Shown: positions 1 to 30,162 of the stretch, piece by piece
How the letters are laid out: the number at the start of each line of letters is the position of its first letter
How positions within the stretch are numbered: the first letter of the stretch is position 1
Assembly: GCA_016926955.1 (NCBI GenBank)
Contig: JAFGNN010000055.1
Location: forward strand, 1-30,162
DNA: 30,162 bases
Source: Spirochaetales bacterium
GTDB taxonomy: Bacteria; Spirochaetota; Spirochaetia; Treponematales; UBA12059
Reading direction: 5' to 3'
The notes under the pieces: model-generated
The model's database searches: none
Seen by the model: the letters and a program-made list of their open reading frames with translations, nothing else
What the model was told of the DNA's origin: nothing
Program-made: the position numbers and the translations under genes

Positions 1-354
1 CGGCGCCGCGACCTGGCCGCCGGCGTAGCCCGACTCGACGTCGACCACGCCCGCCAGTTCCTCGTAGACCGCTTCGAGGCACCAGAAGCAGCCGCCGCCT
101 AAGACGAGTTCCTTGAAGGCAGAAGGGTCGGACACGGTGTACTCCTTTCCGAGGGGAGCCGGGTTCAGGAGGGCGTTGCGGGCGGCGAGGCGCTCCGCGT
201 CGTCCGCCTGAGCGCTCTCCGCGACGGCGGATCCGGGCGCGCAGGCCATGAGCACGGGGACGGCGAGGATGGCCGCAAGGACGGTTCGCAATCGCGATCG
301 CCGAAACTCGCTTCCCGCCGGCGCCGCTCCCTGGCTTTTTATGAGCGAAATCAT
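1..354 (-). CDS. msrA: Peptide methionine sulfoxide reductase MsrA, 3'-truncated by the window edge. It is predicted to be secreted or a lipoprotein (signal peptide with an L-M-A-C lipobox).
   Basis: The minus-strand translation gives ...[26 protein letters not shown]... followed by [28 protein letters not shown], which matches the MsrA GCFWC/SGY.GG active-site signature. The ATG at 354 has no SD; an alternative ATG at 249 would remove the signal peptide. This ORF is not in the supplied track because it runs off the window edge. Confidence 0.65.
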
Positions 355-398
355 AAACTAAAGATAGCTACGCGCGCGCCTTCCGGCAAACGCCTGGC

Positions 399-492
399 GG
401 TGTCACGAAGCTTCCGGGTGGCGCTGCGAACGCAGGTGTCACGAAGCTTCCGGGTGGTGTAGGGGCCCTGGTGTCACGAAGCTTCCGGGTTG
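399..492. repeat. Three tandem direct repeats of ~23 bp (GGTGTCACGAAGCTTCCGGGTGG) with a 35-36 bp period. Each contains GTGtCAC and the palindrome GAAGCTTC. The spacers carry their own small palindromes (CTGCGaaCGCAG, AGGGgCCCT). This is a candidate operator/iteron array.
   Basis: Copies are read directly at 399-421, 435-457 and 470-492 (the third has one insertion). The array lies between divergent msrA and gntR, 70-165 bp upstream of the gntR ATG. Confidence 0.6.
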
Positions 493-525
493 GCGGAAGC
501 GGCCGCACGATTTTTCCCGCGCCTC

Positions 526-554
526 GTTGACAGCTTTTCGCTCCCGGCGTACTA
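526..554 (+). promoter_or_regulatory. Sigma70-type promoter for the gntR operon: TTGACA (526-531), a 17-nt spacer, then TACTAT (549-554). The ATG at 564 is ~3 nt from the predicted TSS, so the mRNA is leaderless.
   Basis: There is a near-consensus -35/-10 with optimal spacing. No SD precedes the ATG at 564. Confidence 0.5.
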
Positions 555-563
555 TTGTACTAG

Positions 564-965
564 ATGAATAGATCAATCGTCGATCAGACGATGGAGTTCC
601 GGCTCGACACCGCGAGCGGCTTGCCGGTCTACCGCCAGATCATCCAGCAGATCGAGCACGCCATACTCTCCGGGCGGCTCGCGCCGGGCGACCGCCTGCC
701 GACGATCCGCGCGCTCTCGGTCGAGCTCAAGGTGAATCCCAACACCATCCAGAAGGCCTACGCCGAGCTCGAGCTGCGGGGCATCGTGTCGACCCAGGTA
801 GGGTCGGGCACCTTCGTCGCGGACGCGCCGATCGACTCGGCGGAGGATGAGCTCTTGAGCAGGATCGAGGAGCGCGTGGGGCGCTTCGTCAAGGATATGG
901 AAGAACTCGGGATCGGGCGCGAGCGCATGGTCGACCTGGTCCGCGACTTCAGGGAGGATCGATGA
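564..965 (+). CDS. GntR-family transcriptional regulator, short YtrA-like subfamily (133 aa).
   Basis: The HTH segment LPTIRALSVELKVNPNTIQKAYAELELRGIVSTQVGSGTFV is typical of the GntR wHTH. The short C-terminal domain resembles YtrA-type regulators, which usually sit in ABC-transporter operons. Its stop overlaps the next gene's start (ATGA at 962-965). Confidence 0.85.
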   Translation: MNRSIVDQTMEFRLDTASGLPVYRQIIQQIEHAILSGRLAPGDRLPTIRALSVELKVNPNTIQKAYAELELRGIVSTQVGSGTFVADAPIDSAEDELLSRIEERVGRFVKDMEELGIGRERMVDLVRDFREDR

Positions 966-2137
966 CGTTTTTCCGGAAGCTGCTGGGCGGCGGCCGCGAG
1001 TCCGCGGGCCGCGGCCCCCTCATCAAGAACGCCGGGCGCCGCCCGAGCACGCGCGACTTCGAGCTCGGCGCGGTGGGATTGGCCCTCGCCGCCCTGCTGG
1101 TCGCATTCTCCGTCGCCGCCCGACTCCTTTCCGGGACGCATCCTTCTCCCCTGGCCTTCGGCGCCCTGCTGGGCGCGCCGATCCTGGCGGCCGCGACGAT
1201 GACGCTCTTCCCGCGCTGGAGCGCGGCGGTCAAATTCGTCCTCCTCGCCCTCGTGGCGAGCGCTGCTTGGGCGTCCCTCGGCGCGGCCGGCGCGGACGCG
1301 GGCCTGGCGCTGGCATTCGCCGCGGTCGGCGCCTTCGTGGCGCCCTCGGTGCAGCGCCTGGCCGAATGGGAACGGGGCATCGTGCTGCGTTTCGGCAAGT
1401 TCCGGCGCGTCCGGGGGCCGGGGCTTTTCGTCCTCTTCCCCGTGGCCGACAAGCTGGCCGAGACGGTGGACCTGCGCATCCGCGTGACGGACTTCTCCGC
1501 CGAGACGACGCTAACGCGCGACTCGGTGACCGTCACGGTGGACGCGCTCTGCTTCTGGCTGGTGTGGGACGCGGAAAAGGCGGTGCTCGAGGTCGAGGAC
1601 TACGAGGAGGCGGTGATCCTCTCGGCCAAGACCGCCCTGCGCGCCGCGGTGAGCAAGCACGACCTCTCGGTCTTCCTCGAGTCGGGCGAGACCATCGAGG
1701 AGCGGATCCGCGCCGAGGTGGACCGCAAGACCACGGACTGGGGCGTGACGGTGCAGCACATCGAGATCACCGACATCCAGATTCCCGAACAGCTGCAGGA
1801 TTCCCTGAGCCGCCTCGCGCAGGCGGAGCGCGAGAAGAAGGGACGCATCCTGCTCGCGGAGGCGGAGATCGAGATAGCCAAGCGCTACGAGGAAGCCGCG
1901 CGCGTCTACGCGGCCAACCCGACGGCGCTGAAGCTCAAGAGCCTCTCCATCCTCAACGAGGGCCTCAAGGCGGGCAACTCGATGATGCTGGTCCCCGACT
2001 CCATCACCGAGGAACTCAAATCGAACGACATTTTCGGCCTCCAGGCGCTCAACGAGCTCCGGAGGGACGAACAGGCATCCGCTGGCAAGGGAACGAAGAA
2101 AGCCGCCCCGGACGGGCGCGGCAAGGCAAGGAGCTGA
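962..2137 (+). CDS. Membrane-anchored SPFH/band-7 (stomatin/prohibitin-like) protein, 391 aa.
   Basis: An N-terminal ~130 aa with several hydrophobic helices is followed by an SPFH core (GIVLRFGKFRRVRGPGLFVLFP...DLRIRVTDFSAETTLTRDSVTVTVDALCFWLV...) and a coiled-coil AQAEREKKGRILLAEAEIEIAKRYEEAARVY. Translation is coupled to gntR. Confidence 0.8.
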   Translation: MTFFRKLLGGGRESAGRGPLIKNAGRRPSTRDFELGAVGLALAALLVAFSVAARLLSGTHPSPLAFGALLGAPILAAATMTLFPRWSAAVKFVLLALVASAAWASLGAAGADAGLALAFAAVGAFVAPSVQRLAEWERGIVLRFGKFRRVRGPGLFVLFPVADKLAETVDLRIRVTDFSAETTLTRDSVTVTVDALCFWLVWDAEKAVLEVEDYEEAVILSAKTALRAAVSKHDLSVFLESGETIEERIRAEVDRKTTDWGVTVQHIEITDIQIPEQLQDSLSRLAQAEREKKGRILLAEAEIEIAKRYEEAARVYAANPTALKLKSLSILNEGLKAGNSMMLVPDSITEELKSNDIFGLQALNELRRDEQASAGKGTKKAAPDGRGKARS

Positions 2138-2139
2138 AC

Positions 2140-2829
2140 ATGGCGATCCTCAAGCTATCGAAGATCCGCAGGATCTACCGCAAGGGCGACAACGAGGTGG
2201 TGGCGCTCTCCGGCCTCGACCTCGAGGTCGAGAAGGGCGAATTCACCGCGGTGGTGGGCCCCTCGGGCTCGGGCAAGACGACCTTGCTCAACATCATCGG
2301 CTGCCTCGACTCTCCCACCTCGGGCGAGGTGGTCTACGACGGCACGCCGCTCAAGGCGCTCGGCGAGAAGGCGCTGGCGGACTACCGGAAACGCCACGTC
2401 AGCTTCGTGTTCCAGTCGTACAACCTGATTCCCGTGCTGACCGTGCGCGAGAACGTCGAACTGCCGCTGGTCATCGAGAAGCGCCTCAAACCCGCCGAGA
2501 TCAAGGCGCGGGCGCTCGAGGTGATCGCGGAAGTAGGGCTCGCCGACAAGGCCGACCGCTTCCCGCGCGAGCTTTCCGGCGGCCAGGAGCAGCGCGTGGC
2601 CATCGCGCGGGCCTTGGTCAAGGAACCCTACGTGATCCTGGCGGACGAACCGACGGCCAACCTCGACTCGCACACCGCCGAGGAGATCGTGGAGCTCATG
2701 CGCAAGGTCAACGCGGAGCGCAAGACCACCTTCATCTTCTCGACGCACGACAAGCTGGTCATGCAGCACGCGCGCCGCGTGGTGACCATACGCGACGGCG
2801 AGCTCGTCTCGGACGAGCGCAAGGAGTAG
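2140..2829 (+). CDS. ABC transporter ATP-binding protein of the LolD/MacB/FtsE type (229 aa).
   Basis: It has Walker A GPSGSGKTT, the signature LSGGQEQRVAIARAL, Walker B ILADEPTANLD and the H-loop FSTHD. The start ATG at 2140 is 2 nt after the SPFH stop. The track's upstream extension to 1267 is an Arg/Gly-rich artefact. Confidence 0.9.
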   Translation: MAILKLSKIRRIYRKGDNEVVALSGLDLEVEKGEFTAVVGPSGSGKTTLLNIIGCLDSPTSGEVVYDGTPLKALGEKALADYRKRHVSFVFQSYNLIPVLTVRENVELPLVIEKRLKPAEIKARALEVIAEVGLADKADRFPRELSGGQEQRVAIARALVKEPYVILADEPTANLDSHTAEEIVELMRKVNAERKTTFIFSTHDKLVMQHARRVVTIRDGELVSDERKE

Positions 2830-2832
2830 GCG

Positions 2833-4092
2833 ATGGGCACCCTCTGGAAGATCGCGTTCCGCAACGTGCTCAGGCACAAGCGGCGCACGGCGATCACGGG
2901 CGTGGTCCTCATGTTCGGGATCGGCGTCTACATCATGTTCGGCTCGATGCTCGCCGGCATGGACCGCATGAGCATCGACTCGATGGTCGACTACTCGACG
3001 GCCTCGGCGAAGGTCACGAGCCCAGGCTACCTCGAGACCATGTCCGGCACGCCGCTCGACTTCGGGCTCGAGAATCCGGCCGCCATCGAGCGGGCGGCGC
3101 TGGCCGCGGGCGCGAGCGGCACCACGCGGCGCACAGCCTTCGTGGGGCAGCTCTCCAACTACGTCGACGCCCTGCCGGTCATGGCTTTCGCCGTCGATCC
3201 GGCGACGGACGGGACGGTGTTCGCGCTGGAGCGCGCGGTCGACGCGGGCGAATGGTTCCCGGGCCGCGAGGCGAACGAGATCGTGCTGGGCAGGAAGCTG
3301 GCGGCCGAGCTCGGGCTTTCGGTCGGCGACTGGGTGGTGCTTTCCGGCCGCACCCGGCCCGGCGCCGAGAACGCCGACGAGTTCGTCGTGGTCGCCACCG
3401 TGGACGCCGCGGACCCGCAGGTATCGAACTCGGGCGCCTACGTGAGCTACGGGGCCGCCGAGGAATTCCTCGAGCTCGACGGGCTCGTCACCGAGCTCGA
3501 CCTGGCCCTGCCGCGCGCGGCCACGCTCGACCGCGCGCTCGACGAGGCGGACGCGCTGGCCGCCGCCCTGCGCGCGGAGTTCCCGGAGCTCTCGACGCGC
3601 TCGGTCAAGGACCAGGCCGCCGACTACCTGGCCATGCGGAACATGAAGAGCAAGTTCAGCTACGTGATGATGCTCGTGGTGCTGCTGATCGGCGGCGTCG
3701 GCATCGTCAACACCATATTGATGGCGGTCTACGCCCGCGTGAAGGAGATCGGCGTGCTTCGCGCCTACGGCATGCTGGGCCGTGACGTGAAGTCGCTCTT
3801 CACCATCGAGGGCGTCATCGTCGGCGCCATCGGCTCGCTGGCCGGCGCCCTGTTCGGCCTCGCGCTCACCTGGTACATGGTGGAGTACGGGATACCGGTC
3901 GGCGTCTTCTTCGCGGACGGCGGCCTCGACATGGGCAACCTGCCCCTGACGGGCAGCATGTACGGCGAATGGAAGCCGCTCGACATCGTCGTCGGCTTCG
4001 TCTTCGGCGTGGTCGTCTCGTTCATCGCGGCGCGGATTCCCGCGCGGCGCGCGGCCCGGCTCGAAGTGACCGACGCCCTGCGCTTCGTGTAA
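2833..4092 (+). CDS. FtsX-family ABC permease, LolC/LolE/MacB-like (419 aa).
   Basis: The N-terminus MGTLWKIAFRNVLRHKRRTAITGVVLMFGIGVYI is a typical FtsX/MacB TM1. A ~230-aa periplasmic domain is followed by a C-terminal three-TM FtsX domain. RBS AAGGAG lies at 2821-2826. Confidence 0.85.
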   Translation: MGTLWKIAFRNVLRHKRRTAITGVVLMFGIGVYIMFGSMLAGMDRMSIDSMVDYSTASAKVTSPGYLETMSGTPLDFGLENPAAIERAALAAGASGTTRRTAFVGQLSNYVDALPVMAFAVDPATDGTVFALERAVDAGEWFPGREANEIVLGRKLAAELGLSVGDWVVLSGRTRPGAENADEFVVVATVDAADPQVSNSGAYVSYGAAEEFLELDGLVTELDLALPRAATLDRALDEADALAAALRAEFPELSTRSVKDQAADYLAMRNMKSKFSYVMMLVVLLIGGVGIVNTILMAVYARVKEIGVLRAYGMLGRDVKSLFTIEGVIVGAIGSLAGALFGLALTWYMVEYGIPVGVFFADGGLDMGNLPLTGSMYGEWKPLDIVVGFVFGVVVSFIAARIPARRAARLEVTDALRFV

Positions 4093-4103
4093 GGGAGGAT
4101 AAG

Positions 4104-5339
4104 GTGCGCATACTCGACATGGCCTTGCGGAACCTGGGGCGGAACCACCGGCGCACGGCGCTGGCGGCGAGCTCCGTGTTCTTTGCCATCATGCTGATAC
4201 TCATCATGAACGGCCTCGTGAACGGCTTCATGGAATCGATGGTCCGCAACTACACCAAGAACGACTCGGGCCACGTGCATATCGCGACCGAGGGCTACCG
4301 CGCCCGCGAGCGCTTCATGCCCGTCGACGAGAACGTCCCGGACTCGACCGCGCTGGCCGCGGCCATCAAGGACCTGGACGGCCTCGAGGGCCGCGTGGAG
4401 ATCGTGGCGGAGCGCATCCGCTTCGGCACCCTGCTCTCTTCCGGACCCGCCACCAAGGCCGCCTTCGGCATGGCCGGCGACCCGGAGCTCGAGACCGAGC
4501 TGGTCATGCTCGACCGGAGCATCGTCGAGGGCCGCTACCTCACGGGCTCGGGCGACGCGGTGCTCGGCGCCGGGCTCGCGGCGGACCTCGGCCTCACGGT
4601 GGGCGACACGCTGAAGGTGGTGACCCAGCGCGCGGACTACGGGATCGGCTTCAAGCGCTTCACCATCGCGGGCATCTTCAAGACCGGCGTCAACACGCTC
4701 GACGGCAACCTCTTCCAGATCGGCCTCGACGACGCGCGCGAGCTCCTGGCCATCGAGGGCGCGCAGCAGCTGCTCGTCATGCTCGACCGTTCGGACTTCG
4801 CGCCGGAGGCGGCGCGGATCATCGAGGCGGCCCTGCCCGGGCTCGGCTTTTCGGGCCTGACGGCGCGACCCTGGCAGCAGGATTCGTTCGGCGGCTTCAT
4901 CACGCTCGTCTCGGGAGTGTACTGGTTCATGTACCTGATCTTCGCCGCGCTCGGCGCCTTCATCATCACCAACGTCATGATGATGGTCGTGCTCGAGCGG
5001 AAGCGCGAGATCGGCATCATGAAGTCGATGGGCATGCCGCGCCTCGAGCTGCTCGGCCTCTTCCTGCTCGAGGGCAGCCTCATCGGGCTCGCGGGCTCCT
5101 TCCTCGGCTCGGCCGTCGGCACCCTGCTCAACTGGGTCTTCTCGAAGATCGGCTTCGACATGACCGACGCGCTGGCCGGCTTCTCGTGGCCGCTCGACAA
5201 CATCATCTACCCGCGGGTCGACCTGCTGCAGGCCCTGCTTTTCGTGGGCCTCGGCACGCTCGTCGCCGCGGCCATGTCGTACCTGCCCTCGCGGAGCGCC
5301 TCGCGCATGGATCCCGTCGAGGCCATCCGCTCGGTGTAG
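4104..5339 (+). CDS. Second FtsX-family ABC permease, LolC/LolE-like (411 aa).
   Basis: A GTG start at 4104 is preceded by GGAGG (4094-4098); an alternative ATG lies at 4119. It has the same architecture as the upstream permease, with C-terminal motif ...ASRMDPVEAIRSV. Confidence 0.85.
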   Translation: MRILDMALRNLGRNHRRTALAASSVFFAIMLILIMNGLVNGFMESMVRNYTKNDSGHVHIATEGYRARERFMPVDENVPDSTALAAAIKDLDGLEGRVEIVAERIRFGTLLSSGPATKAAFGMAGDPELETELVMLDRSIVEGRYLTGSGDAVLGAGLAADLGLTVGDTLKVVTQRADYGIGFKRFTIAGIFKTGVNTLDGNLFQIGLDDARELLAIEGAQQLLVMLDRSDFAPEAARIIEAALPGLGFSGLTARPWQQDSFGGFITLVSGVYWFMYLIFAALGAFIITNVMMMVVLERKREIGIMKSMGMPRLELLGLFLLEGSLIGLAGSFLGSAVGTLLNWVFSKIGFDMTDALAGFSWPLDNIIYPRVDLLQALLFVGLGTLVAAAMSYLPSRSASRMDPVEAIRSV

Positions 5340-5352
5340 TCGACGATACCGA

Positions 5353-5474
5353 GAAACCACGGAGGCACGGAGACACGGAGGGAGGAGGGAGAAAACGGTC
5401 AAGAGCTTCCGATCACTCTTGAGCGAGAATTCCATCCTCCCTCTTTTCTCCCGATCTCCTTGCCTCCGTGGTTC
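5353..5474. repeat. Imperfect palindromic intergenic element of ~120 nt. The left terminus is GAAACCACGGAGGCACGGAG and the right terminus CCTCCGTGGTTC. It has a purine-rich arm (GGAGGGAGGAGGGAGAAAA), a pyrimidine-rich arm (TCCTCCCTCTTTTCTCCC) and a central TCAAGAG/CTCTTGA. It lies inside the operon between permease 2 and the LolA_like gene.
   Basis: The inverted repeats were read directly. The same terminal 19-mer recurs at 24364-24380 and 24398-24416, and inverted at 24522-24539. Confidence 0.65.
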
Positions 5475-5493
5475 TATTCTTCAAGGAGTTCAT

Positions 5494-6234
5494 ATGAAGC
5501 GTATCATTTTTACGGTGTTGGCGGCGGTGGCGGGGTTCGCGGCGTTCGCGCAAGCGGCGCCGACCGCGGCGGAAATATTGGCGAAGGTGGACGAGAACGA
5601 GAATTTCTCGTCCATCGAGTACGAGGGCCGCATGGAGCTCACGCTCGGCGGCAAGACCCGCGTCAAGACGATGAAGGCCGTGGCCGTCGGCGCGGACAAG
5701 GCGTACATCGAGTTCACCAACCCCGAGGACCGGGGCGTGCGCTACCTCAAGCTCGGCGACGAGCTCTGGATGTACTTCCCGAAGGAGGACGATACGGTCA
5801 AGATCTCCGGCCACCTGCTCCGCGAGGGCATGATGGGCTCGGACGTGTCGTACGAGGAAGCGCTCGAATCCGACAGCCTCGCCGATATTTACGACGCGGT
5901 CGTCAAGGGCCGCGAGGACTACGAGGGCAGGCCCGTCTGGGTGCTCGAACTCACGGCGAAGAAGAGCTCGGCCAGCTACGCGCGGCAGATCCTCCGCGTC
6001 GACGCCGAGCGCTTCGTGACGCTCTCGGCGGACCTGTACGCCAAGAGCGGCAAGTTGCTGAAGGAATCGCGCACCCTCGAAGTCAGGCTCATCGGATTGC
6101 GCTGGTACCCGGTCAAGGTCGAGCTCTCCGACAAGCTCCGCAAGGATTCCCGCACGAGCTTCGAGCTCGTGTCCATCAAGCTGGACGTCGCCGTGGATCC
6201 GAAGCGCTTCACGCTCTCGGAGCTGGGGAAATGA
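5494..6234 (+). CDS. LolA_like (PF17131-type) outer-membrane lipoprotein-sorting protein with a signal peptide (246 aa).
   Basis: It has the signal peptide MKRIIFTVLAAVAGFAAFAQA. The family-typical segment KLGDELWMYFPKEDDTVKISGHLLREGMMGSDVSYEEA matches the conserved LW.YLP...R(I/V)...MGSDF.YED core. RBS AAGGAG is at 5481-5486, and the ATG at 5494 lies inside the longer track ORF. Confidence 0.75.
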   Translation: MKRIIFTVLAAVAGFAAFAQAAPTAAEILAKVDENENFSSIEYEGRMELTLGGKTRVKTMKAVAVGADKAYIEFTNPEDRGVRYLKLGDELWMYFPKEDDTVKISGHLLREGMMGSDVSYEEALESDSLADIYDAVVKGREDYEGRPVWVLELTAKKSSASYARQILRVDAERFVTLSADLYAKSGKLLKESRTLEVRLIGLRWYPVKVELSDKLRKDSRTSFELVSIKLDVAVDPKRFTLSELGK

Positions 6235-7367
6235 AAGGCAACTCGGTCTCCGTCGCGGTTCTCGCGGCGGTCTTCGTCGTCGGCACCTTCCAGCTCGCTG
6301 CGCAATCCGGAGCGCCGGAGTTCGGCGGCGTTTTCTCCCGGAGCGACGCGGCCCTGTACGTTGCCGCCGGGGAAGTCGACTCAGGCGACTTCTCGTGGAC
6401 TGCGGCAAGCGCGCTCGAGCTCGCTCTCCGCGCGGGGGGCGATAGCGCGCGGGCCGAGGCCGCGTTCACGGCGACCGTGCTGAACGGCTCGGCGGCGGAG
6501 GCGATGATCGCGCTCGCGACCTCGATGTCGCTGCCGTCGGGTTCTCCTTTCGCCTCAGGCGGGGCGCTCGTCGTCCCGCTCGCGTCCGATCCGGCCTCCG
6601 TCCTGCTCCTCGAGCTCCGCTCGCTCCAGCTCAGGCTCGACCTGGGCGAGGCGCGGCTCCGCGCGGGCAGGCAGGTGGTCAATTTCGGGCGGGGCCAAGC
6701 CTTCAGCCCGGCGGACGTTTTCGCGCGGCGCGACCTTTCCGGGCTTTCCCCCGCGCGCGCGCCGGTGGACGCGCTCAGGCTTTCGGGCCCCTTCGGGCAG
6801 TTCGGCGGCTGGGACCTCGTGGCCGCGCCGCGCGCCGAAGCGGAGGACGGGACCTACGCGGCGCGCGCCTGGGCCTGGGCCTTCGGGGTGGATGGCGGCC
6901 TCATCGCGGGCCGCGACGGCGGACGCGGAGACTGGCTTGCCGCGGCGGACGTCCAGTTCGACCTCGGCGCCACCTTCCGCGGCGAGGTCCTGCTGCGGTA
7001 TTCAGATTCGGGGGACGCGCGCGTTTCGGCCATGGCCGGCCTCGACTGGTCGCTCGGCGACTTGCTCATGGGGGCCGAGTACTACCGGAACGGCGACGGC
7101 GCGGCGGGCGCGGTGCCGCTTTCGGGGGCTCCGGGCGCGGCTTCGGAACACTACCTTTTCGCGACGCTCGGCTGGCAAGCGGGCGATTTCGCGTCACTCT
7201 CCGCCAGCGCGCTCGCCGAGCTCGACGAAGGGCTCTGGGCGCCAGCCCTGGCCCTCACGGTAGACGCGACGCAGAGCGCCGACCTGGTCGTCGCCCTGCG
7301 GGGCCTCGCCGATTCTGGCGGCGTCGTATCGGCTGCCCTCGCGGCGACGCTCGAGCTTTCGTTCTGA
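6231..7367 (+). CDS. Putative outer-membrane beta-barrel protein (378 aa) with a signal peptide and a C-terminal Phe.
   Basis: The start overlaps the upstream stop (ATGA at 6231-6234). It has the signal MKGNSVSVAVLAAVFVVGTFQLAAQS, Gly/Ala/Ser-rich alternating segments and a terminal ...ATLELSF (an OMP-type C-terminal aromatic). No family was recognised. Confidence 0.55.
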   Translation: MKGNSVSVAVLAAVFVVGTFQLAAQSGAPEFGGVFSRSDAALYVAAGEVDSGDFSWTAASALELALRAGGDSARAEAAFTATVLNGSAAEAMIALATSMSLPSGSPFASGGALVVPLASDPASVLLLELRSLQLRLDLGEARLRAGRQVVNFGRGQAFSPADVFARRDLSGLSPARAPVDALRLSGPFGQFGGWDLVAAPRAEAEDGTYAARAWAWAFGVDGGLIAGRDGGRGDWLAAADVQFDLGATFRGEVLLRYSDSGDARVSAMAGLDWSLGDLLMGAEYYRNGDGAAGAVPLSGAPGAASEHYLFATLGWQAGDFASLSASALAELDEGLWAPALALTVDATQSADLVVALRGLADSGGVVSAALAATLELSF

Positions 7368-7448
7368 TCCGGCGCTGAAGGGCGGATGGCGCCGGCCTTG
7401 CCGCCACCCGCCTCGCGCCGGGCCGGGAAAGCGCGCTCTTCCCACCGC

Positions 7449-7856
7449 TCAGAGTCCGGAGTCCGGGCTCCATAGTCCCGCGACGAACTCGTCCACGGCG
7501 CCTTCGGGGCGGAACTCCGCCGCGAAGACCTCGGCCACCCAGGTCGACGCCTCGGGCAGTATGGAAAGCGCCGCCTCGAATCCGGCGTCGAGGGCACGCC
7601 GCCGCGCGGCGAGCGCGGAAACGCCGAGCGCGCCCGCCGCGACGACGGCGAGGGCGGCGGCGGCGAGCGCTCGGGTGCCGGGCATACGGCGAATCCGTAC
7701 CTCGCGCCGCCGCGACGCGTCCGCGGCCAGTTCGAGCGCCCCCGCTTCGGACGCGCGCGGCGTCCCTTCGCCCGCCAGGTTTCCGACGGCCGCCCGCAGC
7801 GCGGCGCCGAGCGCGGCGTCCCGTCCGTCCCCCAGAGCGATGCGTGTCCGTTTCAT
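7449..7856 (-). CDS. Putative single-pass membrane anti-sigma factor (135 aa), translationally coupled to the ECF sigma gene.
   Basis: The ATG at 7856-7854 overlaps the sigma gene's TGA (ATGA). It has one hydrophobic helix (ALAAAALAVVAAGALGVSALAA) and no zinc-binding anti-sigma motif. The assignment is positional. Confidence 0.45.
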   Translation of the reverse strand: MKRTRIALGDGRDAALGAALRAAVGNLAGEGTPRASEAGALELAADASRRREVRIRRMPGTRALAAAALAVVAAGALGVSALAARRRALDAGFEAALSILPEASTWVAEVFAAEFRPEGAVDEFVAGLWSPDSGL

Positions 7857-8476
7857 GCGTCCCCCCATTCCGCGAGCGCCTGTCCGCGGAGCTTCGCGCG
7901 GGCGCGCGCGAGCTTGCTCTTCACCGTGCCTTCGCGGAGGCCGAACGCGCGCGCCAGGTCGCCGAGCGAGGCGCCTTCCGCGTCGCGCAGGTAGACGAGC
8001 GAGCGCTCAGGTTCCGGCAAGCCCGCCAGCAGCGCCGCGACGCGCTCGCTCGCCTCGCGCCGCTCGAGCGCGGCCGCGGGATCCCCGCCGGAACCGGGCG
8101 GCACCCCGACGCCGGGGGCAGATGCGTCCCCGGCGAAGCGCGCCGCGCGCGCGGCCATGGCGCCGCGCCTGGCGGCCTTCCGGAGCTCGTCGAGGGCCGC
8201 CCGCCGCGCCACCGCGGCCATGAAGGTGGCGACGGCGGAGTCGCCCCGGAAGCGAGCGAGCGCGCCCACGAGGCGGACGCAGGCTTCCTGGACGGCGTCG
8301 TCCACCAGGAGCGGATCCCGGCGGGCGGCCGCCCCGAGCGCGACGAAGGCCGCGCGGCGGAGCAGGCCTTCGTGCCGCCCGACGAGGCACGCGAACGCCC
8401 GGGCGTCGCGCCCCTCCGCCCAGGCGGCCGCGAGCGCGGCGTCGTCGGCTGCCGGATCCGCCGCTTCTTCGCGCAC
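7853..8476 (-). CDS. RNA polymerase ECF-type sigma-70 factor (207 aa).
   Basis: The region-2-like segment is DDAVQEACVRLVGALARFRGDSAVATFMAAVARRAALDELRK and the region-4 HTH is LPEPERSLVYLRDAEGASLGDLARAFGLREGTVKSKLARARAKLR. Its GTG start overlaps the upstream gene's stop (TAGTG). Confidence 0.85.
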   Translation of the reverse strand: MREEAADPAADDAALAAAWAEGRDARAFACLVGRHEGLLRRAAFVALGAAARRDPLLVDDAVQEACVRLVGALARFRGDSAVATFMAAVARRAALDELRKAARRGAMAARAARFAGDASAPGVGVPPGSGGDPAAALERREASERVAALLAGLPEPERSLVYLRDAEGASLGDLARAFGLREGTVKSKLARARAKLRGQALAEWGDA

Positions 8477-9021
8477 TACTGGATGAGCCTCAGCACACCG
8501 GCGAGCACCCTGAGCTTTTCCGCATCGCCCGCGCGCTCGGCGAGCTCGCGTAGGTCGCCCGCCTTCGAGATGGCCGCCATGCCCCGCGCCAGGCGGTTCA
8601 GGACGCCCCAGCGCTCGGTCCCGAGCAGGGCGCGGATGGCCAGGCCCCGCTCGATCTGTACCATGCGGATGCGGTACTCGGCCTCGAGGCTGGCGCGCAC
8701 GGTCTTCTCGACCGCGGCCCGGTCCGGCTCGTCCTCGAGAAGGAGCCGCGCCAGGCGGGCCTGCAGTTCCCGGATTTCCGCGCGCGCGCGCTCGAGCTCC
8801 CTGGCGCCCTTGCCCGAAAGCTCCGCGATACGCGCGGCCTCCTCGTCGGTGAGCGCGAGCAGGCGGAAATCGCGGCGCGCCTCGGCGATGCCGTAGCCCG
8901 GGTCCCGGTACTGCGCCGGCACGGCGGCGGGTCCCGGCCCCTGGGCCGCGAGCAGGGCCGGCGCCGCGAGCAACACGGCGGCGACCATCATTCCCTTCAT
9001 ATTCTTTCCGTTCACATTCAT
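8476..9021 (-). CDS. Periplasmic Spy/CpxP-like (LTXXQ-type) helical protein, first gene of the ECF operon (~181 aa).
   Basis: It has the signal peptide MNVNGKNMKGMMVAAVLLAAPALLAAQ. Helical repeats LTDEEAARIAELSGKGARELERARAEIRELQARL resemble LTXXQ periplasmic chaperone/sensor motifs. GGAGG sits 9 nt upstream of the ATG at 9021; the alternative ATG at 9030 has no spacer. Confidence 0.45.
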   Translation of the reverse strand: MNVNGKNMKGMMVAAVLLAAPALLAAQGPGPAAVPAQYRDPGYGIAEARRDFRLLALTDEEAARIAELSGKGARELERARAEIRELQARLARLLLEDEPDRAAVEKTVRASLEAEYRIRMVQIERGLAIRALLGTERWGVLNRLARGMAAISKAGDLRELAERAGDAEKLRVLAGVLRLIQ

Positions 9022-9139
9022 GCCGTTCATCCTCCGCCCATTGGTCGCCGCGGACGCGCCCCGGGTTCCCTCAAAAAGCGCATATCCCCCACGCATTGTA
9101 GCGCGACGGCGGCGCGTCTGGAAATTCACGGGCCACCTG

Positions 9140-9148
9140 TGCCATAAT
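9140..9148 (+). promoter_or_regulatory. Candidate extended -10 element (TGcCATAAT) for ileS. It is followed by a GC hairpin (9155-9178) in the ~45-nt leader.
   Basis: This was read directly and no clear -35 was found. No T-box consensus is present. Confidence 0.3.
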
Positions 9149-9200
9149 CGCCCGAAGCGCGCCCCGCCCGGGGCGCTGTCCCGCATCCGGAGGAAGCGCC

Positions 9201-12200
9201 GTGTTCAAGCCCGTGGATCCCAAAGTGAACTTCCCGCAGATGGAAGAGGCCCTCGTCGAATTCTGGGAGCGCGAGCGCATCTTCAAGCGGAGCATCGAGC
9301 AGCGCGAGGGCAAGGACGAGTTCGTCTTCTACGACGGCCCTCCCTTCGCCACGGGCCTGCCCCACTTCGGCCACTTCGTCCCCGGCACCATCAAGGACAT
9401 CGTCCCGCGCTACAAGGCCATGAAGGGCTACAAGGTCGAACGCCGCTTCGGCTGGGACTGCCACGGCCTCCCGGTCGAGTACGAGATGGAGAAGGAGCTC
9501 GGCATCTCCGGCAAGCGCCAGATCGAGGACTTCGGCGTCGCGAAGTTCAACGAGTCCTGCCGCTCCATCGTACTCCGCTACACCAAGGAGTGGCGGCGCA
9601 TCATGACCCGCGCCGGCCGCTGGGTCGATTTCGACAACGACTACAAGACCATGGACCCCGACTACATGGAGTCCATCTGGTGGGTGGTCAAGGCGCTGTG
9701 GGACAAGGGCCTCGTGTACGAGGGCCACTACATCCTGCCCTACTGCCCGCGCTGCTCGACCGTGCTCTCGAACCACGAGCTCCAGCTCGGCGGCTACCGC
9801 GACGTCCACGACCCCGCCATCACCGTGCGCTTCAAGGTGAAGGCCGCCCCCCCGAAATTCCCGCTCGCGGACCTGGCCGACGGGCACACCTACGTGCTGG
9901 CCTGGACCACCACGCCCTGGACCCTGCCCTCCAATCTCGGCCTGACCGTCGGACCCGACATCGACTACGTCCTGGTCAAGGACGGGACCGAGCGCTACCT
10001 CCTCGCGGAGTCGCGGCTCGGCGCGTACTACAAGGAAACCGACACGCTCGACTTCGCCTGGAAGGGCAAGGGCTCCGAGCTTTCGATGCTCGAGTACGAA
10101 CCCCTCTTCGACTTCTTCGCCGACGCGCGCGAACAGGGCGCCTTCCGCGTCCGGACCGGCGACTTCGTCACCACCGAGGACGGCACCGGCGTCGTGCACA
10201 CCGCGCCCGGCTTCGGCGAGGACGACTACCGCGCGCTCAAGGACACGGGCATCCCCGTCATCGCGCCGCTCGACGGCGAGTGCCAGTTCACCGACGAGGT
10301 GCCCGACTGGAAGGGCTTGTTCGTCAAGGACGCCGACAAGCCGATCATGGAAAAGCTCAAGGTCGAGGGCAAGCTCGTCAGGCGCGAGCAGATCCTCCAC
10401 GCCTACCCGCACTGCTGGCGCTGCGGCAGCCCCCTCATCTACCGCGCCATCTCGAGCTGGTTCGTCAAGATCGACCCCGTGAAACCCATGATGCTGGACG
10501 CGAACTCGCGCGTGCGCTGGACGCCCGAGCACATCCGCGACGGCCGCTTCGGCAAGTGGCTCGAGAACGCGCGCGACTGGGCCATCAGCCGCAACCGCTA
10601 CTGGGGCAATCCGCTGCCCATCTGGAAGTGCGACTCCTGCGCCGAGACCGTGTGCGTCGGCAGCCGCGACGAGCTCGAGAAGCGCTCCGGCACCCGCCCC
10701 GACGACCTCCACAAGCACTTCGTCGACGAGATCACCTGGAAATGCTCCTGCGGCGGGACCATGAAGCGCATTCCCGAGGTGCTGGACTGCTGGTTCGAGT
10801 CCGGGTCCATGCCCTACGCCCAGGTGCACTACCCCTTCGAGAACAAGAAGCACTTCGAGGAGCACTTCCCCTCCGACTTCATCTGCGAAGGCCTCGACCA
10901 GACCCGCGGCTGGTTCTACACCCTGACCATCCTGGCGGCGGCCCTCTTCGACCGGCCGGCCTTCAAGGCCTGCGTGGTCAACGGCCTCGTGCTGGCCTCC
11001 GACGGCAAGAAGATGTCGAAGAGCCTCCGCAACTACACCGACCCCATGGTCGTCATGAACGAGTTCGGCGCCGACGCGCTCAGGCTCTTCCTCATGCGCT
11101 CCGCCGTGACGCGGGCCGACGACCTCTGCTACTCCGACGAGGGCGTGCGCGAGGTGCTCAAGGGCATCATCCTGCCCGTCTGGAACGCGTACAGCTTCTT
11201 CGTCACCTACGCCAACATCGACAGGGCCGAGCCCGGCGAGGCGCCGACCGACGCCGCGAACCCGCTCGACCGCTGGATACTCTCCACCTGCGAAGCCATG
11301 GTCCAGGCGACCGGCGCGGCGCTCGAAGCCTACGACATGCAGGCCGCCATCGAGCCCATCGTCGACTACATCGACGCGCTCAACAACTGGTACATCCGCC
11401 GCTCGCGGCGCCGTTTCTGGCGTTCGGAGAACGACGGCGACAAGGCCGAGGCCTACGCCACCCTCTACCGCGTGCTCCGCCGCCTGGCCGAGACCGCGGC
11501 GCCCATCATGCCCTTCGTCAGCGAGGAGATCTGGCGCAACCTGCGCCGCCCCGACGAGGCCGAATCCGTCCACCTCCGCGACTACCCCGAGTACGACGCG
11601 CGCTACCGCGACGAGGCGCTCGAAGCCAAGATGGCCATCGCGCGCAAGGCGGTCGCCATGGGCCGCGCGCTCCGCGCCCAGTACGAGCTGAAGGCGCGCC
11701 AACCACTCGCGCGCGCGATCCTGGTCACCCGGGATGCCAAGGAGCGCGCGGTGCTCCGCGAGATGGAAGAGCTGCTCCGCGACGAGCTCAACGTCAAGGA
11801 GCTGGCGTTCCGCGAGAACGAGGAGGACCTCGTCTCGTACTCCGCGAAGGCCAACTTCCGCACGCTCGGCAAGGAGCTCGGCAAGGACATGAAGGAGGCG
11901 GCCGCCCTCATCGAGAAGCTCGACCACCGCGCCGCCGCCACCCTGGTCGAAGGCGGTCGGCTCGAACTCACGGTGGCCGGCCGTCCCGTCGAGCTCGACC
12001 TTTCCAAGGTCGAGATCCGGCGGCAGGAAAAGGAAGGGCTCCACGTCCTCAACGAGGGCACGCTGACCGTCGGCCTCGACGTCGAGATAACGCAGGAGCT
12101 GCTCGACGAGGGCTACGCGCGCGACCTGGTGCGCGGCCTCCAGAACCTGCGCAAGGAAGCCGGCCTCGAGGTTTCAGACCGCGTTCGTATCGGCCTCTTC

Positions 12201-12353
12201 GGCCCCGCCGCGCTCAAGGCCGCCTGGGAGCGCTTCGCCGACTACGTCGCCGGCGAGACCCTGGCCGTCGCCGTGGAATGGAAGGAAGCAAGCGGCATGA
12301 CGGAGATCGAAGCCGGCGAAATCGCCTGGCTCGCCGCCGTCGAAAAGGCCTGA
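9201..12353 (+). CDS. ileS: Isoleucine--tRNA ligase, type 2 (eukaryote-like bacterial form), 1050 aa.
   Basis: It has the HIGH motif PHFGHFVPG, the KMSKS motif KKMSKSLRNY, an editing domain and a type-2 C-terminal extension. The GTG start at 9201 has GGAGG at 9189-9193. Confidence 0.95.
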   Translation: MFKPVDPKVNFPQMEEALVEFWERERIFKRSIEQREGKDEFVFYDGPPFATGLPHFGHFVPGTIKDIVPRYKAMKGYKVERRFGWDCHGLPVEYEMEKELGISGKRQIEDFGVAKFNESCRSIVLRYTKEWRRIMTRAGRWVDFDNDYKTMDPDYMESIWWVVKALWDKGLVYEGHYILPYCPRCSTVLSNHELQLGGYRDVHDPAITVRFKVKAAPPKFPLADLADGHTYVLAWTTTPWTLPSNLGLTVGPDIDYVLVKDGTERYLLAESRLGAYYKETDTLDFAWKGKGSELSMLEYEPLFDFFADAREQGAFRVRTGDFVTTEDGTGVVHTAPGFGEDDYRALKDTGIPVIAPLDGECQFTDEVPDWKGLFVKDADKPIMEKLKVEGKLVRREQILHAYPHCWRCGSPLIYRAISSWFVKIDPVKPMMLDANSRVRWTPEHIRDGRFGKWLENARDWAISRNRYWGNPLPIWKCDSCAETVCVGSRDELEKRSGTRPDDLHKHFVDEITWKCSCGGTMKRIPEVLDCWFESGSMPYAQVHYPFENKKHFEEHFPSDFICEGLDQTRGWFYTLTILAAALFDRPAFKACVVNGLVLASDGKKMSKSLRNYTDPMVVMNEFGADALRLFLMRSAVTRADDLCYSDEGVREVLKGIILPVWNAYSFFVTYANIDRAEPGEAPTDAANPLDRWILSTCEAMVQATGAALEAYDMQAAIEPIVDYIDALNNWYIRRSRRRFWRSENDGDKAEAYATLYRVLRRLAETAAPIMPFVSEEIWRNLRRPDEAESVHLRDYPEYDARYRDEALEAKMAIARKAVAMGRALRAQYELKARQPLARAILVTRDAKERAVLREMEELLRDELNVKELAFRENEEDLVSYSAKANFRTLGKELGKDMKEAAALIEKLDHRAAATLVEGGRLELTVAGRPVELDLSKVEIRRQEKEGLHVLNEGTLTVGLDVEITQELLDEGYARDLVRGLQNLRKEAGLEVSDRVRIGLFGPAALKAAWERFADYVAGETLAVAVEWKEASGMTEIEAGEIAWLAAVEKA

Positions 12354-12364
12354 GAAGCAGGAAT

Positions 12365-12475
12365 CCAACGCCGAGACGCCGAGAACACCGAGACAAGAAT
12401 GAAAAAGGGGAAGGGTCATGACGACCCTTCCTTTTTTCTTCGTCCCGATCTCGGCGTCTCGGCGTCTCGGCGTTT
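12365..12475. repeat. Extended ~110-nt palindrome. A 28-bp inverted repeat (AACGCCGAGACGCCGAGA... / ...TCTCGGCGTCTCGGCGTT, with the CCGAGAC unit iterated) flanks the ileS terminator hairpin.
   Basis: The left arm is 12365-12393 and the right arm 12448-12475. The first 18 nt of the arms are perfectly complementary. Confidence 0.55.
12403..12440 (+). terminator. Rho-independent terminator of ileS. An A-tract precedes a GGGGAAGGGTC/GACCCTTCC stem with a TTTTTTCTT tail, so it is potentially bidirectional.
   Basis: It has a perfect 9-10 bp GC-rich stem, a 5-nt loop and a U-tract. Confidence 0.8.
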
Positions 12476-12500
12476 TCTTCTATTCTTTAACTCGTTCGGC

Positions 12501-12537
12501 CGCCATGGCGGCGGCAATTTTCTCTATAGTCTCCGCG
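12501..12537. repeat. 36-37-nt direct duplicate of the 3' end of the DtxR-like gene (CCATGGCGGCGGCAATTTTCTCTAT[A/G]GTCTCCGCG). The second copy at 12722-12757 encodes ...AETIEKIAAAME. The intervening ~180 nt carries four perfect GC hairpins.
   Basis: Direct comparison shows a 35/36 match. Copy 2 is in frame as the regulator's C-terminus, whereas copy 1 contains a stop in that frame. Confidence 0.6.
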
Positions 12538-12706
12538 CGAAGGCCCTCCGGGCCTTCGACGGCGCCGAAGCCCGCGAGGGGCTTCGTCGTCCATGACGCA
12601 CCCGTCCGCGTCGCGGACGGGCCATCCCGTGGGCGCGCTTCCGTGCGCGCCTGCCTCGTCGGCGGGCGGCGATCCCACGGAACCTCTCCGCGGAGACCGA
12701 CGCCAC

Positions 12707-13090
12707 TCAGCGGCGCCTGGCCTCCATGGCGGCGGCAATTTTCTCTATGGTCTCCGCGGAGAGGTAGTGCTCGATGCGGCAGGCGTCGCGCTCGGCGGTC
12801 TCGGGGCTGACGCCCAGGAAGTCGCGGAGGAAGCGGGTGAGCAGCTCGTGGCGCCTGCGGATCTCGGCGGCGTGGTCGAGGCCCGCGGGGGTAAGGGCGA
12901 CGTCGCCATAGGGCTCATGCACCACGAGGCCGCGGCGCTCGAGCTCATGCAGGGCCGTGTGCACCGAGGGCTTGGACACCGAGAGAACTCGCGCGATGTC
13001 GGTCACCCGCCCCTTCGCGCCCCGCTCCCGGATCGAGTCTATGGCCTCCAGGTACATCTCGAGGCTTTCGGATAGCCGCTCGTCCGCCAC
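12707..13090 (-). CDS. DtxR/MntR-family metal-dependent transcriptional regulator (127 aa; no C-terminal SH3-like domain).
   Basis: LSESLEMYLEAIDSIRERGAKGRVTDIARVLSVSKPSVHTALHELERRGLVVHEPYGDVALTPAGLDHAAEIRRRHELLTRFL is a DtxR-type wHTH plus metal-binding/dimerisation helix. The GTG start at 13090 has GGGAGG 7 nt upstream. Only the 3' 384 nt of the 504-aa track ORF is real. Confidence 0.8.
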   Translation of the reverse strand: MADERLSESLEMYLEAIDSIRERGAKGRVTDIARVLSVSKPSVHTALHELERRGLVVHEPYGDVALTPAGLDHAAEIRRRHELLTRFLRDFLGVSPETAERDACRIEHYLSAETIEKIAAAMEARRR

Positions 13091-13229
13091 GTCGCAAACC
13101 TCCCGCGCGTCCTGCTCGACGCCCACTCTACACCGCGGGCTCCGGCGCGTGAAGCGGTCGCGCGGCCGCCTGAAGTGCTCGCCATGCCCTTGATGCGCGC
13201 GAAGAACGATTTGACAGGAAATATCATAT

Positions 13230-13239
13230 AGGTAAACCT
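13230..13239. promoter_or_regulatory. Candidate metalloregulator operator: the palindrome AGGTaaACCT, embedded in an AT-rich region between duplicated TTGACAG boxes (13211, 13248). The putative cstA promoter is TTGACA 13248-13253, 17 nt, TACGCT 13271-13276.
   Basis: This was read directly. It resembles DtxR-box half-sites (TAGGT...ACCTA). Confidence 0.3.
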
Positions 13240-13315
13240 GAAATTCCTTGACAGCTTCCGAGGACCCCCCTACGCTACTTTCCATAGCAACCCCCAAAGT
13301 CCCCAAGGAGGTCCC

Positions 13316-15001
13316 ATGTCTACGGTCATAGCACTGATCGCGTTGGGCATCTACGTGGTGTTCTACTTCACCTACGGCAAGAACATCCAGGTCAAGCTGC
13401 TCAAGAGCCGCGAGGCGCCCAAGGCGCCGAGCGAGCGGCTCTCCGACGGCGTCGACTACGTGCCGACTTCGAAGTACGTGCTCTTCGGTCACCACTTCGC
13501 CTCGATCGCCGGCGCGGGCCCCATCACGGGACCGGCCATCGCGGTCGCCTGGGGCTGGCTGCCGGGCCTCCTCTGGATCTGGTTCGGAAACATCTTCATC
13601 GGCGCCATCCACGACTACCTGTCGCTGGCCGCCTCGATCCGCTACGACGGGCGCTCGGTGCAGTTCGTGGCGCAGGACCTGATCGGCAAGAAGGCCGGAA
13701 AGACCTTCAGCTGGTTCATCCTCTTCCTCTGCGTCCTGGTCGTGGCCGCCTTCGGCGACATCGTCGCCGGGCAGTTCGCCACCGACGGCCGCGTCTTCTT
13801 CTCCTTCGTCTTCTTCTGCGTCGCGGCCGTCATCTCCGGCTACTTCATGTACAAGACGAAGCTCGGCCTCGGCTGGGGCTCGCTCCTCGGCCTCGCCCTC
13901 GTCATCCTGGCCTTCTGGGGCGGCGACATGCTGCCGCTCAAGATGTCGAAGGACATCTACTTCGCCATCATCTTCGTCTACATCATGCTCGCGTCCACCC
14001 TGCCGGTTAACCTGCTCCTGCAGCCGCGCGACTACCTCTCGTCCTTCTTCCTCTACTTCGGCCTGCTCGCGGGCGGCATCGCGGCCCTGATCAGCATGGC
14101 CCCGCTCGAGTCCGTGCCGATCTACACGAGCTTCAGCGCCAAGGTCATAGCCGGCGTGCCCTCGCCCTTCTGGCCCACCGTACCGCTCATCATCGCGTGC
14201 GGCGCGCTCTCGGGCTTCCACTCCCTGGTGGCCTCGGGCACGAGCTCGAAGCAGATCAAGACCGAAAGCGACGCGCTTTTCGTCGGCTACGGCGGCATGC
14301 TCGTCGAGGGTTTCCTCTCGACCCTCGTCATCATCTCGATCGCGGGATTCGGCATCGCGGCCTTCGGCTCCCCCGACAAGGTCATGGGCGCCGCGGCGCT
14401 CAACCGCTTCGTCCAGTCCTTCGCGGCCATGGTCAGCACGCAGATTCCCTTCCTCAGCATGAACTTCATGACGCTGTTCGCCGCGGTCTGGGTTTCCACC
14501 TTCGCGCTGACCACCCTCGACACCACGAACCGCCTCGGCCGCTACGTGGTCCAGGAGATGGCCCTGCCGCTCAAGGACTCCAAGCCCGGCCTCTACAAGG
14601 CATTCAGCAACAAGTGGATCGCCTCGTTCGTCATCGCCTTCCTCGGCATCGGCCTGGCCTGGACCGGCAACTACACGGTGCTCTGGCCCGCGTTCTCTGG
14701 CGCCAACCAGCTCCTGGCCTCCATCGTCATGCTCACCGTGGCGGCCTGGGTGACCAAGAAGCTCAACCCGAAGTACTCGGCCATGGTCATGATCCCCGCG
14801 GTGCTGCTCTGGATCACGGTGACCGCCGCCCTCATCTGGTACGAGGCCGCGGTCATCCCCACCTTCTTCCGCGACATGGCGCTCACCAAGAACGTGATCA
14901 CCGGAACGGTTGTCGGCGCCATCACCGCCTTCATGCTGATCCTGAACTTCATCATGATCGCGAGCTTCCTCAAGAACTACAAAACCAAGGTCGCGGCCTG
15001 A
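13316..15001 (+). CDS. cstA: CstA-family (carbon starvation protein A-like) peptide/pyruvate transporter, 561 aa.
   Basis: The N-terminal region VDYVPTSKYVLFGHHFASIAGAGPITGPAIAVAWGWLPGLLWIWFGNIFIGAIHDY matches the CstA signature (PT.K.VLFGHHFA.IAGAGP). The protein is polytopic, and RBS AAGGAGG is at 13303-13309. Confidence 0.85.
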   Translation: MSTVIALIALGIYVVFYFTYGKNIQVKLLKSREAPKAPSERLSDGVDYVPTSKYVLFGHHFASIAGAGPITGPAIAVAWGWLPGLLWIWFGNIFIGAIHDYLSLAASIRYDGRSVQFVAQDLIGKKAGKTFSWFILFLCVLVVAAFGDIVAGQFATDGRVFFSFVFFCVAAVISGYFMYKTKLGLGWGSLLGLALVILAFWGGDMLPLKMSKDIYFAIIFVYIMLASTLPVNLLLQPRDYLSSFFLYFGLLAGGIAALISMAPLESVPIYTSFSAKVIAGVPSPFWPTVPLIIACGALSGFHSLVASGTSSKQIKTESDALFVGYGGMLVEGFLSTLVIISIAGFGIAAFGSPDKVMGAAALNRFVQSFAAMVSTQIPFLSMNFMTLFAAVWVSTFALTTLDTTNRLGRYVVQEMALPLKDSKPGLYKAFSNKWIASFVIAFLGIGLAWTGNYTVLWPAFSGANQLLASIVMLTVAAWVTKKLNPKYSAMVMIPAVLLWITVTAALIWYEAAVIPTFFRDMALTKNVITGTVVGAITAFMLILNFIMIASFLKNYKTKVAA

Positions 15002-15054
15002 GCCACGGCACGCCGCGACCGCCTTCCCGGCCGGTCGCGGCGACTCATGAAGGG

Positions 15055-15084
15055 GGCTTCCCGCGGGGAAGCCCCTTTCTCATC
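15055..15084 (+). terminator. Probable intrinsic terminator after cstA: GGGGCTTCCC-gcg-GGGAAGCCCC followed by TTTCTCAT.
   Basis: It has a 10-bp perfect stem, though the U-tract is short and interrupted. A second hairpin (CGCGACCG/CGGTCGCG) sits at 15013-15038. Confidence 0.5.
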
Positions 15085-15104
15085 CAGGGACGGGGGAGGC
15101 TCGC

Positions 15105-15389
15105 TTGAAACCAGGTGGATTTTTCCGTTTCCTCGGCAGGTTCTGGTCGGTCGTGGCGCAGGTCCACAGGGAGAAGGCGACGGGCATGCTGGAGTTCGAG
15201 CTCCGCGAGCTCGAGAATGCCTTCGCGCTGCTCGTGCTCGGCGGCTTCGCGGGACTGCCCTCGCCACCCTCCCCGATCGCGATGGAGCTGCTTCCCTACC
15301 TCGAGCGGGAGCTGACCGTGATGATGTCCCGCAGCGATCTCGCGCAGGACCCCCTGGGCGTCCTCGCCGGCATGCTGGAAATCGACTGA
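15105..15389 (+). CDS. Small hypothetical protein (94 aa from TTG 15105, or 67 aa from ATG 15186), first gene of the ArsA-like cluster.
   Basis: There is strong GC3 codon bias throughout. GGAGAAGG lies ~11 nt before the ATG at 15186. No family was recognised, and the stop is 6 nt before the next gene. Confidence 0.5.
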   Translation: MKPGGFFRFLGRFWSVVAQVHREKATGMLEFELRELENAFALLVLGGFAGLPSPPSPIAMELLPYLERELTVMMSRSDLAQDPLGVLAGMLEID

Positions 15390-15395
15390 GCGCTT

Positions 15396-16328
15396 ATGGA
15401 AGGAAACAACGTGCGGAACATAGCATTCTTCCTCGGCAAGGGCGGGGTCGGCAAGACGACGCTCTCGGCGGCCTTCTCGCTCGAACTCGCGAAGCGCGGC
15501 AAACGCGTCCTCGTCGTCTCGCTCGATCCGGCCCACAACCTCGGCGACGCGCTCGGCATCCGGCTTGTCGACAGACCCGAGCCGGTCCTCGAACGGCTCT
15601 TCGCCATGGAGATCGACCTGACCGCCTGGGTCGAGCGCTACCTCGAGGAAAGCCGCTCGGAGCTCAAAGCCCTCTATGCCTACAACTCGAGCTTCAATCT
15701 CGATTCCTTCTTCGACATCATGCGCTACTCCCCGGGCACCGAGGAGTACGCGATGCTCTGGGCCATCGAAAACGTGTACTGCGAGCTCTCGGCCGGCTAC
15801 GACGTCGTGGTGTTCGACACGCCGCCCACGGCGCTCTCGCTCCGCTTCCTGGCCCTGCCAACCATCTCGGGTCTCTGGGTGAATGAACTCACCAAGCTGC
15901 GCGAGCACATCCTCAAGAAAAGGCAGGTGATATCCCGGCTCAACCCCGAATCGCCGGTGGCCGCGAGCTGCGTCGACAAGGACGACGACCGCGTCCACGG
16001 CAAGCTCTCGCTCATCTCGAAGCGGCTCGGCGTCCTGCACCGGCTATTTTCGGAGGAAAGCTTCATCTCCGTCATCGTCAACCCGGACGTCCTGTCCGTG
16101 TCGGAAGCCATGCGCATCAAGGACGAGCTCGACCGCATCGGCATCGGCCTCCACGCCGCCTGCCTCAACAAGCGCGGAGCCTCCACGGCCGCGTGGCGGA
16201 TCGACGACGGCCTCAAGGCGCTTCCCCTTTTCGAACTCGATTACAAGCCCGAGGGCATACGCTCTCCGGACGATCTTTCGCGCGTCGACGTTTCCGCCCT
16301 CGCGGCGGAGTTCCTCGGCGTCGAATAA
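15396..16328 (+). CDS. ArsA/GET3-family P-loop ATPase, single-domain (310 aa).
   Basis: It has the deviant Walker A FFLGKGGVGKTTLSAAF, the ArsA/Get3 signature SLDPAHNLGDALG (DPAHSL-like) and the DTPPTA switch motif. An alternative GTG start at 15411 has GGAAGGA upstream. Confidence 0.8.
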   Translation: MEGNNVRNIAFFLGKGGVGKTTLSAAFSLELAKRGKRVLVVSLDPAHNLGDALGIRLVDRPEPVLERLFAMEIDLTAWVERYLEESRSELKALYAYNSSFNLDSFFDIMRYSPGTEEYAMLWAIENVYCELSAGYDVVVFDTPPTALSLRFLALPTISGLWVNELTKLREHILKKRQVISRLNPESPVAASCVDKDDDRVHGKLSLISKRLGVLHRLFSEESFISVIVNPDVLSVSEAMRIKDELDRIGIGLHAACLNKRGASTAAWRIDDGLKALPLFELDYKPEGIRSPDDLSRVDVSALAAEFLGVE

Positions 16329-16331
16329 GGA

Positions 16332-16979
16332 ATGGCACCCATGAACCCCCTTTTCGTAGGCGGCATCGCCGCGCTCGGCATCGCCGCCACAGTGCAGTAT
16401 TTCCTCGGCGTCAAGAAGAACCGATGGATATCCTCCCGCATCTCATCCGCCGCCGAGAAGACCTTCGCTCCGAAGGACACGAACTACGTCAACATAGGCG
16501 GGGCCATCGGCCACAACTTCACCTACAAGCTCAAGGATCCGTGGACCGAAGCGAAAGGAGCGATAACTCTAAGCCCGCGGCAGTCCATGCTCTACCTGCC
16601 CTTCTCGCGCCTCATCGGCTTCGGCGACCGCTTCTTCGCCAATCTGTACACCAAGCGGAAGATGCTCGGCGAGATGCACCTGGTCGAGGCGGGCCATCTG
16701 AAACGCGCGAAAATCGACGGCATCGACGCCATGCAGCGTCGGAGCGTCGAGAGGGGCGGCAAGCGCTTTGTCATCCTCTGGAAGGGGAAGGATGACACGA
16801 AGGTCCTCGACGATGCCCTGGCCGAGCTGCCGGATCCGGCCGCCCTGCGGCACTTCTGCTGCTTCCCGGACAACCGCACGGTGTTCTTCTACCTGGTGCC
16901 GCGCAGGGGCGACCTGGACGAAACCCTGCCGGTGCTCGAGCGCCAGGCCCGCGCCTGCATCCGAGAAAAGGAGTCCTGA
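16332..16979 (+). CDS. Hypothetical protein with an N-terminal membrane anchor (215 aa).
   Basis: The N-terminal helix is MAPMNPLFVGGIAALGIAATVQYFLGV. It shows strong GC3 bias and a CCFPD motif. It starts 4 nt after the ArsA-like stop, with an alternative ATG at 16341. Confidence 0.55.
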   Translation: MAPMNPLFVGGIAALGIAATVQYFLGVKKNRWISSRISSAAEKTFAPKDTNYVNIGGAIGHNFTYKLKDPWTEAKGAITLSPRQSMLYLPFSRLIGFGDRFFANLYTKRKMLGEMHLVEAGHLKRAKIDGIDAMQRRSVERGGKRFVILWKGKDDTKVLDDALAELPDPAALRHFCCFPDNRTVFFYLVPRRGDLDETLPVLERQARACIREKES

Positions 16980-16980
16980 G

Positions 16981-17253
16981 ATGGCCGACGAAGTCCGCGC
17001 CAGTATCGACGCGGCCCTGGCCTCGGTCATCGAGCCGCAGACCCTGGTCTCGGTGCTCGACCTGGGCTTCGTGGCGGGGGTGAGCTACTCGGAGACCGGG
17101 CGCCGCGTCATTCTCAGGCTCGCGGTGGAGGACCGGCGCTTCGCGTGCCCGGCCTGCAGCCTGGTCGACAGCCTTGCGGTCGAGGACATGGCGCGCCGCG
17201 TCCGCGAGGCGGTCGGCGCCGCCCTGCCCGGCTGGACCGTCGAGACGACCTGA
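16981..17253 (+). CDS. DUF59/MIP18-like (Fe-S cluster assembly-associated) small protein, 90 aa.
   Basis: VRASIDAALASVIEPQTLVSVLDLGFVAGVSYSETGRRVILRLAV resembles the DUF59 fold signature (V.DPE.G...V.LG.V). The ATG at 16981 is 2 nt after the upstream stop. Confidence 0.55.
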   Translation: MADEVRASIDAALASVIEPQTLVSVLDLGFVAGVSYSETGRRVILRLAVEDRRFACPACSLVDSLAVEDMARRVREAVGAALPGWTVETT

Positions 17254-17432
17254 AGGCGCTTCCCGTCCGGCCACGGAGGCCCGGGTACTCGGCCCGAATC
17301 AGAGGGCAAATCGTCCTTGTCTCTCCTTTTCCGCCCGGGGCGGTACACATTCGCCACCATCGGTGCTACCATGGGACGGCGGGAGGATACCGCGAGGCGT
17401 CCGCCCGAAATAAAACCGTACGGAGGACGCCG

Positions 17433-18461
17433 ATGAAACGCTTTAGCGTGCCGGCCCTGACGCTGCTCGCCCTATTCCTGGCGCTCGGTTGCGCGTCGAA
17501 ACCGCCCGCAACACCCGAGCCGGAGCCGGAACCCGCGATCGATATCGCCTCGCTCCGCGCCGAGACCGAGGCCCTGAAACAGGAAGCCTTCGAGCTCGGC
17601 CTCGGGGACACCGACGAGTACCGCGCCGCGAACGAGCTCTACGTGGCCGGCGTGAGCGCCCAGGACTCTGCCGACATCCCTGCCGCCGCGGCCAAGTACG
17701 AAGCCGCCCGGGACGCTTTCCGCGCCGCCATCGATTCAGGGCTCGCCCTGAAGGAGAAGTCGGCCAAGGCCAAGGCGCTGGCCGCCCGAGACGCGGCGGA
17801 GTCCGCCGGCGGCGACCTGGTCGCCCCCGACCGCATGGCCGCCGGAGCCGCCGCCTTCGCCGCCGCCGAGACGCTCTCGGCCGCCGGCAAGGCCGATGAG
17901 GCCGCCGCTTCCTACGAAGCCGCCCGCCTCGCCTGGTACAACGCCGAGACCAAGGCCAAGGCCCTGGCGGTCAAGGATCGCATCGACGAATACGACTGGT
18001 CTTCATACGACGCGGGCAACTACGGTCTCGCCGGCGAAAAGCTGGCGGCCGGCGACGCGCTCTTCCCCGGCGATCCGGACGGCTCCGTCGACGCCGTCGA
18101 GGAAGCGCTGCTCCGCTACAACCTGGTCCTCGACAAGGGCTTCGAGTACCAGGCGGGCGAACGTCGCGCGGTCTCCGAAAAGGAACGGCTGGCCGCCATG
18201 GACGTCAAGGCCGACGTGGCCGTGAAGGCCGGCTTCGACGACGCTCAGTCCGTCTACGACCGGGCGGTAGCCGCCTTCTCCGAGGGCGAATACGAGGAAG
18301 CCGCGAGGCTCTTCGAGGAATCCGAACGCCAGTTCAAGGCCGCCTGGGAGGAGGCCCTCGCCAAGCGCGAGGCCGCACTCGCCGCCATGGCCGATATGCA
18401 GGCCGCCCGCGAGGCCAGCGCCGAGTACGCCGCCGAAGCCGACGCGGCCGCCGGGAACTAA
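17433..18461 (+). CDS. Ala/Glu-rich helical lipoprotein (342 aa) with internal ~35-40 aa repeats.
   Basis: It has a signal plus lipobox MKRFSVPALTLLALFLALGCAS. The motif [DE]-Y-x(2)-A-x(3)-[YFW]-x(2)-A recurs. GGAGGA is at 17423-17428. Confidence 0.7.
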   Translation: MKRFSVPALTLLALFLALGCASKPPATPEPEPEPAIDIASLRAETEALKQEAFELGLGDTDEYRAANELYVAGVSAQDSADIPAAAAKYEAARDAFRAAIDSGLALKEKSAKAKALAARDAAESAGGDLVAPDRMAAGAAAFAAAETLSAAGKADEAAASYEAARLAWYNAETKAKALAVKDRIDEYDWSSYDAGNYGLAGEKLAAGDALFPGDPDGSVDAVEEALLRYNLVLDKGFEYQAGERRAVSEKERLAAMDVKADVAVKAGFDDAQSVYDRAVAAFSEGEYEEAARLFEESERQFKAAWEEALAKREAALAAMADMQAAREASAEYAAEADAAAGN

Positions 18462-18473
18462 GGAGGCAACGAC

Positions 18474-19166
18474 ATGAGGAAACCAGCCATAGCCGTCGCC
18501 GTCCTTCTTCTGGCCGCGGCAGCGCTCTTCGCGCAGGATTTTTCCGACAACGAATACCTGGTCAAGGCCCGCGAGTATGAATCCCTGGCCCGCCAGTCGT
18601 TCGACGAGGGCGATTACGACGCCGCCGCGGACTACGCGGCCCAGTCCAAGGAATTCTCGAGGCTTTCCGACGAGTATGTCGCCCGCATGCTCGCCCGTTC
18701 GGAAGCCTCGACCCGCATGGGCGCGCTCGAGACCCGCATCGCCGAGGTGGAAGGCTTCGCCAACGCCGAGGACCTGTTCGCGAACCTCGACGCCGCGCGC
18801 GCCAGCCTCGATTCGGCGGCCGCGAGCTTCGAGGCTGAGGATTACGTCGACGCCGCGGATTTTGCGGAAAGCGGCCTCATCGCGCTGGAAGGCCTTACCG
18901 AGTCGGGCGTCATGCCCGCGAGCTACGTGGTGCGCCTGCTGCTGCCGACCCGCGAGTGCCTCTGGCGCATCGCGGCCTACCCGTGGGTTTACAACGACAA
19001 GTCAAAGTGGCCCCTGCTCTGGGAGGCCAACCGCGACACCTTCGAACAGCCGGACAATCCGCACCTGATCGAACCCGGCCAGGTGCTGGTCATCCCGAGC
19101 CTCGCGGGCGAACTCCGCTCGGGCGCATGGGATCCCGAGGGCGAATACCCGGCCTTCGGCGAGTAG
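18474..19166 (+). CDS. Secreted LysM-domain protein (230 aa) with N-terminal repeats related to the upstream lipoprotein.
   Basis: It has the signal MRKPAIAVAVLLLAAAALFAQ. The C-terminal LysM-like segment is YVVRLLLPTRECLWRIAAYPWVYNDKSKWPLLWEANRDTFEQPDNPHLIEPGQVLVIP. RBS AAGGAGG lies upstream. Confidence 0.75.
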   Translation: MRKPAIAVAVLLLAAAALFAQDFSDNEYLVKAREYESLARQSFDEGDYDAAADYAAQSKEFSRLSDEYVARMLARSEASTRMGALETRIAEVEGFANAEDLFANLDAARASLDSAAASFEAEDYVDAADFAESGLIALEGLTESGVMPASYVVRLLLPTRECLWRIAAYPWVYNDKSKWPLLWEANRDTFEQPDNPHLIEPGQVLVIPSLAGELRSGAWDPEGEYPAFGE

Positions 19167-19199
19167 GACGACGGCTTCCGCCCGGACGGGCGGAAGCAT

Positions 19200-19236
19200 A
19201 AAAAAAGGGAAGGCCACGCGGCCTTCCCTTTTTTTG
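19200..19236. terminator. Bidirectional rho-independent terminator (AAAAAAAGGGAAGGCC-acgc-GGCCTTCCCTTTTTTT) shared by the convergent LysM and aminopeptidase genes.
   Basis: It has a perfect 9-bp stem, a 4-nt loop, and an A-tract and T-tract on either side. Confidence 0.85.
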
Positions 19237-19276
19237 TCGCCACACGAGGGCTCCGCGGGCGGCGAAGCGCGCCGGG

Positions 19277-20590
19277 TCAGTAAAGTTCCGGTCCCCGGTC
19301 GAAAAGCTTGCGGAGCGCGGCGATCATCCACTCGTGGTCCCGGGCGCCTATCGTCTCGCGGATCGAGTGCATGGCGAGAAGGGGCGCGCCGACGTCCACG
19401 GTGCGGATGCCCGTGAGCTTCGAGGAGATCGGGCCGATTGTCGAGCCGGGCGTCTGGTCGGCGCGCACCTGGAATTTCTGGCAGGGCACGCCGGCCTCGG
19501 CGCAAAGCGAGCGGAAGGCAGCTTCCGAGAGCGCGTCGGTGGCGTAGCGGAAATTGGCGTTCGCCTTGACCGCCGGCCCCGCGTTCAGGGTCGGGCCGTA
19601 GGTCTCGTCGTACTTGTCCGCGTAGGACGGATGCCAGCCCTGGGCGGCGTCCACAGAGACCGAGAAGCTGCGGGCGATGGCGCGCTTGAACCCCTCGCCG
19701 CCAGAGCCCAAGGCTCCCGAAATCCGTTCCAGCAGGTCGCGGAGGTAGACGCCGTCGGCGCCCTGGAGCGTAGCGGAGCCGACTTCCTCGTTGTCGAAGA
19801 AAACCGCTACCTGGGCGTGGGGTTTCGCCTCCGCGAGACGGAATGCCTGGAGTATGGCATGGCAGCCGGCAAGGTCGTCCGCTCGCCCGGAGTTCACGAG
19901 CTCCGCGTCGGGTCCGAAGGCAATCGCTCGCTGGGCGTCCACCAGGAAGAGTTCCGTTCCCAACACCTCGGCGGGATCCACGCCGAGCTCCGCTGCCACA
20001 GCCTGGAGCGCCCAGGGCGCGCGCTCCTGATCCGCCGCTTCCTCCGCCGGCCAGGCGCAGAGCGCCGGAAGATGGTTCTGGGCGTTGTACTCGAAGCCTT
20101 TATTGACCTCGCGGTTCAGGTGTATGGCCAGGTTGGGCACCACCGCGACCGGGCGGGCCAGGTTGACGAGCCGCGCCTCGGCGCGTCCGTCCTTGCCGCG
20201 AACCGCCACACGGCCCGCGAGCGAGAGCGGCCGGTCGAGCCAGGTCGAAACGATGGGTCCTCCGTAAATCTCTACGGCGATCCGTTCGGAGCGCCGGGCG
20301 CGCAGCGCCTTTTCCGGCCGCACGCGCAGGGCCGGCGCGTCGGTGTGCGCCCCGGCTATGGCGAAGCCCGAGTCCTCGGGCAGGGCTGTGCCCGGGCGGA
20401 AGGCGATGACGCTCGAACCGTTGCGGTCGACGTAGTAGGTCTTGCCAGCCTCGAGCTTCCAGGCCGCGCGCTCGTCGAGGCGGACGGCGCCCGAGGCGCG
20501 CAGGGCGGCAGCTATGGAATCGGCGGCGTGGAAGGCGGTGGGCGAGGCGTCGAGGAAGTCGCAGAGGGCGCGGGAGGCGGCGGCGGTCAT
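19277..20590 (-). CDS. M18-family aminopeptidase (aspartyl aminopeptidase-like), 437 aa.
   Basis: It has a family-typical length and motifs (GAHTDAPALRV, VAVFFDNEEVGSATLQGADG, MHSIRETIGARD). Only the 3' 1314 nt of the 781-aa track ORF is real. The ATG is at 20590. Confidence 0.8.
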   Translation of the reverse strand: MTAAASRALCDFLDASPTAFHAADSIAAALRASGAVRLDERAAWKLEAGKTYYVDRNGSSVIAFRPGTALPEDSGFAIAGAHTDAPALRVRPEKALRARRSERIAVEIYGGPIVSTWLDRPLSLAGRVAVRGKDGRAEARLVNLARPVAVVPNLAIHLNREVNKGFEYNAQNHLPALCAWPAEEAADQERAPWALQAVAAELGVDPAEVLGTELFLVDAQRAIAFGPDAELVNSGRADDLAGCHAILQAFRLAEAKPHAQVAVFFDNEEVGSATLQGADGVYLRDLLERISGALGSGGEGFKRAIARSFSVSVDAAQGWHPSYADKYDETYGPTLNAGPAVKANANFRYATDALSEAAFRSLCAEAGVPCQKFQVRADQTPGSTIGPISSKLTGIRTVDVGAPLLAMHSIRETIGARDHEWMIAALRKLFDRGPELY

Positions 20591-20646
20591 CGTAGGGGCA
20601 CCTCGGGTGGGTAAGTCGCCGCCGCGGCGCGATCGGCGCGGCTCGA

Positions 20647-21042
20647 CTATACCACGCGGCCGGCCGGCGGACAAGTTTCGGAGTGCGCTGGTTCTCTGCC
20701 AGTCCGGCCCGGCAGCCGGTCCAGGAGCCGCCTCGCCTCCACCCAGGCTGACACGAGCTCGGAGCGGACTTCGGCTATGGTCGCGAGCGCCTCTCGCAGT
20801 TCGCCTTCGGATTCGGCGCGTTCCGCGACCAGGCGCTCGCAGGCCTCCGCGAGCGGCAGACGGCGGCATTCCACCAGGCGGCGGATGCCGAACAGGATCT
20901 GGAGGTCGCGCTCGGCGTAGACGCGGCGTCCCGAGTCCCCGCGCCGCGGCGAAAGGAGGGGCACGGCGGCTTCCCAATGCCGGAGCGTGCGGGACGGGAC
21001 GCCGAGCAGGCGCTCCGCCTCTCCCGTCCCGATGGGGCGCAT
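20647..21042 (-). CDS. MerR-family transcriptional regulator (131 aa). Its ATG directly abuts the der stop (TAGATG).
   Basis: The N-terminal HTH is GEAERLLGVPSRTLRHWE...GRRVYAERDLQILFGIRRL, followed by a C-terminal coiled-coil. Confidence 0.75.
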   Translation of the reverse strand: MRPIGTGEAERLLGVPSRTLRHWEAAVPLLSPRRGDSGRRVYAERDLQILFGIRRLVECRRLPLAEACERLVAERAESEGELREALATIAEVRSELVSAWVEARRLLDRLPGRTGREPAHSETCPPAGRVV

Positions 21043-22482
21043 CTAGGGCCGCTCGTCCTTGGCCCCGCGCTCCTCCCACTTGGTCCGCGAGGCGCGGATC
21101 TCCAGCCGCAAGGGTATGAGCGCCATGCCGAGGTCTTCGCGCATGCGGTTCCGGAGATAGGTGGCGTAGGAGTCGAGCACCGCCTCGGGGCGCGAGACGA
21201 AGAAGGCGAAGCGCTGGGGATTGATCGAAAGCTGGGTCGCATAGCGCACCTTGAATTTGGTGCGGGTGGCGACGGGCGGCGGGTAAGCCTCCACCCATTC
21301 CTCGACTTTTTTGTTGAGCTTCGAGGTTTCGATCTTCTGGTTGAGCTGCGAGAACACCTGCGCCGCCATGTCCAGCAGTTTCGGCACGCCCTCGCCGGTC
21401 TTGGCCGAGAGCGCCAGCACCGGCGCGAAGGCCATCTGGCCGAAGAAGTACCGGAGCTTGTCCCGCGCGGCCTCGAAGCCGTTCTTGACGCCGGGCACGG
21501 CGTCCCACTTGTTCAGGGCGAAAATGATGCCCCGGCCCTTGTCCTCGGCCAGGGCCGCGATCTTCTTGTCCTGGTCGGAGAGCCCTTCCTGCGCGTCGAT
21601 CATCAGGATGACCACGTCGCATTCGTCGATGGCCTTGATGGCACGGTTGACGGAGTAGTATTCGACCGCCTCGAAGACCTTCTTCTTGCGACGGATGCCG
21701 GCGGTGTCCAGCACCGTGAACGGCTTGCCCTTCCAGACGAAGCGGCCTTCCACCACGTCGCGCGTGGTGCCGGGGATGTCGGATACGATGGAACGCTCGG
21801 AACCGCTCAGGCGGTTGAGCAGGGTGCTCTTGCCTACGTTGGGTTTGCCCATGATGGCGACCCGGACATCGTCGTGCGCGTCCGGATACTCCTCGGCCTT
21901 CGAGAAGTCGAGGCGGGCCAGGAGCAAGGCCTCGAGCTCGTCGAGACCGCGGCCGTGCTCGGCGCTGACGGCCACCATGCCGGAAAAGCCGAAGCGCGCG
22001 TACTCGAAGATCCAGGGGTCGCGCTCGGGCGAGTCCGCCTTGTTGCCGACCAGCACCACCTTGCCCGCGTAGCGGCGGAGCACGGCGGCGAATTCCTCGT
22101 CCTCGGGCGCCATCTTCGCGACGTCGACCAGGAATAGGATGAGGTCGGCCTTCTCGAGATACGAGAGGCTCCTGGCCACCACCTGGTCGTCGAGGACTTC
22201 ACGGTCGAGCTTGTAGCCGCCGGTGTCGACCAGGGTGATCGGCTTCTCGATCGAACGGAGCATGCAGACGGATTCGATCGGATCGCGGGTGACGCCGGGG
22301 GTCGGGTCGACAATGGCCTTGCGCTTGCGGAGCAGGCGGTTGAACAGGGTCGACTTGCCGACGTTGGGGCGGCCGACCACGGCCACCACGGGCAGGTTGC
22401 GCCAGGCGGTGCGGACTGAGGGCTCGGCGCTTTCCGCCATGTCGACTGCTTTCTCGTCCTGGGCGCTTCGGGACTTCTTCAT
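21043..22482 (-). CDS. der: Ribosome-biogenesis GTPase Der (EngA), 479 aa.
   Basis: It has two G domains (GRPNVGKSTLFN, GKPNVGKSTLLN; DTGG/DTAG; NKAD/NKWD) and a C-terminal KH-like domain. Confidence 0.95.
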   Translation of the reverse strand: MKKSRSAQDEKAVDMAESAEPSVRTAWRNLPVVAVVGRPNVGKSTLFNRLLRKRKAIVDPTPGVTRDPIESVCMLRSIEKPITLVDTGGYKLDREVLDDQVVARSLSYLEKADLILFLVDVAKMAPEDEEFAAVLRRYAGKVVLVGNKADSPERDPWIFEYARFGFSGMVAVSAEHGRGLDELEALLLARLDFSKAEEYPDAHDDVRVAIMGKPNVGKSTLLNRLSGSERSIVSDIPGTTRDVVEGRFVWKGKPFTVLDTAGIRRKKKVFEAVEYYSVNRAIKAIDECDVVILMIDAQEGLSDQDKKIAALAEDKGRGIIFALNKWDAVPGVKNGFEAARDKLRYFFGQMAFAPVLALSAKTGEGVPKLLDMAAQVFSQLNQKIETSKLNKKVEEWVEAYPPPVATRTKFKVRYATQLSINPQRFAFFVSRPEAVLDSYATYLRNRMREDLGMALIPLRLEIRASRTKWEERGAKDERP

Positions 22483-22540
22483 GTGGGGTACTTCTCCGGG
22501 TATATGGCGAAATCCGCCGTGACGGCGGGCCTGTTCCTTG

Positions 22541-24289
22541 TCAGCGAAGGAGGACGCCGACCTCGGGATCGAGCCGCTCTCGGAGCAGGCGGTCGATCTC
22601 CAGGGGCGAGCCGAGCGAGAGCGCTTCGTCCGCGAGGGCGCGGGCCCGTTCCATGGAGACGGATCGGACGAGCCTGCGCACCTCGGGGATGCTGACCGAA
22701 GACATGCTGAACTCGTCGAGCCCGAGCCCGAGAAGGAGGGCGGCGGCGTAGGGGTCCGAGGCCATCTCGCCGCACATGCCGGCGGGAATGCCGGCCGCGT
22801 GCGCCGAATCGATGGTGAAGCGCACGAAGCGCAGCACCGCGGGATGGAAGGGCTGGTGCAGGTAAGCCACCCGCTCGTTGCCGCGGTCGACGGCGACTGA
22901 GTACTGGATGAGGTCGTTGGTGCCGATCGAGAAGAAGTCGGAGTGGCGGGCCAGGATGTCGGCGGTCATGGCCGCGCTCGGCACCTCGATCATGATGCCG
23001 ACCTTGACGTCGGGATCGAAGGCCTGTCCGGCGGCCTTGAGCTCGTCCTTCGCCTCGCCGAGGGCATCGAGGGCCTCGTCCAGCTCGGCGGCGCCGGAGA
23101 TCATGGGGAACATGACGCGGACCTCGCCGTGCACGGAGGCGCGAAGGATGGCGCGGAGCTGGGCGTGGAAGACGTCCTTGCGGGAAAGGCAGAAACGGAT
23201 GGCTCGCCATCCCAGCAGGGGATTGCGCTCCTCGAGCTCGGCCAGTTCGGGCAGGGCCTTGTCGCCGCCGATGTCGAGGGTACGGATGGTGACCGGCTTT
23301 CCCGCCATGGTCTCGACCACCCGGCGGTAGGCGCCGTACTGCTCGTCCTCGTCGGGAGGCCCTCCCTCGCGCCCGAGGAAGAGGAACTCGGAACGGAAGA
23401 GGCCCACGCCGTCGGCGCCGTGCTTGAGGGCGCTCTCGGCCTCGTCCGGAACCTCGATGTTGGCCTTGACGAGGACGCGGCGGCCGTCCGGGGTCTCGGC
23501 GGGCAGGAAGGCGACGGCCAGCAGGTCGCGTTCGCGGGCGGCGAAGCGCGCGCCCTTGCTCAGGAAGGCGGAGACCGAGGACTCGTCGGGGCTGACTGTG
23601 ACGACGCCGGAGAATCCGTCCACGGCGAGCTTCGTGCCGGAACGGATCTCGCGGGCGGCCGAACCGAGGCCGAGCACGGCGGGTATCTCGAAGGCGCGCG
23701 CGAGGATGGCCGAATGGCTGGTCTTTCCGCCGGCCTCCAGCACGATGGCCTTGACCGCCTTGCGGTTCATGGTCATGAGGTCGGAGGGAAGCACGTCGCG
23801 CGCGACGATGACGCACTCCTCGACGAGGTCGCCGAGGCGGAAGCGCTCTTTCTGCAAAAGATGGCCGAGCACGCGGCTCACGACGTCGCGGATGTCGGCG
23901 GCGCGCTCGCGGAACATGGCCCCGTCAAGGCGGCCGAGCTTCTCGACCAGGTCGCGTTCGACCTGCAGTATCACCTGCTCGACGTTTCTGAGCGTGTCCT
24001 TGAGCGAGGCCTCGAGCTTGTCGATGACGTCGGGGTCGTCCATCATGAGGAGATGGGTGTCGAAGATCGCGCCCTTGTCCTCGCCCATCTCCTCGCGGGC
24101 CTTGTCCCGGAGCTCGATAATTTCGGTGCGGGCGCGCTCGAACGCCGCGAGGAGCCGTCGCCATTCTTCGGCGACATCCTCCTCCCGGATGCCGTAGTCC
24201 GGCACCGAGCCGTCCGCGTCGTCGACGAGGACGAAGGCCGGAGCCACGGCTATGCCCGGCGAAGCGGGAATGCCCCTGAGCTCCTTCAT
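22541..24289 (-). CDS. ptsI: Phosphoenolpyruvate-protein phosphotransferase (PTS enzyme I), 582 aa.
   Basis: Motifs include the N-terminal MKELRGIPASPGIAVAPAFVL, the phospho-His region GGKTSHSAILARAFEIPAV and the PEP-utilising FSIGTNDLIQYSVAVDR. The ATG is at 24289, and the first 65 aa of the track ORF are artefact. No ptsH is adjacent. Confidence 0.9.
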   Translation of the reverse strand: MKELRGIPASPGIAVAPAFVLVDDADGSVPDYGIREEDVAEEWRRLLAAFERARTEIIELRDKAREEMGEDKGAIFDTHLLMMDDPDVIDKLEASLKDTLRNVEQVILQVERDLVEKLGRLDGAMFRERAADIRDVVSRVLGHLLQKERFRLGDLVEECVIVARDVLPSDLMTMNRKAVKAIVLEAGGKTSHSAILARAFEIPAVLGLGSAAREIRSGTKLAVDGFSGVVTVSPDESSVSAFLSKGARFAARERDLLAVAFLPAETPDGRRVLVKANIEVPDEAESALKHGADGVGLFRSEFLFLGREGGPPDEDEQYGAYRRVVETMAGKPVTIRTLDIGGDKALPELAELEERNPLLGWRAIRFCLSRKDVFHAQLRAILRASVHGEVRVMFPMISGAAELDEALDALGEAKDELKAAGQAFDPDVKVGIMIEVPSAAMTADILARHSDFFSIGTNDLIQYSVAVDRGNERVAYLHQPFHPAVLRFVRFTIDSAHAAGIPAGMCGEMASDPYAAALLLGLGLDEFSMSSVSIPEVRRLVRSVSMERARALADEALSLGSPLEIDRLLRERLDPEVGVLLR

Positions 24290-24363
24290 GTGTCGCTCCA
24301 ATCTAGCAGAAGCCCCCGAAGGTGTCAAACCGCCGCCCGGCCTGCCCCACCCCATGAAAAGGC

Positions 24364-24539
24364 GAACCACGGAGGCACGGCAGAGCCTTCCCAATGAGAA
24401 CCACGGAGGCACGGAGCTGGGGAGAAAAGAGGGAGCAAGAAAAGGTCGAGGTAAAAGGTGGGAAGGTCGACTCCTTCCCCACAACTTTCCTCCCTCCTCC
24501 CTCCTCTCTCTTCCCTCTTCCCTCCGTGCCTCCGTGGTC
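24364..24539. repeat. Second member of the GAACCACGGAGGCACGGAG-terminated palindromic element family. Terminal 19-mers sit at 24398-24416 and inverted at 24522-24539, with an extra direct partial copy at 24364-24380. It has a central GGAAGGTCGAC/TCCTTCC and a 38-nt pure polypyrimidine tract (24488-24525). It lies in the ptsI upstream region.
   Basis: This was read directly. The arms are purine-rich and pyrimidine-rich as in the element at 5353-5474. Confidence 0.65.
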
Positions 24540-24547
24540 TTCTTTGA

Positions 24548-25000
24548 CTAGTTGTCCCTTGCGATGTCGGTGGCGTAGAGCTCTTCGAAGCGGGCGCGGT
24601 GGCGCGACTCCTCGGCGGCGAGCCGCTCGAAGACCTCCGCGAGCTCGCCCGAACCCGCGGCCTCCGCGAAGGCCTTGTAGAGGCGCTCCGAGCGGTCCTC
24701 CTTGCGGATGCCCGCGCGGAGCACGTCCTGGTAGTCCGGATCCGGGCCGAGCTCCCTGTCCTCGACCAGATCGGAGAAATCGGCGCGGGATGCGAAGGCG
24801 GCGTTCCAGGTCGGCGCGCCTTTGACCTTGACCGCCTCGAGGGCGCGCGCGTGGCCCTCCTCCATGGCGGCGAGCTCGGCGAGCATGCCCTGCTGCGCGG
24901 CGAAATCCGAACGGCCGAGCAGGTCCTGGTAGAAGCGGATGGCCTCGCGCTCGCGGCCTATGGCTAAGTCGATCGCCTCGGAGAAGCTCCGGAAATCCAT
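24548..25000 (-). CDS. Rubrerythrin-like/ferritin-like diiron four-helix-bundle protein (150 aa), last gene of the complex-I-like operon.
   Basis: It has two E-x-x-H motifs (AAMEEGHARALE; AAEESRHRARFEEL) plus upstream Glu residues. Its ATG at 25000 is 2 nt after the fusion gene's stop. Confidence 0.65.
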   Translation of the reverse strand: MDFRSFSEAIDLAIGREREAIRFYQDLLGRSDFAAQQGMLAELAAMEEGHARALEAVKVKGAPTWNAAFASRADFSDLVEDRELGPDPDYQDVLRAGIRKEDRSERLYKAFAEAAGSGELAEVFERLAAEESRHRARFEELYATDIARDN

Positions 25001-25002
25001 GC

Positions 25003-26781
25003 TCACGCTCCCTTGCGCAACGCGCGGTCGATGGCCAGGGCGGCCCGGTGGCCGTCCGCGATGGCGCTGATGGCGTCCTTCTTTTCGTTGACGAGGTCGC
25101 CGCCGGCCCACACCTTCGGGTCGCCCGTGCGGCCCGTCGCGTCGACCACCGGCTTGTAGCGCTTGATCTCGAGGCCGTCCGCGGCGTCGGCGCCGATGAA
25201 CGAAAGGTCCGGTCCCTGGCCGATGGCCGCCACGATGGTGTCGTAGCGGACCTCGCGCACGGTCTCGCCCATGAGTTCCGGGAGCGGGCGCTTGCCCGGC
25301 CCCTGGTCGACCATGCGGGCCTGGCCCCACGACACGAGCGCCGAGCCGTCCGGACCGAGCTTGACGCCCGTCGGGATGGCCTGCACGACGATGGCAACGC
25401 CCTCGGCCTTCGACTCCACGATCTCCTCGGGGTCGGCGGGCATGTCGACCTCGCGGCGCCGGTAGAGGATGTCCACCTCGGCGCCGAGGCGCCGCGCGGT
25501 GCGGGCGCAGTCCATGGCGACGTTGCCGCCGCCGACCACCGCCACCTTCTTCCCCAGTTTCGGATCCTCGCCGCGGGTGACCTGGGCCAGCACCTCGACG
25601 CCGTCGCGAACGCAGGGCAGGTCGTCGCCGCTCACGTCTAGCTTGTACGCCGCGGGCAGGCCCGTGGAGACGTAGACCGCGTCATGCTCGCGCTTCAGCT
25701 TCGCGTAGTCGAAATCCTTGCCCACGGCGACGGAAGTCTCGACCTTGACGCCGAGGCTTTCGATGTAGCCTATGTCCTTGTCGAGCGCCTCGTAGGGCAG
25801 GCGGTACTCGGGGATGCCGTAGCAGAGCATGCCCCCGGCCTTGGGCGCGGCTTCGAGCACGCTCACCTCGTGGCCGGCCATGGCCAGGTAGTAGGCCGCG
25901 GCCAGGCCGCCGGGGCCCGCGCCGACGACGGCCACCTTCTTTCCTGAAGGCGCGTCCTTGCGCGGCAGTTCCTTGGCGTAATCGGAGAGCTCCACCTGGT
26001 CGGCGATATAGCGCTTGAGCCAACGGATGGCCAGCGGATCGCCCCGGACGCCGATGGAGCAGGCTTCCTCGCAGACGTGGGTGCAGACGCGGCCGCAGGC
26101 CTCGGGGAAGGGGTTGGTCTCGTAGAGGAGGCGCAATCCCTCGTCGATGTTCCCCTCGCGCACGGCCCGGATGTAGCCGGGAATGTCCATGTGCGCGGGG
26201 CAGGAGGCGACGCAGAGGCCGCATTCGACGCAGCGGTCGGCTTCCTTCTCCGCGAGCTCGCGCGAGTAGCCCTTCACGAGCTCGCGGAAGCTCGCGACGC
26301 CCTCGGCGTGCGGGAGCTCGGGCATCTCCACCCGCTCCCTGTCGAGGATGGAGTAGCCCTCGGCGCGCTTGTAGCCGAGCTCGGCCGAGTCCCAGGGTTT
26401 TTTTTCGACGCCGGGCACGAAGCGGAAGTCCTCGGGGTCGGACGAGATCCAGACGTACTCGTTGCTCATGGTGAGCGAGCCCGAGGGGCAGATGTCGACG
26501 CAGAGCGCGCACCAGCAGCAGCGGCCGTAGTCGATGCGGGGCCGGAGCCCCGAGTCGCCCGCGGACGGCGAGCGGCCCGCGACCTCCACGAGGTCGATGG
26601 CGCCGTTCTGGCAGATGGCCTCGCAGCTGCCGCAGCCGACGCAAGTCTCCGCGTCGTTCTTGTGGAAGCCGCGGTAGCGCGGGGCGCCGGGGCGCTCGTC
26701 GATGGGCTTCTTCACGGTGAAGGGCTTTTCGAACGCGCGCTTCCAGACCGCGAACGGGGCGATGAAATCCTTGACGTCCAT
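25003..26781 (-). CDS. Fusion protein (592 aa). An N-terminal NuoI/EchF-like 2x[4Fe-4S] ferredoxin domain is joined to a complete GltD/NfnB/SudA-type FAD/NAD(P)H oxidoreductase.
   Basis: The N-terminus has CVGCGSCEAICQ and CCWCALCVDICPSG. The C-terminal part has the GltD N-terminal cluster motifs CVECGLCVASCPAHMDIPGYI and CGRVCTHVCEEAC, an FAD site GKKVAVVGAGPGGLAAAYYLAMAGHEV and a NAD(P)H site GKKVAVVGGGNVAMDCARTARRLGAEV. Confidence 0.8.
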   Translation of the reverse strand: MDVKDFIAPFAVWKRAFEKPFTVKKPIDERPGAPRYRGFHKNDAETCVGCGSCEAICQNGAIDLVEVAGRSPSAGDSGLRPRIDYGRCCWCALCVDICPSGSLTMSNEYVWISSDPEDFRFVPGVEKKPWDSAELGYKRAEGYSILDRERVEMPELPHAEGVASFRELVKGYSRELAEKEADRCVECGLCVASCPAHMDIPGYIRAVREGNIDEGLRLLYETNPFPEACGRVCTHVCEEACSIGVRGDPLAIRWLKRYIADQVELSDYAKELPRKDAPSGKKVAVVGAGPGGLAAAYYLAMAGHEVSVLEAAPKAGGMLCYGIPEYRLPYEALDKDIGYIESLGVKVETSVAVGKDFDYAKLKREHDAVYVSTGLPAAYKLDVSGDDLPCVRDGVEVLAQVTRGEDPKLGKKVAVVGGGNVAMDCARTARRLGAEVDILYRRREVDMPADPEEIVESKAEGVAIVVQAIPTGVKLGPDGSALVSWGQARMVDQGPGKRPLPELMGETVREVRYDTIVAAIGQGPDLSFIGADAADGLEIKRYKPVVDATGRTGDPKVWAGGDLVNEKKDAISAIADGHRAALAIDRALRKGA

Positions 26782-26787
26782 ATCGCG

Positions 26788-27957
26788 CTACCTCTCGATC
26801 TCGGGCGGATAGGTGTGGAGGCTGACCATGAGGCCGGCCAGGTCGGCGAGGTTCTGGCCCTTGGCCAGGGTCTCCATGACCGACACCGCGTGCGTGTAGC
26901 TCGGGCCGCGCACGACGACGCGGCGCGGCTTGTCGGAGCCGTCGGACACCACGTAGAAGCCGTACTCGCCGCGCGTGCACTCGCTCTTCACGTAGGTCTC
27001 GCCCGCGGGGATCTTCCAGTGGAGCGGGTTCGGCAGGGCCGCCTTGAACTCGCCGCCTTTCGGCATGCGCGCGAGCATCTGGCGGATCAGGTCGATGGCC
27101 TGGTACATCTCGCCGAGGCGGACCAGGGCGCGGTCGTAGGCGTCGGAGCCCTCGGCCGTGACGTAGTCGAAATCGAGCTTGTCGTACACGAGGTAGGGCT
27201 GGTCCTTGCGGATGTCGCGGCGGAAGCCGGCGGCGCGGGCGTTCGGGCCCGTGATGCCGAAGCGGTCGATCCAGTCCTTCGGGATGACGCCGAGCCCCTT
27301 CGCGCGCAGCTTGAACACCGCGTTGTGGAACATGACGAGCTCGATGTCGTCGAGGTTCTTCTCGATGGTGTCCATGACCTCGAGGGCATGGGCCGCCCAA
27401 CCCTCGGGCAGGTCGGAGCGCACGCCGCCGGGGATGATGTACATGTGGTAGATGCGTCCGCCCGAGAGCTCCTCGAAGAGGTCGAGGACGTAGTCGCGCA
27501 TGGTGGCCGACCACTGGATGATGGTGCCGTGCCCGAAGGCGCCGGCCTGGCCGCCGATCCACATGAGGTAGCTGGCGAGCCGGATCATCTCGAGCGTCAG
27601 GTTGCGGAGCCACTTGGCCTTCTCCGGCACCTCGACGCCCGCGAGCTCCTCGATGGCCGCGGCGTAGCAGTACTCGTTGAAGTCCGGCTCGGGCACCGCG
27701 ATGCGGCAGACGAGGGGGAAGTTCTGCATCCAGAGCCGGCGCTCCATGAGCTTCTCGAAGCCGCGGTGCAGGTAGCCCACGTGGGTCTTGCAGTCGTAGA
27801 CGGTGTCGCCCGCGATGGCCAGCTCGAGCGACATGTTGCCCGTGATGCCGGGGTGCTGGGGCCCCTGCCACATCTTGAGGAACTTGCCGGAGGCGAAGTC
27901 CACCGGCTCCTTCGGGTCGTAGGGGGGCGGGAAGAATCCCTTGACGCCTTCGAACAT
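26788..27957 (-). CDS. NuoD/EchE-like large subunit (389 aa) lacking all [NiFe] cysteine ligands, i.e. Ehr/complex-I-like and not a hydrogenase.
   Basis: WQGPQHPGITGNMSLEL...DTVYDCKTHVGYLHRGFEKLME aligns with the NuoD GPQHPAAHGVLRL...IGYHHRGAEK. The N-terminal RxCGxC and C-terminal DPCxxC are absent, and the C-terminus ...SLHTYPPEIER has no Cys. The ATG at 27957 overlaps the nuoC-like stop (ATGA). Confidence 0.85.
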   Translation of the reverse strand: MFEGVKGFFPPPYDPKEPVDFASGKFLKMWQGPQHPGITGNMSLELAIAGDTVYDCKTHVGYLHRGFEKLMERRLWMQNFPLVCRIAVPEPDFNEYCYAAAIEELAGVEVPEKAKWLRNLTLEMIRLASYLMWIGGQAGAFGHGTIIQWSATMRDYVLDLFEELSGGRIYHMYIIPGGVRSDLPEGWAAHALEVMDTIEKNLDDIELVMFHNAVFKLRAKGLGVIPKDWIDRFGITGPNARAAGFRRDIRKDQPYLVYDKLDFDYVTAEGSDAYDRALVRLGEMYQAIDLIRQMLARMPKGGEFKAALPNPLHWKIPAGETYVKSECTRGEYGFYVVSDGSDKPRRVVVRGPSYTHAVSVMETLAKGQNLADLAGLMVSLHTYPPEIER

Positions 27958-28487
27958 CAGAGGGCCTCCGGGTAGAGTTTCTCTTTCATGTGGGTCGCGG
28001 GGTCCTTGGTGGAACGGCCCGGGCGGGTCGGGAAGGTCCGCTCGCTGTATTCCCTCGTGTCGAACTCGCGGCGCATCGGCGGAATGTCGATCCAGCCTTC
28101 GAGCACGAAGCTTTCGTCGACCCGCGGGCTGCCCGGGAAGTCGATGCCGAAGAGCTCCTTCAGTTCGCGCTGGTAGGTCCACATCTGCTCCCAGAGCAGG
28201 TGGCAGGACTCCATGGCCGCGTTCTCGCGCCCGATGCGGCACTTGACCGCCAGCGAGTGGTTTTCCGCGTGGTTGTGCAGCATGTAGGTGAGGACGAAGA
28301 CGCCCTCCTCGATCAGGTCGGTCGCCGTGACGAAGGAAAGGTGGGCATAGCCGTGGCGGTCGCGGAGGCGCGCGAGCAGCTCCGGCACGTCCTTCGCGTC
28401 CGCCTCGAGCGTCGCCAGGTCGGCGCGTTTTTCCACGAGGGGGCCGACCTCGAAGCGCTCGGCGATATCGTTCGCTATGGTTCGCAT
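27957..28487 (-). CDS. NuoC/EchD-like 30-kDa-type subunit (176 aa).
   Basis: RHGYAHLSFVTATDLIEEGVFVLTYMLHNHAE matches the NuoC core. The ATG is at 28487, and the first 90 aa of the track ORF are artefact. Confidence 0.75.
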   Translation of the reverse strand: MRTIANDIAERFEVGPLVEKRADLATLEADAKDVPELLARLRDRHGYAHLSFVTATDLIEEGVFVLTYMLHNHAENHSLAVKCRIGRENAAMESCHLLWEQMWTYQRELKELFGIDFPGSPRVDESFVLEGWIDIPPMRREFDTREYSERTFPTRPGRSTKDPATHMKEKLYPEAL

Positions 28488-28498
28488 CGCTCCCGCTC

Positions 28499-29191
28499 CT
28501 AGTAGTTGTAGTCCGGCATGTTCCAGTCGTGGATGACCTTCTTCTGGTTCGCCTTGTACCATTCGAAGTTCTCCGCGTACTTGACCGCGCCTTCGCATTC
28601 TCCGCGGCGGATCTTCCGCTGGAGCTCCTTGAAGCCGGCCAGCAGCGCCTCGGGGCGCGGCATGCAGCCGGCGATGTACACGTCCACCGGGATGTAGTGC
28701 TCGATGGCGTTGATGGTGTTGTAGCTGTCCCAGTACATGCCGCCGTTGATGGTGCACGAGCCCAGGGCCACCACGAACTTCGGCCCCATCATCTGCTCGT
28801 AGGAGCGGACGATGCGCTTCAGGGTCTTGACCGAGGCGTAGCCGCCGATGACGAAGACCGAGGACTGGCGGGGCGTGGGACGGCCCTGGATGCCGTAGCG
28901 GTACATGTCGAAACGGCTCGTCATGAGGGGGCGGAGCTCGATGGCGCCGCAGCCCGTGCCGAAGCCGAGTATCCAGAGGCTCTTCGAGCGGGCCCAGTTG
29001 AGGAAGTTCTCGAGTATGCCCTTGTAGGGGCCGGAAGCTGTCGGGTAGGCGTCGCAGAACCAGGGCTTCTCCTCTTCGGGCAGGCCGTCGTTCGCGAGGA
29101 CCATGGGCTTGCCGAGGGGACCCGGCCTTCCGGCCGGCTTCAGCGCGTGGTCGGGATCGGCCGGGGGGCGCGTGAATTTCATGTCGCTCAT
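28499..29191 (-). CDS. NuoB/EchC-like small subunit (230 aa) with an N-terminal ~60-aa extension. Only three of the four canonical cluster-N2 cysteines are present.
   Basis: It has GFGTGCGAIE (the canonical CC is GC here), GSCTINGG and IAGCMPRPE. AGGAG lies 7 nt upstream of the ATG at 29191. Confidence 0.8.
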   Translation of the reverse strand: MSDMKFTRPPADPDHALKPAGRPGPLGKPMVLANDGLPEEEKPWFCDAYPTASGPYKGILENFLNWARSKSLWILGFGTGCGAIELRPLMTSRFDMYRYGIQGRPTPRQSSVFVIGGYASVKTLKRIVRSYEQMMGPKFVVALGSCTINGGMYWDSYNTINAIEHYIPVDVYIAGCMPRPEALLAGFKELQRKIRRGECEGAVKYAENFEWYKANQKKVIHDWNMPDYNY

Positions 29192-29201
29192 GTCGATGCT
29201 C

Positions 29202-30116
29202 CTAGAAAGCCGTGTACAGCACCGCGCCGATGCCGATCAGGGTCGGCACGCCGAGGAAGAAGCGGATGGCCTGGTCGGTGCGGAAGCGCGGGAAGGCCTG
29301 CCCGACGAAGATGTTGACGAAGTAGATGAGGAAGGTCTTCGCCACCATCACGGGCACGTTGGTCGCGCCGCCGAAGAACAGGTTCATGTAGAGGACCAGC
29401 TTGGCGCCGTTGAAGACGGCCCGGTTGGTCTGCAGCATGCCGAGCAGGTTCGACTGGTACTCGGTGGGCGGGCCGATCGGGATCTCCTGCGGCGCGATGA
29501 CGACGCTGAAGGGGTTGTGTCCCGACATGCCGAGGAAGGCGATCATGGCCGCCACCACCGCGAGCGGGTTGGTGAACAGGGTCCAGTTCATGAAGCCGCC
29601 CTGCTGCGCCATGACGATCTTCGTGATGTCGAGCGTGCCGTACTGCACCGCGATGGAGATGATGGAGAGGGCGAAGGGCACCTCGAAGGCCGTCATCTGC
29701 GCCAGTCCCCGGCTGACGCCGAGGGCGCTGTACGGGTGGCCGCCCTCGGAGGCGCCGAGCGCCATGCCGAGCTGGCCGAAGAAGATGAAGTACATCACGA
29801 GGAGGAGGTCGCCCGACATCGAGAAGTTCCGGAACACCACCGAGCCGAGGACGGCCGGCACGAACATGTAGGTGCCGACGCCGCCCGCAAGCCGGAAGAC
29901 CGGCCCGAGCCAGAACATGATGCCGTGCGAGATCGAGTTGCGCTTGCCCGACGACTTGACGATGTCGATGATGGGCTGCCACACGGGCTGGCCCACGCGT
30001 CCCTGCACCTTCGCGCTGATCCGGGCCATGCTCCCGATCAGGAGCAGGCCGTACACCGTGATGACGGCGAGCGACACGAAGGCGTACGCGATGCGGAGGG
30101 GAATGCTCGGTTCCAT
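29202..30116 (-). CDS. NuoH/EchB/HycD-like polytopic membrane subunit (304 aa).
   Basis: ARISAKVQGRVGQPVWQPIIDIVKSSGKRNS matches the NuoH-family loop (Q.R.GP...QP..D..K...KE). There are multiple TM helices. Its ATG overlaps the upstream gene's TGA by 1 nt. Confidence 0.8.
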   Translation of the reverse strand: MEPSIPLRIAYAFVSLAVITVYGLLLIGSMARISAKVQGRVGQPVWQPIIDIVKSSGKRNSISHGIMFWLGPVFRLAGGVGTYMFVPAVLGSVVFRNFSMSGDLLLVMYFIFFGQLGMALGASEGGHPYSALGVSRGLAQMTAFEVPFALSIISIAVQYGTLDITKIVMAQQGGFMNWTLFTNPLAVVAAMIAFLGMSGHNPFSVVIAPQEIPIGPPTEYQSNLLGMLQTNRAVFNGAKLVLYMNLFFGGATNVPVMVAKTFLIYFVNIFVGQAFPRFRTDQAIRFFLGVPTLIGIGAVLYTAF

Positions 30117-30162
30117 CAGCGGACCCCCAGGAAGAGATAGAGTATGCCGACGTAGAGCACCA
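30116..30162 (-). CDS. 3' end of a hydrophobic upstream gene (...VLYVGILYLFLGVR*), presumably a NuoL/EchA-like antiporter-type membrane subunit. Its 5' end is truncated by the window.
   Basis: The frame was derived by hand. The stop overlaps the nuoH-like ATG (TGATG). Only 15 codons are visible, so the family assignment is positional (Ech gene order). Confidence 0.35.
   Translation of the reverse strand, partial: VLYVGILYLFLGVR

Follow-up and report, generated by a model that had tools for sequence, protein, structure and literature searches.

Class I activator sites, e.g., the marboxes of MarA, SoxS and Rob, follow strict rules of orientation and distance. REP and BIME sequences are short dispersed bacterial repeats that carry stem-loops and occur in inverted clusters, and small dispersed bacterial repeats are reportedly among the subjects of Delihas's work of 2011. 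Leaderless mRNAs of autoregulated repressors are known from lambda cI, transcribed from PRM, and from the tetR of Tn1721.

[quoted passage not shown] They include MITEs with partial promoters, such as Correia and ERIC, and a spirochaete example comes from Treponema brennaborense (Matus-Garcia et al., 2012; PMC3488235). YtrA regulators use palindromic operators of approximately 24 bp with distant half-sites, and they repress their own operon, in which an ABC transporter is encoded as well (PMC6746942).

The locus described here lies in a 30,162-nt stretch of DNA from a Spirochaetales bacterium (hereafter the window). Between msrA and gntR it holds a short repeat in three copies and, separately, a 24-bp palindrome. 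Like mobile promoters, the repeat precedes non-homologous genes in one genome and is shared between related genomes, and a segment containing a −35 has evidently been copied. Unlike mobile promoters, its unit is about 20 bp, i.e., under the 50-nt threshold, and lies upstream of the core promoter; it also forms arrays of several different periods and has no terminal inverted repeats, hairpin or transposase. As with class I sites, it is an asymmetric sequence of about 20 bp that keeps a single orientation and a fixed distance when it precedes the −35 of unrelated sigma-70 promoters. It has no sequence similarity to the marbox, however, and its copies are near-identical instead of degenerate and stand in tandem arrays. 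With REP/BIME sequences it shares being short, intergenic, lineage-specific, high-copy and clustered in variable numbers, but it has no stem-loop, its clusters are direct and its promoter-proximal offset is fixed.

The palindrome resembles the operators of YtrA-subfamily autoregulation (Rigali, 2002; PMC6746942) in its 24-bp length, its distant GT/AC half-sites, its position over the core promoter and predicted transcription start site (TSS), and its place before the first gene of an ABC-transporter operon. It differs in that the centre of the candidate operator is the start codon of a predicted leaderless mRNA and the right arm encodes residues 2-4 (MNST). As for lambda cI and tetR, the TSS of gntR is predicted at the start codon and the candidate operator overlaps the promoter; here the setting is a YtrA-type operon in Spirochaetes, with downstream genes that have ordinary Shine-Dalgarno sites.

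The Repeat Array Between msrA and gntR

The features of the region are given in Table 1. The 23-bp repeat, GGTGTCACGAAGCTTCCGGGT(G/T)G, was described in the initial annotation as three copies with a period of 35-36 nt, and this description holds: the start-to-start distances are 36 and then 35 nt, and the window has 3 matches at up to three mismatches against 0.00 expected (100 shuffles). A scan of both strands found no fourth copy elsewhere in the 30 kb. Also as described, every copy contains GTGTCAC and the 8-bp palindrome GAAGCTTC, and the array is flanked by a YtrA-type GntR operon and a divergent msrA. The copies are direct repeats, and the unit is asymmetric overall, with palindromes of merely 7-8 bp inside it. 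The cores match at 23/23, 23/23 and 22/23 positions despite mutually unrelated spacers (CGCTGCGAACGCA and TGTAGGGGCCCT, 12-13 nt). Spacer 1 has weak similarity to that of locus L057 and to one of those in L015. The small palindromes reported in the spacers do exist (TGCG-AA-CGCA and GGGCCC), but they are trivial in DNA of 68% GC, and they are not conserved in relatives.

Table 1. Coordinates of the repeat array, the two promoters and the neighboring genes in the window.
Feature	Position	Strand	Remarks
Repeat copy R1	399-421	-	minus-strand reading CCACCCGGAAGCTTCGTGACACC; copy proximal to the msrA promoter
Repeat copy R2	435-457	-	identical to R1, letter for letter
Repeat copy R3	470-492	-	1 mismatch, T at position 22
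Spacer 1 (422-434) + R2 + spacer 2 (458-469)	422-469	.	the two spacers mutually unrelated
msrA (PF01625)	1-354	-	3' end cut by the window edge; predicted start codon
msrA −10 TATCTT	361-366	-	17 nt from the −35; invariant in all msrA-linked orthologues
msrA −35 TTGCCG	384-389	-	TTGCCC in relatives
T-tract TTTTT	511-515	+	12-16 nt upstream of the gntR −35; T-rich in relatives too
gntR promoter TTGACA (527-532)-17-TACTAT (550-555)	527-555	+	promoter scan; conserved in orthologues
24-bp palindrome ATTGTACTA-GATGAA-TAGATCAAT	554-577	.	overlaps −10, predicted TSS and start codon; right arm = codons 2-4
YtrA-like GntR regulator	564-965	+	PF00392; 133 aa; short C-terminal part as in YtrA types; predicted leaderless ATG at 564
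SPFH/Band7	962-2137	+	gntR operon
ABC ATPase	2149-2829	+	gntR operon
FtsX/MacB permeases, two	2833-4092 and 4104-5339	+	gntR operon

Another tandem repeat of the window, an AT-rich one of 15 bp at 8988-9030, is minus-strand coding sequence for the N-terminus of a Metal_resist protein and not a regulatory element.

A Dispersed Repeat of the Lineage

We found the 19-mer of the repeat at approximately 20 unrelated intergenic places, across 14 stretches, in the related metagenome-assembled genome Spirochaetes QR_Bin.15 (GCA_018262985.1), and also in digester and sludge contigs of the same lineage. As a family the repeat has the consensus GGTGTCACGAAGCTTCCGGGyGG, of which about 20 bp form the core; 47 copies were collected. 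It occurs singly or in arrays of 2-6 copies whose periods are 18, 21, 34-37, 46-48 and 57 nt, with spacers of 0-34 nt; many copies are solitary, and clustered copies are mostly direct. The initial annotation had related the period in the window to about 3.5 helical turns, but the periods of the family have no common helical phase. The sequences covered are 8-kb pieces of QR_Bin.15 and the 30 kb of the window's own genome, with crude gene calls. In a metagenome scan, 29 of the 38 matches were discarded as a chance match in a gut-bacterial ABC ATPase gene (GC about 0.53). The QR_Bin.15 repeat loci are not syntenic with the window. Judged from this distribution, the array in the window is one local instance of a dispersed intergenic repeat specific to a lineage of uncultured spirochaetes and not an operator private to gntR.

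The clusters are nearly all intergenic, with some at the 3′ ends of genes or beside a terminator (L002a, L003, L004). The genes downstream are functionally heterogeneous, so there is no obvious regulon logic. A coherent regulon was looked for among them and not found. One QR_Bin.15 copy, at L017, precedes a gene for an AraC/GyrI (Rob-like) regulator. The core is near-perfectly identical (19-20 bp) at more than 25 sites, in a sample seeded with exact 19-mers and hence biased toward perfect copies. Such near-identity is commoner among repeats that propagated recently than among transcription-factor sites that arose independently. The only match to the motif in the literature was an unrelated cloning primer, and the repeat had no match in viral contigs or plasmids. 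The sub-motif CCGGAAGC was set aside, as its enrichment is modest and may be an effect of codon usage.

The dispersal bears directly on the earlier proposal that the three repeats form a cooperative operator array for GntR autoregulation. The array adjoins the gntR promoter, with 34 nt between the last copy and the downstream −35, and the GT-N-AC core GTGTCAC superficially resembles GntR-family half-sites. However, the repeat stands at approximately 20 loci without a GntR gene nearby; no GntR homologue was found beside the QR_Bin.15 clusters within the same 8-kb stretches (tblastn E > 0.7). At orthologous gntR promoters it is degenerate, vestigial or absent though the protein is 83-97% identical. 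It also lies at about −70 to −165 from the predicted gntR TSS, outside the core promoter, and has no consistent spacing on its CCCGG side. YtrA operators, by contrast, are palindromes of approximately 24 bp (PMC6746942), and exactly such a palindrome lies over the gntR start. As a YtrA operator the repeats are not supported: they are not an inverted site of about 24 bp, are not conserved with gntR and are not confined to GntR targets. The sequence comparisons already contradict the proposal, and we regard it as highly improbable.

That the array is REP/REPIN-like, or a CRISPR in miniature, seems to us hardly credible. Being short and intergenic, with small palindromes and spacers that vary, the repeat has the outward look of one, but the unit folds no better than shuffled sequence (dG −0.1 and 0 kcal/mol for the two strands, z-scores +1.4 and +1.0), copies are mostly direct and not inverted pairs, spacers may be as short as 0 nt and many copies stand alone. 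The z-scores for folding of the whole array, −1.2 and −2.1, come solely from pairing between the GAAGCTTC palindromes. Rfam gave no match in positions 1-3000 at E ≤ 1 or in the whole window at the gathering threshold, and the window has no transposase, integrase, RAYT or cas genes. A REP/REPIN assignment was dropped for want of a stable hairpin. CRISPR arrays have regular repeats of 23-47 nt, unique spacers of approximately 21-72 nt, adjacent cas genes and a leader; with spacers of 12-13 nt, solitary copies and no cas domain in the window, the array had rightly been dismissed as a CRISPR. MITEs of the Correia/ERIC type are approximately 100-400 bp and have terminal inverted repeats and target-site duplications, whereas the unit here is 18-23 bp, has no terminal inverted repeats and has ambiguous junctions where L017 and L052 differ. 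Plasmid or replicon iterons, which cluster at an origin beside a rep gene, do not fit the chromosomal housekeeping context, the dispersed copies or the lack of a plasmid or phage match.

Orientation and Distance to Promoters

The repeat has a preferred position relative to promoters. In 10 of 25 clusters (0.36 expected, and never more than 3 in 2000 shuffles) the GTGACAC end is followed at 9-10 nt by a TTG, and the same analysis found no offset peak at the opposite, CCCGG end of the arrays. In about 15 of 20 clusters the GTGACAC end is towards the 5′ end of a gene. This offset and this orientation bias are the geometry of class I sites. Many of the sites with the 9-10-nt offset continue with 17-18 nt, TANNNT, 6-10 nt and an ATG. 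At one divergent locus (L007/L039/L046) there are two inverted copies, each towards its own promoter. Across the family neither the 10-nt spacer (N10) nor the −35 hexamer is conserved, several of the linked promoters have weak −35 hexamers (TTGCCN), and roughly one cluster in two lacks a −35 at the canonical offset.

In the window the GTGACAC(C) end of R1 is 10 nt from the minus-strand −35 (389-384) of the divergent msrA. Every msrA-linked orthologue keeps the minus-strand −35, −10 and ATG, together with an in-frame ORF for MsrA. The candidate leaderless ATG is at 354-352, 6 nt after the −10, and the product has a lipoprotein-type signal at the N-terminus and the MsrA motif GGGCFWC. The −10-6nt-ATG arrangement recurs in six loci with no Shine-Dalgarno sequence; alternative starts exist (internal TTG or ATG). 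From its sequence, then, the msrA promoter is apparently TTGCCG-17-TATCTT-6-ATG, with a predicted TSS that would make the mRNA leaderless, and the 219-aa MsrA gene call is probably truncated. A fallback suggestion of the initial annotation, that a second factor acts on msrA, gains support in outline, as orientation and spacing at the candidate promoter are those seen before other genes.

Copy Number and Spread

Close relatives have the same promoters with or without the array. In the msrA-gntR spacer there are three copies in the window, two degenerate ones in L057-L061, one vestige in L063 and none in L062, L064 and L065. The unit made of spacer 2 and R3 is missing from L057-L061, which are 93-97% relatives, and S. 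smaragdinae and Brucepastera lack the repeat; the orthologues compared span 97-71% identity. At L017 a 188-nt block with a three-copy array begins exactly 10 nt upstream of the −35, and L052, 95% identical to L017, has no such block and retains the promoter. A search for a target-site duplication at this indel found merely ambiguous GC-rich microhomology. Between L002 and L032 the difference is a 57-nt tandem duplication in L002.

Is the repeat simply a selfish or neutral short dispersed sequence, spread by slippage, duplication and recombination without any regulatory role? This is the main rival. Its promoter bias would then arise because insertions are tolerated there, or because promoter-proximal microhomology is used in recombination. 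The near-identical cores across loci, the arrays as tandem duplications of units of arbitrary length, the presence or absence between 95%-identical strains with the promoter retained, the heterogeneous downstream genes and the copies at gene 3′ ends would all fit. Tolerance, however, does not predict a sharp 9-10-nt offset at one end, nor an orientation bias, and there is no hairpin, no terminal inverted repeat and, in the window, no transposase. Moreover, the cores are perfect in the window and L005 while spacers within the same arrays are by now no more alike than random sequence, suggesting that the core is under selection or conversion. We consider a neutral repeat possible, if unlikely.

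Some copying extends past the repeat. The arrays of L015a and L015b are 99% identical over 115 bp, through N10, the −35 TTGCCT and a further 12 nt, and diverge beyond; the window array is 82% identical to the L015 arrays over 91 nt. Arrays such as these reach the length and identity thresholds set for mobile promoters, and single 20-bp copies do not. L014 and L017b have 9/10 nt of N10 and TTGAC in common, and the window and L017a have TTTGCCGGAAGG in common. These shared segments are what one would expect of a mobile partial promoter, in which an array plus an outward −35 propagates and creates or replaces the resident −35, like Correia, ERIC or some IS termini. The concept is documented (PMC3488235), but N10 and the −35 hexamer vary across the family, the empty sites already have a −35 (L017 vs. 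L052; the window vs. L065), and neither terminal inverted repeats nor clear target-site duplications can be seen. A mobile partial promoter seems improbable.

The Likely gntR Operator and a Predicted Leaderless Start

The gntR promoter of consensus type named in the initial annotation was recovered by a promoter scan. The T-tract upstream of it may be an UP-like element, to judge by its position and composition. The window's exact GntR was absent from the contig index, and orthologues were used instead. TTGACA-17-TACTAT and the palindrome are kept in every orthologue, out to Sediminispirochaeta and Brucepastera. The consensus of the palindrome is ATTGTACTA-gATGaa-TAGTACAAT, with the start codon at its centre, and it occurs once in the window against 0 expected. 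More distant orthologues have a second palindrome, of 16 bp, between the −35 and the −10.

The palindrome is likely the autoregulatory operator of the YtrA-like GntR, by its form, place and conservation with the gene; the operator once sought in the repeats would thus be a different element, of the GT..AC type. Through it GntR would regulate itself and the SPFH/ABC operon.

The leaderless start proposed earlier for gntR is supported because the conserved palindrome centres on the start codon. The ATG is 8 nt after the −10 and next to the predicted TSS, and this spacing is conserved, with the palindrome, in nine orthologous loci, with no Shine-Dalgarno sequence at the gntR start; the genes that follow in the operon (962-5339) all have Shine-Dalgarno starts. 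In L066 this ATG is the sole available start. The N-terminus MN(S/R)T is conserved, and MNST is nearly invariant in 22 GntR orthologues. The 124- and 129-aa GntR gene calls are probably truncated.

A Proposed Portable Upstream Site and Its Meaning

From the observed dispersal, orientation, spacing, lability and conservation, we infer somewhat in favor of one reading: the repeats are a portable upstream binding-site module for a putative trans-acting DNA-binding protein, and the GntR operator is separate, at the palindrome. We favor it because the repeat is oriented, the promoter persists with or without it, arrays duplicate and modules are copied between loci. The GTGACAC(C) end would point at a sigma-70-type promoter with its −35 about 10 bp off and the proximal copy at about −46 to −68; in the window this promoter would be that of msrA on the minus strand. 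Arrays would grow by tandem duplication of units of differing length, and modules of array plus −35 would be copied from locus to locus. The putative factor would modulate, and probably activate, the adjacent promoter with a class-I-like geometry.

A bolder reading, which we offer as doubtful, is that the repeat is a copy-and-paste upstream activating site of a lineage-specific factor, inserted in one or more copies exactly 10 bp upstream of existing −35s, so that these promoters come under the factor's control, with copy number tuning the output. A candidate for that factor is the Rob-like AraC/GyrI regulator that itself stands behind a copy; conceivably it could be an RNA-guided binder, which is thinkable because of the near-perfect 19-20-bp identity. 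If copy-and-paste holds, bacteria would have a counterpart to the way transposable elements spread transcription-factor sites in eukaryotes.

Should the portable module be functional, many unrelated promoters could be rewired quickly, each receiving the same 20-bp site at a set position, in contrast to the base-by-base evolution of sites, and the change in copy number between close strains would be a tuning knob. The same promoter found with 0, 1, 2 or 3 copies is a natural test system. A corrected annotation, in which the GntR operator of the widespread spirochaete YtrA/SPFH/ABC operon would be the palindrome over a predicted leaderless start codon, matters for regulon prediction. The first four residues of GntR (MNST) would then be constrained because the operator spans their codons, a DNA-level constraint visible in the protein. 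Gene callers often mis-start gntR and msrA.

The Repeat Array and its Relatives

The three-copy repeat between the divergent msrA and gntR genes is present exactly as the initial annotation described it and is non-random. With up to three mismatches allowed there are 3 matches vs. 0.00 expected in the window, and no further copy on either strand of its 30 kb. Successive copies begin 36 and 35 nt apart, and the spacers between them, CGCTGCGAACGCA and TGTAGGGGCCCT, have no mutual similarity. Downstream of the GntR gene come those for an SPFH/Band7 protein, an ABC ATPase and two FtsX/MacB permeases; on the minus strand, msrA (1-354) is cut short by the window edge.

Features of the msrA-gntR intergenic region (window positions)
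Feature	Position	Strand	Sequence or basis
Repeat copies R1 and R2	399-421 and 435-457		GGTGTCACGAAGCTTCCGGGTGG
Repeat copy R3	470-492		GGTGTCACGAAGCTTCCGGGTTG
gntR promoter	527-532 and 550-555		TTGACA-17-TACTAT; promoter scan
Predicted GntR operator, 24-bp palindrome	554-577		ATTGTACTA-N6-TAGTACAAT; two mismatches in right arm
GntR-family protein, 133 aa	564-965	+	ORF
Predicted msrA promoter	389-384 and 366-361	-	R1 end (399-400), 10 nt, TTGCCG, 17 nt, TATCTT
msrA candidate start ATG	354-352	-	6 nt after -10

A second repeat family lies at 5358-5470, after the second FtsX gene. Its purine-rich stretch, ACCACGGAGGCACGGAGACACGGAGGGAGGAGGGAG, forms a long inverted repeat with an inverted complement 60 nt downstream and is 86% identical to a tract in the related MAG QR_Bin.15 (L002, 3101-3149). 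A related tract, TCCTCCC x5 / CCTCCGTG, occurs at 24488-24536.

One genome per species was scanned for the family with the 19-mer GGTGTCACGAAGCTTCCGG. Fourteen of the 18 matching stretches come from QR_Bin.15 alone, and the other four are lone, chance-level matches in unrelated taxa. With mismatches allowed, the QR_Bin.15 stretches hold ~22 clusters, a census of genome fragments with crude gene calls. Some clusters are single copies and others are arrays of 2-6, with periods of 18, 21, 34-37, 46-48, and 57 nt. No synteny links these loci to the window, and no GntR homologue is encoded at any of them. Real metagenome matches were restricted to same-lineage contigs from anaerobic digesters and activated sludge; all others were discarded as coincidental, falling inside a gut-bacterial ABC ATPase gene. 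Viral contigs and plasmids gave no match, Rfam has no family for the repeat, and our literature search found no record of the motif. The consensus from 47 copies, a sample seeded by exact 19-mers in which perfect copies are over-represented, is GGTGTCACGAAGCTTCCGGGyGG. By these searches, the repeat appears to be a lineage-restricted, previously undescribed variant of dispersed promoter-region repeats, and it is not private to the gntR promoter.

We compared msrA-gntR or gntR upstream regions of orthologues at 97, 93, 83, 71, 66, 59, and 58% protein identity. The three copies of the window become two degenerate ones (CCGTCACGAAGCTTCCGGA, GTGTCGCGAAGCTTCCGGG) in the 93-97% relatives and one vestigial copy in L063. 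There are none in L062, L064, L065 (QR_Bin.15's own msrA-gntR locus) or more distant relatives. The repeat is labile at this locus. The initial annotation had taken it for a cooperative GntR operator array, which is wrong given this lability and the QR_Bin.15 repeat loci without a GntR homologue.

Spacing Toward Promoters

On the opposite strand the repeat reads CCCGGAAGCTTCGTGACAC(C). In many clusters the GTGACAC end is followed by ~10 nt, TTGNCN, 17-18 nt, TANNNT, 6-10 nt, and ATG. A TTG lies 9-10 nt from this end in 10/25 clusters (0.36 expected; maximum of 3 in 2000 shuffles), and the same 25 clusters have no TTG peak at the opposite end. By our reading of the flanking sequence, L005 also fits, with GAGACA-17-TATGCT-7-GTG. 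Clusters are almost all intergenic, with the GTGACAC end toward a gene 5′ end in ~15/20, and at the divergent L007/L039/L046 locus two inverted copies each point at a separate promoter. A promoter at the canonical offset is missing from about half of the clusters. Many repeat-linked -35 hexamers are weak (TTGCCN), in contrast to the perfect TTGACA of the gntR promoter.

Because this geometry recurs on the window minus strand, we assign the window array, by position and orientation, to the predicted msrA promoter and not to that of gntR. The msrA promoter is conserved in all msrA-linked orthologues, together with an in-frame ORF that runs into a lipoprotein-type signal followed by the MsrA domain. 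With inferred positions for the msrA start codon and for the msrA and gntR transcription start sites, the proximal copy R1 would span about -46 to -68. The fallback of the initial annotation, a second factor controlling msrA, is thus the better lead, as array position and orientation fit this promoter; the factor itself is putative.

In the QR_Bin.15 lineage, a 21-nt tandem repeat sits downstream of the msrA promoter/ATG and ahead of the signal peptide (L065, ~3790-3850). It would encode PEGQSKL ~8 times, and copy numbers differ in L062 and L064. It forms either a variable peptide repeat at the protein N-terminus or part of a 5′ leader; in the latter case a leaderless msrA start would be wrong for this lineage.

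The Probable GntR Operator and Leaderless Start

The gntR promoter has its own conserved element. TTGAC(A/T), ~17 nt, TA(C/T)TAT, and then TTGTACTAg-ATG-aaTAGTACAA are kept in every orthologue, those of the high-GC MAGs as well as those of Sediminispirochaeta smaragdinae and Brucepastera parasyntrophica. The palindrome occurs once in the window and is centered on the gntR ATG. This ATG follows the -10 by 8 nt in all cases and lacks a Shine-Dalgarno; in L066 it is the sole possible start. The GntR N-terminus is MN(S/R/N)T in 19/22 orthologues and varies thereafter, as expected if codons 2-4 are constrained as the operator right arm. Genes for bacterial YtrA-type regulators are described as opening operons in which ABC transporters are also encoded, and the regulators as autorepressing via palindromes that have distant half-sites and are "typically 24 bp long" (PMC6746942). 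The window palindrome is alike in length and in its place before an operon with an ABC transporter. From its conservation, the N-terminus and this literature, we conclude that it is the predicted GntR operator.

The orthologues support both the consensus promoter and the leaderless gntR start proposed earlier; for the start, the support from sequence is good. Ordinary Shine-Dalgarno sites precede most of the remaining window genes, so leaderless initiation would be limited to certain first genes and not a genome-wide habit. In orthologues (L058-L065), automatic calls place the starts of both genes at internal ATGs, giving 124 and 129 aa rather than 133 for GntR and 219 aa for MsrA, probably because leaderless starts have no ribosome-binding site.

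Distant gntR orthologues (L066, 2230-2270; L068, L069, and L071, upstream of position 3001) carry, besides the palindrome over the ATG, a compact 16-bp palindrome without the 6-nt centre, ATTGTAnTAGTACAAT, between -35 and -10. The window and its close relatives have lost it. The gntR -35 region (527-536) shares TTGACAGCTT with a promoter-like site, TTGACAGCTTCCG (13245-13275), ~55 nt ahead of the start of cstA at 13316, a match that may be coincidental. Beside cstA, the minus strand (12710-13075) codes for a DtxR-type iron-dependent repressor (PF01325/PF02742) at the C-terminal end of a long ORF, itself a high-GC artefact.

Gain, Loss and Nature of the Repeat

Most arrays are tandem duplications of arbitrary-length units: 35 nt with similar spacers in L015, 47 nt in L017, 21/42 nt in L014, and a 57-nt duplication in L002 relative to its ~90%-identical counterpart L032. 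Two L015 arrays, 4.8 kb apart, have 115 bp in common at 99% (repeats, N10 spacer, -35 TTGCCT, and 12 nt) and diverge beyond, so a module of array plus -35 can spread by copying to other loci. One main rival to the reading favored below is a mobile partial promoter whose -35 faces outward. L017 has a 188-nt block with a three-copy array, and the start of this block is precisely 10 nt upstream of a peptidase gene's -35. In L052, which is 95% identical, the promoter is present and the block is not; L065 likewise has the msrA promoter without an array. Thus the promoters were there first, and gain or loss of arrays takes place at a fixed position. The block also holds a GC-rich hairpin, CCCCGGGG...CCCCGGGG (L017, ~6965-7040), directly 3′ of an AraC/GyrI gene stop codon, so the indel comprises more than the array. 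Over 91 nt, spacers included, the window array and the L015 arrays are 82% identical. The perfect cores of the window array beside unrelated spacers argue for selection or conversion on the core.

REP, MITE, CRISPR, and iteron readings do not pass the tests that define these classes: folding gives the unit no hairpin potential, there are no TIRs, and the window, with housekeeping genes only, encodes neither a transposase or integrase nor RAYT or cas. Among published frameworks, the nearest is "putative mobile promoters" together with MITEs that carry partial promoters (PMC3488235); this repeat differs from them in being much shorter, lying upstream of the core promoter, and forming arrays.

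An asymmetric ~20-bp site in one orientation at a fixed -35 distance favors a portable upstream binding-site module for a putative factor, probably an activator. Class I activator sites, e.g., marboxes, are asymmetric, in one orientation and at a fixed distance from the -35, a geometry like that of the repeat before otherwise unrelated promoters. One QR_Bin.15 copy precedes an AraC/GyrI (Rob-like) regulator gene, a suggestive candidate for the factor. Counting against a module are the near-identity of copies, more typical of recently spread repeats, the unphased array periods, the clusters without a promoter at the canonical offset, and the heterogeneous downstream genes (aminotransferase, PHP esterase, peptidases, dehydroquinate synthase, GGT, radical-SAM protein, KdpD-like sensor, and others). 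The other main rival is a neutral or selfish repeat merely accumulating upstream of promoters. The strict spacing and the natural 0/1/2/3-copy alleles give the repeat moderate interest.

Follow-up and report, generated by a model that had tools for sequence, protein, structure and literature searches.

Seven co-directional genes at 564-7367 form a real operon in this spirochaete, and I consider that it probably encodes a dedicated, repressor-controlled exporter that carries hydrophobic or lipid-like cargo across the envelope and is distinct from the housekeeping Lol system. Coordinates refer to the window, the whole 30,162-nt stretch of Spirochaetales bacterium GCA_016926955.1 that was analysed (contig JAFGNN010000055.1, forward strand). 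All seven open reading frames proposed in an earlier note on this DNA are present on the plus strand, each with a family assignment or conserved homologues (Table 1). The same note had seen in them a route across the envelope from inner to outer membrane, and the parts for one are indeed found in a conserved unit: an ABC transporter of type VII, an outer-membrane barrel and a soluble carrier from the LolA superfamily. An envelope-stress module (ECF sigma, anti-sigma and CpxP-like genes) adjoins the operon.

Table 1. Features of the operon and its promoter, in window coordinates.
Feature	Position	Strand	Basis
Promoter/operator	527-563	+	Promoter scan, 10/12 matches
YtrA-type GntR, 133 aa	564-965	+	PF00392 at 68.8 bits
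Slipin-type SPFH/Band_7 protein, 391 aa	962-2137	+	PF01145 at 116.9 bits
ABC ATPase, LolD/MacB/DevA/FtsE clade, 229 aa	2140-2829	+	PF00005 at 126 bits
Permease A, 419 aa	2833-4092	+	PF12704 MacB_PCD (19-240), PF02687 FtsX (278-411)
Permease B, 411 aa from GTG	4104-5339	+	PF12704 and PF02687
Long imperfect RNA hairpin	5352-5475	+	Folding of the 154-nt gap
Soluble periplasmic LolA-superfamily carrier, TP_0789-like/LolA3 type, 246 aa	5494-6234	+	PF17131
Beta-barrel, ~18 strands, 378 aa	6231-7367	+	Signal peptide, C-terminal Phe

Transporter, carrier and barrel

The ATGA overlaps reported at 962 and 6231 are both real. Gaps of 2-11 nt had been given for the remaining junctions, and three of these measure 2, 3 and 11 nt, but permease B and the carrier gene are separated by 154 nt (5340-5493), or by 79 nt if an unlikely TTG start at 5419 is used. 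The hairpin in this gap has a minimum free energy of -72.5 kcal/mol (z = -5.8; none of 200 shuffles was equally stable) and is followed on its 3' side by a U-rich stretch and then by the carrier gene's Shine-Dalgarno sequence, AAGGAG. In L006 and L009, the nearest relatives, the two arms persist with changes on either side; the hairpin is missing from most other relatives, in which the gap is 1-38 nt, and an Rfam search with it gave no match. It may serve as an attenuator, as a processing site or in mRNA stability, and in this lineage expression of the carrier and barrel genes could therefore differ from that of the transporter genes.

The single ATPase and the two FtsX permeases of about 410 aa with large periplasmic domains were described correctly in the earlier note. 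LolD is the top NCBIfam match of the ATPase, at 231.9 bits against TIGR02211, which is under the cut-off of 307.75, and the MacB nucleotide-binding domain (220 bits), DevA (212 bits) and FtsE are also among its best matches. Each permease has four transmembrane segments, and those of permease A follow the type VII ABC topology, with ~235 aa of periplasmic domain between TM1 and TM2-4. The GTG start of permease B is preceded by GAGGA, and an alternative ATG at 4119 gives 406 aa. The two permeases are paralogues (25% identity, BLASTP 7e-21), and therefore presumably form a heterodimer. Their PDB sequence matches are led by LolF (3e-13) and LolE (9e-11) for permease A, and include LolF (2e-18) and LolC (5e-10) for permease B.

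The proposed comparison of the periplasmic domains with the LolC/E Hook and with MacB places them nearer in sequence to LolC, LolE and LolF, with which they align at E values of 1e-18 to 1e-8, whereas the MacB alignment covers only the C-terminal transmembrane part, at ~1e-6. The permeases nevertheless score only 103 (A) and 101 bits against TIGR02212, for which the cut-off is 362, and the loop of permease B that aligns to the LolC Hook and its LolF equivalent is 5-6 residues shorter. Thus, of the earlier description as a LolCDE-like or MacB-like machine, the type VII ABC transporter and its Lol-nearer permeases stand, but identity with either system does not. A Lol orthologue set is rejected by scores far under the LolCE and LolD equivalog cut-offs, by a carrier of the LolA3/DUF1329 type and by the shortened Hook-position loop, and a MacAB-TolC-like system is rejected because the operon has neither adaptor nor TolC.

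The carrier scores 150 bits against PF17131 (cut-off 30), and DUF1329 is a sub-threshold match (E 2.7e-4). The carrier's signal peptide is of the SPI type, with no lipobox Cys. The nearest structures to its confident model are the DUF1329-family protein 4z48 and Porphyromonas gingivalis LolA3; LolA3 has a helix-shielded hydrophobic groove and does not pair with a LolB (PMC13103446). By analogy with these structural neighbours the carrier probably has a hydrophobic cavity. The family's most conserved motif, ISGHLLKEGMMGSD.SYEDALES (residues 104-125), falls on the predicted lid helices, and the beta2-beta3 loop carries no Arg (GAD at 66-68 in the model). Across orders the carrier is 55-63% identical, a very high conservation that points to a single defined ligand and not to broad specificity.

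The signal peptide, the C-terminus ...LELSF and a predicted fold of ~18 strands uphold the earlier call of a putative outer-membrane beta-barrel ending in Phe. No Pfam model covers the barrel family; relatives of the barrel match DUF1302 weakly, and the relationship to DUF1302 is a remote one. Confidence in the barrel model is medium (pLDDT 71.5, 8 sequences), with the most conserved motif, GRQxVNxGxGxxFSPxDxF at 146-164, in a low-confidence segment; at this confidence the fold matches 18-strand channels, the best of which include OprD/Occ and chitoporin. Identity as an Omp85 insertase or Slam was rejected, the fold being that of a porin/AlgE-like channel instead. The 4-nt overlap of the barrel start with the carrier stop recurs in seven of the eight other gene-called spirochaete loci (L002, L006, L007, L008, L089, L090 and L091), the exception being L004 with a gap of 8 nt.

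A variable regulatory head on a conserved core

The promoter consists of a -35 TTGACA at 527-532 and a -10 TACTAT at 550-555. A GntR box, (G)TACTATTGTACTAG at 549-563, ends one base 5' of the gntR ATG at 564, and because this region abuts the ATG the operon mRNA is probably leaderless or nearly so. In 12 other gntR-headed loci, boxes of the ATTGTACTAG type occupy the same interval from the -35 to the gntR ATG, and more distant gntR-headed loci carry the palindrome TTGTACTA-N6-TAGTACAA. The ATTGTACTAG-type boxes are candidate GntR operators. The GntR protein has a winged helix-turn-helix and a tail of ~50 aa without an effector-binding domain, which supports its designation as YtrA-type; its best full-length NCBIfam matches, the Rv1152 family and PmtR, are both under cut-off. 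Its stop codon overlaps the start of the SPFH gene (the ATGA at 962).

The SPFH protein starts with a basic N-terminus and four predicted transmembrane helices (35-130); its SPFH domain (135-302) follows, and the tail is coiled and rich in Lys. Its homologues, at 60-96% identity, carry slipin or SPFH names at source. Hydropathy and the positive-inside rule predict a cytoplasmic SPFH domain. The suggestion that this protein scaffolds the transporter therefore needs correction: any scaffolding would be on the ATPase and repressor side, not around the periplasmic domains. Nor is the GntR+SPFH head the unusual addition it was taken for, since it is one of at least three alternative heads and is kept across two spirochaete orders, with an SPFH identity of 61-65% in Gracilinema, Breznakiella and Sediminispirochaeta. 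The heads, which are interchangeable between lineages, include GntR with slipin, a membrane protein paired with a small winged-helix regulator, and TetR (L058, L070 and L093).

The five-gene core (ABC ATPase, two FtsX/MacB_PCD permeases, PF17131 carrier and ~18-strand barrel) is complete, collinear and on one strand in all 53 related spirochaete loci whose flanks are long enough, and therefore the gene adjacency is not due to chance. Of the SPFH-ABC-LolA_like unit whose synteny was to be assessed, the core is thus conserved, but the GntR+SPFH head occurs in 6 of 52 loci, and three cultured spirochaetes keep the SPFH homologue within the same seven-gene operon. Beyond these loci the five parts are found in shuffled order in a Thermodesulfobacteriota MAG, a TetR-headed metagenomic locus and Persicobacter (Bacteroidota), and a one-permease version lies on an E. 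coli IncK2/Z plasmid inside an ACP/ketosynthase/SDR/crotonase cluster; all told, at least four bacterial phyla carry the module. Residence within an ACP/ketosynthase cluster is expected of an exporter of a lipid-like product, and so supports a lipid-like cargo. No biosynthetic neighbours hinting at cargo were found around the spirochaete operons. Many loci headed by HTH_34, and L008, have a FadD-like acyl-CoA synthetase gene 7-9 kb upstream (a position that here falls outside the window, 5' of its start), and a divergently oriented gene separates it from the operon, to which it does not belong.

The system is best read as inducible and non-housekeeping, because the head varies by lineage, because the TetR-MMPL-LolA_like operon of P. 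gingivalis responds strongly to hemin limitation (PMC10470040), and because F. johnsoniae can dispense with lolA3 in gliding and type IX secretion (PMC11885536). Spirochaetes reportedly conserve canonical LolCDE/LolDF and LolA (PMC11784454), and every Lol equivalog cut-off was failed here; thus, with the genome-level presence of Lol taken from the literature, the operon is most likely a system additional to canonical Lol.

Proposed mechanism and its rivals

In the exporter that I favour, the one ATPase and the two paralogous 4-TM permeases would make up a type VII ABC transporter whose large periplasmic domains, moved by ATP, would pull cargo off the outer face of the inner membrane. The cargo would then be handed to the soluble LolA3/DUF1329-type carrier and shielded through the periplasm, until the carrier docks on the translationally coupled 18-strand channel-type barrel, a distant relation of DUF1302, which would admit it into or through the outer membrane. 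Transport is presumed to be outward from the class of the transporter. The YtrA-type GntR would repress the operon at the ATTGTACTAG boxes, which overlap the -10 and the probable mRNA start. The co-translated slipin, with its four-TM anchor and cytoplasmic SPFH domain, may cage or organise the transporter, or alternatively may couple membrane state to the repressor.

Many lipoproteins are exposed on the surface of spirochaetes, and the operon could be a second, specialised Lol-like sorting system, in which a subset of lipoproteins would be extracted by the ABC transporter, carried by the LolA-like protein and, at the barrel, inserted or flipped to the cell surface. I regard this as quite improbable. 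Among solved structures, LolF, LolE and LolC are closest in sequence to the permeases, periplasmic domain included, LolD heads the matches of the ATPase, the carrier is a LolA-superfamily member, and lipoprotein export has been proposed for a similar Borrelia cluster, BBJ23-29 (PMC13078400). However, the equivalog scores fall well short (103 and 101 against 362 bits, 232 against 308), the Hook position is shortened in permease B, and the carrier lacks the loop Arg and resembles LolA3, which has no LolB pairing and which Flavobacterium johnsoniae does not need for lipoprotein-dependent gliding and type IX secretion (PMC13103446, PMC11885536). The porin/AlgE-like barrel is not of the Omp85 or Slam type, and both the TetR and GntR heads and the module in a fatty-acid/polyketide-like cluster fit a small lipid cargo better.

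YtrA-type and TetR repressors commonly control efflux pumps for drugs, peptides or toxins, and such a pump of the MacB kind, with the LolA-like protein and barrel replacing the MacA adaptor and TolC, is unlikely here but the strongest of the rivals. It largely overlaps the favoured exporter, the sole difference being the origin of the cargo, which would be exogenous hydrophobic toxins (e.g. fatty acids, bile-like compounds, terpenes or lipopeptides). The MacB_PCD/FtsX architecture, PmtR among the best matches of the GntR, the TetR heads and the adjoining envelope-stress module are all consistent with it, as is the link of a related DUF1329/DUF1302/RND system, AmeABCD, to monoterpene tolerance and growth (PMC6394551). 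A generic pump is nevertheless at odds with the lack of a membrane-fusion adaptor and TolC-like duct, with a soluble carrier, which implies shuttling rather than a continuous channel, with the single defined ligand suggested by carrier conservation, and with the biosynthetic cluster on the E. coli plasmid. The opposite direction, uptake of a hydrophobic nutrient via an OprD-like barrel, with the LolA-like protein as periplasmic binding protein and the ABC transporter inserting the nutrient into the inner membrane, is very improbable. The barrel's structural matches to the substrate-specific uptake channels OprD/Occ and chitoporin speak for it, as do the poor growth of Pseudomonas putida DUF1302/DUF1329 mutants on fatty esters (bioRxiv 10.1101/2020.07.04.188060) and the upstream FadD-like gene, although the divergent gene separates the latter from the operon. 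The ATPase, moreover, belongs to the LolD/MacB/DevA exporter clade. As far as is known, all characterised ABC transporters of the LolD/MacB/DevA/FtsE class extract or expel substrates on the periplasmic side; no type VII importer is known, and the MacB/LolCDE fold has no transmembrane substrate path.

Comparison with known systems

Like this operon, B. subtilis ytrABCDEF and S. aureus pmtR-pmtABCD are ABC operons that begin with a short GntR gene without an effector domain; YtrF is an FtsX/MacB_PCD permease found among the PDB matches (9o9x), and PmtR ranks with the best NCBIfam matches for the GntR. Their hosts, however, are monoderm, and they have no periplasmic carrier, barrel or slipin. 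LolCDE-LolA(-LolB) likewise joins a LolD-like ATPase to two 4-TM permeases whose periplasmic domains are of the MacB type, heterodimeric there and presumably here too, and it also uses a soluble carrier from the LolA superfamily. It differs in that the carrier here is of the LolA3/PF17131 type rather than PF03548 LolA, the outer-membrane partner is an integral barrel rather than the lipoprotein LolB, all equivalog models failed by wide margins, the Hook-position loop is shortened, and the operon appears repressor-controlled, with a head that varies between lineages.

[quoted passage not shown] In P. gingivalis, a TetR-MMPL-LolA3-hypothetical operon (LolA3-PG, PDB 9tp6) has an MMPL/RND exporter where this operon has an ABC transporter, and it is among the genes most strongly induced by hemin limitation (PMC10470040). 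A LolA-superfamily protein, an adjacent barrel and an inner-membrane exporter are also shared with the DUF1302/DUF1329/BNR-repeat/RND (HAE3-MMPL) clusters. The DUF1329/DUF1302 pair of Proteobacteria, which is cofit with an RND exporter (bioRxiv 10.1101/072470), is remotely related to the carrier and barrel described here, and in the AmeABCD monoterpene system of Castellaniella defragrans an ameB insertion cut growth on monoterpenes (PMC6394551). Neither the carrier nor the barrel reaches the Pfam threshold of DUF1329 or DUF1302, both are much smaller (246 and 378 aa, against ~450 for AmeB and ~600 for AmeA), and the BNR/Ycf48-like protein of those clusters is missing here. Their energy source is a proton-driven RND exporter, here it is a type VII ABC transporter, and thus this operon is best read as an ABC-driven cousin of the DUF1329/DUF1302/RND systems.

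Gene layout and the intergenic hairpin

All seven open reading frames of the operon lie on the forward strand of this metagenome-assembled Spirochaetales genome (locus tags JXA15_*), as the earlier note had proposed, and the feature is both real and spread more widely than a reader of this one sequence could know. The ATGA overlaps at 962 and 6231 are likewise real, and three of the remaining junctions have the reported gaps of 2-11 nt (2, 3 and 11 nt). The observation is thus confirmed bar one junction, between permease B and the carrier, where the gap is 154 nt. The 4-nt overlap between carrier and barrel genes recurs in seven of eight other spirochaete loci with gene calls, the eighth (L004) having an 8-nt gap.

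Coordinates of the operon, its flanking genes and nearby sequence elements
Feature	Position	Strand	Remark
Secreted MsrA-like methionine sulfoxide reductase	1-351	-	GGGCFWC motif read from sequence; PF01625 in the syntenic locus L008
Three direct copies of GGTGTCACGAAGCTTCCGGGTGG	399-492		23-nt unit, 35-36 nt spacing
ATTGTACTAG box	549-563		
GntR	564-965	+	
SPFH/Band_7 protein	962-2137	+	
ABC ATPase	2140-2829	+	
Permease A	2833-4092	+	
Permease B	4104-5339	+	GTG start, GAGGA ahead; alternative ATG at 4119
Permease B/carrier gap	5340-5493		
Hairpin within this gap	~5352-5475		-72.5 kcal/mol, z = -5.8
PF17131 carrier	5494-6234	+	
378-aa protein (barrel)	6231-7367	+	
139-aa single-TM protein, possible anti-sigma factor	7449-7868	-	
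ECF sigma factor	7853-8476	-	
Secreted Metal_resist/CpxP-like protein	8476-9186	-	PF13801, 30.8 bits
ileS	9201-12353		Downstream of operon

The 154-nt gap folds into a long, GC-rich, imperfect hairpin, followed by UUCUAUUCUU and then by the Shine-Dalgarno sequence of the carrier gene. In the two closest relatives (loci L006 and L009) both arms persist, with bases changed on each side, and the same gap is only 1-38 nt in more distant relatives. An Rfam search of window bases 1-9300, hairpin included, gave no match at E<=0.1. The hairpin may serve to attenuate, process or stabilise the transcript, and in this way fix how much transporter is made relative to carrier and barrel.

A five-part core and its changing heads

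To place the operon among its relatives, I scanned one genome per species with an alignment of the carrier, which gave 80 loci, a set biased to close spirochaete relatives: nearly all are labelled as Spirochaetota, one as Fibrobacteres and a few only as 'bacterium'. Wherever the flank suffices (53 loci), the ATPase, permease A, permease B, carrier and barrel form a complete set, in the same order and on one strand. A Thermodesulfobacteriota MAG has the order carrier, permease, permease, ATPase, barrel, as does a metagenomic contig, there behind a TetR regulator, and Persicobacter (Bacteroidota) has barrel, ATPase, permease, permease, carrier. An Escherichia coli IncK2/Z plasmid carries the ATPase, one FtsX permease, a LolA_like carrier and a 399-aa 'hypothetical protein' with a barrel-profile match of 25.5 bits. 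The module therefore spans Spirochaetota, Thermodesulfobacteriota, Bacteroidota and an E. coli plasmid, and this recurrence across phyla in shuffled gene order argues strongly for a joint function of the five proteins. Together with the 53/53 synteny, it rules out a chance neighbourhood of unrelated genes.

The plasmid export set (L095/L096; NZ_CP060058.1, record positions ~11.9-23.1 kb; from an isolate of the healthy human gut) sits among genes for SDR, ACP, ketosynthase-like, PfkB and crotonase proteins, in what looks like an uncharacterised island for making and exporting a lipid- or polyketide-like product. This biosynthetic context points to a lipid-like product as the cargo of the plasmid version. 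A tblastn search of a plasmid collection with the carrier and barrel returned no Borrelia match, and no match to the barrel at all.

The genes 5' of the core are far less constant. The first of them in the window was described in the earlier note as a YtrA-type GntR, and the identification stands: the protein is 133 aa long, has a PF00392 winged helix-turn-helix over residues 23-85 (Pfam) with only a short tail, is encoded by the leading gene of an operon for an ABC transporter, and finds its best full-length NCBIfam matches in the Rv1152 family and PmtR, which are YtrA-type regulators. No second domain was found with Pfam or NCBIfam, so FCD, UTRA and aminotransferase domains are lacking. In the window, gntR has a sigma-70-like promoter (TTGACA, 17 nt, TACTAT) whose end is 8 nt from the ATG; the -10 element of several loci ends 7-8 nt before this codon, implying a leaderless gntR mRNA. 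ATTGTACTAG boxes between the -35 element and the ATG are common to the 12 other gntR-headed loci compared (L011, L021, L025, L061, L063, L075, L083, L085, L087, L089, L090 and L091). They are direct repeats ~20 nt apart in close relatives, and distant gntR-headed loci have the palindrome TTGTACTA-N6-TAGTACAA upstream of gntR. These boxes are a plausible YtrA-type operator on a leaderless promoter. Just 5' of the promoter in the window lie the direct copies of GGTGTCACGAAGCTTCCGGGTGG, a unit that did not appear in the 160 nt ahead of gntR in the other loci with this head. They may form an array of binding sites, or the repeat may be specific to this lineage.

The second head protein scores 116.9 bits on PF01145 Band_7 (cut-off 23.6) and has four TM helices predicted by hydropathy ahead of the SPFH domain, an N-terminal membrane anchor that places it in the SPFH/slipin family; close homologues are named 'slipin family protein' by their sources. 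An NfeD gene, often the partner of a slipin, is not present, and the partner here is the GntR/ABC operon. Homologues 61-65% identical occur in Gracilinema caldarium and Breznakiella homolactica (both Treponematales) and in Sediminispirochaeta bajacaliforniensis (Spirochaetales), each within the same seven-gene operon and in unrelated neighbourhoods. The GntR+SPFH head is an old one.

Among the 52 loci with at least 6.2 kb upstream, six have the GntR+SPFH head (one of them with both heads in tandem), 41 have a head with an HTH_34 winged-helix regulator, accompanied in 37 of these by an unannotated multi-TM protein of ~228 aa, and five have neither, two of the five having a TetR regulator. The multi-TM protein precedes the HTH_34 regulator in L002, L004, L007 and 34 further loci (e.g. 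L007 5676-6679); it has an amphipathic N-terminal segment and no Pfam match. In L025 and L061 this pair stands in tandem with GntR+SPFH. Homology of the alternative-head protein, which has four TM helices, to the four-TM N-terminus of the slipin was considered and rejected (hhalign probability 0.3%).

What does the slipin do in such an operon? Its SPFH domain is predicted to be cytoplasmic, from the basic N-terminus and a basic stretch after TM4. This predicted topology, the coupled translation with a repressor that lacks a ligand domain, and the swap elsewhere for another pair of membrane protein and small regulator together suggest a regulatory or sensing role; a role in caging the transporter is no less possible. 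This conserved combination of YtrA-type repressor and four-TM slipin offers a tractable system in which to study SPFH proteins in relation to transporters or transcriptional control.

On the other side of the operon, a minus-strand trio (7449-9186) converges on its 3' end. The trio of sigma factor, possible anti-sigma factor and CpxP-like protein, or parts of it, also lies beside the operon in L006, L008, L013 and L022; it is a possible envelope-stress module with a link to the exporter. Many Treponematales loci share the ileS neighbourhood; in the window, as in L006 and L008, ileS is followed by an Fe-dependent repressor, CstA and an ArsA-like ATPase.

Transporter, carrier and barrel

The ATPase finds its top matches in LolD, MacB, DevA and FtsE. 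It scores 231.9 bits on the LolD equivalog TIGR02211, below the cut-off of 307.75, and nearly as high on the MacB nucleotide-binding domain (220 bits) and DevA (212 bits). On the LolC/E equivalog TIGR02212 (cut-off 362.45), permeases A and B reach 103.0 and 100.9 bits. Both contain PF12704 MacB_PCD and PF02687 FtsX, each above its Pfam cut-off, and hydropathy gives both a TM1, a loop of ~235 residues and then TM2-4; with the ATPase, they have the MacB/LolCDE/FtsEX architecture of the type VII ABC transporter superfamily. Permeases A and B are paralogous, with 25% identity. In a sequence search of the PDB, LolF was best for both (3e-13 for A, 2e-18 for B), followed by LolE and LolC, with the periplasmic domain included in the alignment, whereas MacB aligns over the C-terminal TM region only (~1e-6). 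The permeases had been called LolC/E-like, which is right in that they are nearer the Lol branch than MacB, but they are not orthologues of LolC or LolE. At the position of the Hook, the hairpin by which LolC recruits its carrier, permease B has QRADYGIGFKR, 6 residues shorter than LolC PSASQFTPMGRIPSQR and 5 shorter than the LolF equivalent in a HMMER alignment of low identity.

In the Gracilinema, Breznakiella and Sediminispirochaeta loci (L089-L091) the first permease is 504-581 aa long (e.g. L090 9868-11613), and its periplasmic region matches MacB_PCD weakly or not at all. Thus the periplasmic domain of permease A varies much more than that of permease B.

The carrier scores 150 bits on PF17131 (newer Pfam name TP_0789-like), above the gathering threshold, and has the open beta-sheet LolA-superfamily fold of ~220 residues expected of a LolA3-type protein. 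It is secreted and soluble, with a signal peptide that lacks a lipobox. There is no arginine in its beta2-beta3 loop, which separates it from PF03548-type LolA and makes it similar to LolA3-PG of Porphyromonas gingivalis, neither having the LolA-type arginine. In LolA3-PG, helices shield a hydrophobic groove, the LolA arginine and the LolB leucine are both missing, and binding to LolB is very weak (PMC13103446); in Flavobacterium johnsoniae, lolA3 is dispensable for gliding and type IX secretion (PMC11885536). Carrier identity is 55-63% across many spirochaetes, and the most conserved motif falls in what the model predicts to be lid helices. The nearest structural neighbour is a DUF1329-family structure, with 3bk5 and 3buu named beside it, and by analogy with such solved neighbours the carrier would have a hydrophobic cavity.

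The 378-aa protein has no match in Pfam or NCBIfam. A word-indexed search found 8 relatives, and an exhaustive profile search found 1749 representatives of 50% identity clusters at E<=1e-3 (451 at E<=1e-10). Named members are all 'hypothetical' save one with the generic label 'opacity protein-like surface antigen', and none of the relatives reaches a Pfam threshold. Their commonest weak match is DUF1302, in 3 of 55 and in 10 of a 73-member subset of 148 relatives (best E 2.3e-5). The model of the protein, of medium confidence, matches 18-strand porins and not TolC. These weak DUF1302 matches, a sub-threshold match of the carrier to DUF1329 (PF07044, 20.8 bits, cut-off 23.1) and its DUF1329-family nearest structure mean that the carrier and barrel are best regarded as a pair of small size, distantly related to DUF1329/DUF1302.

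Function and comparison with known systems

The best-supported reading is that the operon encodes an inducible, accessory trans-envelope exporter of hydrophobic or lipid-like cargo. The type VII ABC complex would act as extractor, the LolA3/DUF1329-type protein as shuttle and the DUF1302-like barrel as channel. The earlier note offered a LolCDE-like or a MacB-like route. A second Lol pathway would accord with the rank of LolF among the permease matches. Against it stand equivalog scores below their cut-offs, a carrier of LolA3 type, a barrel of channel type and repressors that vary; on the LolC/E, LolD and PF03548 tests the operon is not canonical Lol. That it is the organism's housekeeping Lol system is disfavoured by the same scores and the variable repressor heads. 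The MacB_PCD domains would suit a MacAB-TolC-type pump, but among the operon proteins neither Pfam nor NCBIfam finds a match to MacA/HlyD adaptor or TolC-type/OEP families, and the porin-like barrel model differs from TolC. An uptake system, which a porin-like barrel might serve, is argued against by the transporter class.

A bolder version of the exporter reading, in which the slipin forms a cage on the cytoplasmic face of the ABC extractor and the module is a 'carrier plus barrel' pathway, driven by an ABC transporter, for lipid export in diderms generally, parallel to Lol, Lpt and Mla, is a long shot, and a general lipid-export route in LPS-free diderm bacteria is likewise a low-probability possibility. 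For spirochaetes, the exporter is a concrete, testable candidate route by which lipids or other hydrophobic molecules reach an LPS-free outer membrane; cultivable species have the operon. According to a recent review, LolCDE/LolDF and LolA are conserved in Spirochaetes, and the route of their glycolipids to the outer membrane or surface is unknown (PMC11784454).

Literature on TP0789, PF17131/LolA_like and YtrA with SPFH yielded no functional study of this operon type, and several described systems resemble it in part. The Borrelia BBJ23-29 cluster, described only computationally, has a MacB-like ABC transporter, a LolA-like protein and an Omp85-type barrel (PMC13078400); the operon differs from this type, which is marked by an Omp85-family barrel, TPR chaperones and a single permease. 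In P. gingivalis, an operon of TetR, MMPL, 'lipoprotein-sorting protein' and hypothetical genes is among those most induced by hemin limitation (PMC10470040). Treponema pallidum TP0790, whose number adjoins TP0789, the namesake of PF17131, has been modelled as an AcrB-like RND pump (PMC8407342). Several Proteobacteria show cofitness of DUF1302, DUF1329, a BNR protein and an RND exporter, a set proposed to export an envelope component (bioRxiv 10.1101/072470); the homologous AmeABCD of Castellaniella is tied to monoterpene growth and tolerance (PMC6394551), and Pseudomonas putida mutants in the DUF1302/DUF1329 pair show reduced fitness on fatty esters (bioRxiv 10.1101/2020.07.04.188060). The operon has neither an RND nor a BNR gene, and its proteins fall below the PF07044 and PF06980 thresholds, a remote homology rather than membership.

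The analysis defines a five-part, ABC-driven, envelope-crossing module in which an ATPase and one or two FtsX/MacB_PCD permeases are joined by a PF17131 carrier and by an outer-membrane barrel whose family lacks a Pfam model, and links it by remote homology to the DUF1329/DUF1302/RND systems, which are genetically supported and mechanistically obscure. This link suggests a general principle in which a LolA-superfamily shuttle and a porin-like barrel serve different inner-membrane motors.

Follow-up and report, generated by a model that had tools for sequence, protein, structure and literature searches.

Intervening sequences (IVSs) interrupt the 23S rRNA of bacteria such as Coxiella, Leptospira and Salmonella, where they sit in helix 9, 25 or 45, and ORF-less 23S IVSs exist. 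The IVS of Coxiella is a selfish element of 428 nt with a 28-bp terminal stem, an AG-rich stretch and an S23p ORF (PMC4990558). It carries two to three tandem GACAGAT heptamers, whose number varies between strains, and it is excised by RNase III, which cuts where the first repeat begins (PMC4990558). Published work has left the origin of 23S rRNA IVSs open (PMC4990558).

Other elements found between genes offer further points of comparison. MITEs (Correia, ERIC, RUP, Nezha) have terminal inverted repeats and no coding capacity, and are intergenic and co-transcribed. The early mRNA of phage T7 contains intercistronic RNase III hairpins, and their cleavage gives separately stable, translatable mRNAs. 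REPs are palindromes that measure 20-40 bp and bear a GTAG or CGTC head (PMC3733652). Finally, direct repeats of the heptamer TAACTGA occur across phyla (Beggiatoaceae, Cyanobacteria, Bacteroidetes) through a mechanism described as unknown (PMC4679880).

We analyzed a stretch of 30,162 nt from a Spirochaetales bacterium (hereafter the window; G+C 67.7%), which contains an operon with the conserved order ABC-ATPase, permease 1, permease 2, LolA_like and a ~375-aa protein. Permease 2 (FtsX and MacB_PCD domains, MacB/FtsX type) is called at 4104-5339. LolA_like starts at 5494, is a TP_0789-like member of PF17131 (E 6e-44) and has its best homologues in Spirochaetales or Spirochaetia MAGs. Between the stop codon of the former and the start of the latter, the initial annotation had placed a palindrome of about 120 nt inside the operon. 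Both the position and the size hold: we find an imperfect palindrome of 119 nt, element A, with 37-nt arms that are 81% complementary at a spacing of 45 nt according to a repeat finder (Table 1). The 7-mers of its left arm start at 5358, 5366 and 5374, a period of 8, with a GGGAG-type purine tract after them in the spirochaete lineage of the window. Complementary to the left arm, the right one terminates in CTCCGTGGTT, and the element as a whole runs from AACCACGG to CCGTGGTT. As element A is palindromic, the purine arm is read first on both strands. Its core is unconserved even in L123, a relative with 95% identity in LolA_like.

Table 1. Features of element A, its surroundings and the other copies in the window
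Feature	Position	Strand	Description or evidence
Permease 2 stop codon	5337..5339	+	15 nt before AACC, 12 nt before the first paired base
Element A, ORF-less hairpin cassette, AACC...GGTT	5355..5473	.	inverted repeat, fold, empty orthologous site
Left (purine) arm of A	5355..5391	+	AAC + CACGGAG-G-CACGGAG-A-CACGGAG, then GGAGGAGGGAG
Variable core of A	5392..5436	.	small inner hairpin 5399-5422
Right (pyrimidine) arm of A	5437..5473	+	CTCCCTCTTTTCTCCCGATCTCCTTGCCTCCGTGGTT
LolA_like SD AAGGAG (5483-5488) and ATG (5494-5496)	5483..5496	+	both outside the stem
Element C, same architecture, CGCCGAG arm repeat	12367..12474	.	tandem 7-mer scan
Sigma-70-like promoter, TTGACA-17-TAGATT with TG	24300..24328	-	consensus scan only; between element B and ptsI
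Solo half-site AACCACGGAGGCACGGCA adjoining element B	24365..24382	+	sequence and 18-mer matches
Element B, CACGGAG-type copy	24399..24539	.	inverted repeat and 18-mer matches

The long imperfect hairpin that had been proposed is supported by the predicted RNA fold. The + strand of 5340-5493 reaches a minimum free energy (MFE) of -72.5 kcal/mol, compared with -48.0 +/- 4.2 for 200 dinucleotide shuffles (z -5.8), and none of the 200 folded as well. The - strand of the same stretch folds equally well (-72.0, z -4.7). The SD of LolA_like, said to lie 7 nt beyond the hairpin, in fact begins 8-9 nt past the end of the element. Downstream of element A the sequence continues as CUAUUCUUC, with no U run in the tail, and our scan of the + strand around the element returned no terminator-like site, which speaks against the attenuator role suggested for this copy. 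No promoter is predicted around element A, and neither LolA_like nor the next gene has a predicted promoter of its own.

The window holds three full copies of the element (A, B and C) and one half-site, and the terminal 18-mer AACCACGGAGGCACGGAG has six matches in it at up to three mismatches, against 0.02 expected. The initial annotation had reported a related copy upstream of ptsI and, from it, a dispersed repeat family. That copy, element B, is real and is accompanied by the half-site, but the third copy, element C, had been missed. Element B lies 8 nt after the stop codon of a rubrerythrin-family gene (24548-24550, - strand) and 109 nt upstream of the start of ptsI (24289, - strand), a gene recognised from its N-terminus MKELRGIPASPGIA and its GGKTSHSAILAR motif. 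The stretch 24340-24560, which includes element B and the half-site, has MFEs of -99.6 (+ strand) and -117.1 (- strand), and the scan detected mini-stems resembling terminators at either end of copy B. The promoter located between B and ptsI suggests that B stands at the 3' end of the upstream transcript. Element C starts 13 nt after the stop codon of ileS (12351-12353; gene identified by Pfam). Its arms read AACGCCGAG-A-CGCCGAG-AA-CACCGAG ... CTCGGCG-T-CTCGGCG-T-CTCGGCGTT, its MFE is -76.0 kcal/mol (z -9.5), and on the 3' side of the + strand it is followed by TTTTCTTCTATTCTTT, a U-rich tail. All three copies start 8-15 nt past a stop codon. They also all fit the definition of a repeat-armed hairpin cassette that we set here, namely AACC and at least two tandem 7-mers at a period of 8-10, with an inverted copy ending in GGTT and the purine arm first on both strands. 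No mobilising enzyme is encoded within the 30-kb window.

Orthologous operons reveal the history of the site. The spacer between permease 2 and LolA_like measures 154 nt in the window, 159 nt in L123 (LolA_like identity 95%), 193 nt in L118-L121 (90%) and 280 nt in L122 (90%), but only 1 nt in L124/L125 (63%) and 26 nt in L126/L127 (59%). The proteins flanking the junction in L124-L127 are unchanged in length, so no arms are hidden there, and these tight, arm-less junctions thus represent the older state. Element A is an insertion in the operon, as the initial annotation had it. At this position, CACGGAG ends enclose different cores in the window and L123, L118/L119 have CGCCGAG/CTCGGCG arms, and L122 has a composite element made of CGCAGAG and CGCGGAG units. 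The hairpins of these near relatives have MFEs of -81.5, -107.2 and -107.3 kcal/mol, and an SD lies just downstream in all of them. The L118 element has its arms, but not its core, in common with copy C of the window. Such differing arm repeats at a single orthologous site could stem from a concerted change of all four to six repeats or from replacement at a hot spot. L124, which is empty at the A site, has an element of its own behind the following gene, at a junction that is an 81-nt spacer in the window.

The family extends far beyond spirochaetes. In a collection of species-representative genomes, the exact 18-mer AACCACGGAGGCACGGAG is present on more than 116 contigs, and the matches listed come from about 17 phyla: Planctomycetota, Verrucomicrobiota, Lentisphaerota, Kiritimatiellia, Bacteroidota, Chloroflexota, Acidobacteriota, Gemmatimonadota, Myxococcota, Geobacter, Spirochaetota, Alphaproteobacteria, Nitrospirota, Armatimonadota, Cyanobacteriota, Hydrogenedentes and Desantisbacteria. 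Isolate or closed genomes are among them (Sorangium So ce131, Kouleothrix, Aquisphaera, Maioricimonas). By our own arithmetic, some 17 exact matches are expected by chance in the 596 Gb searched, and the count by itself therefore proves little. The paired architecture does: most matches are paired, and 78 copies of the 18-mer have an inverted partner 50-320 nt away. The cores are unrelated between genomes, and outside GGTT the family has no conserved flanks.

A census of about 1.05 Mb of loci that made no assumption on the repeat unit recovered 100 hairpins with tandem-repeat arms, 46-691 nt long (median 132). They use 30 different units, including CACGGAG, CACGAAG, CACAGAG, CGCCGAG, CGCAGAG, CGCGGAT, CACAGAT, CGCAAAG, ACAGGAT and TGCAAAA. 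In the family of element A, each arm consists of two to four tandem 7-mers at an 8-nt period, with AACC at the start and GGTT at the end of the element. The SD-like and anti-SD-like composition that had been singled out in element A loses its significance here, as sister elements are built on CGCCGAG, CGCAAAG, CACAGAT and others without GGAGG; the GGAGG/CCTCC flavour is that of one sequence variant and not of the family. In the 37 hairpins with units other than CACGGAG (about 27 units), the arms are 87% complementary to each other compared with 30% for shuffled partners, a contrast that is the only informative part of this result because the set was selected at 19 or more matches out of 24. 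Inverted array pairs in the loci are purine-first in 127 of 146 cases and pyrimidine-first in the other 19. Half-elements also occur alone or, in Bacteroidales and Chloroflexia, as direct tandem arrays in which no hairpin is possible (L020, period 84; L035, period 88; L105, period 331). Elements show no orientation preference relative to their neighbours (44 co-directional, 19 divergent and 10 convergent contexts), although these context statistics are weak and derive from crude gene calls.

The copies show no footprint of any known transposition chemistry. We saw no consistent direct repeat, and hence no target-site duplication, flanking A, B, C and about 60 other copies; in L145, TAA is present on both sides of the element. 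A phage or plasmid vector was rejected, as the 18-mer is found in only 17 IMG/VR contigs and has no match in annotated phage and plasmid records, where some matches may be masked by a low-complexity filter. Simple parasite decay does not account for 18-nt ends that agree to the letter between phyla around unrelated cores.

Several relatives of the element enclose a gene. In a member of the Verrucomicrobiota (L061) and one of the Lentisphaeria (L043), CACGGAG-armed ends flank genes of 123-128 aa that belong to the GxxExxY family (TIGR04256, E 4e-40 and 6e-42; PDDEXK_3, PF13366, in Pfam). Homologues with 72% (L145) and 77% (L153) identity likewise have CACGGAG arms; the former separates an ABC-2 membrane gene from its ATPase, the latter an ATPase from an ABC-2 permease. 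All four cassettes are lodged between stop and start codons of ABC-transporter genes, and in L145 and L153 the arms are wedged exactly from the stop codon of one neighbour to the start codon of the next. The TAA stop in L145 is part of TAACC, and in L153 the neighbouring proteins were called with termini translated from the two arms. A 41%-identical GxxExxY gene in an alphaproteobacterium (L075) is bounded by CGCAAAG arms. The purine arm provides the SD of the cargo gene.

Genes of PF05635 (23S_rRNA_IVP, Avd-like) that lie outside rRNA are similarly found at gene junctions between inverted arrays, here of period 7, with TCAGCAC/TCAGCAT or TCGGCAT/TCGGCGT arms. Examples are L138, L156 (3HCDH-ECH junction), L163/L165 and L168 (junction of fumarase and a FabH-like, ACP_syn_III gene). 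In the five GxxExxY and four PF05635 cassettes that we read, the type of arm thus tracks the type of cargo. The elements of the window have period-8, GxxExxY-type arms and no ORF. Among the small ORFs of the loci, only the GxxExxY cluster recurs. PADLOC matches to GxxExxY are Cas4-like and weak, and no solved structure matches it by sequence. Both families are very large, with at least ~8,000 homologues for GxxExxY/PDDEXK_3 and at least ~8,000 for S23p/"four helix bundle". The DGR accessory protein Avd belongs to PF05635 (PMC10053308). PF13366 is listed without an assigned function and has undergone multiple transfers between divisions (PMC3424549).

Element A resembles the 23S IVSs in many respects. 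It is a hairpin-bounded insert whose complementary termini form a long stem, its arms are made of tandem heptamers in variable copy number, an ORF is optional, and both live inside a transcript and are regarded as selfish. PF05635 genes outside rRNA also occupy comparable cassettes (L138, L156, L163, L168). The differences concern location, as element A is in an mRNA gap between protein genes and not inside a 23S rRNA gene, as well as the 8-nt period, the AACC/GGTT ends and the GxxExxY rather than S23p cargo of its family. Excision by RNase III is established for the IVSs, whereas for element A it is the length of the stem (>20 bp of dsRNA) that is compatible with it. No rRNA motif is present in any of the loci and no copy of the family inside rRNA was found there; the link to IVSs is drawn from architecture and cargo family, not from an rRNA-gene copy. 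The T7 sites are a functional analogue, also long imperfect hairpins between cistrons of one transcript, but they are single-copy evolved signals with an internal loop, whereas element A is a dispersed repeat whose cleavage is predicted.

REP/BIME (REPIN) sequences share with the family a short, extragenic, palindromic and multi-copy nature, a frequent position just past stop codons, an ability to stabilise or process mRNA and a non-autonomous partnership with a small nuclease-type gene. They are nevertheless specific to a species or genus, whereas the members described here span 46-691 nt, have tandem-repeat arms and keep identical ends across phyla, and the REP-associated gene is an HUH/Y1 RAYT as opposed to a PD-(D/E)XK fold. 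With its 119 nt and no GTAG or CGTC head, element A is neither a REP nor a REPIN, and a reading of its ends found no attC. MITEs are closer in their terminal inverted repeats, absence of coding capacity, intergenic and co-transcribed location, presence/absence polymorphism and larger relatives that look autonomous. Unlike MITEs, the family has no target-site duplication and no DDE transposase relative, only its ends are conserved, its cores are unrelated even within a genus, and its repetitive arms appear to change in concert. The ends are common to the GxxExxY cassettes, and GxxExxY is not a known transposase; its closest matches are weak and Cas4-like. Without a target-site duplication or a known transposase among its relatives, element A does not fit a classical MITE.

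TAACTGA repeats and the cyanobacterial STRR are, like our arrays, intergenic tandem 7-mers in two to six copies near start codons, and the TAACTGA unit is the same in distant phyla, with suspected horizontal spread (PMC4679880). They are, however, direct repeats (in the Guaymas genome, a single set out of 170 is indirect; PMC4679880) and have no hairpin partner or cargo gene, in contrast to the inverted pairs reported here. The whole window gave no hit in a gathering-threshold scan of Rfam 15, and E-value mode returned only sub-threshold miRNA-precursor hairpins (29 bits, against cut-offs of 80-85). In the literature that we searched, no description of such a cassette family and no text containing its sequence came up, the only analogues being the Coxiella IVS and the TAACTGA repeats, and the family is apparently undescribed.

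We consider it probable that element A is a gene-less, selfish, IVS-like hairpin cassette from a widespread family that occupies short intergenic gaps. Our observations establish that the element is an insertion present in several copies, that its family spans phyla and has relatives with cargo genes, that the two arms of an element match, and that either strand gives a stable hairpin. A copy would have entered the once-tight junction between permease 2 and LolA_like in this spirochaete lineage. Full-size members would carry a small GxxExxY gene with a PD-(D/E)XK nuclease fold, and a period-7-armed sister class the Avd-like "23S rRNA IVS protein". Presumably co-transcribed with the operon, element A would form an imperfect dsRNA stem of ~45 bp, which would seal the insert while the SD downstream stays accessible. 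Going by the analogy of 23S IVSs, RNase III probably cleaves this stem and thereby splits the polycistronic mRNA. The insert would then be tolerated, at the price of a LolA_like whose translation and stability are uncoupled from those of the permeases. Judging from the same analogy, a processing site is the most plausible RNA-level consequence, and element A is probably an RNase III site or a tolerated structure rather than an evolved regulator. LolA_like would in that case probably be expressed from a processed or structurally bridged transcript, as opposed to the tight coupling of related genomes. For the movement of the family and the uniformity of its arms, our leading guess is a cargo nuclease acting structure-specifically in trans.

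The initial annotation had suggested a regulatory role for the element. Such an adaptive intercistronic regulator would set the ratio of the inner-membrane transporter to the periplasmic and outer-membrane components, either as a 3'-exonuclease barrier that stabilises the upstream mRNA or through attenuated read-through or translation. E. coli REPs located just past stop codons are reported to affect the upstream gene, and all three window copies occupy such a position (8-15 nt). A strong hairpin is also kept at the A site in all near relatives despite sequence change, along with an SD just downstream. Yet the orthologous operons at 59-63% identity do without it, with junctions of 1 or 26 nt, arms and cores differ in relatives at 90-95% identity, the core being unconserved even at 95%, and the family is also found after ileS, before ptsI and among neighbours in every relative orientation (co-directional, divergent, convergent), with no strand bias in stability. 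We therefore regard a regulator as unlikely.

An intrinsic, possibly bidirectional terminator or attenuator carried by the palindromic repeat would account for copy C being followed by UUUUCUUCUAUUCUUU right after ileS, for CUAUUCUUC after copy A and for the mini-stems at both ends of copy B. Copy A nonetheless has neither a terminator-like site on the + strand nor a U run, the T-richer side of copy B faces away from the direction of the flanking genes, and the flanks outside GGTT vary across the family. Full termination at A would moreover silence LolA_like and the next gene, as these have no predicted promoter of their own and are translationally adjacent elsewhere. Like the regulator, a terminator is less likely than a selfish cassette, and to us it appears very unlikely. 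A CsrA/RsmE sponge, to which CACGGAGG would lend itself as a fit to CANGGANG, was rejected because sister variants have no GGA and the motifs are paired. That the palindrome is a chance or low-complexity purine/pyrimidine tract without any family has practically no probability left. Some 18-mer matches are expected by chance (~17 in 596 Gb), and single ones (L110, Actinomadura) may be just that, but no shuffle out of 200 folds as well, six matches in the window stand against 0.02 expected, and cargo genes are shared; the paired architecture, with 78 matches having an inverted partner at 50-320 nt, refutes this reading.

It is also conceivable that the element acts on DNA, its 7-mers being protein-binding sites or its palindrome a cruciform involved in recombination, replication pausing or instability, with the RNA fold as a by-product. 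Across the 44 co-directional contexts, the comparison of sense with antisense stability gave 19 against 24 (p 0.47, with crude gene calls), and G.T and A.C mismatches are equally frequent in the hairpins. With no sense-strand excess and with G.T equal to A.C, these comparisons give no sign of selection on the RNA and a purely DNA-level palindrome fits equally, so that a DNA-level role is a live rival. The equal folding of both strands, the solo half-elements and direct arrays that can form no hairpin (L020, L035, L105), and the nuclease-fold cargo agree with it. We still judge it quite unlikely: at a period of 8 nt, neighbouring sites would not share a face of B-DNA, no protein emerged as a candidate binder, and a published relative is processed as RNA (PMC4990558). 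In addition, nearly all elements occupy gaps that are transcribed, and the SD of the cargo is provided by the purine arm, both of which point to a life inside transcripts.

Beyond the selfish cassette proposed for element A, a broader unification is tempting but tentative, and we think it somewhat less probable than its negation. Together with the GxxExxY genes and with the Avd-like genes outside rRNA, the dispersed hairpins may form one cross-phylum class of mobile transcript intervening sequences, which would enter gene junctions, neutralise themselves as an RNase III-cleavable stem and renew or homogenise their arms by a dedicated mechanism; the classical 23S IVSs would then be the subset that landed in rRNA. 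Candidates for the renewal of arms are a cargo nuclease that works on hairpin or cruciform DNA and, alternatively, self-primed copying of the hairpin RNA after its excision, with an Avd-like protein as helper. If true, this unification would place two very large protein families without a known function in a genomic context, with a role that can be tested, and would explain the source of 23S rRNA IVSs. It would also define a kind of mobile element with 18-nt ends identical across ~17 phyla, which no known transposition chemistry fits. Locally, element A is an ordinary-looking selfish hairpin; the surprises come from its family, namely ends that are identical across phyla, repeat arms that appear to change in concert, and a connection with rRNA IVSs and with two large orphan protein families.

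Two observations concern sequence data more generally. Cargo genes are often found on very short contigs, and one right arm (L165) borders an assembly gap, which suggests that these elements break assemblies. Gene callers, for their part, turn the arms into false protein termini, recognisable by peptides such as LRASVV and HGGTEA.

The repeat-armed hairpins differ between orthologous operons at more than one junction. At site A, the junction of permease 2 and LolA_like that is occupied in the window, the orthologous operon L124 is empty; this same genome carries a CGCGGAG/CACGGAG hairpin (L124 4870-5040) behind the ~375-aa gene that follows LolA_like, a position taken up in the window by an 81-nt spacer alone (7368-7448). 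This is a second presence/absence polymorphism. Junctions within ABC-transporter operons host three independent cassettes or hairpins (L145, L061/L153 and window 2833-6234), a recurrence that may merely reflect how common such operons are.

Within the window, element C begins 13 nt downstream of the stop codon of ileS and has a U-rich tail, and could therefore serve as the ileS terminator. This element was absent from the initial annotation. Beside copy B, the hairpin upstream of ptsI, a solo half-site pairs on the minus strand with a degenerate C-rich partner, GCCTGCCCCACCCCATG, and together they look like a decayed element adjoining that copy. A good sigma-70-like promoter lies between copy B and ptsI.

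Features of the window and direct arrays of left-arm modules in loci from other genomes
Feature	Source	Position	Strand	Details
Element C, third full hairpin element	Window	12367-12474		Arm repeat CGCCGAG
Sigma-70-like promoter	Window	24300-24328	-	TTGACA, 17 nt, TAGATT, with TG
Solo half-site	Window	within 24340-24382		AACCACGGAGGCACGGCA
Direct left-arm array	L020	5471-5700
Direct left-arm array	L035	53-230
Direct left-arm array	L028	6197-6430
Direct left-arm array	L105	277-1290

Arm modules also occur outside complete hairpins. In the four loci tabulated, left-arm modules form direct tandem arrays without right arms; the period of such arrays is 84-88 nt in Bacteroidales, and a closed Chloroflexia chromosome carries the left-arm module four times with a period of 331 nt. 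Hairpin formation cannot explain these direct arrays. Five loci (L059, L136, L142, L088 and L111) have hybrid stems that join a CACAGAG left arm to a CTCCGTG right arm, so that in every arm unit one strand gives A.C mismatches where the other forms G.U pairs. A paired element (L103 2884-2959) sits on a 123-kb contig assigned to Klebsiella pneumoniae, though this binning may be wrong, and the one, unpaired match in Actinomadura madurae (L110 3321) may be due to chance.

In many loci gene callers have turned the arms into the ends of predicted proteins, as the ORF lists show (for instance L153 1450-1500 and 1889-1930), with the recurrent peptides LRASVV and SVPPWF derived from CTCCGTGCCTCCGTGGTT and HGGTEA from CACGGAGGCACGGAGG. 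Such translation of the arms probably introduces spurious N- and C-terminal extensions into database entries. The larger cassettes carrying GxxExxY or PF05635 genes seem to break short-read assemblies: among the homologues listed, most of both families lie on contigs shorter than 2 kb, and in L165 (1122-1220) a run of N falls exactly on the right arm.

Follow-up and report, generated by a model that had tools for sequence, protein, structure and literature searches.

A CstA-family permease operon with an ArsA/Get3-class ATPase and predicted adaptor proteins in a Spirochaetales bacterium

The stretch of DNA analysed here (30,162 nucleotides from a Spirochaetales bacterium, referred to as the window) carries a five-gene operon, cstA, cstX, arsA-like, cstY and DUF59-like, whose organising partner is the CstA-family permease. 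The original prediction had described a unit of four genes, and the permease gene located directly upstream (13316-15001) was overlooked; the predicted cluster makes up the last four genes of a conserved unit, cstA-cstX-arsA-like-cstY(-DUF59-like). The view that this is not a described operon type had to be abandoned. Operons composed of cstA, cstX (~90 aa), an arsA homologue (~300-330 aa, single domain) and cstY (~210 aa, one TMS) have already been described on bioinformatic grounds, and the coevolution of CstA, CstX and the ArsA homologues led to the proposal that the ATPase energises CstA (Castillo and Saier, 2010, Int J Microbiol 2010:187373; PMC2963123). That the cluster is experimentally uncharacterised was borne out, and no later paper using CstX or CstY in the sense of these authors was found. 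Literature searches on Get3 with CstA, CCDC47 with TtfA, DUF1682/PF07946, and Thermococcus with ArsA and carbon starvation protein returned nothing relevant.

The present analysis adds two observations: CstY occurs widely in Bacteria, and a DUF59-like protein recurs as a fifth member of the operon. We propose, at about even chances, that uptake by CstA is driven or gated by an ATPase module that CstX and CstY attach to the permease.

Organisation of the operon

The following features were delimited in the window:
13316-15001, plus strand: cstA, 561 aa, polytopic CstA-family permease, outside the region covered by the original prediction
15011-15080, plus strand: pair of strong GC-rich hairpins in the 103-nt cstA-cstX spacer
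15105-15389, plus strand: cstX (g1), 94 aa, predicted acidic helical hairpin, Pfam DUF7990
15396-16328, plus strand: arsA-like gene (g2), 310 aa, single-domain ArsA/Get3-class deviant-Walker-A ATPase
16332-16979, plus strand: cstY (g3), 215 aa, N-terminal TM anchor, then a predicted cytoplasmic alpha/beta domain of CCDC47/TtfA fold
16981-17253, plus strand: DUF59-like gene (g4), 90 aa, CPAC (CxxC) motif, facultative fifth component

The four ORFs downstream of cstA are co-directional and tightly packed, as originally predicted, with successive intergenic gaps of 6, 3 and 1 nt, a spacing compatible with co-translation. The cstX reading frame opens with a TTG codon preceded by GGGGGAGG, and its product has the same sequence as a 94-aa protein called by NCBI (P0049). 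For the ATPase, the NCBI call is a 305-aa protein beginning at a GTG codon at 15411 (P0169), which is an alternative to the start giving 310 aa. The true start of the DUF59-like gene is the ATG at 16981, and the start at 16768 in the ORF list is an out-of-gene extension.

The region of the cstA-cstX spacer (15000-15110) folds with an energy of -65.7 kcal/mol (z = -4.16), and 0 of 200 shuffled sequences were equally stable. The hairpins were not called by a simple terminator scan because no clear T-run is present; they could act as a partial terminator or as a processing/stability element that would set the ratio of the permease to its accessory proteins. A scan for sigma-70 promoters found none, terminator matches remained at chance level, and no Rfam family was detected in the window at gathering thresholds. 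In the surroundings of the operon, a gene for a DtxR-type metal-dependent repressor lies divergently upstream of cstA, and a block of NuoB/C/D-like and Fe-S flavoprotein genes occupies positions 25003-29191 on the minus strand, ~8 kb away.

Conservation in Bacteria and Archaea

The conservation of the unit was assessed by outward searches from CstY in 65 GTDB genomes, for which the query was a motif-selected CstY subset, and from CstX in 120 metagenome contigs, for which a hand-written degenerate DNA pattern of the CstX motifs was used; all 120 loci retrieved by this pattern (120/120) contained a true CstX. In the GTDB species genomes, CstA, CstX and the ArsA-like ATPase were encoded upstream of CstY and on the same strand in 44 of the 49 loci with enough flanking sequence, and two further loci were artefacts of ORF calling. 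In the metagenome contigs, 64/67 loci had cstA directly ahead of cstX in the same orientation; the gene after cstX encoded the ATPase in at least 53 of 57 loci, with cstY behind it in 51 of 57. Six CstX loci with ample flank were devoid of CstY, and this protein is therefore not absolutely required. The DUF59-like gene was present in about 30-45% of the loci (18/65 in genomes, 26/57 in metagenomes).

The same gene order was recorded among Bacteria in Spirochaetota, Syntrophales, Desulfobacteraceae, Thermodesulfobacteriota, Caldisericota and Thermodesulfovibrio, and among Archaea in Thermococcus, Archaeoglobus, Thermoplasmata, Thermoprotei and Pyrodictiaceae. The synteny in related genomes on which the original prediction relied is thus kept from spirochaetes to archaea. 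In the spirochaete loci L001-L007, cstA stands immediately 5' of cstX on the same strand, and five distinct spirochaete loci with wholly different outer flanks keep the order CstA, DUF7990, ArsA-like, ~210-aa and ~90-aa protein. Moreover, the pairwise divergences of the four proteins across 91 loci were correlated (Spearman 0.67-0.77), which indicates that the genes travel as one unit, with the caveat that shared ancestry alone can give such a correlation. A tblastn search of CstY and CstX against the PLSDB plasmids gave no match. Protein homologue searches returned chiefly spirochaete relatives; for the ATPase, every annotated match among the best 120 listed was Spirochaet*, and this search was therefore uninformative on distant clades.

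The operon agrees closely with those of Castillo and Saier (2010; PMC2963123) in its CstA, ~90-aa CstX, single-domain ArsA homologue and single-TMS CstY, and, as in theirs, no arsR or arsB was found among the scanned ORFs. The rule of these authors that CstX is found beside cstA and never without CstA is consistent with the position of cstA in the metagenome loci, and the other features of their operons, a CstA-family permease, a single-domain ArsA homologue without ars genes nearby and a ~210-aa single-TMS CstY, were found here as well. Homologues of the window CstY hold the CstY position in Thermococcus and Pyrodictiaceae, groups with a reported CstY; position, size and taxon, rather than sequence comparison, suggest that the two proteins are the same. 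Castillo and Saier reported CstY in five archaea only and made no mention of spirochaetes or DUF59 (PMC2963123), whereas here CstY occurs in most CstX loci, including many Bacteria, its fold is assigned, and the DUF59-like fifth gene recurs. CstX, a single-TMS protein in their paper, scores as non-TM here by hydropathy.

Properties of the component proteins

The window CstA matches Pfam CstA at 3.9e-128 and contains at least 11 TM-like windows; no solved relative was found by sequence search. Its score with the NCBIfam model of the pyruvate/proton symporter CstA is 205.8, with a cut-off of 1188, and it is therefore a family member but not an equivalog of the E. coli protein. Characterised relatives carry pyruvate or peptides, and the characterised CstA and BtsT are proton symporters that operate without an ATPase, as the name of the NCBIfam model also implies. 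An ATPase is therefore dispensable for the basic function of the CstA family. The E. coli pairs cstA-ybdD and btsT-yjiX likewise place a small soluble protein, DUF466, after a CstA-family permease, whereas the small partner in the present operon is DUF7990, accompanied by the ATPase and CstY.

The ATPase was correctly recognised in the original prediction as a single-domain ArsA/Get3 homologue with the motifs GKGGVGKTT, DPAHNL and DTPPT. It contains one Pfam ArsA_ATPase domain (4.4e-45) and passes the TIGR00345 model GET3_arsA_TRC40 (151.3 bits, cut-off 135). Its closest solved relatives are ArsA and the archaeal Get3 homologues 3zq6 and 3ug6 (1e-28 to 1e-33), the latter two aligning over about 250 residues. 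Its separation from Mrp/NBP35 and ParA also held, as it stays below the cut-off of the NUBPL/ParA model PF10609 (23.8 against 27.1 bits) and reaches 19.8 against 450 with MrpORP. Nor does this single-domain protein group with the ArsA of the arsenical pump, since it fails the ArsA-proper model TIGR04291 (84.5 bits against 650). Many members bear the automatic annotation 'arsenite-transporting ATPase', which is probably wrong. In 61 cluster ATPases the motifs GKGGVGKTT, SLDPAHNL, PGxxE and DTPPT are near-invariant; the retention of every nucleotide-handling motif argues that ATP turnover matters. None of the three cysteines of the window ATPase is conserved among these proteins.

The arsenite pump ArsAB likewise couples an ATPase of this family genetically to a permease of the secondary-carrier type, and ArsA is described as making an ATP-driven pump of ArsB, a secondary carrier (PMC2963123), which is a precedent for the conversion of a carrier into a pump. 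However, ArsA is a two-domain protein of ~580 aa with metalloid-binding cysteines and DTAPTGH switches, whereas the window ATPase has one domain, DTPPT and no conserved cysteine; its partner is CstA rather than ArsB/Acr3, and two or three extra small subunits are present. With Get3/TRC40 it shares the TIGR00345 subfamily. It is a single-domain protein, expected to form a homodimer, in which the CXXC zinc motif is absent; a Get1/Get2-type receptor is not evident, and, unlike a general targeting factor, it is locked to one permease operon. The pairing of a DUF59-fold protein with a P-loop ATPase from the wider SIMIBI class resembles that in the Fe-S carriers Mrp/NBP35/ApbC, but here the ATPase belongs to the ArsA/Get3 branch without cluster-ligating cysteines, and the DUF59 protein is optional and often Cys-free rather than fused.

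CstX is the small acidic protein (94 aa, pI 4.9) anticipated originally. It has a precomputed PF25952 (DUF7990) assignment and a weak match to NCBIfam NF041419 cory-CC-star (21.9 bits against 80). The AF2 model (pLDDT 81) predicts helices at residues 3-49 and 56-91 with a PSPP loop between them, and the motifs ELENxF and GxPSPP are kept from Spirochaetota to Thermococcus and Thermoprotei. The tip of the predicted hairpin is hydrophobic (AFALLVLGGFAGLPSPP) and is followed by about 30 polar residues; no TM-grade window was detected by hydropathy. A role of CstX as a tail-anchored client was considered and ruled out on account of these properties.

CstY possesses the single N-terminal TM-like segment (residues 7-25) and the CCFPD motif (within HFCCFPD) ascribed to it originally; a membrane-associated role of the cluster is very likely. 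In Thermococcus, Archaeoglobus, Thermoplasmata, Thermoprotei and Pyrodictiaceae, the ATPase gene is succeeded by that of a CstY homologue recognised by profile search. The TM anchor is predicted to be followed by a cytoplasmic globular domain of the CCDC47/TtfA-type fold, and the protein ends about 10 residues past the last helix of this domain. The window CstY gives no match to Pfam PF07946 (CCDC47), 47 of 110 CstY relatives match it below threshold (best 6.2e-5, cut-off 27.7 bits), and the family profile returned nothing meaningful from PDB sequences (best E 0.62); therefore, the links to CCDC47 and TtfA rest on the fold and on the sub-threshold Pfam matches. HFCCFPD was rejected as a functional metal site because HFCC is conserved only in close spirochaete relatives. 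The suggestion that the 215-aa protein is a client was not supported: it is a conserved operon partner with a predicted CCDC47/TtfA-type fold whose divergence tracks that of the other members, and an accessory or scaffold subunit therefore suits it better than a substrate.

CCDC47 (Pfam PF07946, formerly DUF1682) is a subunit of the eukaryotic PAT complex located at the multipass translocon (PMC13261788). Compared with it, CstY is devoid of the luminal acidic domain and of the C-terminal ribosome-binding helices (215 aa against a modelled chain of 342 residues), its gene lies with those of a transporter and an ATPase, and no Asterix-like gene was found in the operon. TtfA of mycobacteria (6t84) is described as an accessory protein in complex with the transporter MmpL3 (PMC6593404). 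Its partner is an RND protein whereas that of CstY would be CstA, and sequence similarity between TtfA and CstY is undetectable. To our knowledge, TtfA has no ATPase partner.

The assignment of g4 as a standalone DUF59/MIP18 domain was supported by a borderline pass of Pfam FeS_assembly_P (23.6 against 23.5 bits) and by a profile of 15 cluster-linked relatives, which matches the solved DUF59 structures 3lno (1.2e-6), 1uwd (1.8e-5), 5ird (2.8e-4) and 2cu6 (6.7e-4). The gene follows cstY in all window-type loci; in others it is inserted ahead of cstY, after the ATPase gene, or lies 5' of cstA. The CPAC of the window protein, a CxxC motif, falls at the Cys-Pro position of DUF59 proteins in alignments. 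Spirochaetes, Archaeoglobus and Thermodesulfobacteriota retain a CxxC, and the cluster members of Caldisericota and Thermococcus lack it.

Proposed mode of action, alternatives and implications

In the proposed mechanism, the polytopic CstA would import a small carbon or nitrogen substrate, and a homodimeric ArsA/Get3-class ATPase would be held at its cytoplasmic face by two adaptors. The N-terminal helix of CstY would fix this protein in the membrane, with the CCDC47/TtfA-type domain facing the cytoplasm, and CstX would contribute a highly conserved acidic helical hairpin. The ATPase dimer would close and open in an ATP-dependent manner, and these movements would be passed via the adaptors to CstA, where they would either power transport, as ArsA does for ArsB, or gate it. 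The DUF59-like protein may serve as an optional extra subunit, whose CxxC may add thiol or metal sensitivity in some lineages. A module that drives or gates uptake is favoured by the conserved linkage, close spacing and correlated divergence of the genes, by the intact nucleotide-handling motifs of the ATPase, by the same energising-ATPase proposal reached by Castillo and Saier (2010; PMC2963123), by the established precedent of ArsA-ArsB, and by the fold relatives of CstY, since TtfA and CCDC47 are membrane-anchored partners of polytopic membrane proteins. Several facts count against it, namely that Get3 and CCDC47, the eukaryotic relatives, serve the biogenesis of membrane proteins rather than transport, that the characterised CstA and BtsT work without an ATPase, that six CstX loci have no CstY, and that the correlated divergence can be explained by ancestry.

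The relationship to Get3 and CCDC47 may also be read literally, with the ATPase, CstY and CstX targeting, inserting, folding or quality-controlling CstA (or CstX itself) rather than acting in transport, as a prokaryotic counterpart of eukaryotic Get3 and PAT-complex chaperoning. This is possible, although on the unlikely side: the ATPase passes the GET3/TRC40/ArsA model, its nearest single-domain solved relatives include archaeal Get3 homologues, and the hydrophobic tip of CstX could fill a Get3-type groove, but general factors are rarely tied to one client, and this module is associated approximately one-to-one with one permease subfamily. Moreover, CstY stops right after its globular domain, without the ribosome-contacting C-terminal helices of CCDC47, the zinc-binding CXXC of Get3 and any conserved cysteine are missing from the ATPase, CstX is neither tail-anchored nor equipped with a TM-grade segment, and TtfA, the other protein of related fold, assists a transporter and is not an insertase. 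It is unlikely that the module supplies no energy and only senses the ATP state, reporting energy or carbon status so as to switch a self-sufficient proton-coupled CstA or link it to signalling. CstA-family permeases function alone elsewhere (as the NCBIfam name also suggests), many deviant-Walker-A ATPases, MinD and ParA among them, are nucleotide-dependent switches, the facultative DUF59 subunit is redox-capable, and the cstA-cstX hairpins permit unequal stoichiometry. Such a sensor is, however, indistinguishable from energisation at the sequence level and overlaps with gating by the proposed module, and the nearest mechanistic precedent in the same family, ArsA-ArsB, is one of energisation.

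The delivery of metalloclusters by the ATPase and DUF59, as in Mrp/NBP35, possibly to the nearby Fe-S-rich respiratory complex, was part of the original prediction and is now very improbable, being largely refuted by the phyletic pattern. The DUF59-family protein with a CxxC at the Cys-Pro position, the NuoB/C/D-like and Fe-S flavoprotein genes and the divergent DtxR-type repressor would fit such a role; however, the DUF59-like gene is facultative, its cysteines are gone in Caldisericota and Thermococcus, the ATPase has no conserved cysteine and is sub-threshold for the NUBPL/ParA model, and the HFCC of CstY is unconserved beyond close spirochaete relatives. The flanks differ in every relative examined and contain neither the Nuo-like genes nor the repressor, and a permease, rather than an Fe-S enzyme, is the partner that never varies. 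Arsenite or antimonite resistance, with the ATPase as an ArsA paired with an arsenic carrier, is suggested by the family name and the automatic annotations of relatives only, and is hardly credible for a single-domain protein of 310 aa that is so far below the ArsA equivalog score and has no conserved cysteines. In agreement with the original prediction, none of arsB, arsC, arsR and arsD was found, and no acr3 either, among the ORFs scanned in the window or in those related loci that carry annotation, and carbon-starvation and arsenic genes never share operons according to Castillo and Saier (PMC2963123).

Permeases of the CstA family occur widely and scavenge carbon and nitrogen; in anaerobic bacteria and hyperthermophilic archaea, one entire subfamily is accompanied by an ATPase module. 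Should the ATPase prove to energise or gate CstA, ArsAB would no longer be the only example of an ArsA/Get3-class ATPase acting on a secondary carrier and, unlike ArsAB, the new example would involve two or three dedicated adaptor subunits. A bolder reading, which we consider unlikely, is that true homology links CCDC47 to the prokaryotic CstY (in Thermococci, Archaeoglobi, Thermoplasmata, Thermoprotei and Bacteria), and that CstY forms, with the Get3-class ATPase and CstX, an ATP-dependent machine assembling or chaperoning a polytopic membrane protein. If true, it would represent a prokaryotic forerunner of the PAT-complex and Get3 functions in membrane-protein biogenesis, and mycobacterial TtfA would belong with CstY to one ancient family whose members are anchored in the membrane and act as partners of multipass proteins. 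The predicted CCDC47/TtfA-fold adaptor connects the eukaryotic multipass translocon, the mycobacterial MmpL3 machinery and the cst operon, a connection made in no paper found by the literature search. The operon provides a tractable prokaryotic context for the CCDC47/TtfA fold, as genetics is available in Thermococcus kodakarensis and Marispirochaeta is cultivated.

The cstA operon and its surroundings in the window

The window is a contig of 30,162 bp from an uncultivated Spirochaetales bacterium. The original prediction described a unit of four genes in it. All four open reading frames are present on the plus strand, the motifs quoted for the ATPase were all found and the small protein is acidic, as had been stated, but the conserved unit comprises five genes; the permease gene cstA, which lies directly upstream, had been overlooked.

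Features of the window
12707-13099, minus strand: DtxR/MntR-family metal-dependent repressor (Fe_dep_repr_C 3e-18, Fe_dep_repress 3e-14), divergent from cstA
13316-15001, plus strand: cstA, CstA-family permease (Pfam CstA 4e-128), immediately 5' of cstX
15105-15389, plus strand: cstX, 94 aa, pI 4.9, TTG start after a GGGGGAGG Shine-Dalgarno sequence; product identical to an NCBI MAG protein
15396-16328, plus strand: arsA-like gene, 310 aa (305 aa from the NCBI start, GTG at 15411)
16332-16979, plus strand: cstY, 215 aa, single N-terminal transmembrane (TM)-like segment
16981-17253, plus strand: DUF59-like gene, 90 aa
24548-29191, minus strand: rubrerythrin-domain protein, 4Fe-4S/FAD pyridine-nucleotide oxidoreductase, and NuoD-, NuoC- and NuoB-like genes, previously read as an Fe-S-rich respiratory complex

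The last four genes of the operon are separated by gaps of 6, 3 and 1 nt. The cstA-cstX spacer (103 nt) contains two long GC-rich hairpins (15011-15080, plus strand); its fold reaches -65.7 kcal/mol (z -4.16), a stability equalled by none of 200 shuffles, and UUUCUC, rather than a clean T-run, comes after the second hairpin. These hairpins could act as a leaky terminator or as an mRNA-stability element setting the ratio of permease to accessory proteins.

The Nuo-like and Fe-S flavoprotein genes lie about 8 kb downstream of the operon, beyond genes for PtsI, Der/EngA and an M18 aminopeptidase. The suggested tie between them and the cluster was not borne out, since they are not conserved neighbours in the related loci examined; the DtxR-type repressor is absent beside the operon in those loci as well. 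No Pfam match was obtained for the long open reading frames at 5460-7367 (plus), 7561-8896 (plus) and 9020-12421 (plus)/9126-12044 (minus), one of which has 1133 aa. The last pair places long open reading frames on both strands in the 9-12 kb region, and the GC content of positions 7000-9000 is 75-77%, compared with about 65-70% elsewhere in the window.

Conservation and distribution of the five-gene unit

The comparison with spirochaete relatives yielded five distinct loci (L001, L002/L003, L004/L005, L006 and L007), whose CstY or CstX homologues are 46-66% identical to those of the window; L006 carries the CstX named by NCBI for Marispirochaeta aestuarii. The order in all five is CstA (~560 aa), DUF7990 (CstX, ~93 aa), ArsA-like ATPase (~305-310 aa), a ~210-aa protein and a ~90-aa protein, while the genes flanking this block differ in each locus. 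Therefore, the conserved unit consists of five genes and is organised around CstA. The cluster first noticed is syntenic in many genomes.

An operon of this kind is not undescribed, as had been claimed, but was predicted in one comparative-genomics paper (Castillo and Saier, 2010; PMC2963123). That study reported 26 bacterial and archaeal cstA clusters with a single-domain ArsA homologue of ~300-330 aa, a ~90-aa "CstX" in 24 of them, and a ~210-aa single-TMS "CstY" in five archaea, naming Thermococcus kodakarensis and Hyperthermus butylicus. Its authors demonstrated that CstA, CstX and the ATPase have coevolved, proposed an energising role for the ATPase in which CstX couples it to CstA, and noted that ars and cst genes never share operons; DUF59 and spirochaetes are not mentioned in the paper. 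In the literature searched, the names CstX and CstY have this meaning in no other paper, and none links Get3 with CstA, or ArsA with a carbon-starvation protein in Thermococcus. The third gene of the original four is equated with CstY because, in Thermococcus and Pyrodictiaceae, its family occupies the place of CstY; we infer this identity from taxon, gene position, protein size and the TM helix.

The distribution of CstY was followed with a family profile, which returned 229 clusters at 50% identity from 1.84 billion representative proteins, nearly all 200-230 aa long and matched end to end. Scanning GTDB species genomes with the family motif LLPRQS[LW]LY gave 65 loci, in Spirochaetota, Syntrophales, Desulfobacteraceae, Thermodesulfobacteriota, Caldisericota, Thermodesulfovibrio and Hydrothermota among Bacteria, and in Thermococcus, Archaeoglobus, Thermoplasmata, Thermoprotei and Pyrodictiaceae among Archaea. 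HMMs of the five operon proteins were run on six-frame open reading frames from all loci. CstA, CstX and the ArsA-like ATPase directly precede CstY on the same strand in 44 of the 49 GTDB loci whose upstream flank reaches at least 3.3 kb, and two of the five exceptions are artefacts of open-reading-frame extension. A second start, chosen against circularity, used a degenerate DNA pattern for the CstX motifs in metagenomes; all 120 stretches recovered encode a true CstX. Of the 67 such loci with enough flank, 64 have CstA upstream in the same orientation; the ATPase comes next after CstX in at least 53 of 57, and CstY follows in 51 of 57. CstY, formerly a curiosity of five archaea, is the rule. 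Between locus pairs, the divergences of the four proteins CstA, CstX, ATPase and CstY are correlated (Spearman 0.67-0.77, 91 non-redundant loci), which is consistent with inheritance as a unit, although shared ancestry alone also contributes to a correlation of this kind.

Several loci depart from this arrangement. CstY was not detected in six CstX-ArsA-like loci with 2.7-9.6 kb downstream (L135, L166, L179, L185, L186, L188), so a version of the module lacking CstY exists. CstY directly follows CstA, with neither CstX nor ATPase, in a Syntrophales locus (L015), and cstA is on the opposite strand in a Thermoprotei locus (L070) and in L066. Many operons have extra CstY copies (L034-L037, L039, L042, L048, L049, L051 and L052, at about 3200-3900; also L011, L012, L097, L101, L113, L139, L145 and L162). 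Some are a second paralogue just 5' of cstA, often after a DUF59-like gene; others are tandem copies 3' of the ATPase gene, of which L101 has three. Two spirochaete MAGs carry, besides the in-operon copy, a second, divergent ArsA-like gene upstream of cstA (L038, 2771-3751, minus; L046, 2614-3543, minus).

Properties of the accessory proteins

The ATPase belongs to the ArsA/Get3 class, as the original prediction held: it matches Pfam ArsA_ATPase (4e-45) and passes TIGR00345 (151 bits, cut-off 135), and its scores stay below those required by the ArsA equivalog (84.5 against 650) and by the NUBPL/Mrp-type models. Among proteins of solved structure, those closest to it are ArsA proteins and Get3 homologues of archaea. 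A set of 61 cluster ATPases keeps the P-loop GKGGVGKTT, SLDPAHNL, PGxxE and DTPPT almost without variation, so that the enzyme, judged by its motifs, is catalytically intact. None of the three cysteines of the window protein is conserved. The cluster ATPases lack the metalloid site of ArsA, the CXXC zinc site of Get3 and the cluster ligands of Mrp-type ATPases. Automatic annotation names them "arsenite-transporting ATPase" or "arsenite/tail-anchored protein-transporting ATPase", and two CstY-bearing contigs are labelled Clostridia and Zetaproteobacteria, yet have spirochaetes as nearest relatives; these labels look like annotation or binning errors.

The AF2 model of CstY is very confident (pLDDT 93.7, pTM 0.87) and consists of a long N-terminal helix, beginning with the TM segment, and an alpha/beta domain, predicted to be cytoplasmic since KKNR stands right after the TM segment. 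In Foldseek, three chains of CCDC47 rank first to third (E 1e-9, 2e-8 and 3e-5, probability 1.0; TMq 0.68-0.72 for the best two) and TtfA ranks fourth. Every CstY stays below the Pfam threshold for CCDC47 (PF07946), but sub-threshold matches to this model come from 47 of the 110 members of the CstY family, compared with 5 for the next Pfam family; the register of the match (protein ~8-112, profile ~5-122) is shared by six of ten archaeal CstY proteins. The C-terminal ribosome-contacting region of CCDC47 is absent from CstY. The HFCCFPD motif that had drawn attention in this protein is conserved among close relatives only. CCDC47, anchored in the membrane, is part of the multipass translocon (PMC13261788), and TtfA is an accessory protein in complex with the transporter MmpL3 (PMC6593404). 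In the literature searched, no paper treats CCDC47 together with TtfA, and prokaryotic DUF1682/PF07946 relatives are discussed nowhere.

CstX keeps the motifs ELENxF...GxxxGxPxPP in both Bacteria and Archaea and is modelled by AF2 as a two-helix hairpin (pLDDT 81) with the invariant GxPSPP at its tip; hydropathy revealed no TM-grade window, and its structure search nothing informative. The standalone DUF59 domain proposed for the last gene is borderline in Pfam (23.6 against 23.5 bits) and is supported by the match of a profile of this protein and its cluster-linked relatives to solved DUF59 proteins (3lno 1e-6, 1uwd 2e-5). The DUF59-like gene recurs as an optional fifth member; 18 of 65 genome loci and 26 of 57 metagenome loci have it. 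It lies 3' of cstY in window-type spirochaetes. In Caldisericota, Thermococcus and one Thermodesulfobacteriota MAG it separates the ATPase gene from cstY, and in other spirochaetes it lies 5' of cstA, often beside a second CstY paralogue. Its CxxC is retained in spirochaetes, Archaeoglobus and Thermodesulfobacteriota and missing from the Caldisericota and Thermococcus versions.

Possible roles of the module

Four observations favour the reading of the operon as one for a CstA permease and an ATPase module dedicated to it: the almost obligatory linkage to a single permease subfamily, the preserved catalytic motifs, the close packing of the genes, and the nature of the fold relatives of CstY, TtfA and CCDC47. 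This reading has about an even chance of being right; complex formation, the substrate and the driving or gating of transport are inferred in it. An ATPase dimer would be held beneath the permease by membrane-anchored CstY and the CstX hairpin, and its ATP-driven closing and opening would either power uptake, for which ArsA-ArsB is a precedent, or gate it; the DUF59-like protein may be an optional extra subunit. A purely regulatory switch, which overlaps with this explanation, appears rather improbable.

The main rival is a machine devoted to the assembly or chaperoning of CstA; it draws on the action of both eukaryotic relatives, Get3 and CCDC47, in membrane-protein biogenesis. The module is, however, linked one-to-one to a single client, the ribosome-binding part of CCDC47 and the CXXC of Get3 are missing, and CstX is not tail-anchored; we regard such a machine as less likely, at about half the weight given to the permease-ATPase module. 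The phyletic pattern and the analysis of the cysteines contradict the metallocluster or Fe-S delivery originally envisaged, which is very unlikely, and likewise contradict arsenic resistance, which is hardly credible.

Summarizing, the new elements are the spirochaete variant ending with a DUF59-like gene, the recurrence of that gene as a fifth component, the generality of CstY and its predicted CCDC47/TtfA fold. For specialists in membrane biogenesis, a partner of CCDC47 fold beside a Get3-class ATPase, in Bacteria as well as in Archaea, would be a surprise.

Follow-up and report, generated by a model that had tools for sequence, protein, structure and literature searches.

What kind of sequence fills the gap between the last gene of a respiratory operon and ptsI in a Spirochaetales genome? 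The preliminary description of this locus placed there the second copy of a repeat family with purine-rich and pyrimidine-rich arms, and proposed that the repeat may insulate, terminate or regulate at the operon boundary, that it could form H-DNA and that it may propagate or recombine. These proposals were followed up in the whole stretch of DNA analysed, hereafter the window (30,162 nt), and in related loci from other genomes, some of which are cited below by L numbers. The element was indeed found between the stop codon of a rubrerythrin-like gene and the ATG of ptsI, in a 257-nt gap in a string of minus-strand genes, with a candidate ptsI promoter (read 24328-24300) placed between the element and ptsI. 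The neighbouring features are as follows.

24548-25000, minus strand: rubrerythrin-like gene, the final gene of an Mbh/Nuo-like operon; its stop codon (24548-24550) abuts the element, and its ortholog carries PF02915
24300-24328, minus strand: sigma-70-like ptsI promoter, TTGACA-17-TAGATT with TG before the second hexamer, outside the element and conserved in a close relative
22541-24289, minus strand: ptsI, starting at ATG 24289-24287

A longer ptsI reading frame starting at 24484 was rejected as an artefact, and the ATG at 24289-24287 was taken as the true start. The element itself, referred to as copy 2, has the following parts.

24397-24540, minus strand: gene-less hairpin element (copy 2), imperfect, 144 nt, with an interior that matches copy 1 in reverse complement
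24398-24416, plus strand: left terminal array GAAC-CACGGAG-G-CACGGAG with two heptamer units (exact match, array detection)
24417-24460, plus strand: purine-rich inner arm, holding a 17-nt pure purine run at 24419-24435
24461-24478, no strand assigned: apical stem-loop GGAAGG-TCGACT-CCTTCC, the palindrome GGAAGGTCGACTCCTTCC (sequence, folding)
24485-24525, plus strand: 41-nt run of pyrimidines only, mirror-like, which makes up the inner portion of the opposite arm (run scan)
24522-24540, minus strand: right inverted terminal array CTCCGTG-C-CTCCGTG-GTCT (motif match, array detection)
24364-24382, plus strand: orphan terminus without a partner arm, matching at 17 of 19 positions

The 19-mer GAACCACGGAGGCACGGAG is exact at 24398-24416 and has two mismatches at both 24364-24382 (plus strand) and 24522-24540 (minus strand), which bears out the description of a terminal motif occurring twice in direct orientation and once inverted. 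The same 19-mer is found at both ends of copy 1 (5354-5372, plus strand; 5456-5474, minus strand), and the window as a whole holds six matches with up to three mismatches against 0.02 expected from shuffled sequence. Two CACGGAG units lie at each end of copy 2, at 24402-24416 on the plus strand and at 24522-24536 on the minus strand, and an exact match to the 17-mer ACCACGGAGGCACGGAG covers 24400-24416 and also 24522-24538 on the minus strand. The terminus agrees with a cross-phylum consensus, (TTC)ACCACGGAG-G-CACGGAG, although the outermost bases are GAA/TTC in the spirochaete copies and TTC/GAA in that consensus. With inverted arrays of at least two units at both ends, copy 2 is the gene-less form of the heptamer-array family described below. 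It also has the traits of a miniature inverted-repeat transposable element (MITE), namely terminal inverted repeats, small size and no credible open reading frame (ORF) across the element.

The two arms (24392-24416 and 24522-24546, 25 nt each) are 88% complementary, and RNA of the intergenic region folds into a single long imperfect hairpin (-130.8 kcal/mol, z = -4.1). The central palindrome was present as described. Similarly, the pyrimidine tract is pure and mirror-like, but its length is 41 nt rather than the 38 nt first given; it is the longest purine or pyrimidine run anywhere in the window, and shuffling it gave a mirror symmetry as high as its own (16 of 18 positions per arm) in 22 of 2000 trials. 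An encoded low-complexity peptide as the source of the biased arms was considered and rejected, as the ORFs that cross the element are not conserved and a close relative has unrelated sequence there. The interior of copy 2 is oriented on the minus strand, in the direction of the flanking genes. Its orphan end is probably a remnant of an adjacent or earlier copy, since adjacent or nested hairpins are frequent in the family (for example at L020, L190 and L198).

Two other members of the family were located in the window.

5354-5475, plus strand: copy 1, with three CACGGAG units, between the stop of an FtsX-type permease gene (5339) and the start of a TP_0789-like gene (5494)
12364-12476, no strand assigned: third member, with three units of the variant CGCCGAG on each arm and an 18-nt perfect inverted repeat, directly after the stop of an ileS-like gene (12353)

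One arm of copy 1 reads CACGGAG-G-CACGGAG-A-CACGGAG and is mirrored on the other arm, and its fold is stable (-72.5 kcal/mol, z = -6.1). Copies 1 and 2 align over approximately 45 nt of the 3' arm at 87% identity, well past the 19-mer, so that the assignment of copy 2 to the family of 5354-5475 stands. The third member reads ACGCCGAG-ACGCCGAG-AACACCGAG on one side and CTCGGCGT three times, then TTTTCTTCTATTCTTT, on the other. Its neighbours are convergent genes, a T-rich run comes after it, and a 10-nt tail, TTCTATTCTT, is common to it and copy 1.

Several other repeated or poorly alignable stretches were observed in the window. A 40-nt direct repeat with 95% identity (12498-12537 and 12719-12758) is also present in the relative L123; the 12719-12758 copy is the 3' end of an Fe-dependent repressor gene, and 12498-12537 is a duplicate about 220 nt downstream that adjoins the third hairpin. 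Three direct copies of the 23-nt sequence GGTGTCACGAAGCTTCCGGGTGG, with 36- and 35-nt spacing, occupy 399-492 in the divergent region between an msrA-like gene and an operon with a GntR-family regulator, and may be operator sites. Further, the intergenic stretch 7366-7460 cannot be aligned with its counterpart in a 90% relative (L123, 6470-6615) although both flanks align, and no heptamer arrays were seen there.

The family has a regular build. Each arm contains two to four tandem heptamers of the form C-R-C-N-G-A-G, mirrored in the other arm; neighbouring units are spaced by 8 nt in 225 cases and by 9 nt in 81. Of 419 units, 418 have A or G at position 2; positions 1, 3, 5, 6 and 7 are fixed and position 4 is free. 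The units found are CACGGAG, CACAGAG, CGCAGAG, CGCGGAG, CACCGAG, CGCCGAG, CACTGAG and CGCTGAG. Between the arms lies a variable interior of 0-150 nt, and outside them there are a few extra paired bases, often with an A-rich left flank and a T-rich right flank. The end consensus can be written as aaaa.a.aa-TTC-ACCACGGAG-G-CACGGAG-g.-CACGGAG-Aaaa. The interiors of members are unrelated from genome to genome, and purine-rich interiors such as that of copy 2 occur in some lineages only (the window, L022, L047, L090 and L115).

A scan for the exact 17-mer in a collection with one genome per species returned at least 119 loci in at least 10 phyla. The matches listed come from Planctomycetota, Acidobacteriota, Gemmatimonadota, Verrucomicrobiota, Chloroflexota, Bacteroidota, Spirochaetota, Alpha- and Deltaproteobacteria, Nitrospirota and Kiritimatiellia, among others, and 69 of the 119 matches listed have an inverted partner (with up to two mismatches) 20-330 nt downstream. 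The 17-mer was also found on 72 IMG/VR viral contigs with 80 hairpins, often with several heptamer types per contig. Some of these contigs (L222, L229, L261 and others) have up to five hairpins each, with a handful of small ORFs, of no known family, placed between arms; no convincing Pfam family was found for five other small ORFs so placed on viral contigs. No description of the element was found in the literature searched by sequence strings, family accession and keywords. Nor was a description of the family-level pattern found in Rfam.

A link to a gene family came from the few inverted pairs among the 17-mer matches listed that are 530-670 nt apart. Three of these wide pairs (L076, L109 and L115) each enclose an ORF of about 123 amino acids that matches TIGR04256, 'GxxExxY protein', and PF13366 (E ~1e-43). 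The family is large (more than 8000 matches), with cross-phylum proteins about 70% identical; PF13366 is assigned to the PD-(D/E)XK superfamily fold, and in a survey of that superfamily its function is listed as unknown (PMC3424549). In another of the wide pairs (L002, 1616-2281) the inverted arrays surround a 132-aa DUF6335 (PF19861) protein instead of GxxExxY, so the arms are able to hold other small genes.

The association was then counted on the side of the gene, in a sample of 80 metagenomic GxxExxY genes, 57-69% identical to the query, of which 66 had at least 200 nt on both sides. A forward array upstream and an inverted array downstream, each within 200 nt, flank 44 of these 66 genes, a fraction of 67% that may not hold family-wide since the 80 loci are the closest relatives of queries taken from flanked copies. 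At least one array is present in 53 of the 66, and in control windows of 360 nt from the same loci an array pair occurred in 0 of 516 and at least one array in 11 of 516. The distance between paired arrays is bimodal, either 0-150 nt or approximately 380-520 nt. The arrangement also occurs in a cultured organism, as plasmid 1 of Gemmatirosa kalamazoonensis KBS708 carries a GxxExxY gene with complete CGCAGAG hairpins on either side. In Treponema saccharophilum pTS1 (L294, 1440-1930), a distant GxxExxY gene (41% identity) adjoins a Fic-family gene and has a simple inverted repeat on its two sides, ACACGGATTCG / CGAATCCGTGT, but no heptamer array.

Nuclease activity of the GxxExxY protein is predicted from its fold assignment. 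Its AlphaFold model is of low confidence (pLDDT 61), and the best Foldseek matches are all PD-(D/E)XK-fold proteins, none of them significant; PADLOC gave marginal Cas4 matches only, and searches of PDB sequences and of PHROGs with the protein returned no match. Protein similarity barely tracks heptamer type (63.8% versus 62.5% identity, p ~0.002-0.004), and co-evolution of protein and heptamer was set aside as an argument, the effect of about 1% identity being too small to carry it.

Based on these observations, the element upstream of ptsI is best explained, with a probability of roughly 0.6, as a gene-less, MITE/REPIN-like member of a palindromic repeat family associated with GxxExxY genes. 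Its full-length relatives have the same arms around a single GxxExxY gene of about 123 amino acids encoding a protein of putative PD-(D/E)XK nuclease fold, and the family would be mobile DNA. The nuclease, acting in trans, would recognize the heptamer arrays of gene-less copies, and copies would spread through cutting at the hairpin or cruciform followed by repair or insertion. Neither the window nor 158 kb of related spirochaete loci (188 kb of the lineage together) contained a GxxExxY ORF, and for this reason a trans-acting source of the protein in this genome is unproven. More tentatively, and with the odds somewhat against it, the hairpins and GxxExxY genes together could represent an unrecognized class of ultra-small (~450-600 bp) autonomous selfish elements spread across phyla, in which the ~123-aa nuclease would recognize the arrays in its own hairpin or cruciform arms and drive the copying of itself and of the far commoner gene-less hairpins.

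The relation between hairpin and gene may also be reversed. It is possible, though rather improbable, that the hairpins are a primary repeat spread by other means and act as hosts, with GxxExxY being a homing-type nuclease gene that copies itself into empty loops. Such a history would agree with the two discrete size classes and the predominance of empty over loaded copies (69 versus 4 among the motif-selected matches listed), with the DUF6335 gene and phage ORFs found between arms, and with the complete small hairpins that flank GxxExxY on each side in L199, L178 and Gemmatirosa. The viral contigs point the same way, being rich in hairpins while no GxxExxY gene was detected on those hairpin-bearing IMG/VR contigs, as does the weak link between protein similarity and heptamer type. 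However, locus L115 has one gene-bearing and three gene-less copies with a common outer stem and common arm-adjacent sequence, as expected of deletion derivatives, and no other mobilizing enzyme was seen near the hairpins. The data discriminate poorly between this scheme and the GxxExxY-associated mobile family proposed above.

The history of the hairpins was followed at the orthologous sites in spirochaete relatives, PtsI homologs having placed the window in Spirochaetota. The closest genome, GCA_018262985.1, has a PtsI 97% identical to that of the window; the two are colinear at 86-95% nucleotide identity, with the alignment interrupted at two of the hairpin sites (1 and 2) and twice more between genes. 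The three sites compare as follows, close relatives being those with 90-97% protein identity.

Site 1 (permease / TP_0789-like junction), window and 95% relative: CACGGAG in both
Site 1, three 90% relatives: same register and same spacer bases, with all units on both arms CGCCGAG
Site 1, another close relative: CGCAGAG/CGCGGAG
Site 1, distant relatives (60-63% protein identity): no hairpin, with a stop-start gap of 1-17 nt
Site 2 (copy 2): CACGGAG in the window; a GCGCCGAG hairpin with unalignable interior in the close relative
Site 3 (after ileS): CGCCGAG in both the window and the close relative, alignable at ~85% with ordinary divergence

Despite their unalignable interiors, sites 1 and 2 have flanks that are about 95% identical in close relatives; at site 2, identity with the relative resumes at the stop codon on one side and about 10 nt ahead of the -35 box on the other. 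Heptamer type at two of the three sites therefore follows the genome, not the locus. Independent point mutations cannot account for twelve coordinated substitutions in each element; the sequences at sites 1 and 2 point instead to replacement or homogenization between loci. Judged by sequence comparison, copy 1 is a lineage-specific insertion, because its site is empty in the relatives with 60-63% protein identity, and site 3 diverges, as far as its alignment goes, like ordinary vertically inherited DNA. Neither a target-site duplication nor another insertion footprint was visible at the window copies or at multi-copy loci, where exact boundaries are not fixed, and no filled and empty site pair at near-identity was found among the relatives compared. 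Still, the early suggestion that the element propagates or recombines is upheld by the presence of the hairpin in some relatives and its absence from others, by unit replacement at orthologous sites, by the many copies on single contigs and by the range of phyla.

Two relatives show further variation. At site 1 in L130 (3792-4027), a CGCAGAG arm faces a CTCAGCG arm, so that position 4 would form an A-A mismatch in every unit, and a second array (ACCGCGGAGGCGCGGAAGG) is nested within. A more distant spirochaete (L131, GCA_035914875.1) has no hairpin at site 1 and has CACGGAG-type hairpins at 4873-5034 and 6717-6732.

A host-selected signal at the boundary between the respiratory operon and ptsI, be it an intrinsic terminator, a 3' stabilizer, an RNase III site or an operon insulator, is an unlikely explanation of the element, for all that its position invites one. 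The fold is very stable, and the hairpin lies directly past the last stop of the operon and before an independent ptsI promoter. Further, the A-rich left and T-rich right flanks of the consensus resemble a two-way terminator, the member at site 3 has convergent neighbours and a T-rich run after it, and all close relatives retain some hairpin at sites 1 and 2. By gene context, however, the 69 elements fall into 40 co-directional, 12 divergent, 9 convergent, 2 inside genes and 6 at contig edges, counts that are approximate because in-house gene calls miss or miscall some genes in high-G+C DNA. Elements often fill very tight gaps, many of them inside operons, and 12 of 61 members lie between divergent genes. 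In the 39 co-directional cases no sign of RNA-level selection was found, either in fold bias or in G-U pairs relative to transcription: the better fold is on the sense strand in 18 and on the antisense strand in 21 (Wilcoxon p = 0.76), and there are 147 G-U pairs on the sense strand versus 131 on the antisense strand. This absence of strand bias is expected of a DNA element inserted in either orientation, not of an RNA structure selected in the transcript.

Other observations also stand against a dedicated signal. Distant relatives keep the operon at site 1 but have no hairpin, and across phyla the exact 17-mer is kept while interiors are unrelated, a pattern that a generic terminator would not require. 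Past copy 2, the transcribed strand continues with TTCTCATTGG, which is no proper U-tract, and a lenient terminator scan of copy 2 flagged just the terminal sub-hairpin, on both strands. No Rfam 15 family matched the window at the gathering score, and in 18 related loci only one tRNA did; sub-threshold matches were to generic long hairpins (microRNA precursors) and fell on both strands, one of them scoring 38 bits where the gathering score is 168. As the main explanation, the insulator, terminator or regulator first proposed is thus not sustained, given these contexts, the lack of a fold strand preference and the different hairpin in a close relative. A terminator-like side effect is still allowed, because of the A-rich and T-rich flanks and because sites 2 and 3 follow the last gene of an operon. 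The element would add a very stable stem-loop to the 3' end of the upstream operon transcript, just before the ptsI promoter, and as a side effect the hairpin may stabilize or end that transcript.

In terms of known mobile repeats, conventional REPs and REPINs offer a close comparison to the GxxExxY-associated family. As in REPIN/REPtron systems, gene-less intergenic hairpins far outnumber the few copies that flank one small enzyme gene, and the REPtron layout, with a RAYT gene between REPs, parallels the arms around GxxExxY. REPs can also insert occasionally inside genes and affect transcripts (PMC3733652). One such copy in our set is a 116-nt CACGGAG hairpin (L115, 4842-4957) in frame within a 1247-aa methyltransferase-like ORF, where about 40 extra residues are read through between the LDPACGSGHFL motif and the next conserved block. 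Despite these similarities, it is very unlikely that the element is a conventional REP/REPIN with a RAYT (IS200/IS605-type tyrosine transposase) as its mobilizing enzyme, or a MITE that descends from an insertion sequence of the classical DDE type. A short, gene-less, intergenic, many-copy hairpin repeat is what either would give, and copies inside genes have been reported for both REPs and RPEs (PMC3733652). Nevertheless, a REP unit is a short palindrome tagged at one end by GTAG or CGTC (PMC3733652), whereas the family ends are arrays of 7-nt units with 8-9 nt spacing, the arms being tandem heptamers instead of small palindromes and the termini, AGAACCACGGAGG and CCTCCGTGGTCT, having neither tag. 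The recurrently enclosed gene encodes a ~123-aa PD-(D/E)XK-fold protein (PF13366), neither a DDE transposase nor the HUH tyrosine transposase of REPtrons; no transposase was found among the window genes or their orthologs, and no target-site duplication was seen. In addition, REP sequences are for the most part particular to a species, but the exact terminus of this family recurs in many phyla.

Bacterial MITEs such as Correia elements and Rickettsia palindromic elements are similar to the family in being 60-300 nt long, with terminal inverted repeats and no gene, and in lying between genes or sometimes in frame within coding sequence. Correia- and Rickettsia-type elements form RNA stem-loops able to end or process transcripts. 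The family differs from them in having no visible target-site duplication and no apparent parent insertion sequence with a known transposase, and its terminal repeats are internally repetitive, with interiors unrelated between genomes. Full-length relatives with matching ends encode a protein with a predicted PD-(D/E)XK fold, not a demonstrated transposase.

Least probable of all is regulation or insulation of the locus by H-DNA (an intramolecular triplex) formed by the polypurine/polypyrimidine arms: a 41-nt mirror-like pure pyrimidine tract is highly improbable from composition alone and makes such a structure physically possible, as the preliminary description held, but the tract is one hairpin arm and the complement of the other, most members have no purine-rich interior and the site 2 hairpin of the close relative has no polypyrimidine tract, so that H-DNA is not supported as the primary explanation.

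Gene-bearing members of the GxxExxY-associated family also have counterparts outside the REP and MITE groups. The intervening sequences of 23S rRNA that carry an ORF (e.g. the Coxiella IVS with S23p) are small selfish long-stem insertions with one small ORF of unknown function in the loop (PMC4990558), and they share with gene-bearing members a long stem and a single small loop ORF. Such intervening sequences, however, lie in rRNA helices and are removed from RNA, whereas the family lies between or within protein-coding genes, and their ORF encodes a four-helix bundle (PF05635) of another family than GxxExxY. Free-standing homing endonuclease genes are similar to GxxExxY in being very small nuclease-fold genes with a patchy cross-phylum spread and a defined sequence context; the inverted arrays and abundant gene-less hairpins are atypical for them, and in GxxExxY the nuclease activity and the recognition site are putative. 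Eukaryotic Foldback transposons have long inverted arms of short tandem repeats, variable or absent interiors and sometimes a coding region. The likeness to the present family is in architecture only, Foldback elements being eukaryotic, much larger and possessed of an unrelated transposase.

Recognition of this family has consequences for annotation as well as for the biology of the locus. Hairpins of this kind abound in the genomes of soil and water bacteria and give rise there to spurious ORFs and odd intergenic regions; recognizing them would improve annotation. In particular, a purpose-built regulatory site is not the right reading of the repeat upstream of ptsI, although the hairpin may plausibly affect the 3' end of the upstream transcript as a side effect. 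The conserved candidate DNA partner, the inverted heptamer arrays, makes the function of PF13366 directly testable by biochemical means. If the selfish-element reading is true, it would give this large uncharacterized protein family both a function and a DNA partner.

What the first reader, a model, noticed from the sequence alone, without database searches (positions are those of the whole stretch)
24548..30162. Ech-ordered complex-I-like (Ehr-type) membrane complex with no [NiFe] site, no canonical quinone His, and a GltD-type NAD(P)H module
Six co-directional, translationally coupled genes on the minus strand reproduce the six-gene Ech hydrogenase layout (A-B-C-D-E-F): a NuoL-like C-terminus, then NuoH-like, NuoB-like, NuoC-like, NuoD-like and a NuoI-like domain. 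The large subunit lacks every hydrogenase metal ligand (no RxCGxC, no DPCxxC). In the N-terminal beta-sheet where complex I has the quinone-binding His (GPQHPAAHGVLR), this protein reads GPQHPGITGNMS. It is therefore neither a group-4 hydrogenase nor a canonical quinone reductase. This is the defining property of Ehr (energy-converting hydrogenase-related) complexes, whose substrate is unknown. Uniquely here, the EchF/NuoI-like ferredoxin subunit is fused to a full GltD/NfnB/SudA-type flavoprotein, and a rubrerythrin-like diiron protein is coupled at the 3' end. This suggests a membrane, ion-translocating module fed directly by NAD(P)H and possibly acting on an oxygen/peroxide-type or other non-quinone acceptor. 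As far as I can tell, this subunit combination is not a described complex.
Basis: partly seen in the sequence, partly recalled or inferred. Interest (0 to 1): 0.85.

Follow-up and report, generated by a model that had tools for sequence, protein, structure and literature searches.

The report
Bacterial MBS/Mbx-type respiratory complex, NADPH-linked
The genes are real, but they are the last half of an already described 13-gene bacterial "Mbx-like" (MBS-type, complex-I-related) membrane complex whose electron-input subunit is fused to an NADPH-binding flavoprotein; it is a new spirochaete member of a widespread family whose reaction has never been measured.

Summary
Six tightly packed minus-strand genes at 24548-30116, plus the last 47 nt of a seventh, encode NuoH-, NuoB-, NuoC- and NuoD-like proteins, a NuoI+GltD fusion and a rubredoxin-less diiron protein. 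The large subunit has no [NiFe] ligands and no quinone His/Tyr.

The interpretation needs correcting in three ways.

1. The "six-gene Ech layout" is an artefact of the window edge. A 95%-identical spirochaete contig and 51 of 52 other loci carry a 12-gene operon, mrpE-F-G-mbhD-mbhE-nuoK-(MbsH+H')-M-J-K-L-N. That is the Pyrococcus mbs/mbx order.

2. Every subunit's best solved relative is P. furiosus MBS (6U8Y). The NuoB-like subunit keeps exactly the three Cys that bind MBS's catalytic, site-differentiated [4Fe-4S] cluster.

3. The fusion is not unique. At least 587 species genomes encode it, and an NCBIfam model covers it end to end. Degli Esposti (2015) already described mbx-like operons with a gltD-type subunit that often end in rubrerythrin.

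The most likely function is ion-translocating electron transfer between NADP(H) and sulfane sulfur. An ion-pumping ferredoxin:NADP+ oxidoreductase is the main rival. Neither has been tested biochemically. I class it as a new member of a known kind, of modest interest.

The parts
30116..30162 (-). Last 47 nt (C-terminus and stop codon) of the fused MbsH+MbsH' antiporter-like (NuoL/M/N-type) subunit. The rest of the gene, and six Mrp-type genes upstream of it, lie outside the window.
   Evidence: Frame and TGATG overlap. The window aligns at 95% nt identity to L005 6620-12232, where the gene is 3550-6666 and encodes 1038 aa. Its N-terminal half best matches 6U8Y_H and its C-terminal half 6U8Y_X.
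29202..30116 (-). MbsM-like (NuoH-like) membrane anchor of the peripheral arm, 304 aa.
   Evidence: PF00146, E=7e-46. Best PDB hit is 6U8Y_M at 166 bits; the next hit scores 57 bits. The equivalents of MbsM loop residues E203 and E211 are conserved in that alignment.
28499..29191 (-). MbsJ-like (NuoB-like) subunit carrying the proximal [4Fe-4S] cluster, 230 aa. The only conserved cluster ligands are C81, C146 and C176. It has an N-terminal extension with a conserved F-C46-D-A-x-P motif.
   Evidence: PF01058. Best PDB hit is 6U8Y_J at 220 bits and 56% identity; the next hit scores 137 bits. The loop FGTGCGAIE aligns without gaps to FCTGCGGIE of MbsJ, with the non-ligating C25 replaced by Gly. 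The single-Cys loop is found in 66 of 67 family members. C46 is Cys in 85% of members.
27957..28487 (-). MbsK-like (NuoC-like) subunit, 176 aa.
   Evidence: PF00329, E=5e-21. Best PDB hit is 6U8Y_K.
26788..27957 (-). MbsL-like (NuoD-like) large subunit, 389 aa. It has no NiFe ligands and no equivalents of Nqo4 H38 or Y87. The vestigial MbsL residues C85 and C385 are Ala and Tyr here, and there is a family-specific conserved C84.
   Evidence: PF00346. Best PDB hit is 6U8Y_L at 321 bits and 44% identity, against 235 bits for Nqo4 and 154 for MbhL. Motif survey of 76 homologues.
25003..26781 (-). Fusion of an MbsN/NuoI-like 2x[4Fe-4S] domain (about residues 5-114) with a GltD/NfnB/SudA-type flavoprotein (about 147-590). 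The flavoprotein part has a 2x[4Fe-4S] domain, an FAD site (GAGPGG) and an NADPH-type site (GGGNVAMD...YRRR).
   Evidence: Pfam Fer4 families, Fer4_20 and Pyr_redox_2. NCBIfam NF010590/PRK13984 matches end to end, residues 3-590 against profile positions 8-608 of 611. PDB: the N-terminal domain best matches 6U8Y_N; the rest best matches NfnB-type chains 9N5U_A and 5JCA_L. 17 Cys are invariant across 82 homologues.
24548..25000 (-). Rubrerythrin-like (erythrin-type) four-helix diiron protein without a rubredoxin domain, 150 aa. It is an accessory, non-universal last gene of the operon.
   Evidence: PF02915, E=2e-14. Ligands E17, E47xxH50, E101 and E131xxH134 are at least 90% conserved. Weak PDB similarity to TM1526, symerythrin and sulerythrin. 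Present directly downstream of the fusion gene at 31 of 75 loci.

Best explanation
**What it is.** The window holds the 3' half of an operon for a bacterial MBS/Mbx-type complex. This is an Mrp-antiporter-linked, complex-I-like membrane machine. It comprises MbsA-B-C-D-E-G, a fused MbsH+H', and M-J-K-L-N. Its electron-input subunit MbsN is fused to an NADPH-binding GltD/NfnB-type iron-sulfur flavoprotein.

**Proposed mechanism.**
1. NADPH reduces the FAD.
2. Electrons pass along four [4Fe-4S] clusters in the fusion subunit to the proximal [4Fe-4S] cluster of the MbsJ-like subunit.
3. That cluster has only three Cys ligands, and its open iron reductively cleaves sulfane sulfur (polysulfide or organic polysulfane) in the chamber formed by L, J and M, as in Pyrococcus MBS.
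4. The redox step drives H+/Na+ movement through the two fused antiporter-like pumps and the Mrp module. The reaction could run backwards on an ion gradient.
5. Ferredoxin may be a second donor.
6. The diiron protein is an accessory, probably protecting or repairing the oxidant-labile catalytic cluster or the flavoprotein.

**Shown here.** Gene content and order, subunit homologies, cofactor-binding motifs, the three-Cys pattern and its conservation, and the wide distribution.

**Inferred.** NADPH as donor, the sulfur substrate, ion coupling, the direction of the reaction and the role of the diiron protein.
For: **Operon.**
- A 95%-identical contig (L005) supplies MnhE, MrpF, MnhG, MbhD, MbhE/MnhB, a NuoK-like gene and a 1038-aa MbsH+H' fusion upstream of the window's genes.
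- All 12 genes are present, in the same order as a rule, in 51 of 52 loci that have at least 9 kb of upstream sequence.

**Homology to MBS.**
- 6U8Y (MBS) is the best solved match for M, J, K, L and the N-domain, by wide margins for J, L and M.

**Active-site features.**
- In MBS the proximal cluster is bound only by MbsJ C28, C93 and C123, and it is the catalytic site. C25, C85 and C385 are dispensable.
- The window's J subunit keeps exactly those three Cys, has Gly at the C25 position and has the same loop length. This holds in 66 of 67 homologues.
- The C85 and C385 positions vary (Ala or Cys; Tyr or Cys) across the family, as expected for dispensable residues.
- Nqo4 H38 and Y87 are absent, as in MBS.

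**NADPH module.**
- The GltD part has complete FAD and NADPH-type motifs and eight invariant Cys. It aligns to the NADPH-binding NfnI large subunit.

**Physiology and ecology.**
- Sulfur raises T. maritima mbxA transcription 4.4-fold.
- The family occurs in sulfur-cycling Gammaproteobacteria, including Thiosymbion, Thioalkalivibrio and Chromatiales.
- A putative Mrp-Mbx complex is reported in the Riftia symbiont; whether it carries the GltD fusion was not checked.

**Energetics.** Textbook midpoint potentials are about -320 mV for NADPH and about -270 mV for S0/HS-. That gives roughly 10 kJ per 2 e-, similar to the 12 kJ quoted for MBH, which does conserve energy.
Against: - No enzyme of the GltD-fused type has been assayed. 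Both the donor and the acceptor are inferred by homology.
- The driving force from NADPH to polysulfide is small for a machine that keeps two pump modules. The MBS authors link two pumps to the 42 kJ available from ferredoxin.
- Published models for Thermotogae still assume ferredoxin as donor, with either NAD(P)+ or sulfur as acceptor.
- No sulfur-metabolism genes lie in the window or are conserved in the flanks.
- Conserved extra Cys residues (J C46, L C84) might supply a fourth cluster ligand or imply different chemistry.
- In Mesotoga, mbx expression was low during growth on thiosulfate.
Confidence: 0.5

Rival explanations
1. It is an ion-pumping ferredoxin:NADP+ oxidoreductase, the classical 'Mbx' model. 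Reduced ferredoxin donates to the Fe-S chain, the GltD flavin reduces NADP+, and the roughly 130 mV drop is conserved as an ion gradient. In reverse, an ion gradient would drive ferredoxin reduction by NADPH.
For: - This is the function proposed in the literature for the gltD-substituted mbx-like operons and for Mesotoga Mbx.
- The driving force fits a two-pump machine better.
- An NfnA/NfnB (SudAB-type) gene pair follows the operon in about 10 spirochaete loci, tying it to NADPH/ferredoxin balancing.
- In the Riftia symbiont the putative Mrp-Mbx is co-expressed with the ferredoxin-demanding rTCA cycle and a V-type ATPase.
Against: - In complex I, MBH and MBS, energy coupling is tied to chemistry at the proximal cluster in the L/J/M chamber. 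A protein substrate such as ferredoxin cannot reach that chamber, so electrons passing from ferredoxin to FAD would bypass the coupling site.
- The family conserves the MBS-type three-Cys catalytic cluster in 66 of 67 members. That would be unnecessary for simple electron transfer.
- The same model for P. furiosus Mbx was replaced once polysulfide reduction was measured.
Confidence: 0.25
2. It is an 'Ehr'-type complex acting on a different small-molecule acceptor in the chamber, such as an organic disulfide or persulfide, thiosulfate, or an unusual quinone-like carrier. The family-specific Cys residues (J C46, L C84) would take part in the chemistry.
For: - Conserved Cys residues absent from P. 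furiosus MBS lie in parts that, by alignment, sit near the chamber and the proximal cluster.
- At least one Cys in the [C]RI[C]VPEPD motif is always kept.
- The substrates of Ehr complexes are unknown.
- T. maritima mbxA also responds to thiosulfate.
Against: - J C46 is Ser in about 15% of members.
- The quinone head-group ligands are absent.
- The strongest homology, and the active-site pattern, are those of MBS, for which polysulfide reduction has been measured.
Confidence: 0.17
3. It is an NADPH-driven oxygen or peroxide reductase, with the rubrerythrin-like protein as the terminal catalytic subunit.
For: - The diiron gene starts 2 nt after the fusion gene, and its six ligands are conserved.
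- NCBIfam lists other GltD-type proteins fused to ferritin-like domains (NF009413).
Against: - The diiron gene is present in only 31 of 75 loci and in none of the Cloacimonadota loci, so it is not a core subunit.
- It lacks the rubredoxin domain of true rubrerythrins.
- Nothing places it at the coupling site.
Confidence: 0.04
4. It is an Ech-type group-4 [NiFe] hydrogenase or a simplified NADH:quinone complex I.
For: The order of the six visible genes resembles echA-F. The Pfam and NCBIfam names are all 'Nuo'.
Against: - No L1 or L2 Cys motifs, and no H38 or Y87.
- The N2-type CC motif is absent.
- Relatives carry the 12-gene Mrp-linked operon rather than six genes.
- MbhL scores 154 bits and HycE 97 bits, against 321 bits for MbsL.
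Confidence: 0.01

Closest known systems
[quoted passage not shown]
   Same: - Same gene order, A-B-C-D-E-G-H-H'-M-J-K-L-N.
- Best solved homologue of every subunit (J 56% identity, L 44%).
- The same three-Cys proximal-cluster motif and loop length.
- No NiFe site and no quinone His/Tyr.
- Two antiporter-like pumps plus an Mrp module.
   Different: - MbsN is fused to a roughly 450-aa NADPH-type GltD/NfnB flavoprotein that adds two more [4Fe-4S] clusters and FAD.
- MbsH and MbsH' are fused into one 1038-aa protein.
- MbsJ C25, MbsL C85 and MbsL C385 are replaced by Gly, Ala and Tyr.
- New conserved Cys residues appear at J C46 and L C84.
- An optional diiron gene follows.
- The host is a bacterium and the relatives are mostly from non-thermal habitats (the window's own source was not determined).
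Bacterial 'mbx-like' operons (Thermotoga, Magnetococcus and other proteobacteria; Degli Esposti 2015, PMC4758237) and T. maritima MBX (PMC9431562)
   Same: As described in print: an mrp-linked mbx operon in which NuoI is replaced by, or joined to, a gltD-type NAD(P)H flavoprotein, and which often ends with rubrerythrin. T. maritima mbx is induced by sulfur.
   Different: This instance is from an uncultured, high-GC spirochaete. I did not verify direct sequence orthology to the Thermotoga genes. No member of the group has been characterised biochemically.
[quoted passage not shown]
   Same: Complex-I/group-4-hydrogenase-like modules whose large subunit lacks NiFe ligands. The order of the six visible genes resembles echA-F.
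   Different: The full operon has 12 genes with an Mrp module. It also has NuoC- and NuoI-like subunits, a specific MBS-type three-Cys cluster and a flavoprotein input. 'Ehr' is a catch-all label and not a functional family.
NfnB / SudA / GltD iron-sulfur flavoproteins (e.g. P. furiosus NfnI-L, PDB 5JCA)
   Same: A 2x[4Fe-4S] N-terminal domain, FAD and NADPH Rossmann domains, and the YRR motif after GGGN(V/T)AMD.
   Different: It is fused to a NuoI-type ferredoxin domain and has no NfnA/SudB partner in the operon, so electron bifurcation is not expected. All eight Cys of the cluster domain are conserved.

Membership tests
MBS/Mbx-type Mrp-linked respiratory complex | Operon of roughly 13 genes in the order mbsA-B-C-D-E-G-H-H'-M-J-K-L-N, combining an Mrp antiporter module with a NuoH/B/C/D/I-like module | tested here: met
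   The window shows H'(end)-M-J-K-L-N. The 95%-identical L005 and 51 of 52 loci show the whole set. H and H' are fused.
MBS/Mbx-type Mrp-linked respiratory complex | Subunits are closest to MBS subunits and not to complex I, MBH or FHL | tested here: met
   6U8Y chains are the top PDB hits. L: 321 bits against 235 (Nqo4) and 154 (MbhL). J: 220 against 137. M: 166 against 57. K and the N-domain also match 6U8Y best.
MBS/Mbx-type Mrp-linked respiratory complex | Proximal [4Fe-4S] cluster with only three Cys ligands (MbsJ C28, C93, C123) on a shortened loop | tested here: met
   C81, C146 and C176 are conserved 100%. The loop aligns to MbsJ without gaps, and the C25 position is Gly. This is a sequence-level test only. 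A fourth ligand from J C46 or L C84 cannot be excluded.
MBS/Mbx-type Mrp-linked respiratory complex | Large subunit lacks a NiFe site and the Nqo4 H38/Y87 equivalents, and retains vestigial C85 and C385 | tested here: inconclusive
   The NiFe ligands and H38/Y87 are absent, so that part is met. C85 and C385 are Ala and Tyr in the window and vary across the family. In MBS these two Cys are dispensable.
MBS/Mbx-type Mrp-linked respiratory complex | Stand-alone MbsN that accepts electrons from ferredoxin | tested here: not met
   The MbsN-like domain is fused to a GltD/NfnB-type NADPH flavoprotein. Use of ferredoxin cannot be tested here.
MBS/Mbx-type Mrp-linked respiratory complex | Polysulfide/DMTS reductase activity coupled to an ion gradient | not testable with these tools
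   The only indirect evidence is that sulfur induces T. maritima mbxA.
Group 4 [NiFe] hydrogenase (Ech) | L1 motif RxCGxCxxxH and L2 motif DPCxxCxx(H/R) in the large subunit | tested here: not met
   The aligned positions read CRIAVPEPD and SLHTYPPEIER.
Group 4 [NiFe] hydrogenase (Ech) | Six-gene echABCDEF operon | tested here: not met
   The six-gene appearance comes from the window edge. Relatives carry seven more genes upstream.
Respiratory complex I (Nuo) | Quinone head-group ligands (Nqo4 H38, Y87), the tandem CC of NuoB for cluster N2, and a NuoEFG input module | tested here: not met
   H38 is Thr and Y87 is Val. The J loop has a single Cys. No NuoE/F/G-like gene is in the operon.
[quoted passage not shown] | Group-4-hydrogenase/complex-I-like gene cluster whose large subunit lacks the NiFe-binding residues | tested here: met
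   The definition is as quoted. The original paper (Marreiros 2013) is not in the library, so finer criteria were not checked.
GltD/NfnB/SudA iron-sulfur flavoprotein | Fer4_20 domain with two Cys clusters, an FAD site (GxGxxG) and an NADPH site (GGGNxAMD...YRR) | tested here: met
   Pfam PF14691 and PF07992. C184/187/190/194/229/233/237/241, G287-G292, G417-N420 and Y440-R443 are invariant. It aligns to 5JCA_L. Actual cofactor binding was not tested.
Rubrerythrin | Diiron four-helix bundle plus a C-terminal rubredoxin Cys4 domain | tested here: not met
   The diiron ligands are present. There is no rubredoxin domain and no Cys; the protein is 150 aa. It is therefore 'erythrin-like' and not a true rubrerythrin.

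The most novel reading that the evidence does not exclude
The GltD-fused bacterial MBS-type complexes are a distinct enzyme that has never been characterised. They would be a reversible, Na+/H+-translocating NADPH:sulfane-sulfur oxidoreductase. Fermenters would use it to dump NADPH electrons on sulfur while conserving energy. Sulfur-storing chemolithotrophs would use it to respire stored sulfur or to make NADPH from reduced sulfur at the expense of the ion gradient. The family-specific Cys residues (J C46, L C84) would assist persulfide handling.
Probability: 0.35. Interest if true: 0.6.

Novelty: new member of a known kind. Interest (0 to 1): 0.3.

Why it matters
MBS is held to be the evolutionary step between membrane-bound hydrogenase and complex I. 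So far it is known biochemically only from hyperthermophilic archaea, with ferredoxin as donor.

The family seen here occurs in at least 587 bacterial species across Spirochaetota, Cloacimonadota, Bacteroidota, Chlorobiota, Marinimicrobia and sulfur-oxidising Gammaproteobacteria. It keeps the MBS catalytic signature but has a built-in NADPH module, much as complex I acquired its NADH module.

Measuring whether it reduces sulfur with NADPH or pumps ions as a ferredoxin:NADP+ oxidoreductase would settle an old ambiguity about 'Mbx'. It would also affect how energy and redox budgets are modelled for many anaerobes and symbionts. As a genome observation, however, the architecture is already in the literature.

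Tried and rejected
- **Exact-sequence look-up of the window's fusion protein.** It is not on record. I used the 97%-identical P0001 and then L005 instead.
- **Primary papers.** Marreiros 2013 (Ehr) and Wu 2018 (MBS biochemistry) are not held, so the Ehr criteria are second-hand.
- **T. maritima locus tags.** A literature search for TM1205-TM1217 found nothing relevant. Orthology to the Thermotoga fusion therefore rests on Degli Esposti's description and was not tested by alignment.
- **Conserved flanking genes.** All-against-all clustering of 1278 flank ORFs found no sulfur-metabolism gene. No flanking family occurs in more than 10 loci; the recurring ones are NfnAB, ArsR, CBS and TetR.
- **The rest of the window.** It gave no functional context: SPFH, FtsX/MacB permeases, a DtxR-type repressor, CstA, an ArsA-like ATPase, an M18 peptidase, MerR, Der and PtsI. 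There are no tRNA genes.
- **Structure prediction.** I considered AlphaFold for the fusion or the diiron protein and rejected it. The tool returns no coordinates and cannot model the heterocomplex or its cofactors, so it could not answer the docking or ligand questions.
- **MbsM charged axis.** Only two of the five residues (E203, E211) are conserved in the pairwise alignment. I did not treat this as decisive.

Full report
- NuoL-like end, 30116-30162, with a TGATG overlap onto the next gene.
- NuoH-like, 29202-30116.
- NuoB-like, 28499-29191.
- NuoC-like, 27957-28487.
- NuoD-like, 26788-27957, overlapping the NuoC-like gene by 1 nt.
- A 592-aa NuoI+GltD fusion, 25003-26781, after a 6-nt spacer.
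- A 150-aa rubrerythrin-like protein, 24548-25000, after a 2-nt spacer.

Pfam and NCBIfam confirm each assignment at E-values from 1e-14 to 1e-203. The beta1-beta2 loop is GPQHPGITGNMS where Thermus Nqo4 has GPQHPSTHGVLR, so H38 is Thr. The RMDY87 segment of Nqo4 is RIAV here. The C-terminus is SLHTYPPEIER. No hydrogenase RxCGxC or DPCxxC motif exists.

**2. What the window hides.** The cluster is cut by the window edge.
- A contig from 'Spirochaetes bacterium QR_Bin.15' (L005) is 95% identical at the nucleotide level across 24550-30162. Upstream it continues with MnhE, MrpF, MnhG, MbhD, MbhE/MnhB and a NuoK-like gene. A 1038-aa protein follows, whose N-terminal half best matches MbsH and whose C-terminal half best matches MbsH' of PDB 6U8Y.
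- Oceanispirochaeta sp. M2 (L003) and a 73%-identical metagenomic bin (L004) show the same set of genes.
Of the 80 loci fetched, 52 have at least 9 kb of upstream sequence, and 51 of those contain all twelve genes, in the same order as a rule.

This is the mbsA-B-C-D-E-G-H-H'-M-J-K-L-N order of the Pyrococcus furiosus mbx/mbs operon. It is not the six-gene ech operon. The resemblance to Ech arises because H'-M-J-K-L-N happens to read NuoL-H-B-C-D-I.

**3. Which family?** For every subunit the best solved relative is P. furiosus MBS (6U8Y).
- L: 321 bits and 44% identity, against 235 bits for Nqo4, 154 for MbhL and 97 for HycE.
- J: 220 bits and 56% identity, against 137 bits for the next hit.
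- M: 166 bits against 57.
- K and the N-terminal domain of the fusion also match MBS best.

The MBS structure paper shows that the proximal [4Fe-4S] cluster is bound by only three Cys of MbsJ (C28, C93, C123). A shortened loop keeps C25 away from the cluster. The open iron is the site of polysulfide reduction. C25A and C85A/C385A mutants keep activity. Nqo4 H38 and Y87 are absent.

The window's J subunit reads FGTGCGAIE against FCTGCGGIE of MbsJ, without a gap. It therefore keeps C28, C93 and C123 (its own C81, C146 and C176) and has Gly at the C25 position. Of 67 family members, 66 have this single-Cys loop. In the L subunit the C85 and C385 positions are Ala and Tyr here, and vary between Ala/Cys and Tyr/Cys across 76 homologues. 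That is the pattern expected for residues shown to be dispensable. By sequence, then, the family conserves what MBS catalysis needs and has lost what it does not need.

**4. The fusion subunit.** Residues 5-114 form an MbsN/NuoI-type 2x[4Fe-4S] domain with nine invariant Cys. Residues from about 147 to 590 form a complete GltD/NfnB/SudA-type flavoprotein. That part has eight invariant Cys in the Fer4_20 domain, a GAGPGG FAD site, and GGGNVAMD followed by YRRR. It aligns along its length to the NADPH-binding large subunit of P. furiosus NfnI. No NfnA/SudB partner is in the operon, so plain NADPH-to-Fe-S electron transfer, as in glutamate synthase, is more likely than bifurcation. This last point is an inference.

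The architecture is not unique. NCBIfam NF010590 (PRK13984, 'putative oxidoreductase') matches residues 3-590 against profile positions 8-608 of 611. Thousands of full-length homologues of 590-600 aa exist.

**5. The diiron protein.** It keeps E17, E47xxH50, E101 and E131xxH134. It has no rubredoxin domain and only weak similarity to TM1526, symerythrin and sulerythrin. It sits directly after the fusion gene in 31 of 75 loci and in none of the Cloacimonadota loci. It is therefore an accessory and not a core subunit. A protective or repair role for the oxidant-labile three-Cys cluster is plausible but unproven. The MBS cluster loses its unique iron on oxidation.

**6. What is already known.**
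- T. maritima has a 13-subunit MBX whose mbxA rises 4.4-fold with sulfur.
- Mesotoga Mbx is modelled as a ferredoxin:NADP oxidoreductase.
- A putative Mrp-Mbx complex is reported in the Riftia symbiont, co-expressed with the rTCA cycle.
- 'Ehr' is used loosely for hydrogenase-like complexes without NiFe ligands, and some authors include Mbx under it.

**7. How it most likely works.** In complex I, MBH and MBS, the coupling of redox chemistry to ion movement is tied to the proximal cluster and the chamber formed by L, J and M. I take that as the guide. The conserved three-Cys cluster then argues for a small-molecule substrate in the chamber, and sulfane sulfur is the only one with experimental precedent.

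The fused flavoprotein gives an NADPH entry (or exit) at the far end of a five-cluster chain. Using textbook midpoint potentials, NADPH to polysulfide yields about 10 kJ per 2 e-. That is close to the 12 kJ quoted for MBH and far below the 42 kJ for ferredoxin-driven MBS. This is feasible but thin for a two-pump machine, and it is the main weakness of the model.

The chief rival is the older idea of an ion-pumping ferredoxin:NADP+ oxidoreductase. Its energetics are better. It gains some support from the NfnAB genes that follow the operon in about ten spirochaete loci and from the rTCA co-expression in the Riftia symbiont. It leaves the conserved catalytic-type cluster and the coupling site unexplained.

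My estimates are about 0.9 that this is an MBS/Mbx-type complex, about 0.5 for NADP(H)-linked sulfane-sulfur chemistry, about 0.25 for ferredoxin:NADP+, and about 0.17 for another chamber substrate. A peroxide or oxygen reductase built around the diiron protein is unlikely.

**8. Unexplained details.** The bacterial family has conserved Cys residues that P. furiosus MBS lacks.
- J C46 lies in an N-terminal extension, in the motif F-C-D-A-x-P. It is Cys in 85% of members and Ser in the rest.
- L C84 lies three residues before the C85 position and is Cys in 93% of members. The few loci without it keep Cys at both the C85 and C385 positions.

These residues could provide a fourth ligand, carry persulfide or be incidental. 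A structure is needed to tell.

**9. Verdict.** The feature is real and well delimited. The positive framing (Ech layout, unique, undescribed, oxygen-linked) is not. It is a new spirochaete member of a known, widespread and biochemically uncharacterised kind of complex. Interest is modest (0.3). The open question worth testing is the physiological reaction of the NADPH-linked MBS type.

Noticed in passing
window 5356-5370, 5458-5472, 24366-24380, 24400-24414, 24524-24538: A 15-nt motif, ACCACGGAGGCACGG, occurs five times at 0-1 mismatch, against 0.15 expected by chance. The copies form inverted pairs about 100 nt apart in two intergenic regions. One pair has 25-nt arms that are 88% complementary, and it starts right after the stop codon of the diiron gene, before ptsI. 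It may be a REP- or MITE-like element or a large terminator structure.
   Followed up: partly
L013, L018, L024, L036, L044, L050, L062, L065, L069 (about 100-2700 nt downstream of the fusion gene): In about ten spirochaete loci the operon is followed by an NfnA/SudB-type gene (NF004862, 411 bits) and an NfnB/SudA-type gene (TIGR01316, 629 bits). This suggests a link to NADPH/ferredoxin balancing. The pair is absent from the window, where ptsI follows instead.
   Followed up: partly
window 28499-29191 (residue C46) and 26788-27957 (residue C84); family alignments: Two conserved Cys residues are absent from P. furiosus MBS. One is J C46 in an N-terminal F-C-D-A-x-P motif (85% Cys, otherwise Ser). 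The other is L C84 in VCRI[A/C]VPEPD (93% Cys). The members lacking C84 keep Cys at both the C85 and C385 equivalents.
   Followed up: partly
L005 3550-6666; L004 3650-6724; L003 3546-6134 plus 6195-6635: MbsH and MbsH' are fused into one protein of about 1030 aa in the window's lineage. In Oceanispirochaeta the same region is split into proteins of 862 aa and 146 aa.
   Followed up: partly
NCBIfam NF009413 (PRK12775), seen: A curated family exists for a trifunctional protein combining NfnA-like, GltD-like and ferritin-like domains. Diiron or ferritin-like domains therefore associate repeatedly with GltD-type flavoproteins, which may bear on the role of the diiron protein here.
   Followed up: no
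window 9020-12421 (+) and 9126-12044 (-): Very long overlapping ORFs (1133 aa and 972 aa) have no Pfam match. The neighbouring 8001-9000 stretch reaches 77% GC.
   Followed up: no
window 24300-24328 (-): A near-consensus sigma-70-like promoter (TTGACA, 17-nt spacer, TAGATT, with an extended TG) lies just upstream of the likely ptsI start. It indicates that ptsI is transcribed separately from the mbx-like operon.
   Followed up: no

Follow-up and report, generated by a model that had tools for sequence, protein, structure and literature searches.

The 30,162-nucleotide stretch of DNA analysed here (the window), from a Spirochaetales bacterium, contains a set of minus-strand genes in which homologues of NuoH, NuoB, NuoC and NuoD lie directly upstream of a gene that joins a ferredoxin-type domain to a flavoprotein, in the order M-J-K-L-N (NuoH-B-C-D-I; Table 1). 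The fusion gene is a single uninterrupted reading frame of 1779 nt, as claimed in the first-pass annotation, which gave no strand: it runs from 26781 to 25003, starts with ATG and has one TGA, at its end. The plus strand of the same region gives a translation full of stops. A Shine-Dalgarno-like GAGAGG is located 9 nt 5' of the ATG, and GC3 is 0.94 overall and 0.86-1.00 in each block of 50 codons, the junction between the two halves included. Three long overlapping open reading frames, at 25682-27871 (minus), 26077-27975 (plus) and 24303-25397 (minus, with no Pfam match), were rejected as high-GC artefacts; the real frames have GC3 values around 0.9. At the other end of the gene set, the stop codon of an antiporter-like (NuoL-like) gene overlaps the start of the NuoH-like gene (TGATG); the window holds only the last 47 nt of that gene, and the Mrp-like genes upstream of it lie outside the window.

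Table 1. Genes, domains and motifs of the fusion locus (positions in the window; residue numbers are those of the encoded protein).
Feature	Position	Strand	Basis
Fusion ORF, 592 aa (MbxN/NuoI-like domain + NfnB/GltD-like flavoprotein)	25003..26781, stop included	-	NF010590/PRK13984 match
NuoI/MbsN-type 2x[4Fe-4S] domain + conserved C-terminal tail, residues 1-150	26332..26781	-	6U8Y_N match; NuoI models on residues 4-121
1st NuoI-type cluster motif, C47-x2-C50-x2-C53-x3-C57	26611..26643	-	Invariant in 54/54 homologues
2nd NuoI-type cluster motif, C88(C89)-x-C91-x2-C94-x3-C98-P	26488..26520	-	Aligns with MbsN C96/C99/C102/C106
NfnB/GltD-type module (Fer4_20 2x[4Fe-4S] + FAD + NAD(P)H domains), residues 153-592	25003..26325	-	Sequence and Foldseek matches
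Flavoprotein 1st cluster motif, C184-x2-C187-x2-C190-x3-C194, then PAHMDIPGYI	26200..26232	-	Pfam, motif scan, homologues
Flavoprotein 2nd cluster motif, C229-x3-C233-x3-C237(E238)-x3-C241	26059..26097	-	All invariant in homologues
FAD dinucleotide-binding motif, G287-A-G-P-G-G292	25906..25923	-	Pfam, motif scan
NAD(P)H Rossmann motif, G417GGNVAMD (417-424), + invariant Y440-R-R-R443	25453..25533	-	Pfam, homologues
Rubrerythrin-like diiron four-helix-bundle gene, 150 aa, without rubredoxin domain	24548..25000	-	PF02915, 1.9e-14
NuoD/MbsL-like subunit, 389 aa, without NiFe-binding cysteines	26788..27957	-	6U8Y_L, E 1.1e-94
NuoC/MbsK-like subunit, 176 aa	27957..28487	-	Pfam/NCBIfam and related loci
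NuoB/MbsJ-like subunit, 230 aa, three-cysteine proximal cluster site (C81, C146, C176)	28499..29191	-	6U8Y_J, E 3.7e-64
NuoH/MbsM-like membrane anchor, 304 aa	29202..30116	-	Pfam/NCBIfam and related loci
Antiporter-like (MbxH/H'-type) gene, 3' end only	30116..30162, window edge	-	Colinear with L005

Residues 3-590 of the fusion protein align in one stretch with positions 8-608 of the 611 of NCBIfam profile NF010590 (PRK13984, 'putative oxidoreductase'; E 1.7e-203), and the score of 677 bits, under the equivalog cut-off of 946, places it outside the narrow equivalog. Pfam recognises a Fer4 dicluster at 43-105, Fer4_20 at 164-263 (E 2.9e-29) and Pyr_redox_2 at 281-577 (E 1.8e-33). None of the 16 cluster cysteines varies in 54 homologues, and the same is true of the FAD and NAD(P)H motifs and of many residues of the tail. 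The AF2 model has a pLDDT of 82.5 and a pTM of 0.75, and the latter suggests that the overall arrangement of the protein is defined.

Both N-terminal cluster motifs (C47/50/53/57 and C88/91/94/98) have the form CxxCxxCxxxCP; their NuoI-type spacing had been correctly read from the sequence, they align with those of MbsN, and they are invariant in the 54 homologues, together with an extra cysteine, Cys89, in the second motif. The best solved relative of residues 5-114 is MbsN of MBS, the membrane-bound sulfane reductase of Pyrococcus furiosus (6U8Y_N, E 1.2e-22), with the segment before the first motif included in the match; further matches of the N-terminal half alone are complex I NuoI (7e-14) and MbhN (1.6e-10). 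All the NuoI/FpoI NCBIfam scores are under their cut-offs (NF004543, 93 bits against 243; TIGR01971, 76 against 113; FpoI, 69 against 180) and for this reason the name NuoI proper is not given to the domain, which, judged by its matches, is a divergent MbsN-like branch.

The GltD-type module is complete, as had been proposed, with two cysteine clusters and FAD and NAD(P)H motifs, and its nearest relatives are of the NfnB type. By sequence, residues 147-590 are closest to NfnB-type proteins, then to GltD and then to DPD (9N5U_A 5e-87, 5JCA_L 3.5e-84, 4YLF_B 3e-74, GltD 1e-54). The NfnB type is also the nearest by fold: Foldseek with the whole model, which aligned the C-terminal ~470 residues only, so that the N-terminal domain rests on sequence search, gave 5JCA_L with E 4.7e-44 and a TM-score of 0.84 normalised to the target. 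The YRRR motif sits at the 2'-phosphate-binding position of NADPH-dependent relatives, where NfnABC chains have YRRS or YRRT, and it is this motif that hints at NADPH as the nucleotide of the flavoprotein. Beside the fusion there is no NfnA/SudB-type small partner in the window, the directly downstream gene being rubrerythrin-like, and the protein therefore cannot be called a bifurcating Nfn.

Related to the limits of the modules, the two-module layout of the first-pass annotation stands. Its division into residues 1-210 and 215-592 does not, since residues 184-204, with the third cysteine motif and CPAHMDIPGYI, belong to the flavoprotein. From alignment, the boundary is at about residue 150, because the second gene of a natural split form starts at the equivalent of M153. 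Fused and split orthologues were both found when they were searched for, as had been advised; in the split form, which takes the same place in the operon, a 176-aa MbxN gene is followed after 26 nt by a gene for a 440-aa flavoprotein, and the standalone 176-aa protein aligns to fusion residues 7-166.

The neighbouring genes define the type of complex. The NuoB-like and NuoD-like subunits are much closer to MbsJ and MbsL than to their counterparts in complex I or MBH; for the NuoD-like subunit the E values are 1.1e-94 with MbsL (6U8Y_L), 1e-68 with complex I and 4e-44 with MbhL. This subunit has no RxCxxC or DPCxxC motif, and it has Ala and Tyr where MbsL has C85 and C385. A Group 4 membrane-bound [NiFe] hydrogenase (Mbh/Ech/Hyc) was rejected, as all four NiFe-ligating cysteines are missing from it. 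In the NuoB-like subunit, C81, C146 and C176 align with MbsJ C28/C93/C123 and are invariant in 68/68 sequences; the position of a fourth ligand (MbsJ C25) is Gly in 67 of the 68, and the segment reads G-T-G-C-G, without the tandem Cys-Cys of complex I. The proximal catalytic [4Fe-4S] cluster of MBS is held by three cysteines (PMC7684303). Cys46, in the N-terminal extension, was considered as the missing fourth ligand and discarded, since 10 of the 68 sequences have Ser there and neither Thermosipho nor MbsJ has this cysteine.

NuoH-B-C-D homologues precede the fusion in virtually all of the 85 related loci with enough upstream sequence. Neither a second NuoI gene nor NuoEFG is present in the operon, whether in the window or in related loci, and the related operons contain no homologues of NuoE, F, G, A or J. 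L005, a colinear relative with 96% identity, has the whole MnhE-MrpF-MnhG-MbhD-MbhE-NuoK-like-NuoL-like(x2) arm, and its complete antiporter-like gene (3550-6666) encodes 1038 aa with a Proton_antipo_M domain; the same Mrp-like arm is found in L003, L004 and Thermosipho (L085). Respiratory complex I (Nuo/Nqo) was rejected, with NuoEFG, the NuoB Cys-Cys and NuoA/J all lacking and a membrane arm of Mrp/Mbh type. The Nuo framing of the first-pass annotation has to be replaced: by gene content and subunit similarity, the complex is a bacterial, Mrp-linked Mbx/MBS-type complex and not a Nuo-type complex I. Its putative activity, by analogy, is polysulfide or sulfane reduction coupled to ion translocation, which is a default guess; the up-regulation of mbxA by S0 in T. 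maritima is the sole report of this kind (PMC9431562). As to identity and architecture, the fusion is very probably an MbxN/MbsN (NuoI-family) subunit of such a complex, fused to an NfnB/GltD-type flavoprotein.

This architecture is already known from NCBIfam PRK13984 and from Thermotoga and other bacteria (PMC4758237); in 2015 Degli Esposti described mbx-like operons that have a gltD-like flavoprotein in the NuoI slot and a terminal rubrerythrin (PMC4758237). The Thermotogae Mbx is usually drawn as a ferredoxin:NAD(P)+ oxidoreductase. No exact match to the protein of the window was obtained, and a 97%-identical protein (P0001) and other homologues took its place in the comparison of loci. Relatives of the fusion are present in at least 587 species genomes from a wide range of phyla, with carriers in Spirochaetota, Cloacimonadota, Gammaproteobacteria, Bacteroidota, Chlorobiota, Marinimicrobia, WOR-3 and Thermotogota, and the protein of the window is ~96-97% identical to proteins already present in public MAGs. 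The slot directly downstream varies among rubrerythrin-like, nfnAB, CBS or DHOD-like genes. In the window the rubrerythrin-like ATG lies 2 nt past the fusion stop codon; a gene of this type has the same position in 32/66 loci, and its residues E17, E47, H50, E101, E131 and H134 are invariant in 33/33 sequences. In 8 spirochaete loci an nfnAB pair follows directly, often overlapping the fusion, which is a hint, from gene order, of functional linkage. A membrane-tethered NfnAB made of the downstream NfnA-like protein and the fusion was rejected as the simplest reading, because a standalone NfnB comes right after each NfnA.

The best explanation is that the fused MbxN-NfnB subunit acts as a NAD(P)H wire within the Mbx/MBS-type complex, and the split form constitutes Rosetta-stone evidence for it. 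Electrons would be exchanged between NAD(P)(H), FAD and the two [4Fe-4S] clusters of the flavoprotein, and then between the two [4Fe-4S] clusters of the MbxN domain and the three-cysteine proximal [4Fe-4S] cluster of the NuoB/MbsJ-like subunit. There, a non-quinone acceptor would be reduced as in P. furiosus MBS, with sulfane sulfur or polysulfide as the default guess, and this chemistry would drive ion translocation through the Mrp-like arm. NADPH would be the built-in donor, the flavoprotein taking the role that NuoEFG has in complex I or free ferredoxin in MBS. The span from NADPH to polysulfide is only about 50-100 mV from standard potentials, which is marginal for ion pumping, and with so small a redox span the machine may be reversible. 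Many of the carriers (Cloacimonadota, sulfur-oxidising Gammaproteobacteria) are not known to reduce sulfur, so that they may use another acceptor or operate the enzyme backwards. Taken whole, this explanation has about an even chance of being right, and the full mechanism with NADPH as donor slightly less than that.

As regards the direction of electron flow through the fusion, which we infer, several hints point to NADPH as donor. The invariance of the proximal-cluster ligands implies selection, and therefore that electrons reach this cluster. The YRRR motif is invariant at the 2'-phosphate position, and nfnAB adjoins the fusion in the 8 spirochaete loci mentioned above. NfnAB forms NADPH from NADH and reduced ferredoxin. 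A further hint comes from Salinispira: quinone biosynthesis is reportedly missing from the spirochaete Salinispira pacifica (PMC4511686), and the fusion operon is found in a Salinispira MAG (L062). On the other hand, publications on the Thermotogae complex assume the opposite flow, from ferredoxin to NAD(P)+ (PMC4758237; Mesotoga preprint). The searched literature, including that on Mbx with Nfn, Cloacimonadota or polysulfide, contained no biochemical data on any member of the fusion family.

According to that opposite assumption, the complex would be an Rnf-like ion-translocating ferredoxin:NAD(P)+ oxidoreductase, in which electrons pass from ferredoxin through the MbxN clusters and the flavoprotein to NAD(P)+. 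Most carriers are fermenters and need to re-oxidise ferredoxin, the span from ferredoxin to NAD(P)+ exceeds that from NADPH to sulfur, and NfnB-type modules are reversible. The first description is probably that of Schut et al. in 2013, and the Mesotoga preprint presents Mbx as the 'NADP:ferredoxin oxidoreductase complex (Schut 2013)'. However, this view stems from the pre-2018 understanding of archaeal Mbx, which has since proved to be a sulfane reductase (PMC7684303), and the route bypasses both the proximal cluster of the NuoB-like subunit and the NuoB/D/H chamber, where the sole coupling site known in the superfamily lies, although the three ligands of the bypassed cluster are invariant in 68/68 sequences. 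Besides, the fused module probably covers the ferredoxin-docking face of the MbxN domain, and Rnf is also encoded in many carriers. This route is consequently regarded as unlikely, though not negligible.

A branched or bifurcating variant has also been considered, in which the NfnB-type FAD has a second outlet to a co-encoded partner, here the rubrerythrin-like diiron protein, and NAD(P)H electrons go partly to a high-potential acceptor in the cytoplasm and partly down a low-potential chain to the membrane complex. It is consistent with a C-terminal module nearer to bifurcating NfnB/NfnI-L, NfnABC and StnC than to GltD, with a diiron protein of invariant ligands translationally coupled in 32/66 loci of five phyla, and with the variable downstream slot. 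Nevertheless, it is improbable: about half of the loci have no rubrerythrin-like partner, the rubrerythrin may just protect an oxygen-sensitive enzyme, the downstream NfnA-like proteins have their own standalone NfnB and need not pair with the fusion, and there is no evidence of physical interaction. It is equally doubtful that the locus encodes a new class of complex-I-like ion pump, with the NfnB-type flavin wired to the three-cysteine cluster and the diiron protein as second outlet. If it did, NADPH electrons would be divided between the cytoplasmic and the membrane-coupled branches, and sulfur-oxidising Gammaproteobacteria could run a reverse, ion-gradient-driven sulfide/polysulfide:NAD(P)+ reductase.

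It is very improbable that the N-terminal dicluster is a generic ferredoxin domain of the AegA/YgfT, SudA or DPD kind, in a soluble oxidoreductase merely encoded beside nuo-like genes. The AegA and YgfT NCBIfam models do align from residue ~44, covering the N-terminal cysteine motifs, generic Fer4 Pfam families match residues 43-105, and no NuoI model reaches its curated cut-off. Against this, the 43-residue stretch that precedes the first cysteine, R-Y-R-G-F-H included, can be aligned with MbsN and NuoI (fusion 5-46 with MbsN 19-60 and mycobacterial NuoI 6-50); R37, G38, F39 and H40 are invariant in the 54 homologues, and R35 and Y36 are found in at least 90% of them. The segment before the first cluster motif is the part of the NuoI/MbsN family that contacts the membrane anchor. 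MbsN, moreover, surpasses polyferredoxins by 9 orders of magnitude among solved matches. The fusion occupies the nuoI/mbxN slot in every related locus with upstream sequence, L035 (~1-kb gap after NuoD) being left out of the count; no alternative NuoI gene exists in the operon, and in the split form the small subunit stays NuoI-sized and follows NuoD. No match to the SudA/DPD N-terminus, named beforehand as the result that would overturn the NuoI-family assignment, was obtained for this domain; the SudA/DPD-type region is the separate Fer4_20 at 164-263.

A frameshift, mis-assembly or chimera joining two genes, favoured only by the a priori chance in metagenome-derived high-GC sequence, often with long spurious frames, is excluded for practical purposes, as had been argued from GC3 (uniform at 0.94 across the junction), because hundreds of colinear orthologues exist: the best 120/120 database matches are full length (588-697 aa, 99-100% coverage), the best 80 loci among the at least 587 species genomes align colinearly along almost their whole length, the carriers include isolates, for example Thermosipho melanesiensis (44% identity end to end), and the domain tail, MSNEY.W...D...FR...G...K.W...GY, has invariant residues in the 54 homologues.

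The window itself adds one more orthologue to a known family and nothing new. The wider meaning is that the complex-I superfamily can gain a pyridine-nucleotide input other than NuoEFG, by means of an NfnB/GltD-type FAD protein on a NuoI-like subunit. Genome-based metabolic models label this family only as "FAD-dependent oxidoreductase" or "glutamate synthase small chain", and knowing its donor, acceptor and direction would alter the estimates of redox balance and energy yield for many anaerobic fermenters and syntrophs.

Among known systems, the mbx-like oxidoreductase of Thermotogae (Thermosipho melanesiensis ABR31076.1) has the same two modules, with 44% identity over 592 aa, and the same operon, MnhE-MrpF-MnhG-MbhD-MbhE-NuoK-NuoL-like-NuoH-B-C-D-fusion-ferritin/rubrerythrin-like. 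The antiporter-like subunits are encoded by two genes in Thermosipho, whereas the nearest relative (L005) has one fused gene of ~1038 aa, and the host here, unlike the Thermotogae carriers, belongs to a mesophile-type high-GC spirochaete MAG lineage. From P. furiosus MBS, MbsN (6U8Y chain N) shares the eight cluster cysteines of the N-terminal domain, and MbsJ, MbsL and MbsM are the best matches of the neighbouring genes, with the three-cysteine proximal cluster kept; the vestigial MbsJ C25 and MbsL C85/C385 are missing here. MbsN is a free-standing protein of 208 aa that receives electrons from soluble ferredoxin, whereas the fusion continues into a 440-aa flavoprotein.

The NfnB/NfnI large subunit (5JCA_L, 4YLF_B) and the NfnABC/StnABC modules (9N5U_A, 9BOV_A, 8OH5_C) share with residues ~147-590 35-40% identity, the fold (TM 0.84), the CPAH motif, both cluster motifs and the FAD and NADPH sites. 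Bifurcation is not implied for the fusion, whose [4Fe-4S] pair presumably passes electrons to the attached NuoI-type clusters and not to ferredoxin. GltD, SudA and the N-terminal half of DPD have the same Fer4_20 + FAD + NADPH architecture, a NAD(P)H-to-Fe-S wire; GltD and DPD are more distant than the NfnB type (E 1e-54 and 4e-33 against 1e-84 to 1e-87), and the fusion lacks a GltB, FMN or pyrimidine domain partner. In E. coli AegA/YgfT an N-terminal 4Fe-4S dicluster also precedes a GltD-like module, and their NCBIfam models align over fusion residues 44-588 with scores far below cut-off (249 against 1003); their N-terminal domains are of generic polyferredoxin type, without the NuoI/MbsN N-terminal segment or a nuo/mbx operon. 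Finally, complex I has a NuoI-family domain at the same operon position, and its NuoEFG flavoprotein, which feeds pyridine-nucleotide electrons into the NuoI and then NuoB clusters, is a functional analogy; its subunits are much less similar than those of MBS, nothing in the present complex points to a quinone site, and the FMN-containing NuoF/NuoE/NuoG lineage is replaced here by an FAD module of the NfnB type.

The gene reported in the first-pass annotation at 25003-26781 is a real single ORF. Its strand, which had been left unstated, is the minus strand; the plus-strand translation of this interval has stops throughout. The frame (1779 nt, 592 codons) begins with an ATG located 6 nt past the stop codon of the preceding gene, with a GAGAGG motif 9 nt 5' of it, and ends in a single terminal TGA. 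At a GC content of 65-77%, the window contains many long spurious ORFs that lie across the real genes, in a different frame or on the opposite strand, and GC3 separates the two kinds (around 0.9 in real frames, 0.4-0.7 in spurious ones). The long ORFs at 9020-12421 (+), 25682-27871 (-) and 26077-27975 (+), which overlap real genes, were rejected as genes on this basis. GC3 of the fusion is 0.94 overall and 0.86-1.00 per 50-codon block, without any drop across the junction. This evenness, together with the existence of colinear full-length homologues, bears out the earlier view that the fusion is not an artefact.

Features of the window and of the fusion protein
Feature	Position	Strand	Remark
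SPFH/Band-7 protein	962-2137	+	
MacB/FtsX-type permeases, two	2833-4092, 3969-5339	+	
ECF sigma factor	7853-8476	-	
Metal_resist-domain protein	8476-9186	-	beside ECF sigma factor
Isoleucyl-tRNA-synthetase-like class I synthetase (IleRS)	9201-12353	+	
DtxR-type repressor domain	within 12707-14221	-	
CstA	13316-15001	+	
ArsA-like ATPase	15396-16328	+	
Three high-GC3 ORFs	16332-16979, 17145-18461, 18474-19166	+	no Pfam match
Rubrerythrin-like, 150 aa	25000-24548	-	
Fusion	26781-25003	-	
NuoD-like	27957-26788	-	
NuoC-like	28487-27957	-	
NuoB-like	29191-28499	-	
NuoH-like	30116-29202	-	
NuoL-like, tail only	30162-30116	-	cut by window edge
NuoI-type cluster motifs	C47/50/53/57 and C88/91/94/98-P		fusion residues
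Flavoprotein cluster motif	C184/187/190/194, then PAHMDIPGYI		fusion residues
Second flavoprotein cluster motif	C229/233/237/241		fusion residues
Nucleotide motifs	GAGPGG 287-292; GGGNVAMD 417-424		fusion residues
Fer4 dicluster	43-105		fusion residues; Pfam
Fer4_20	164-263		fusion residues; Pfam, E 2.9e-29
Pyr_redox_2	281-577		fusion residues; Pfam, E 1.8e-33

The cysteine clusters, the CPAHMDIPGYI segment and the FAD and NAD(P)H Rossmann motifs previously claimed for the fusion were all found. However, the domain limit proposed at residue ~210 has to be moved to near residue 150, the third cysteine motif and CPAH being part of the flavoprotein. When residues 1-161 alone were compared with all PDB sequences, the top match was MbsN of the Pyrococcus furiosus membrane-bound sulfane reductase, MBS (6U8Y_N, E 1.2e-22, residues 5-114 against 19-122), followed by mycobacterial NuoI (7e-14), many complex I TYKY/NuoI chains (~1e-11) and MbhN (1.6e-10), which upholds the assignment to the NuoI family. 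The MbsN/NuoI alignment takes in about 40 residues ahead of the first cysteine, a segment that generic ferredoxin domains do not have. The NCBIfam NuoI and FpoI models match residues 4-121 with scores under their cut-offs. The SudA/DPD ferredoxin domain, which would have refuted the NuoI assignment had it formed the N-terminus, corresponds instead to Fer4_20, a region of its own.

Residues ~147-590 are, by sequence comparison, closest to NfnB-type proteins: the best PDB matches are the 'NfnA' chain of T. sibiricus NfnABC (5e-87), the large subunit of P. furiosus NfnI (5JCA_L, 3.5e-84), Xfn (8e-77) and T. maritima NfnB (4YLF_B, 3e-74), and then GltD (1e-54) and DPD (4e-33). In an AlphaFold2 model built with 54 homologues (pLDDT 82.5, pTM 0.75), the last ~470 residues can be superposed on 5JCA_L at a TM of 0.84 normalised to the target.

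The fused form is widespread. The best 120 database hits are all 588-697 aa long, with 99-100% coverage and 56-97% identity, and a scan of one genome per GTDB species detected a relative in at least 587 genomes; the best 80 of these at least 587 loci are colinear with the fusion over nearly its full length. Among the matches listed, carriers belong to Spirochaetota, Cloacimonadota, Gammaproteobacteria (Chromatiales, Ectothiorhodospiraceae, Methylococcales and Thiosymbion), Bacteroidota, Chlorobiota and Neomarinimicrobiota, the closest genome being a 'Spirochaetes bacterium' MAG (L005, 96% identity); a representative search added WOR-3 and Thermotogota. The Thermosipho melanesiensis protein ABR31076.1 aligns with the fusion end to end at 44% identity. 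Two relatives of the N-terminal domain, P0129 (737 aa) and P0132 (764 aa), with 49% identity over residues 1-127, are ~150 aa longer than the usual fusion.

All 16 cluster cysteines and the nucleotide motifs are invariant in 54 aligned homologues, and so are, among others, residues M105, N107, Y109, W111, D115, G124, W130, G136, Y137, M153, F165 and E167 of the inter-domain tail, which argues that the link between the two halves would be fixed rather than floppy. An extra cysteine, Cys89 (window 26515-26517), follows the ligand Cys88 in the motif G-R-C-C-W-C; all close fused homologues (54/54) keep it, as does the split form described below, and it is missing in P. furiosus MbsN (G-R-C-T-F-C) and in the fused Thermosipho protein (G-R-C-S-F-C).

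The comparison of fused and split genes that had been proposed revealed a natural split form. At one locus (L086, 5743-7622), a gene for a 176-aa MbxN-like protein (43% identical to fusion residues 7-166) is followed, after 26 nt, by a gene for a 440-aa NfnB/GltD-like flavoprotein whose start corresponds to M153 and whose identity to the fusion is 48% as far as residue 589, which places the break point at residue ~153 of the fusion in the window. The cluster of the small protein has six members (165-176 aa) from independent sources. Both genes sit after NuoH-B-C-D homologues, in the same place as the fusion, and this constitutes classical Rosetta-stone evidence that the MbxN-like and flavoprotein parts would function together.

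The gene order of the window, H-B-C-D-I, is the Mbh/Mbx order M-J-K-L-N. Across 85 related loci, the four NuoH-B-C-D homologues precede the fusion wherever upstream sequence suffices (with a ~1-kb gap after NuoD in L035), and no NuoE, F, G, A or J homologue or second NuoI gene was found in these operons. In L005, which is colinear and 96-97% identical, the upstream genes encode MnhE, MrpF, MnhG, MbhD, MbhE/MnhB, a NuoK-like protein and a 1038-aa double antiporter-like protein; this Mrp-like set is also present in L003, L004 (Oceanispirochaeta) and Thermosipho. The L005 antiporter-like gene (3550-6666, meeting the window edge at 30116-30162) joins MbxH and MbxH' subunits in ~1038 aa; the counterpart in Thermosipho is a pair of genes (450 and 614 aa), and that in Oceanispirochaeta an 862-aa gene plus a 146-aa ORF.

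The NuoB-like protein matches MbsJ (E 3.7e-64) far better than complex I (~1e-39) or MBH (7e-22), and the NuoD-like protein, in which no NiFe cysteines are present, matches MbsL (1.1e-94) far better than complex I (~1e-68) or MBH (4e-44). The proximal-cluster cysteines of the NuoB-like protein are only C81, C146 and C176, at the positions of MbsJ C28/C93/C123; where MbsJ has its non-ligating C25, the NuoB-like protein has Gly. The three cysteines are kept in all 68 operons compared, 67 of which have Gly at the fourth position. In the MBS structure, the three-cysteine cluster with one open iron is the catalytic site of sulfane reduction (PMC7684303). These MbsJ- and MbsL-like partners and the shared three-cysteine cluster identify a bacterial Mbx/MBS-type complex, which is neither a Nuo complex I nor a hydrogenase. 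The NuoB-like protein also has an N-terminal extension of ~58 residues (window 29017-29191), absent from MbsJ and Thermosipho, with a conserved F-C-(D/N)-x-x-P motif; its cysteine (57/68) is replaced by Ser in 10/68, which rules it out as a strict cluster ligand.

The rubrerythrin-like gene starts 2 nt past the fusion stop codon, and unrelated housekeeping genes (PtsI, Der, M18 aminopeptidase) lie past it. Its product has no rubredoxin domain and is closest, among solved structures, to the ferritin-like TM1526, and the diiron ligands E17, E47, H50, E101, E131 and H134 are invariant in 33/33 orthologues; it is a candidate protective peroxidase or a candidate redox partner of the flavin. In 32 of 66 loci, spread over five phyla (Spirochaetota, Gammaproteobacteria, Bacteroidota, Neomarinimicrobiota and Thermotogota), the slot behind the fusion holds such a gene. 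The other occupants are nfnAB (8 loci), a CBS-pair protein (5) and a DHOD-like protein (2), the remainder having nothing recognisable. The CBS-pair protein (147-153 aa) was found at ~11.8-12.2 kb in L020, L031 and L068, 2.0-2.4 kb in L043 and 2.6-3.1 kb in L053. The 326-aa dihydroorotate-dehydrogenase-like (FMN barrel) protein was found in two Bacteroidota (L081, 11814-12794; L084, 11809-12789). In eight spirochaetes (L013, L024, L036, L044, L050, L062, L065 and L069) a complete nfnA-nfnB pair directly follows the fusion, often with overlapping stop and start codons (~11.8-14.5 kb in most; 4.5-6.8 kb in L065); NfnA matches 5JCA_S at E 2.4e-91, and none of the eight loci has the rubrerythrin-like gene. 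This suggests that the bifurcating transhydrogenase is co-transcribed with the Mbx-like complex in these spirochaetes.

A fixed wire, made of FAD and five [4Fe-4S] clusters, would connect NAD(P)(H) with the three-cysteine cluster, with NADPH as the favoured candidate donor. Several arguments point to this donor: the ligands of the proximal cluster, which lies at the sole coupling site known in the superfamily, are strictly selected, so that electrons must get there; a module on a NuoI-like subunit would be, by analogy with complex I, an input module; an invariant YRRR in the fusion homologues is located at the 2'-phosphate-binding position of NADPH-dependent relatives; and the operon is directly followed by nfnAB in the eight loci, the physiological product of NfnAB in fermenters being NADPH, formed from NADH and reduced ferredoxin. 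By homology, sulfane sulfur would be the default acceptor. The NADPH/sulfur redox span is small, and reverse running, for example in sulfur-oxidising Gammaproteobacteria, is therefore plausible. The absence of quinones reported for at least one operon-carrying spirochaete genus (PMC4511686; operon seen in L062, a Salinispira MAG) also argues for NADPH as donor. The complex has been drawn in the literature, for Thermotogae, as a ferredoxin:NAD(P)+ oxidoreductase, but this is less likely, since the idea predates the demonstration of archaeal Mbx as a sulfane reductase and such a route would give the conserved proximal cluster nothing to do.

Positions 1-19200 of the window hold ordinary housekeeping genes, and the window copy of the fusion is itself an ordinary orthologue, 96-97% identical to public MAG proteins. 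The earlier sequence reading was correct, and the fusion is a rediscovery of a known architecture: NCBIfam NF010590 (PRK13984, 'putative oxidoreductase') matches it end to end (E 1.7e-203), under its narrow equivalog cut-off. In the literature searched, no purification, activity or structure of any bacterial member was found; T. maritima mbxA is induced by S0 and thiosulfate (PMC9431562). A gltD-like flavoprotein has been described in the NuoI place of mbx-like operons, as has the fact that the operon 'often terminates with rubrerythrin' (Degli Esposti 2015, PMC4758237), and the operons of that study have the same arrangement as the window, the clarification made here being that the NuoI domain is kept and fused, not replaced.
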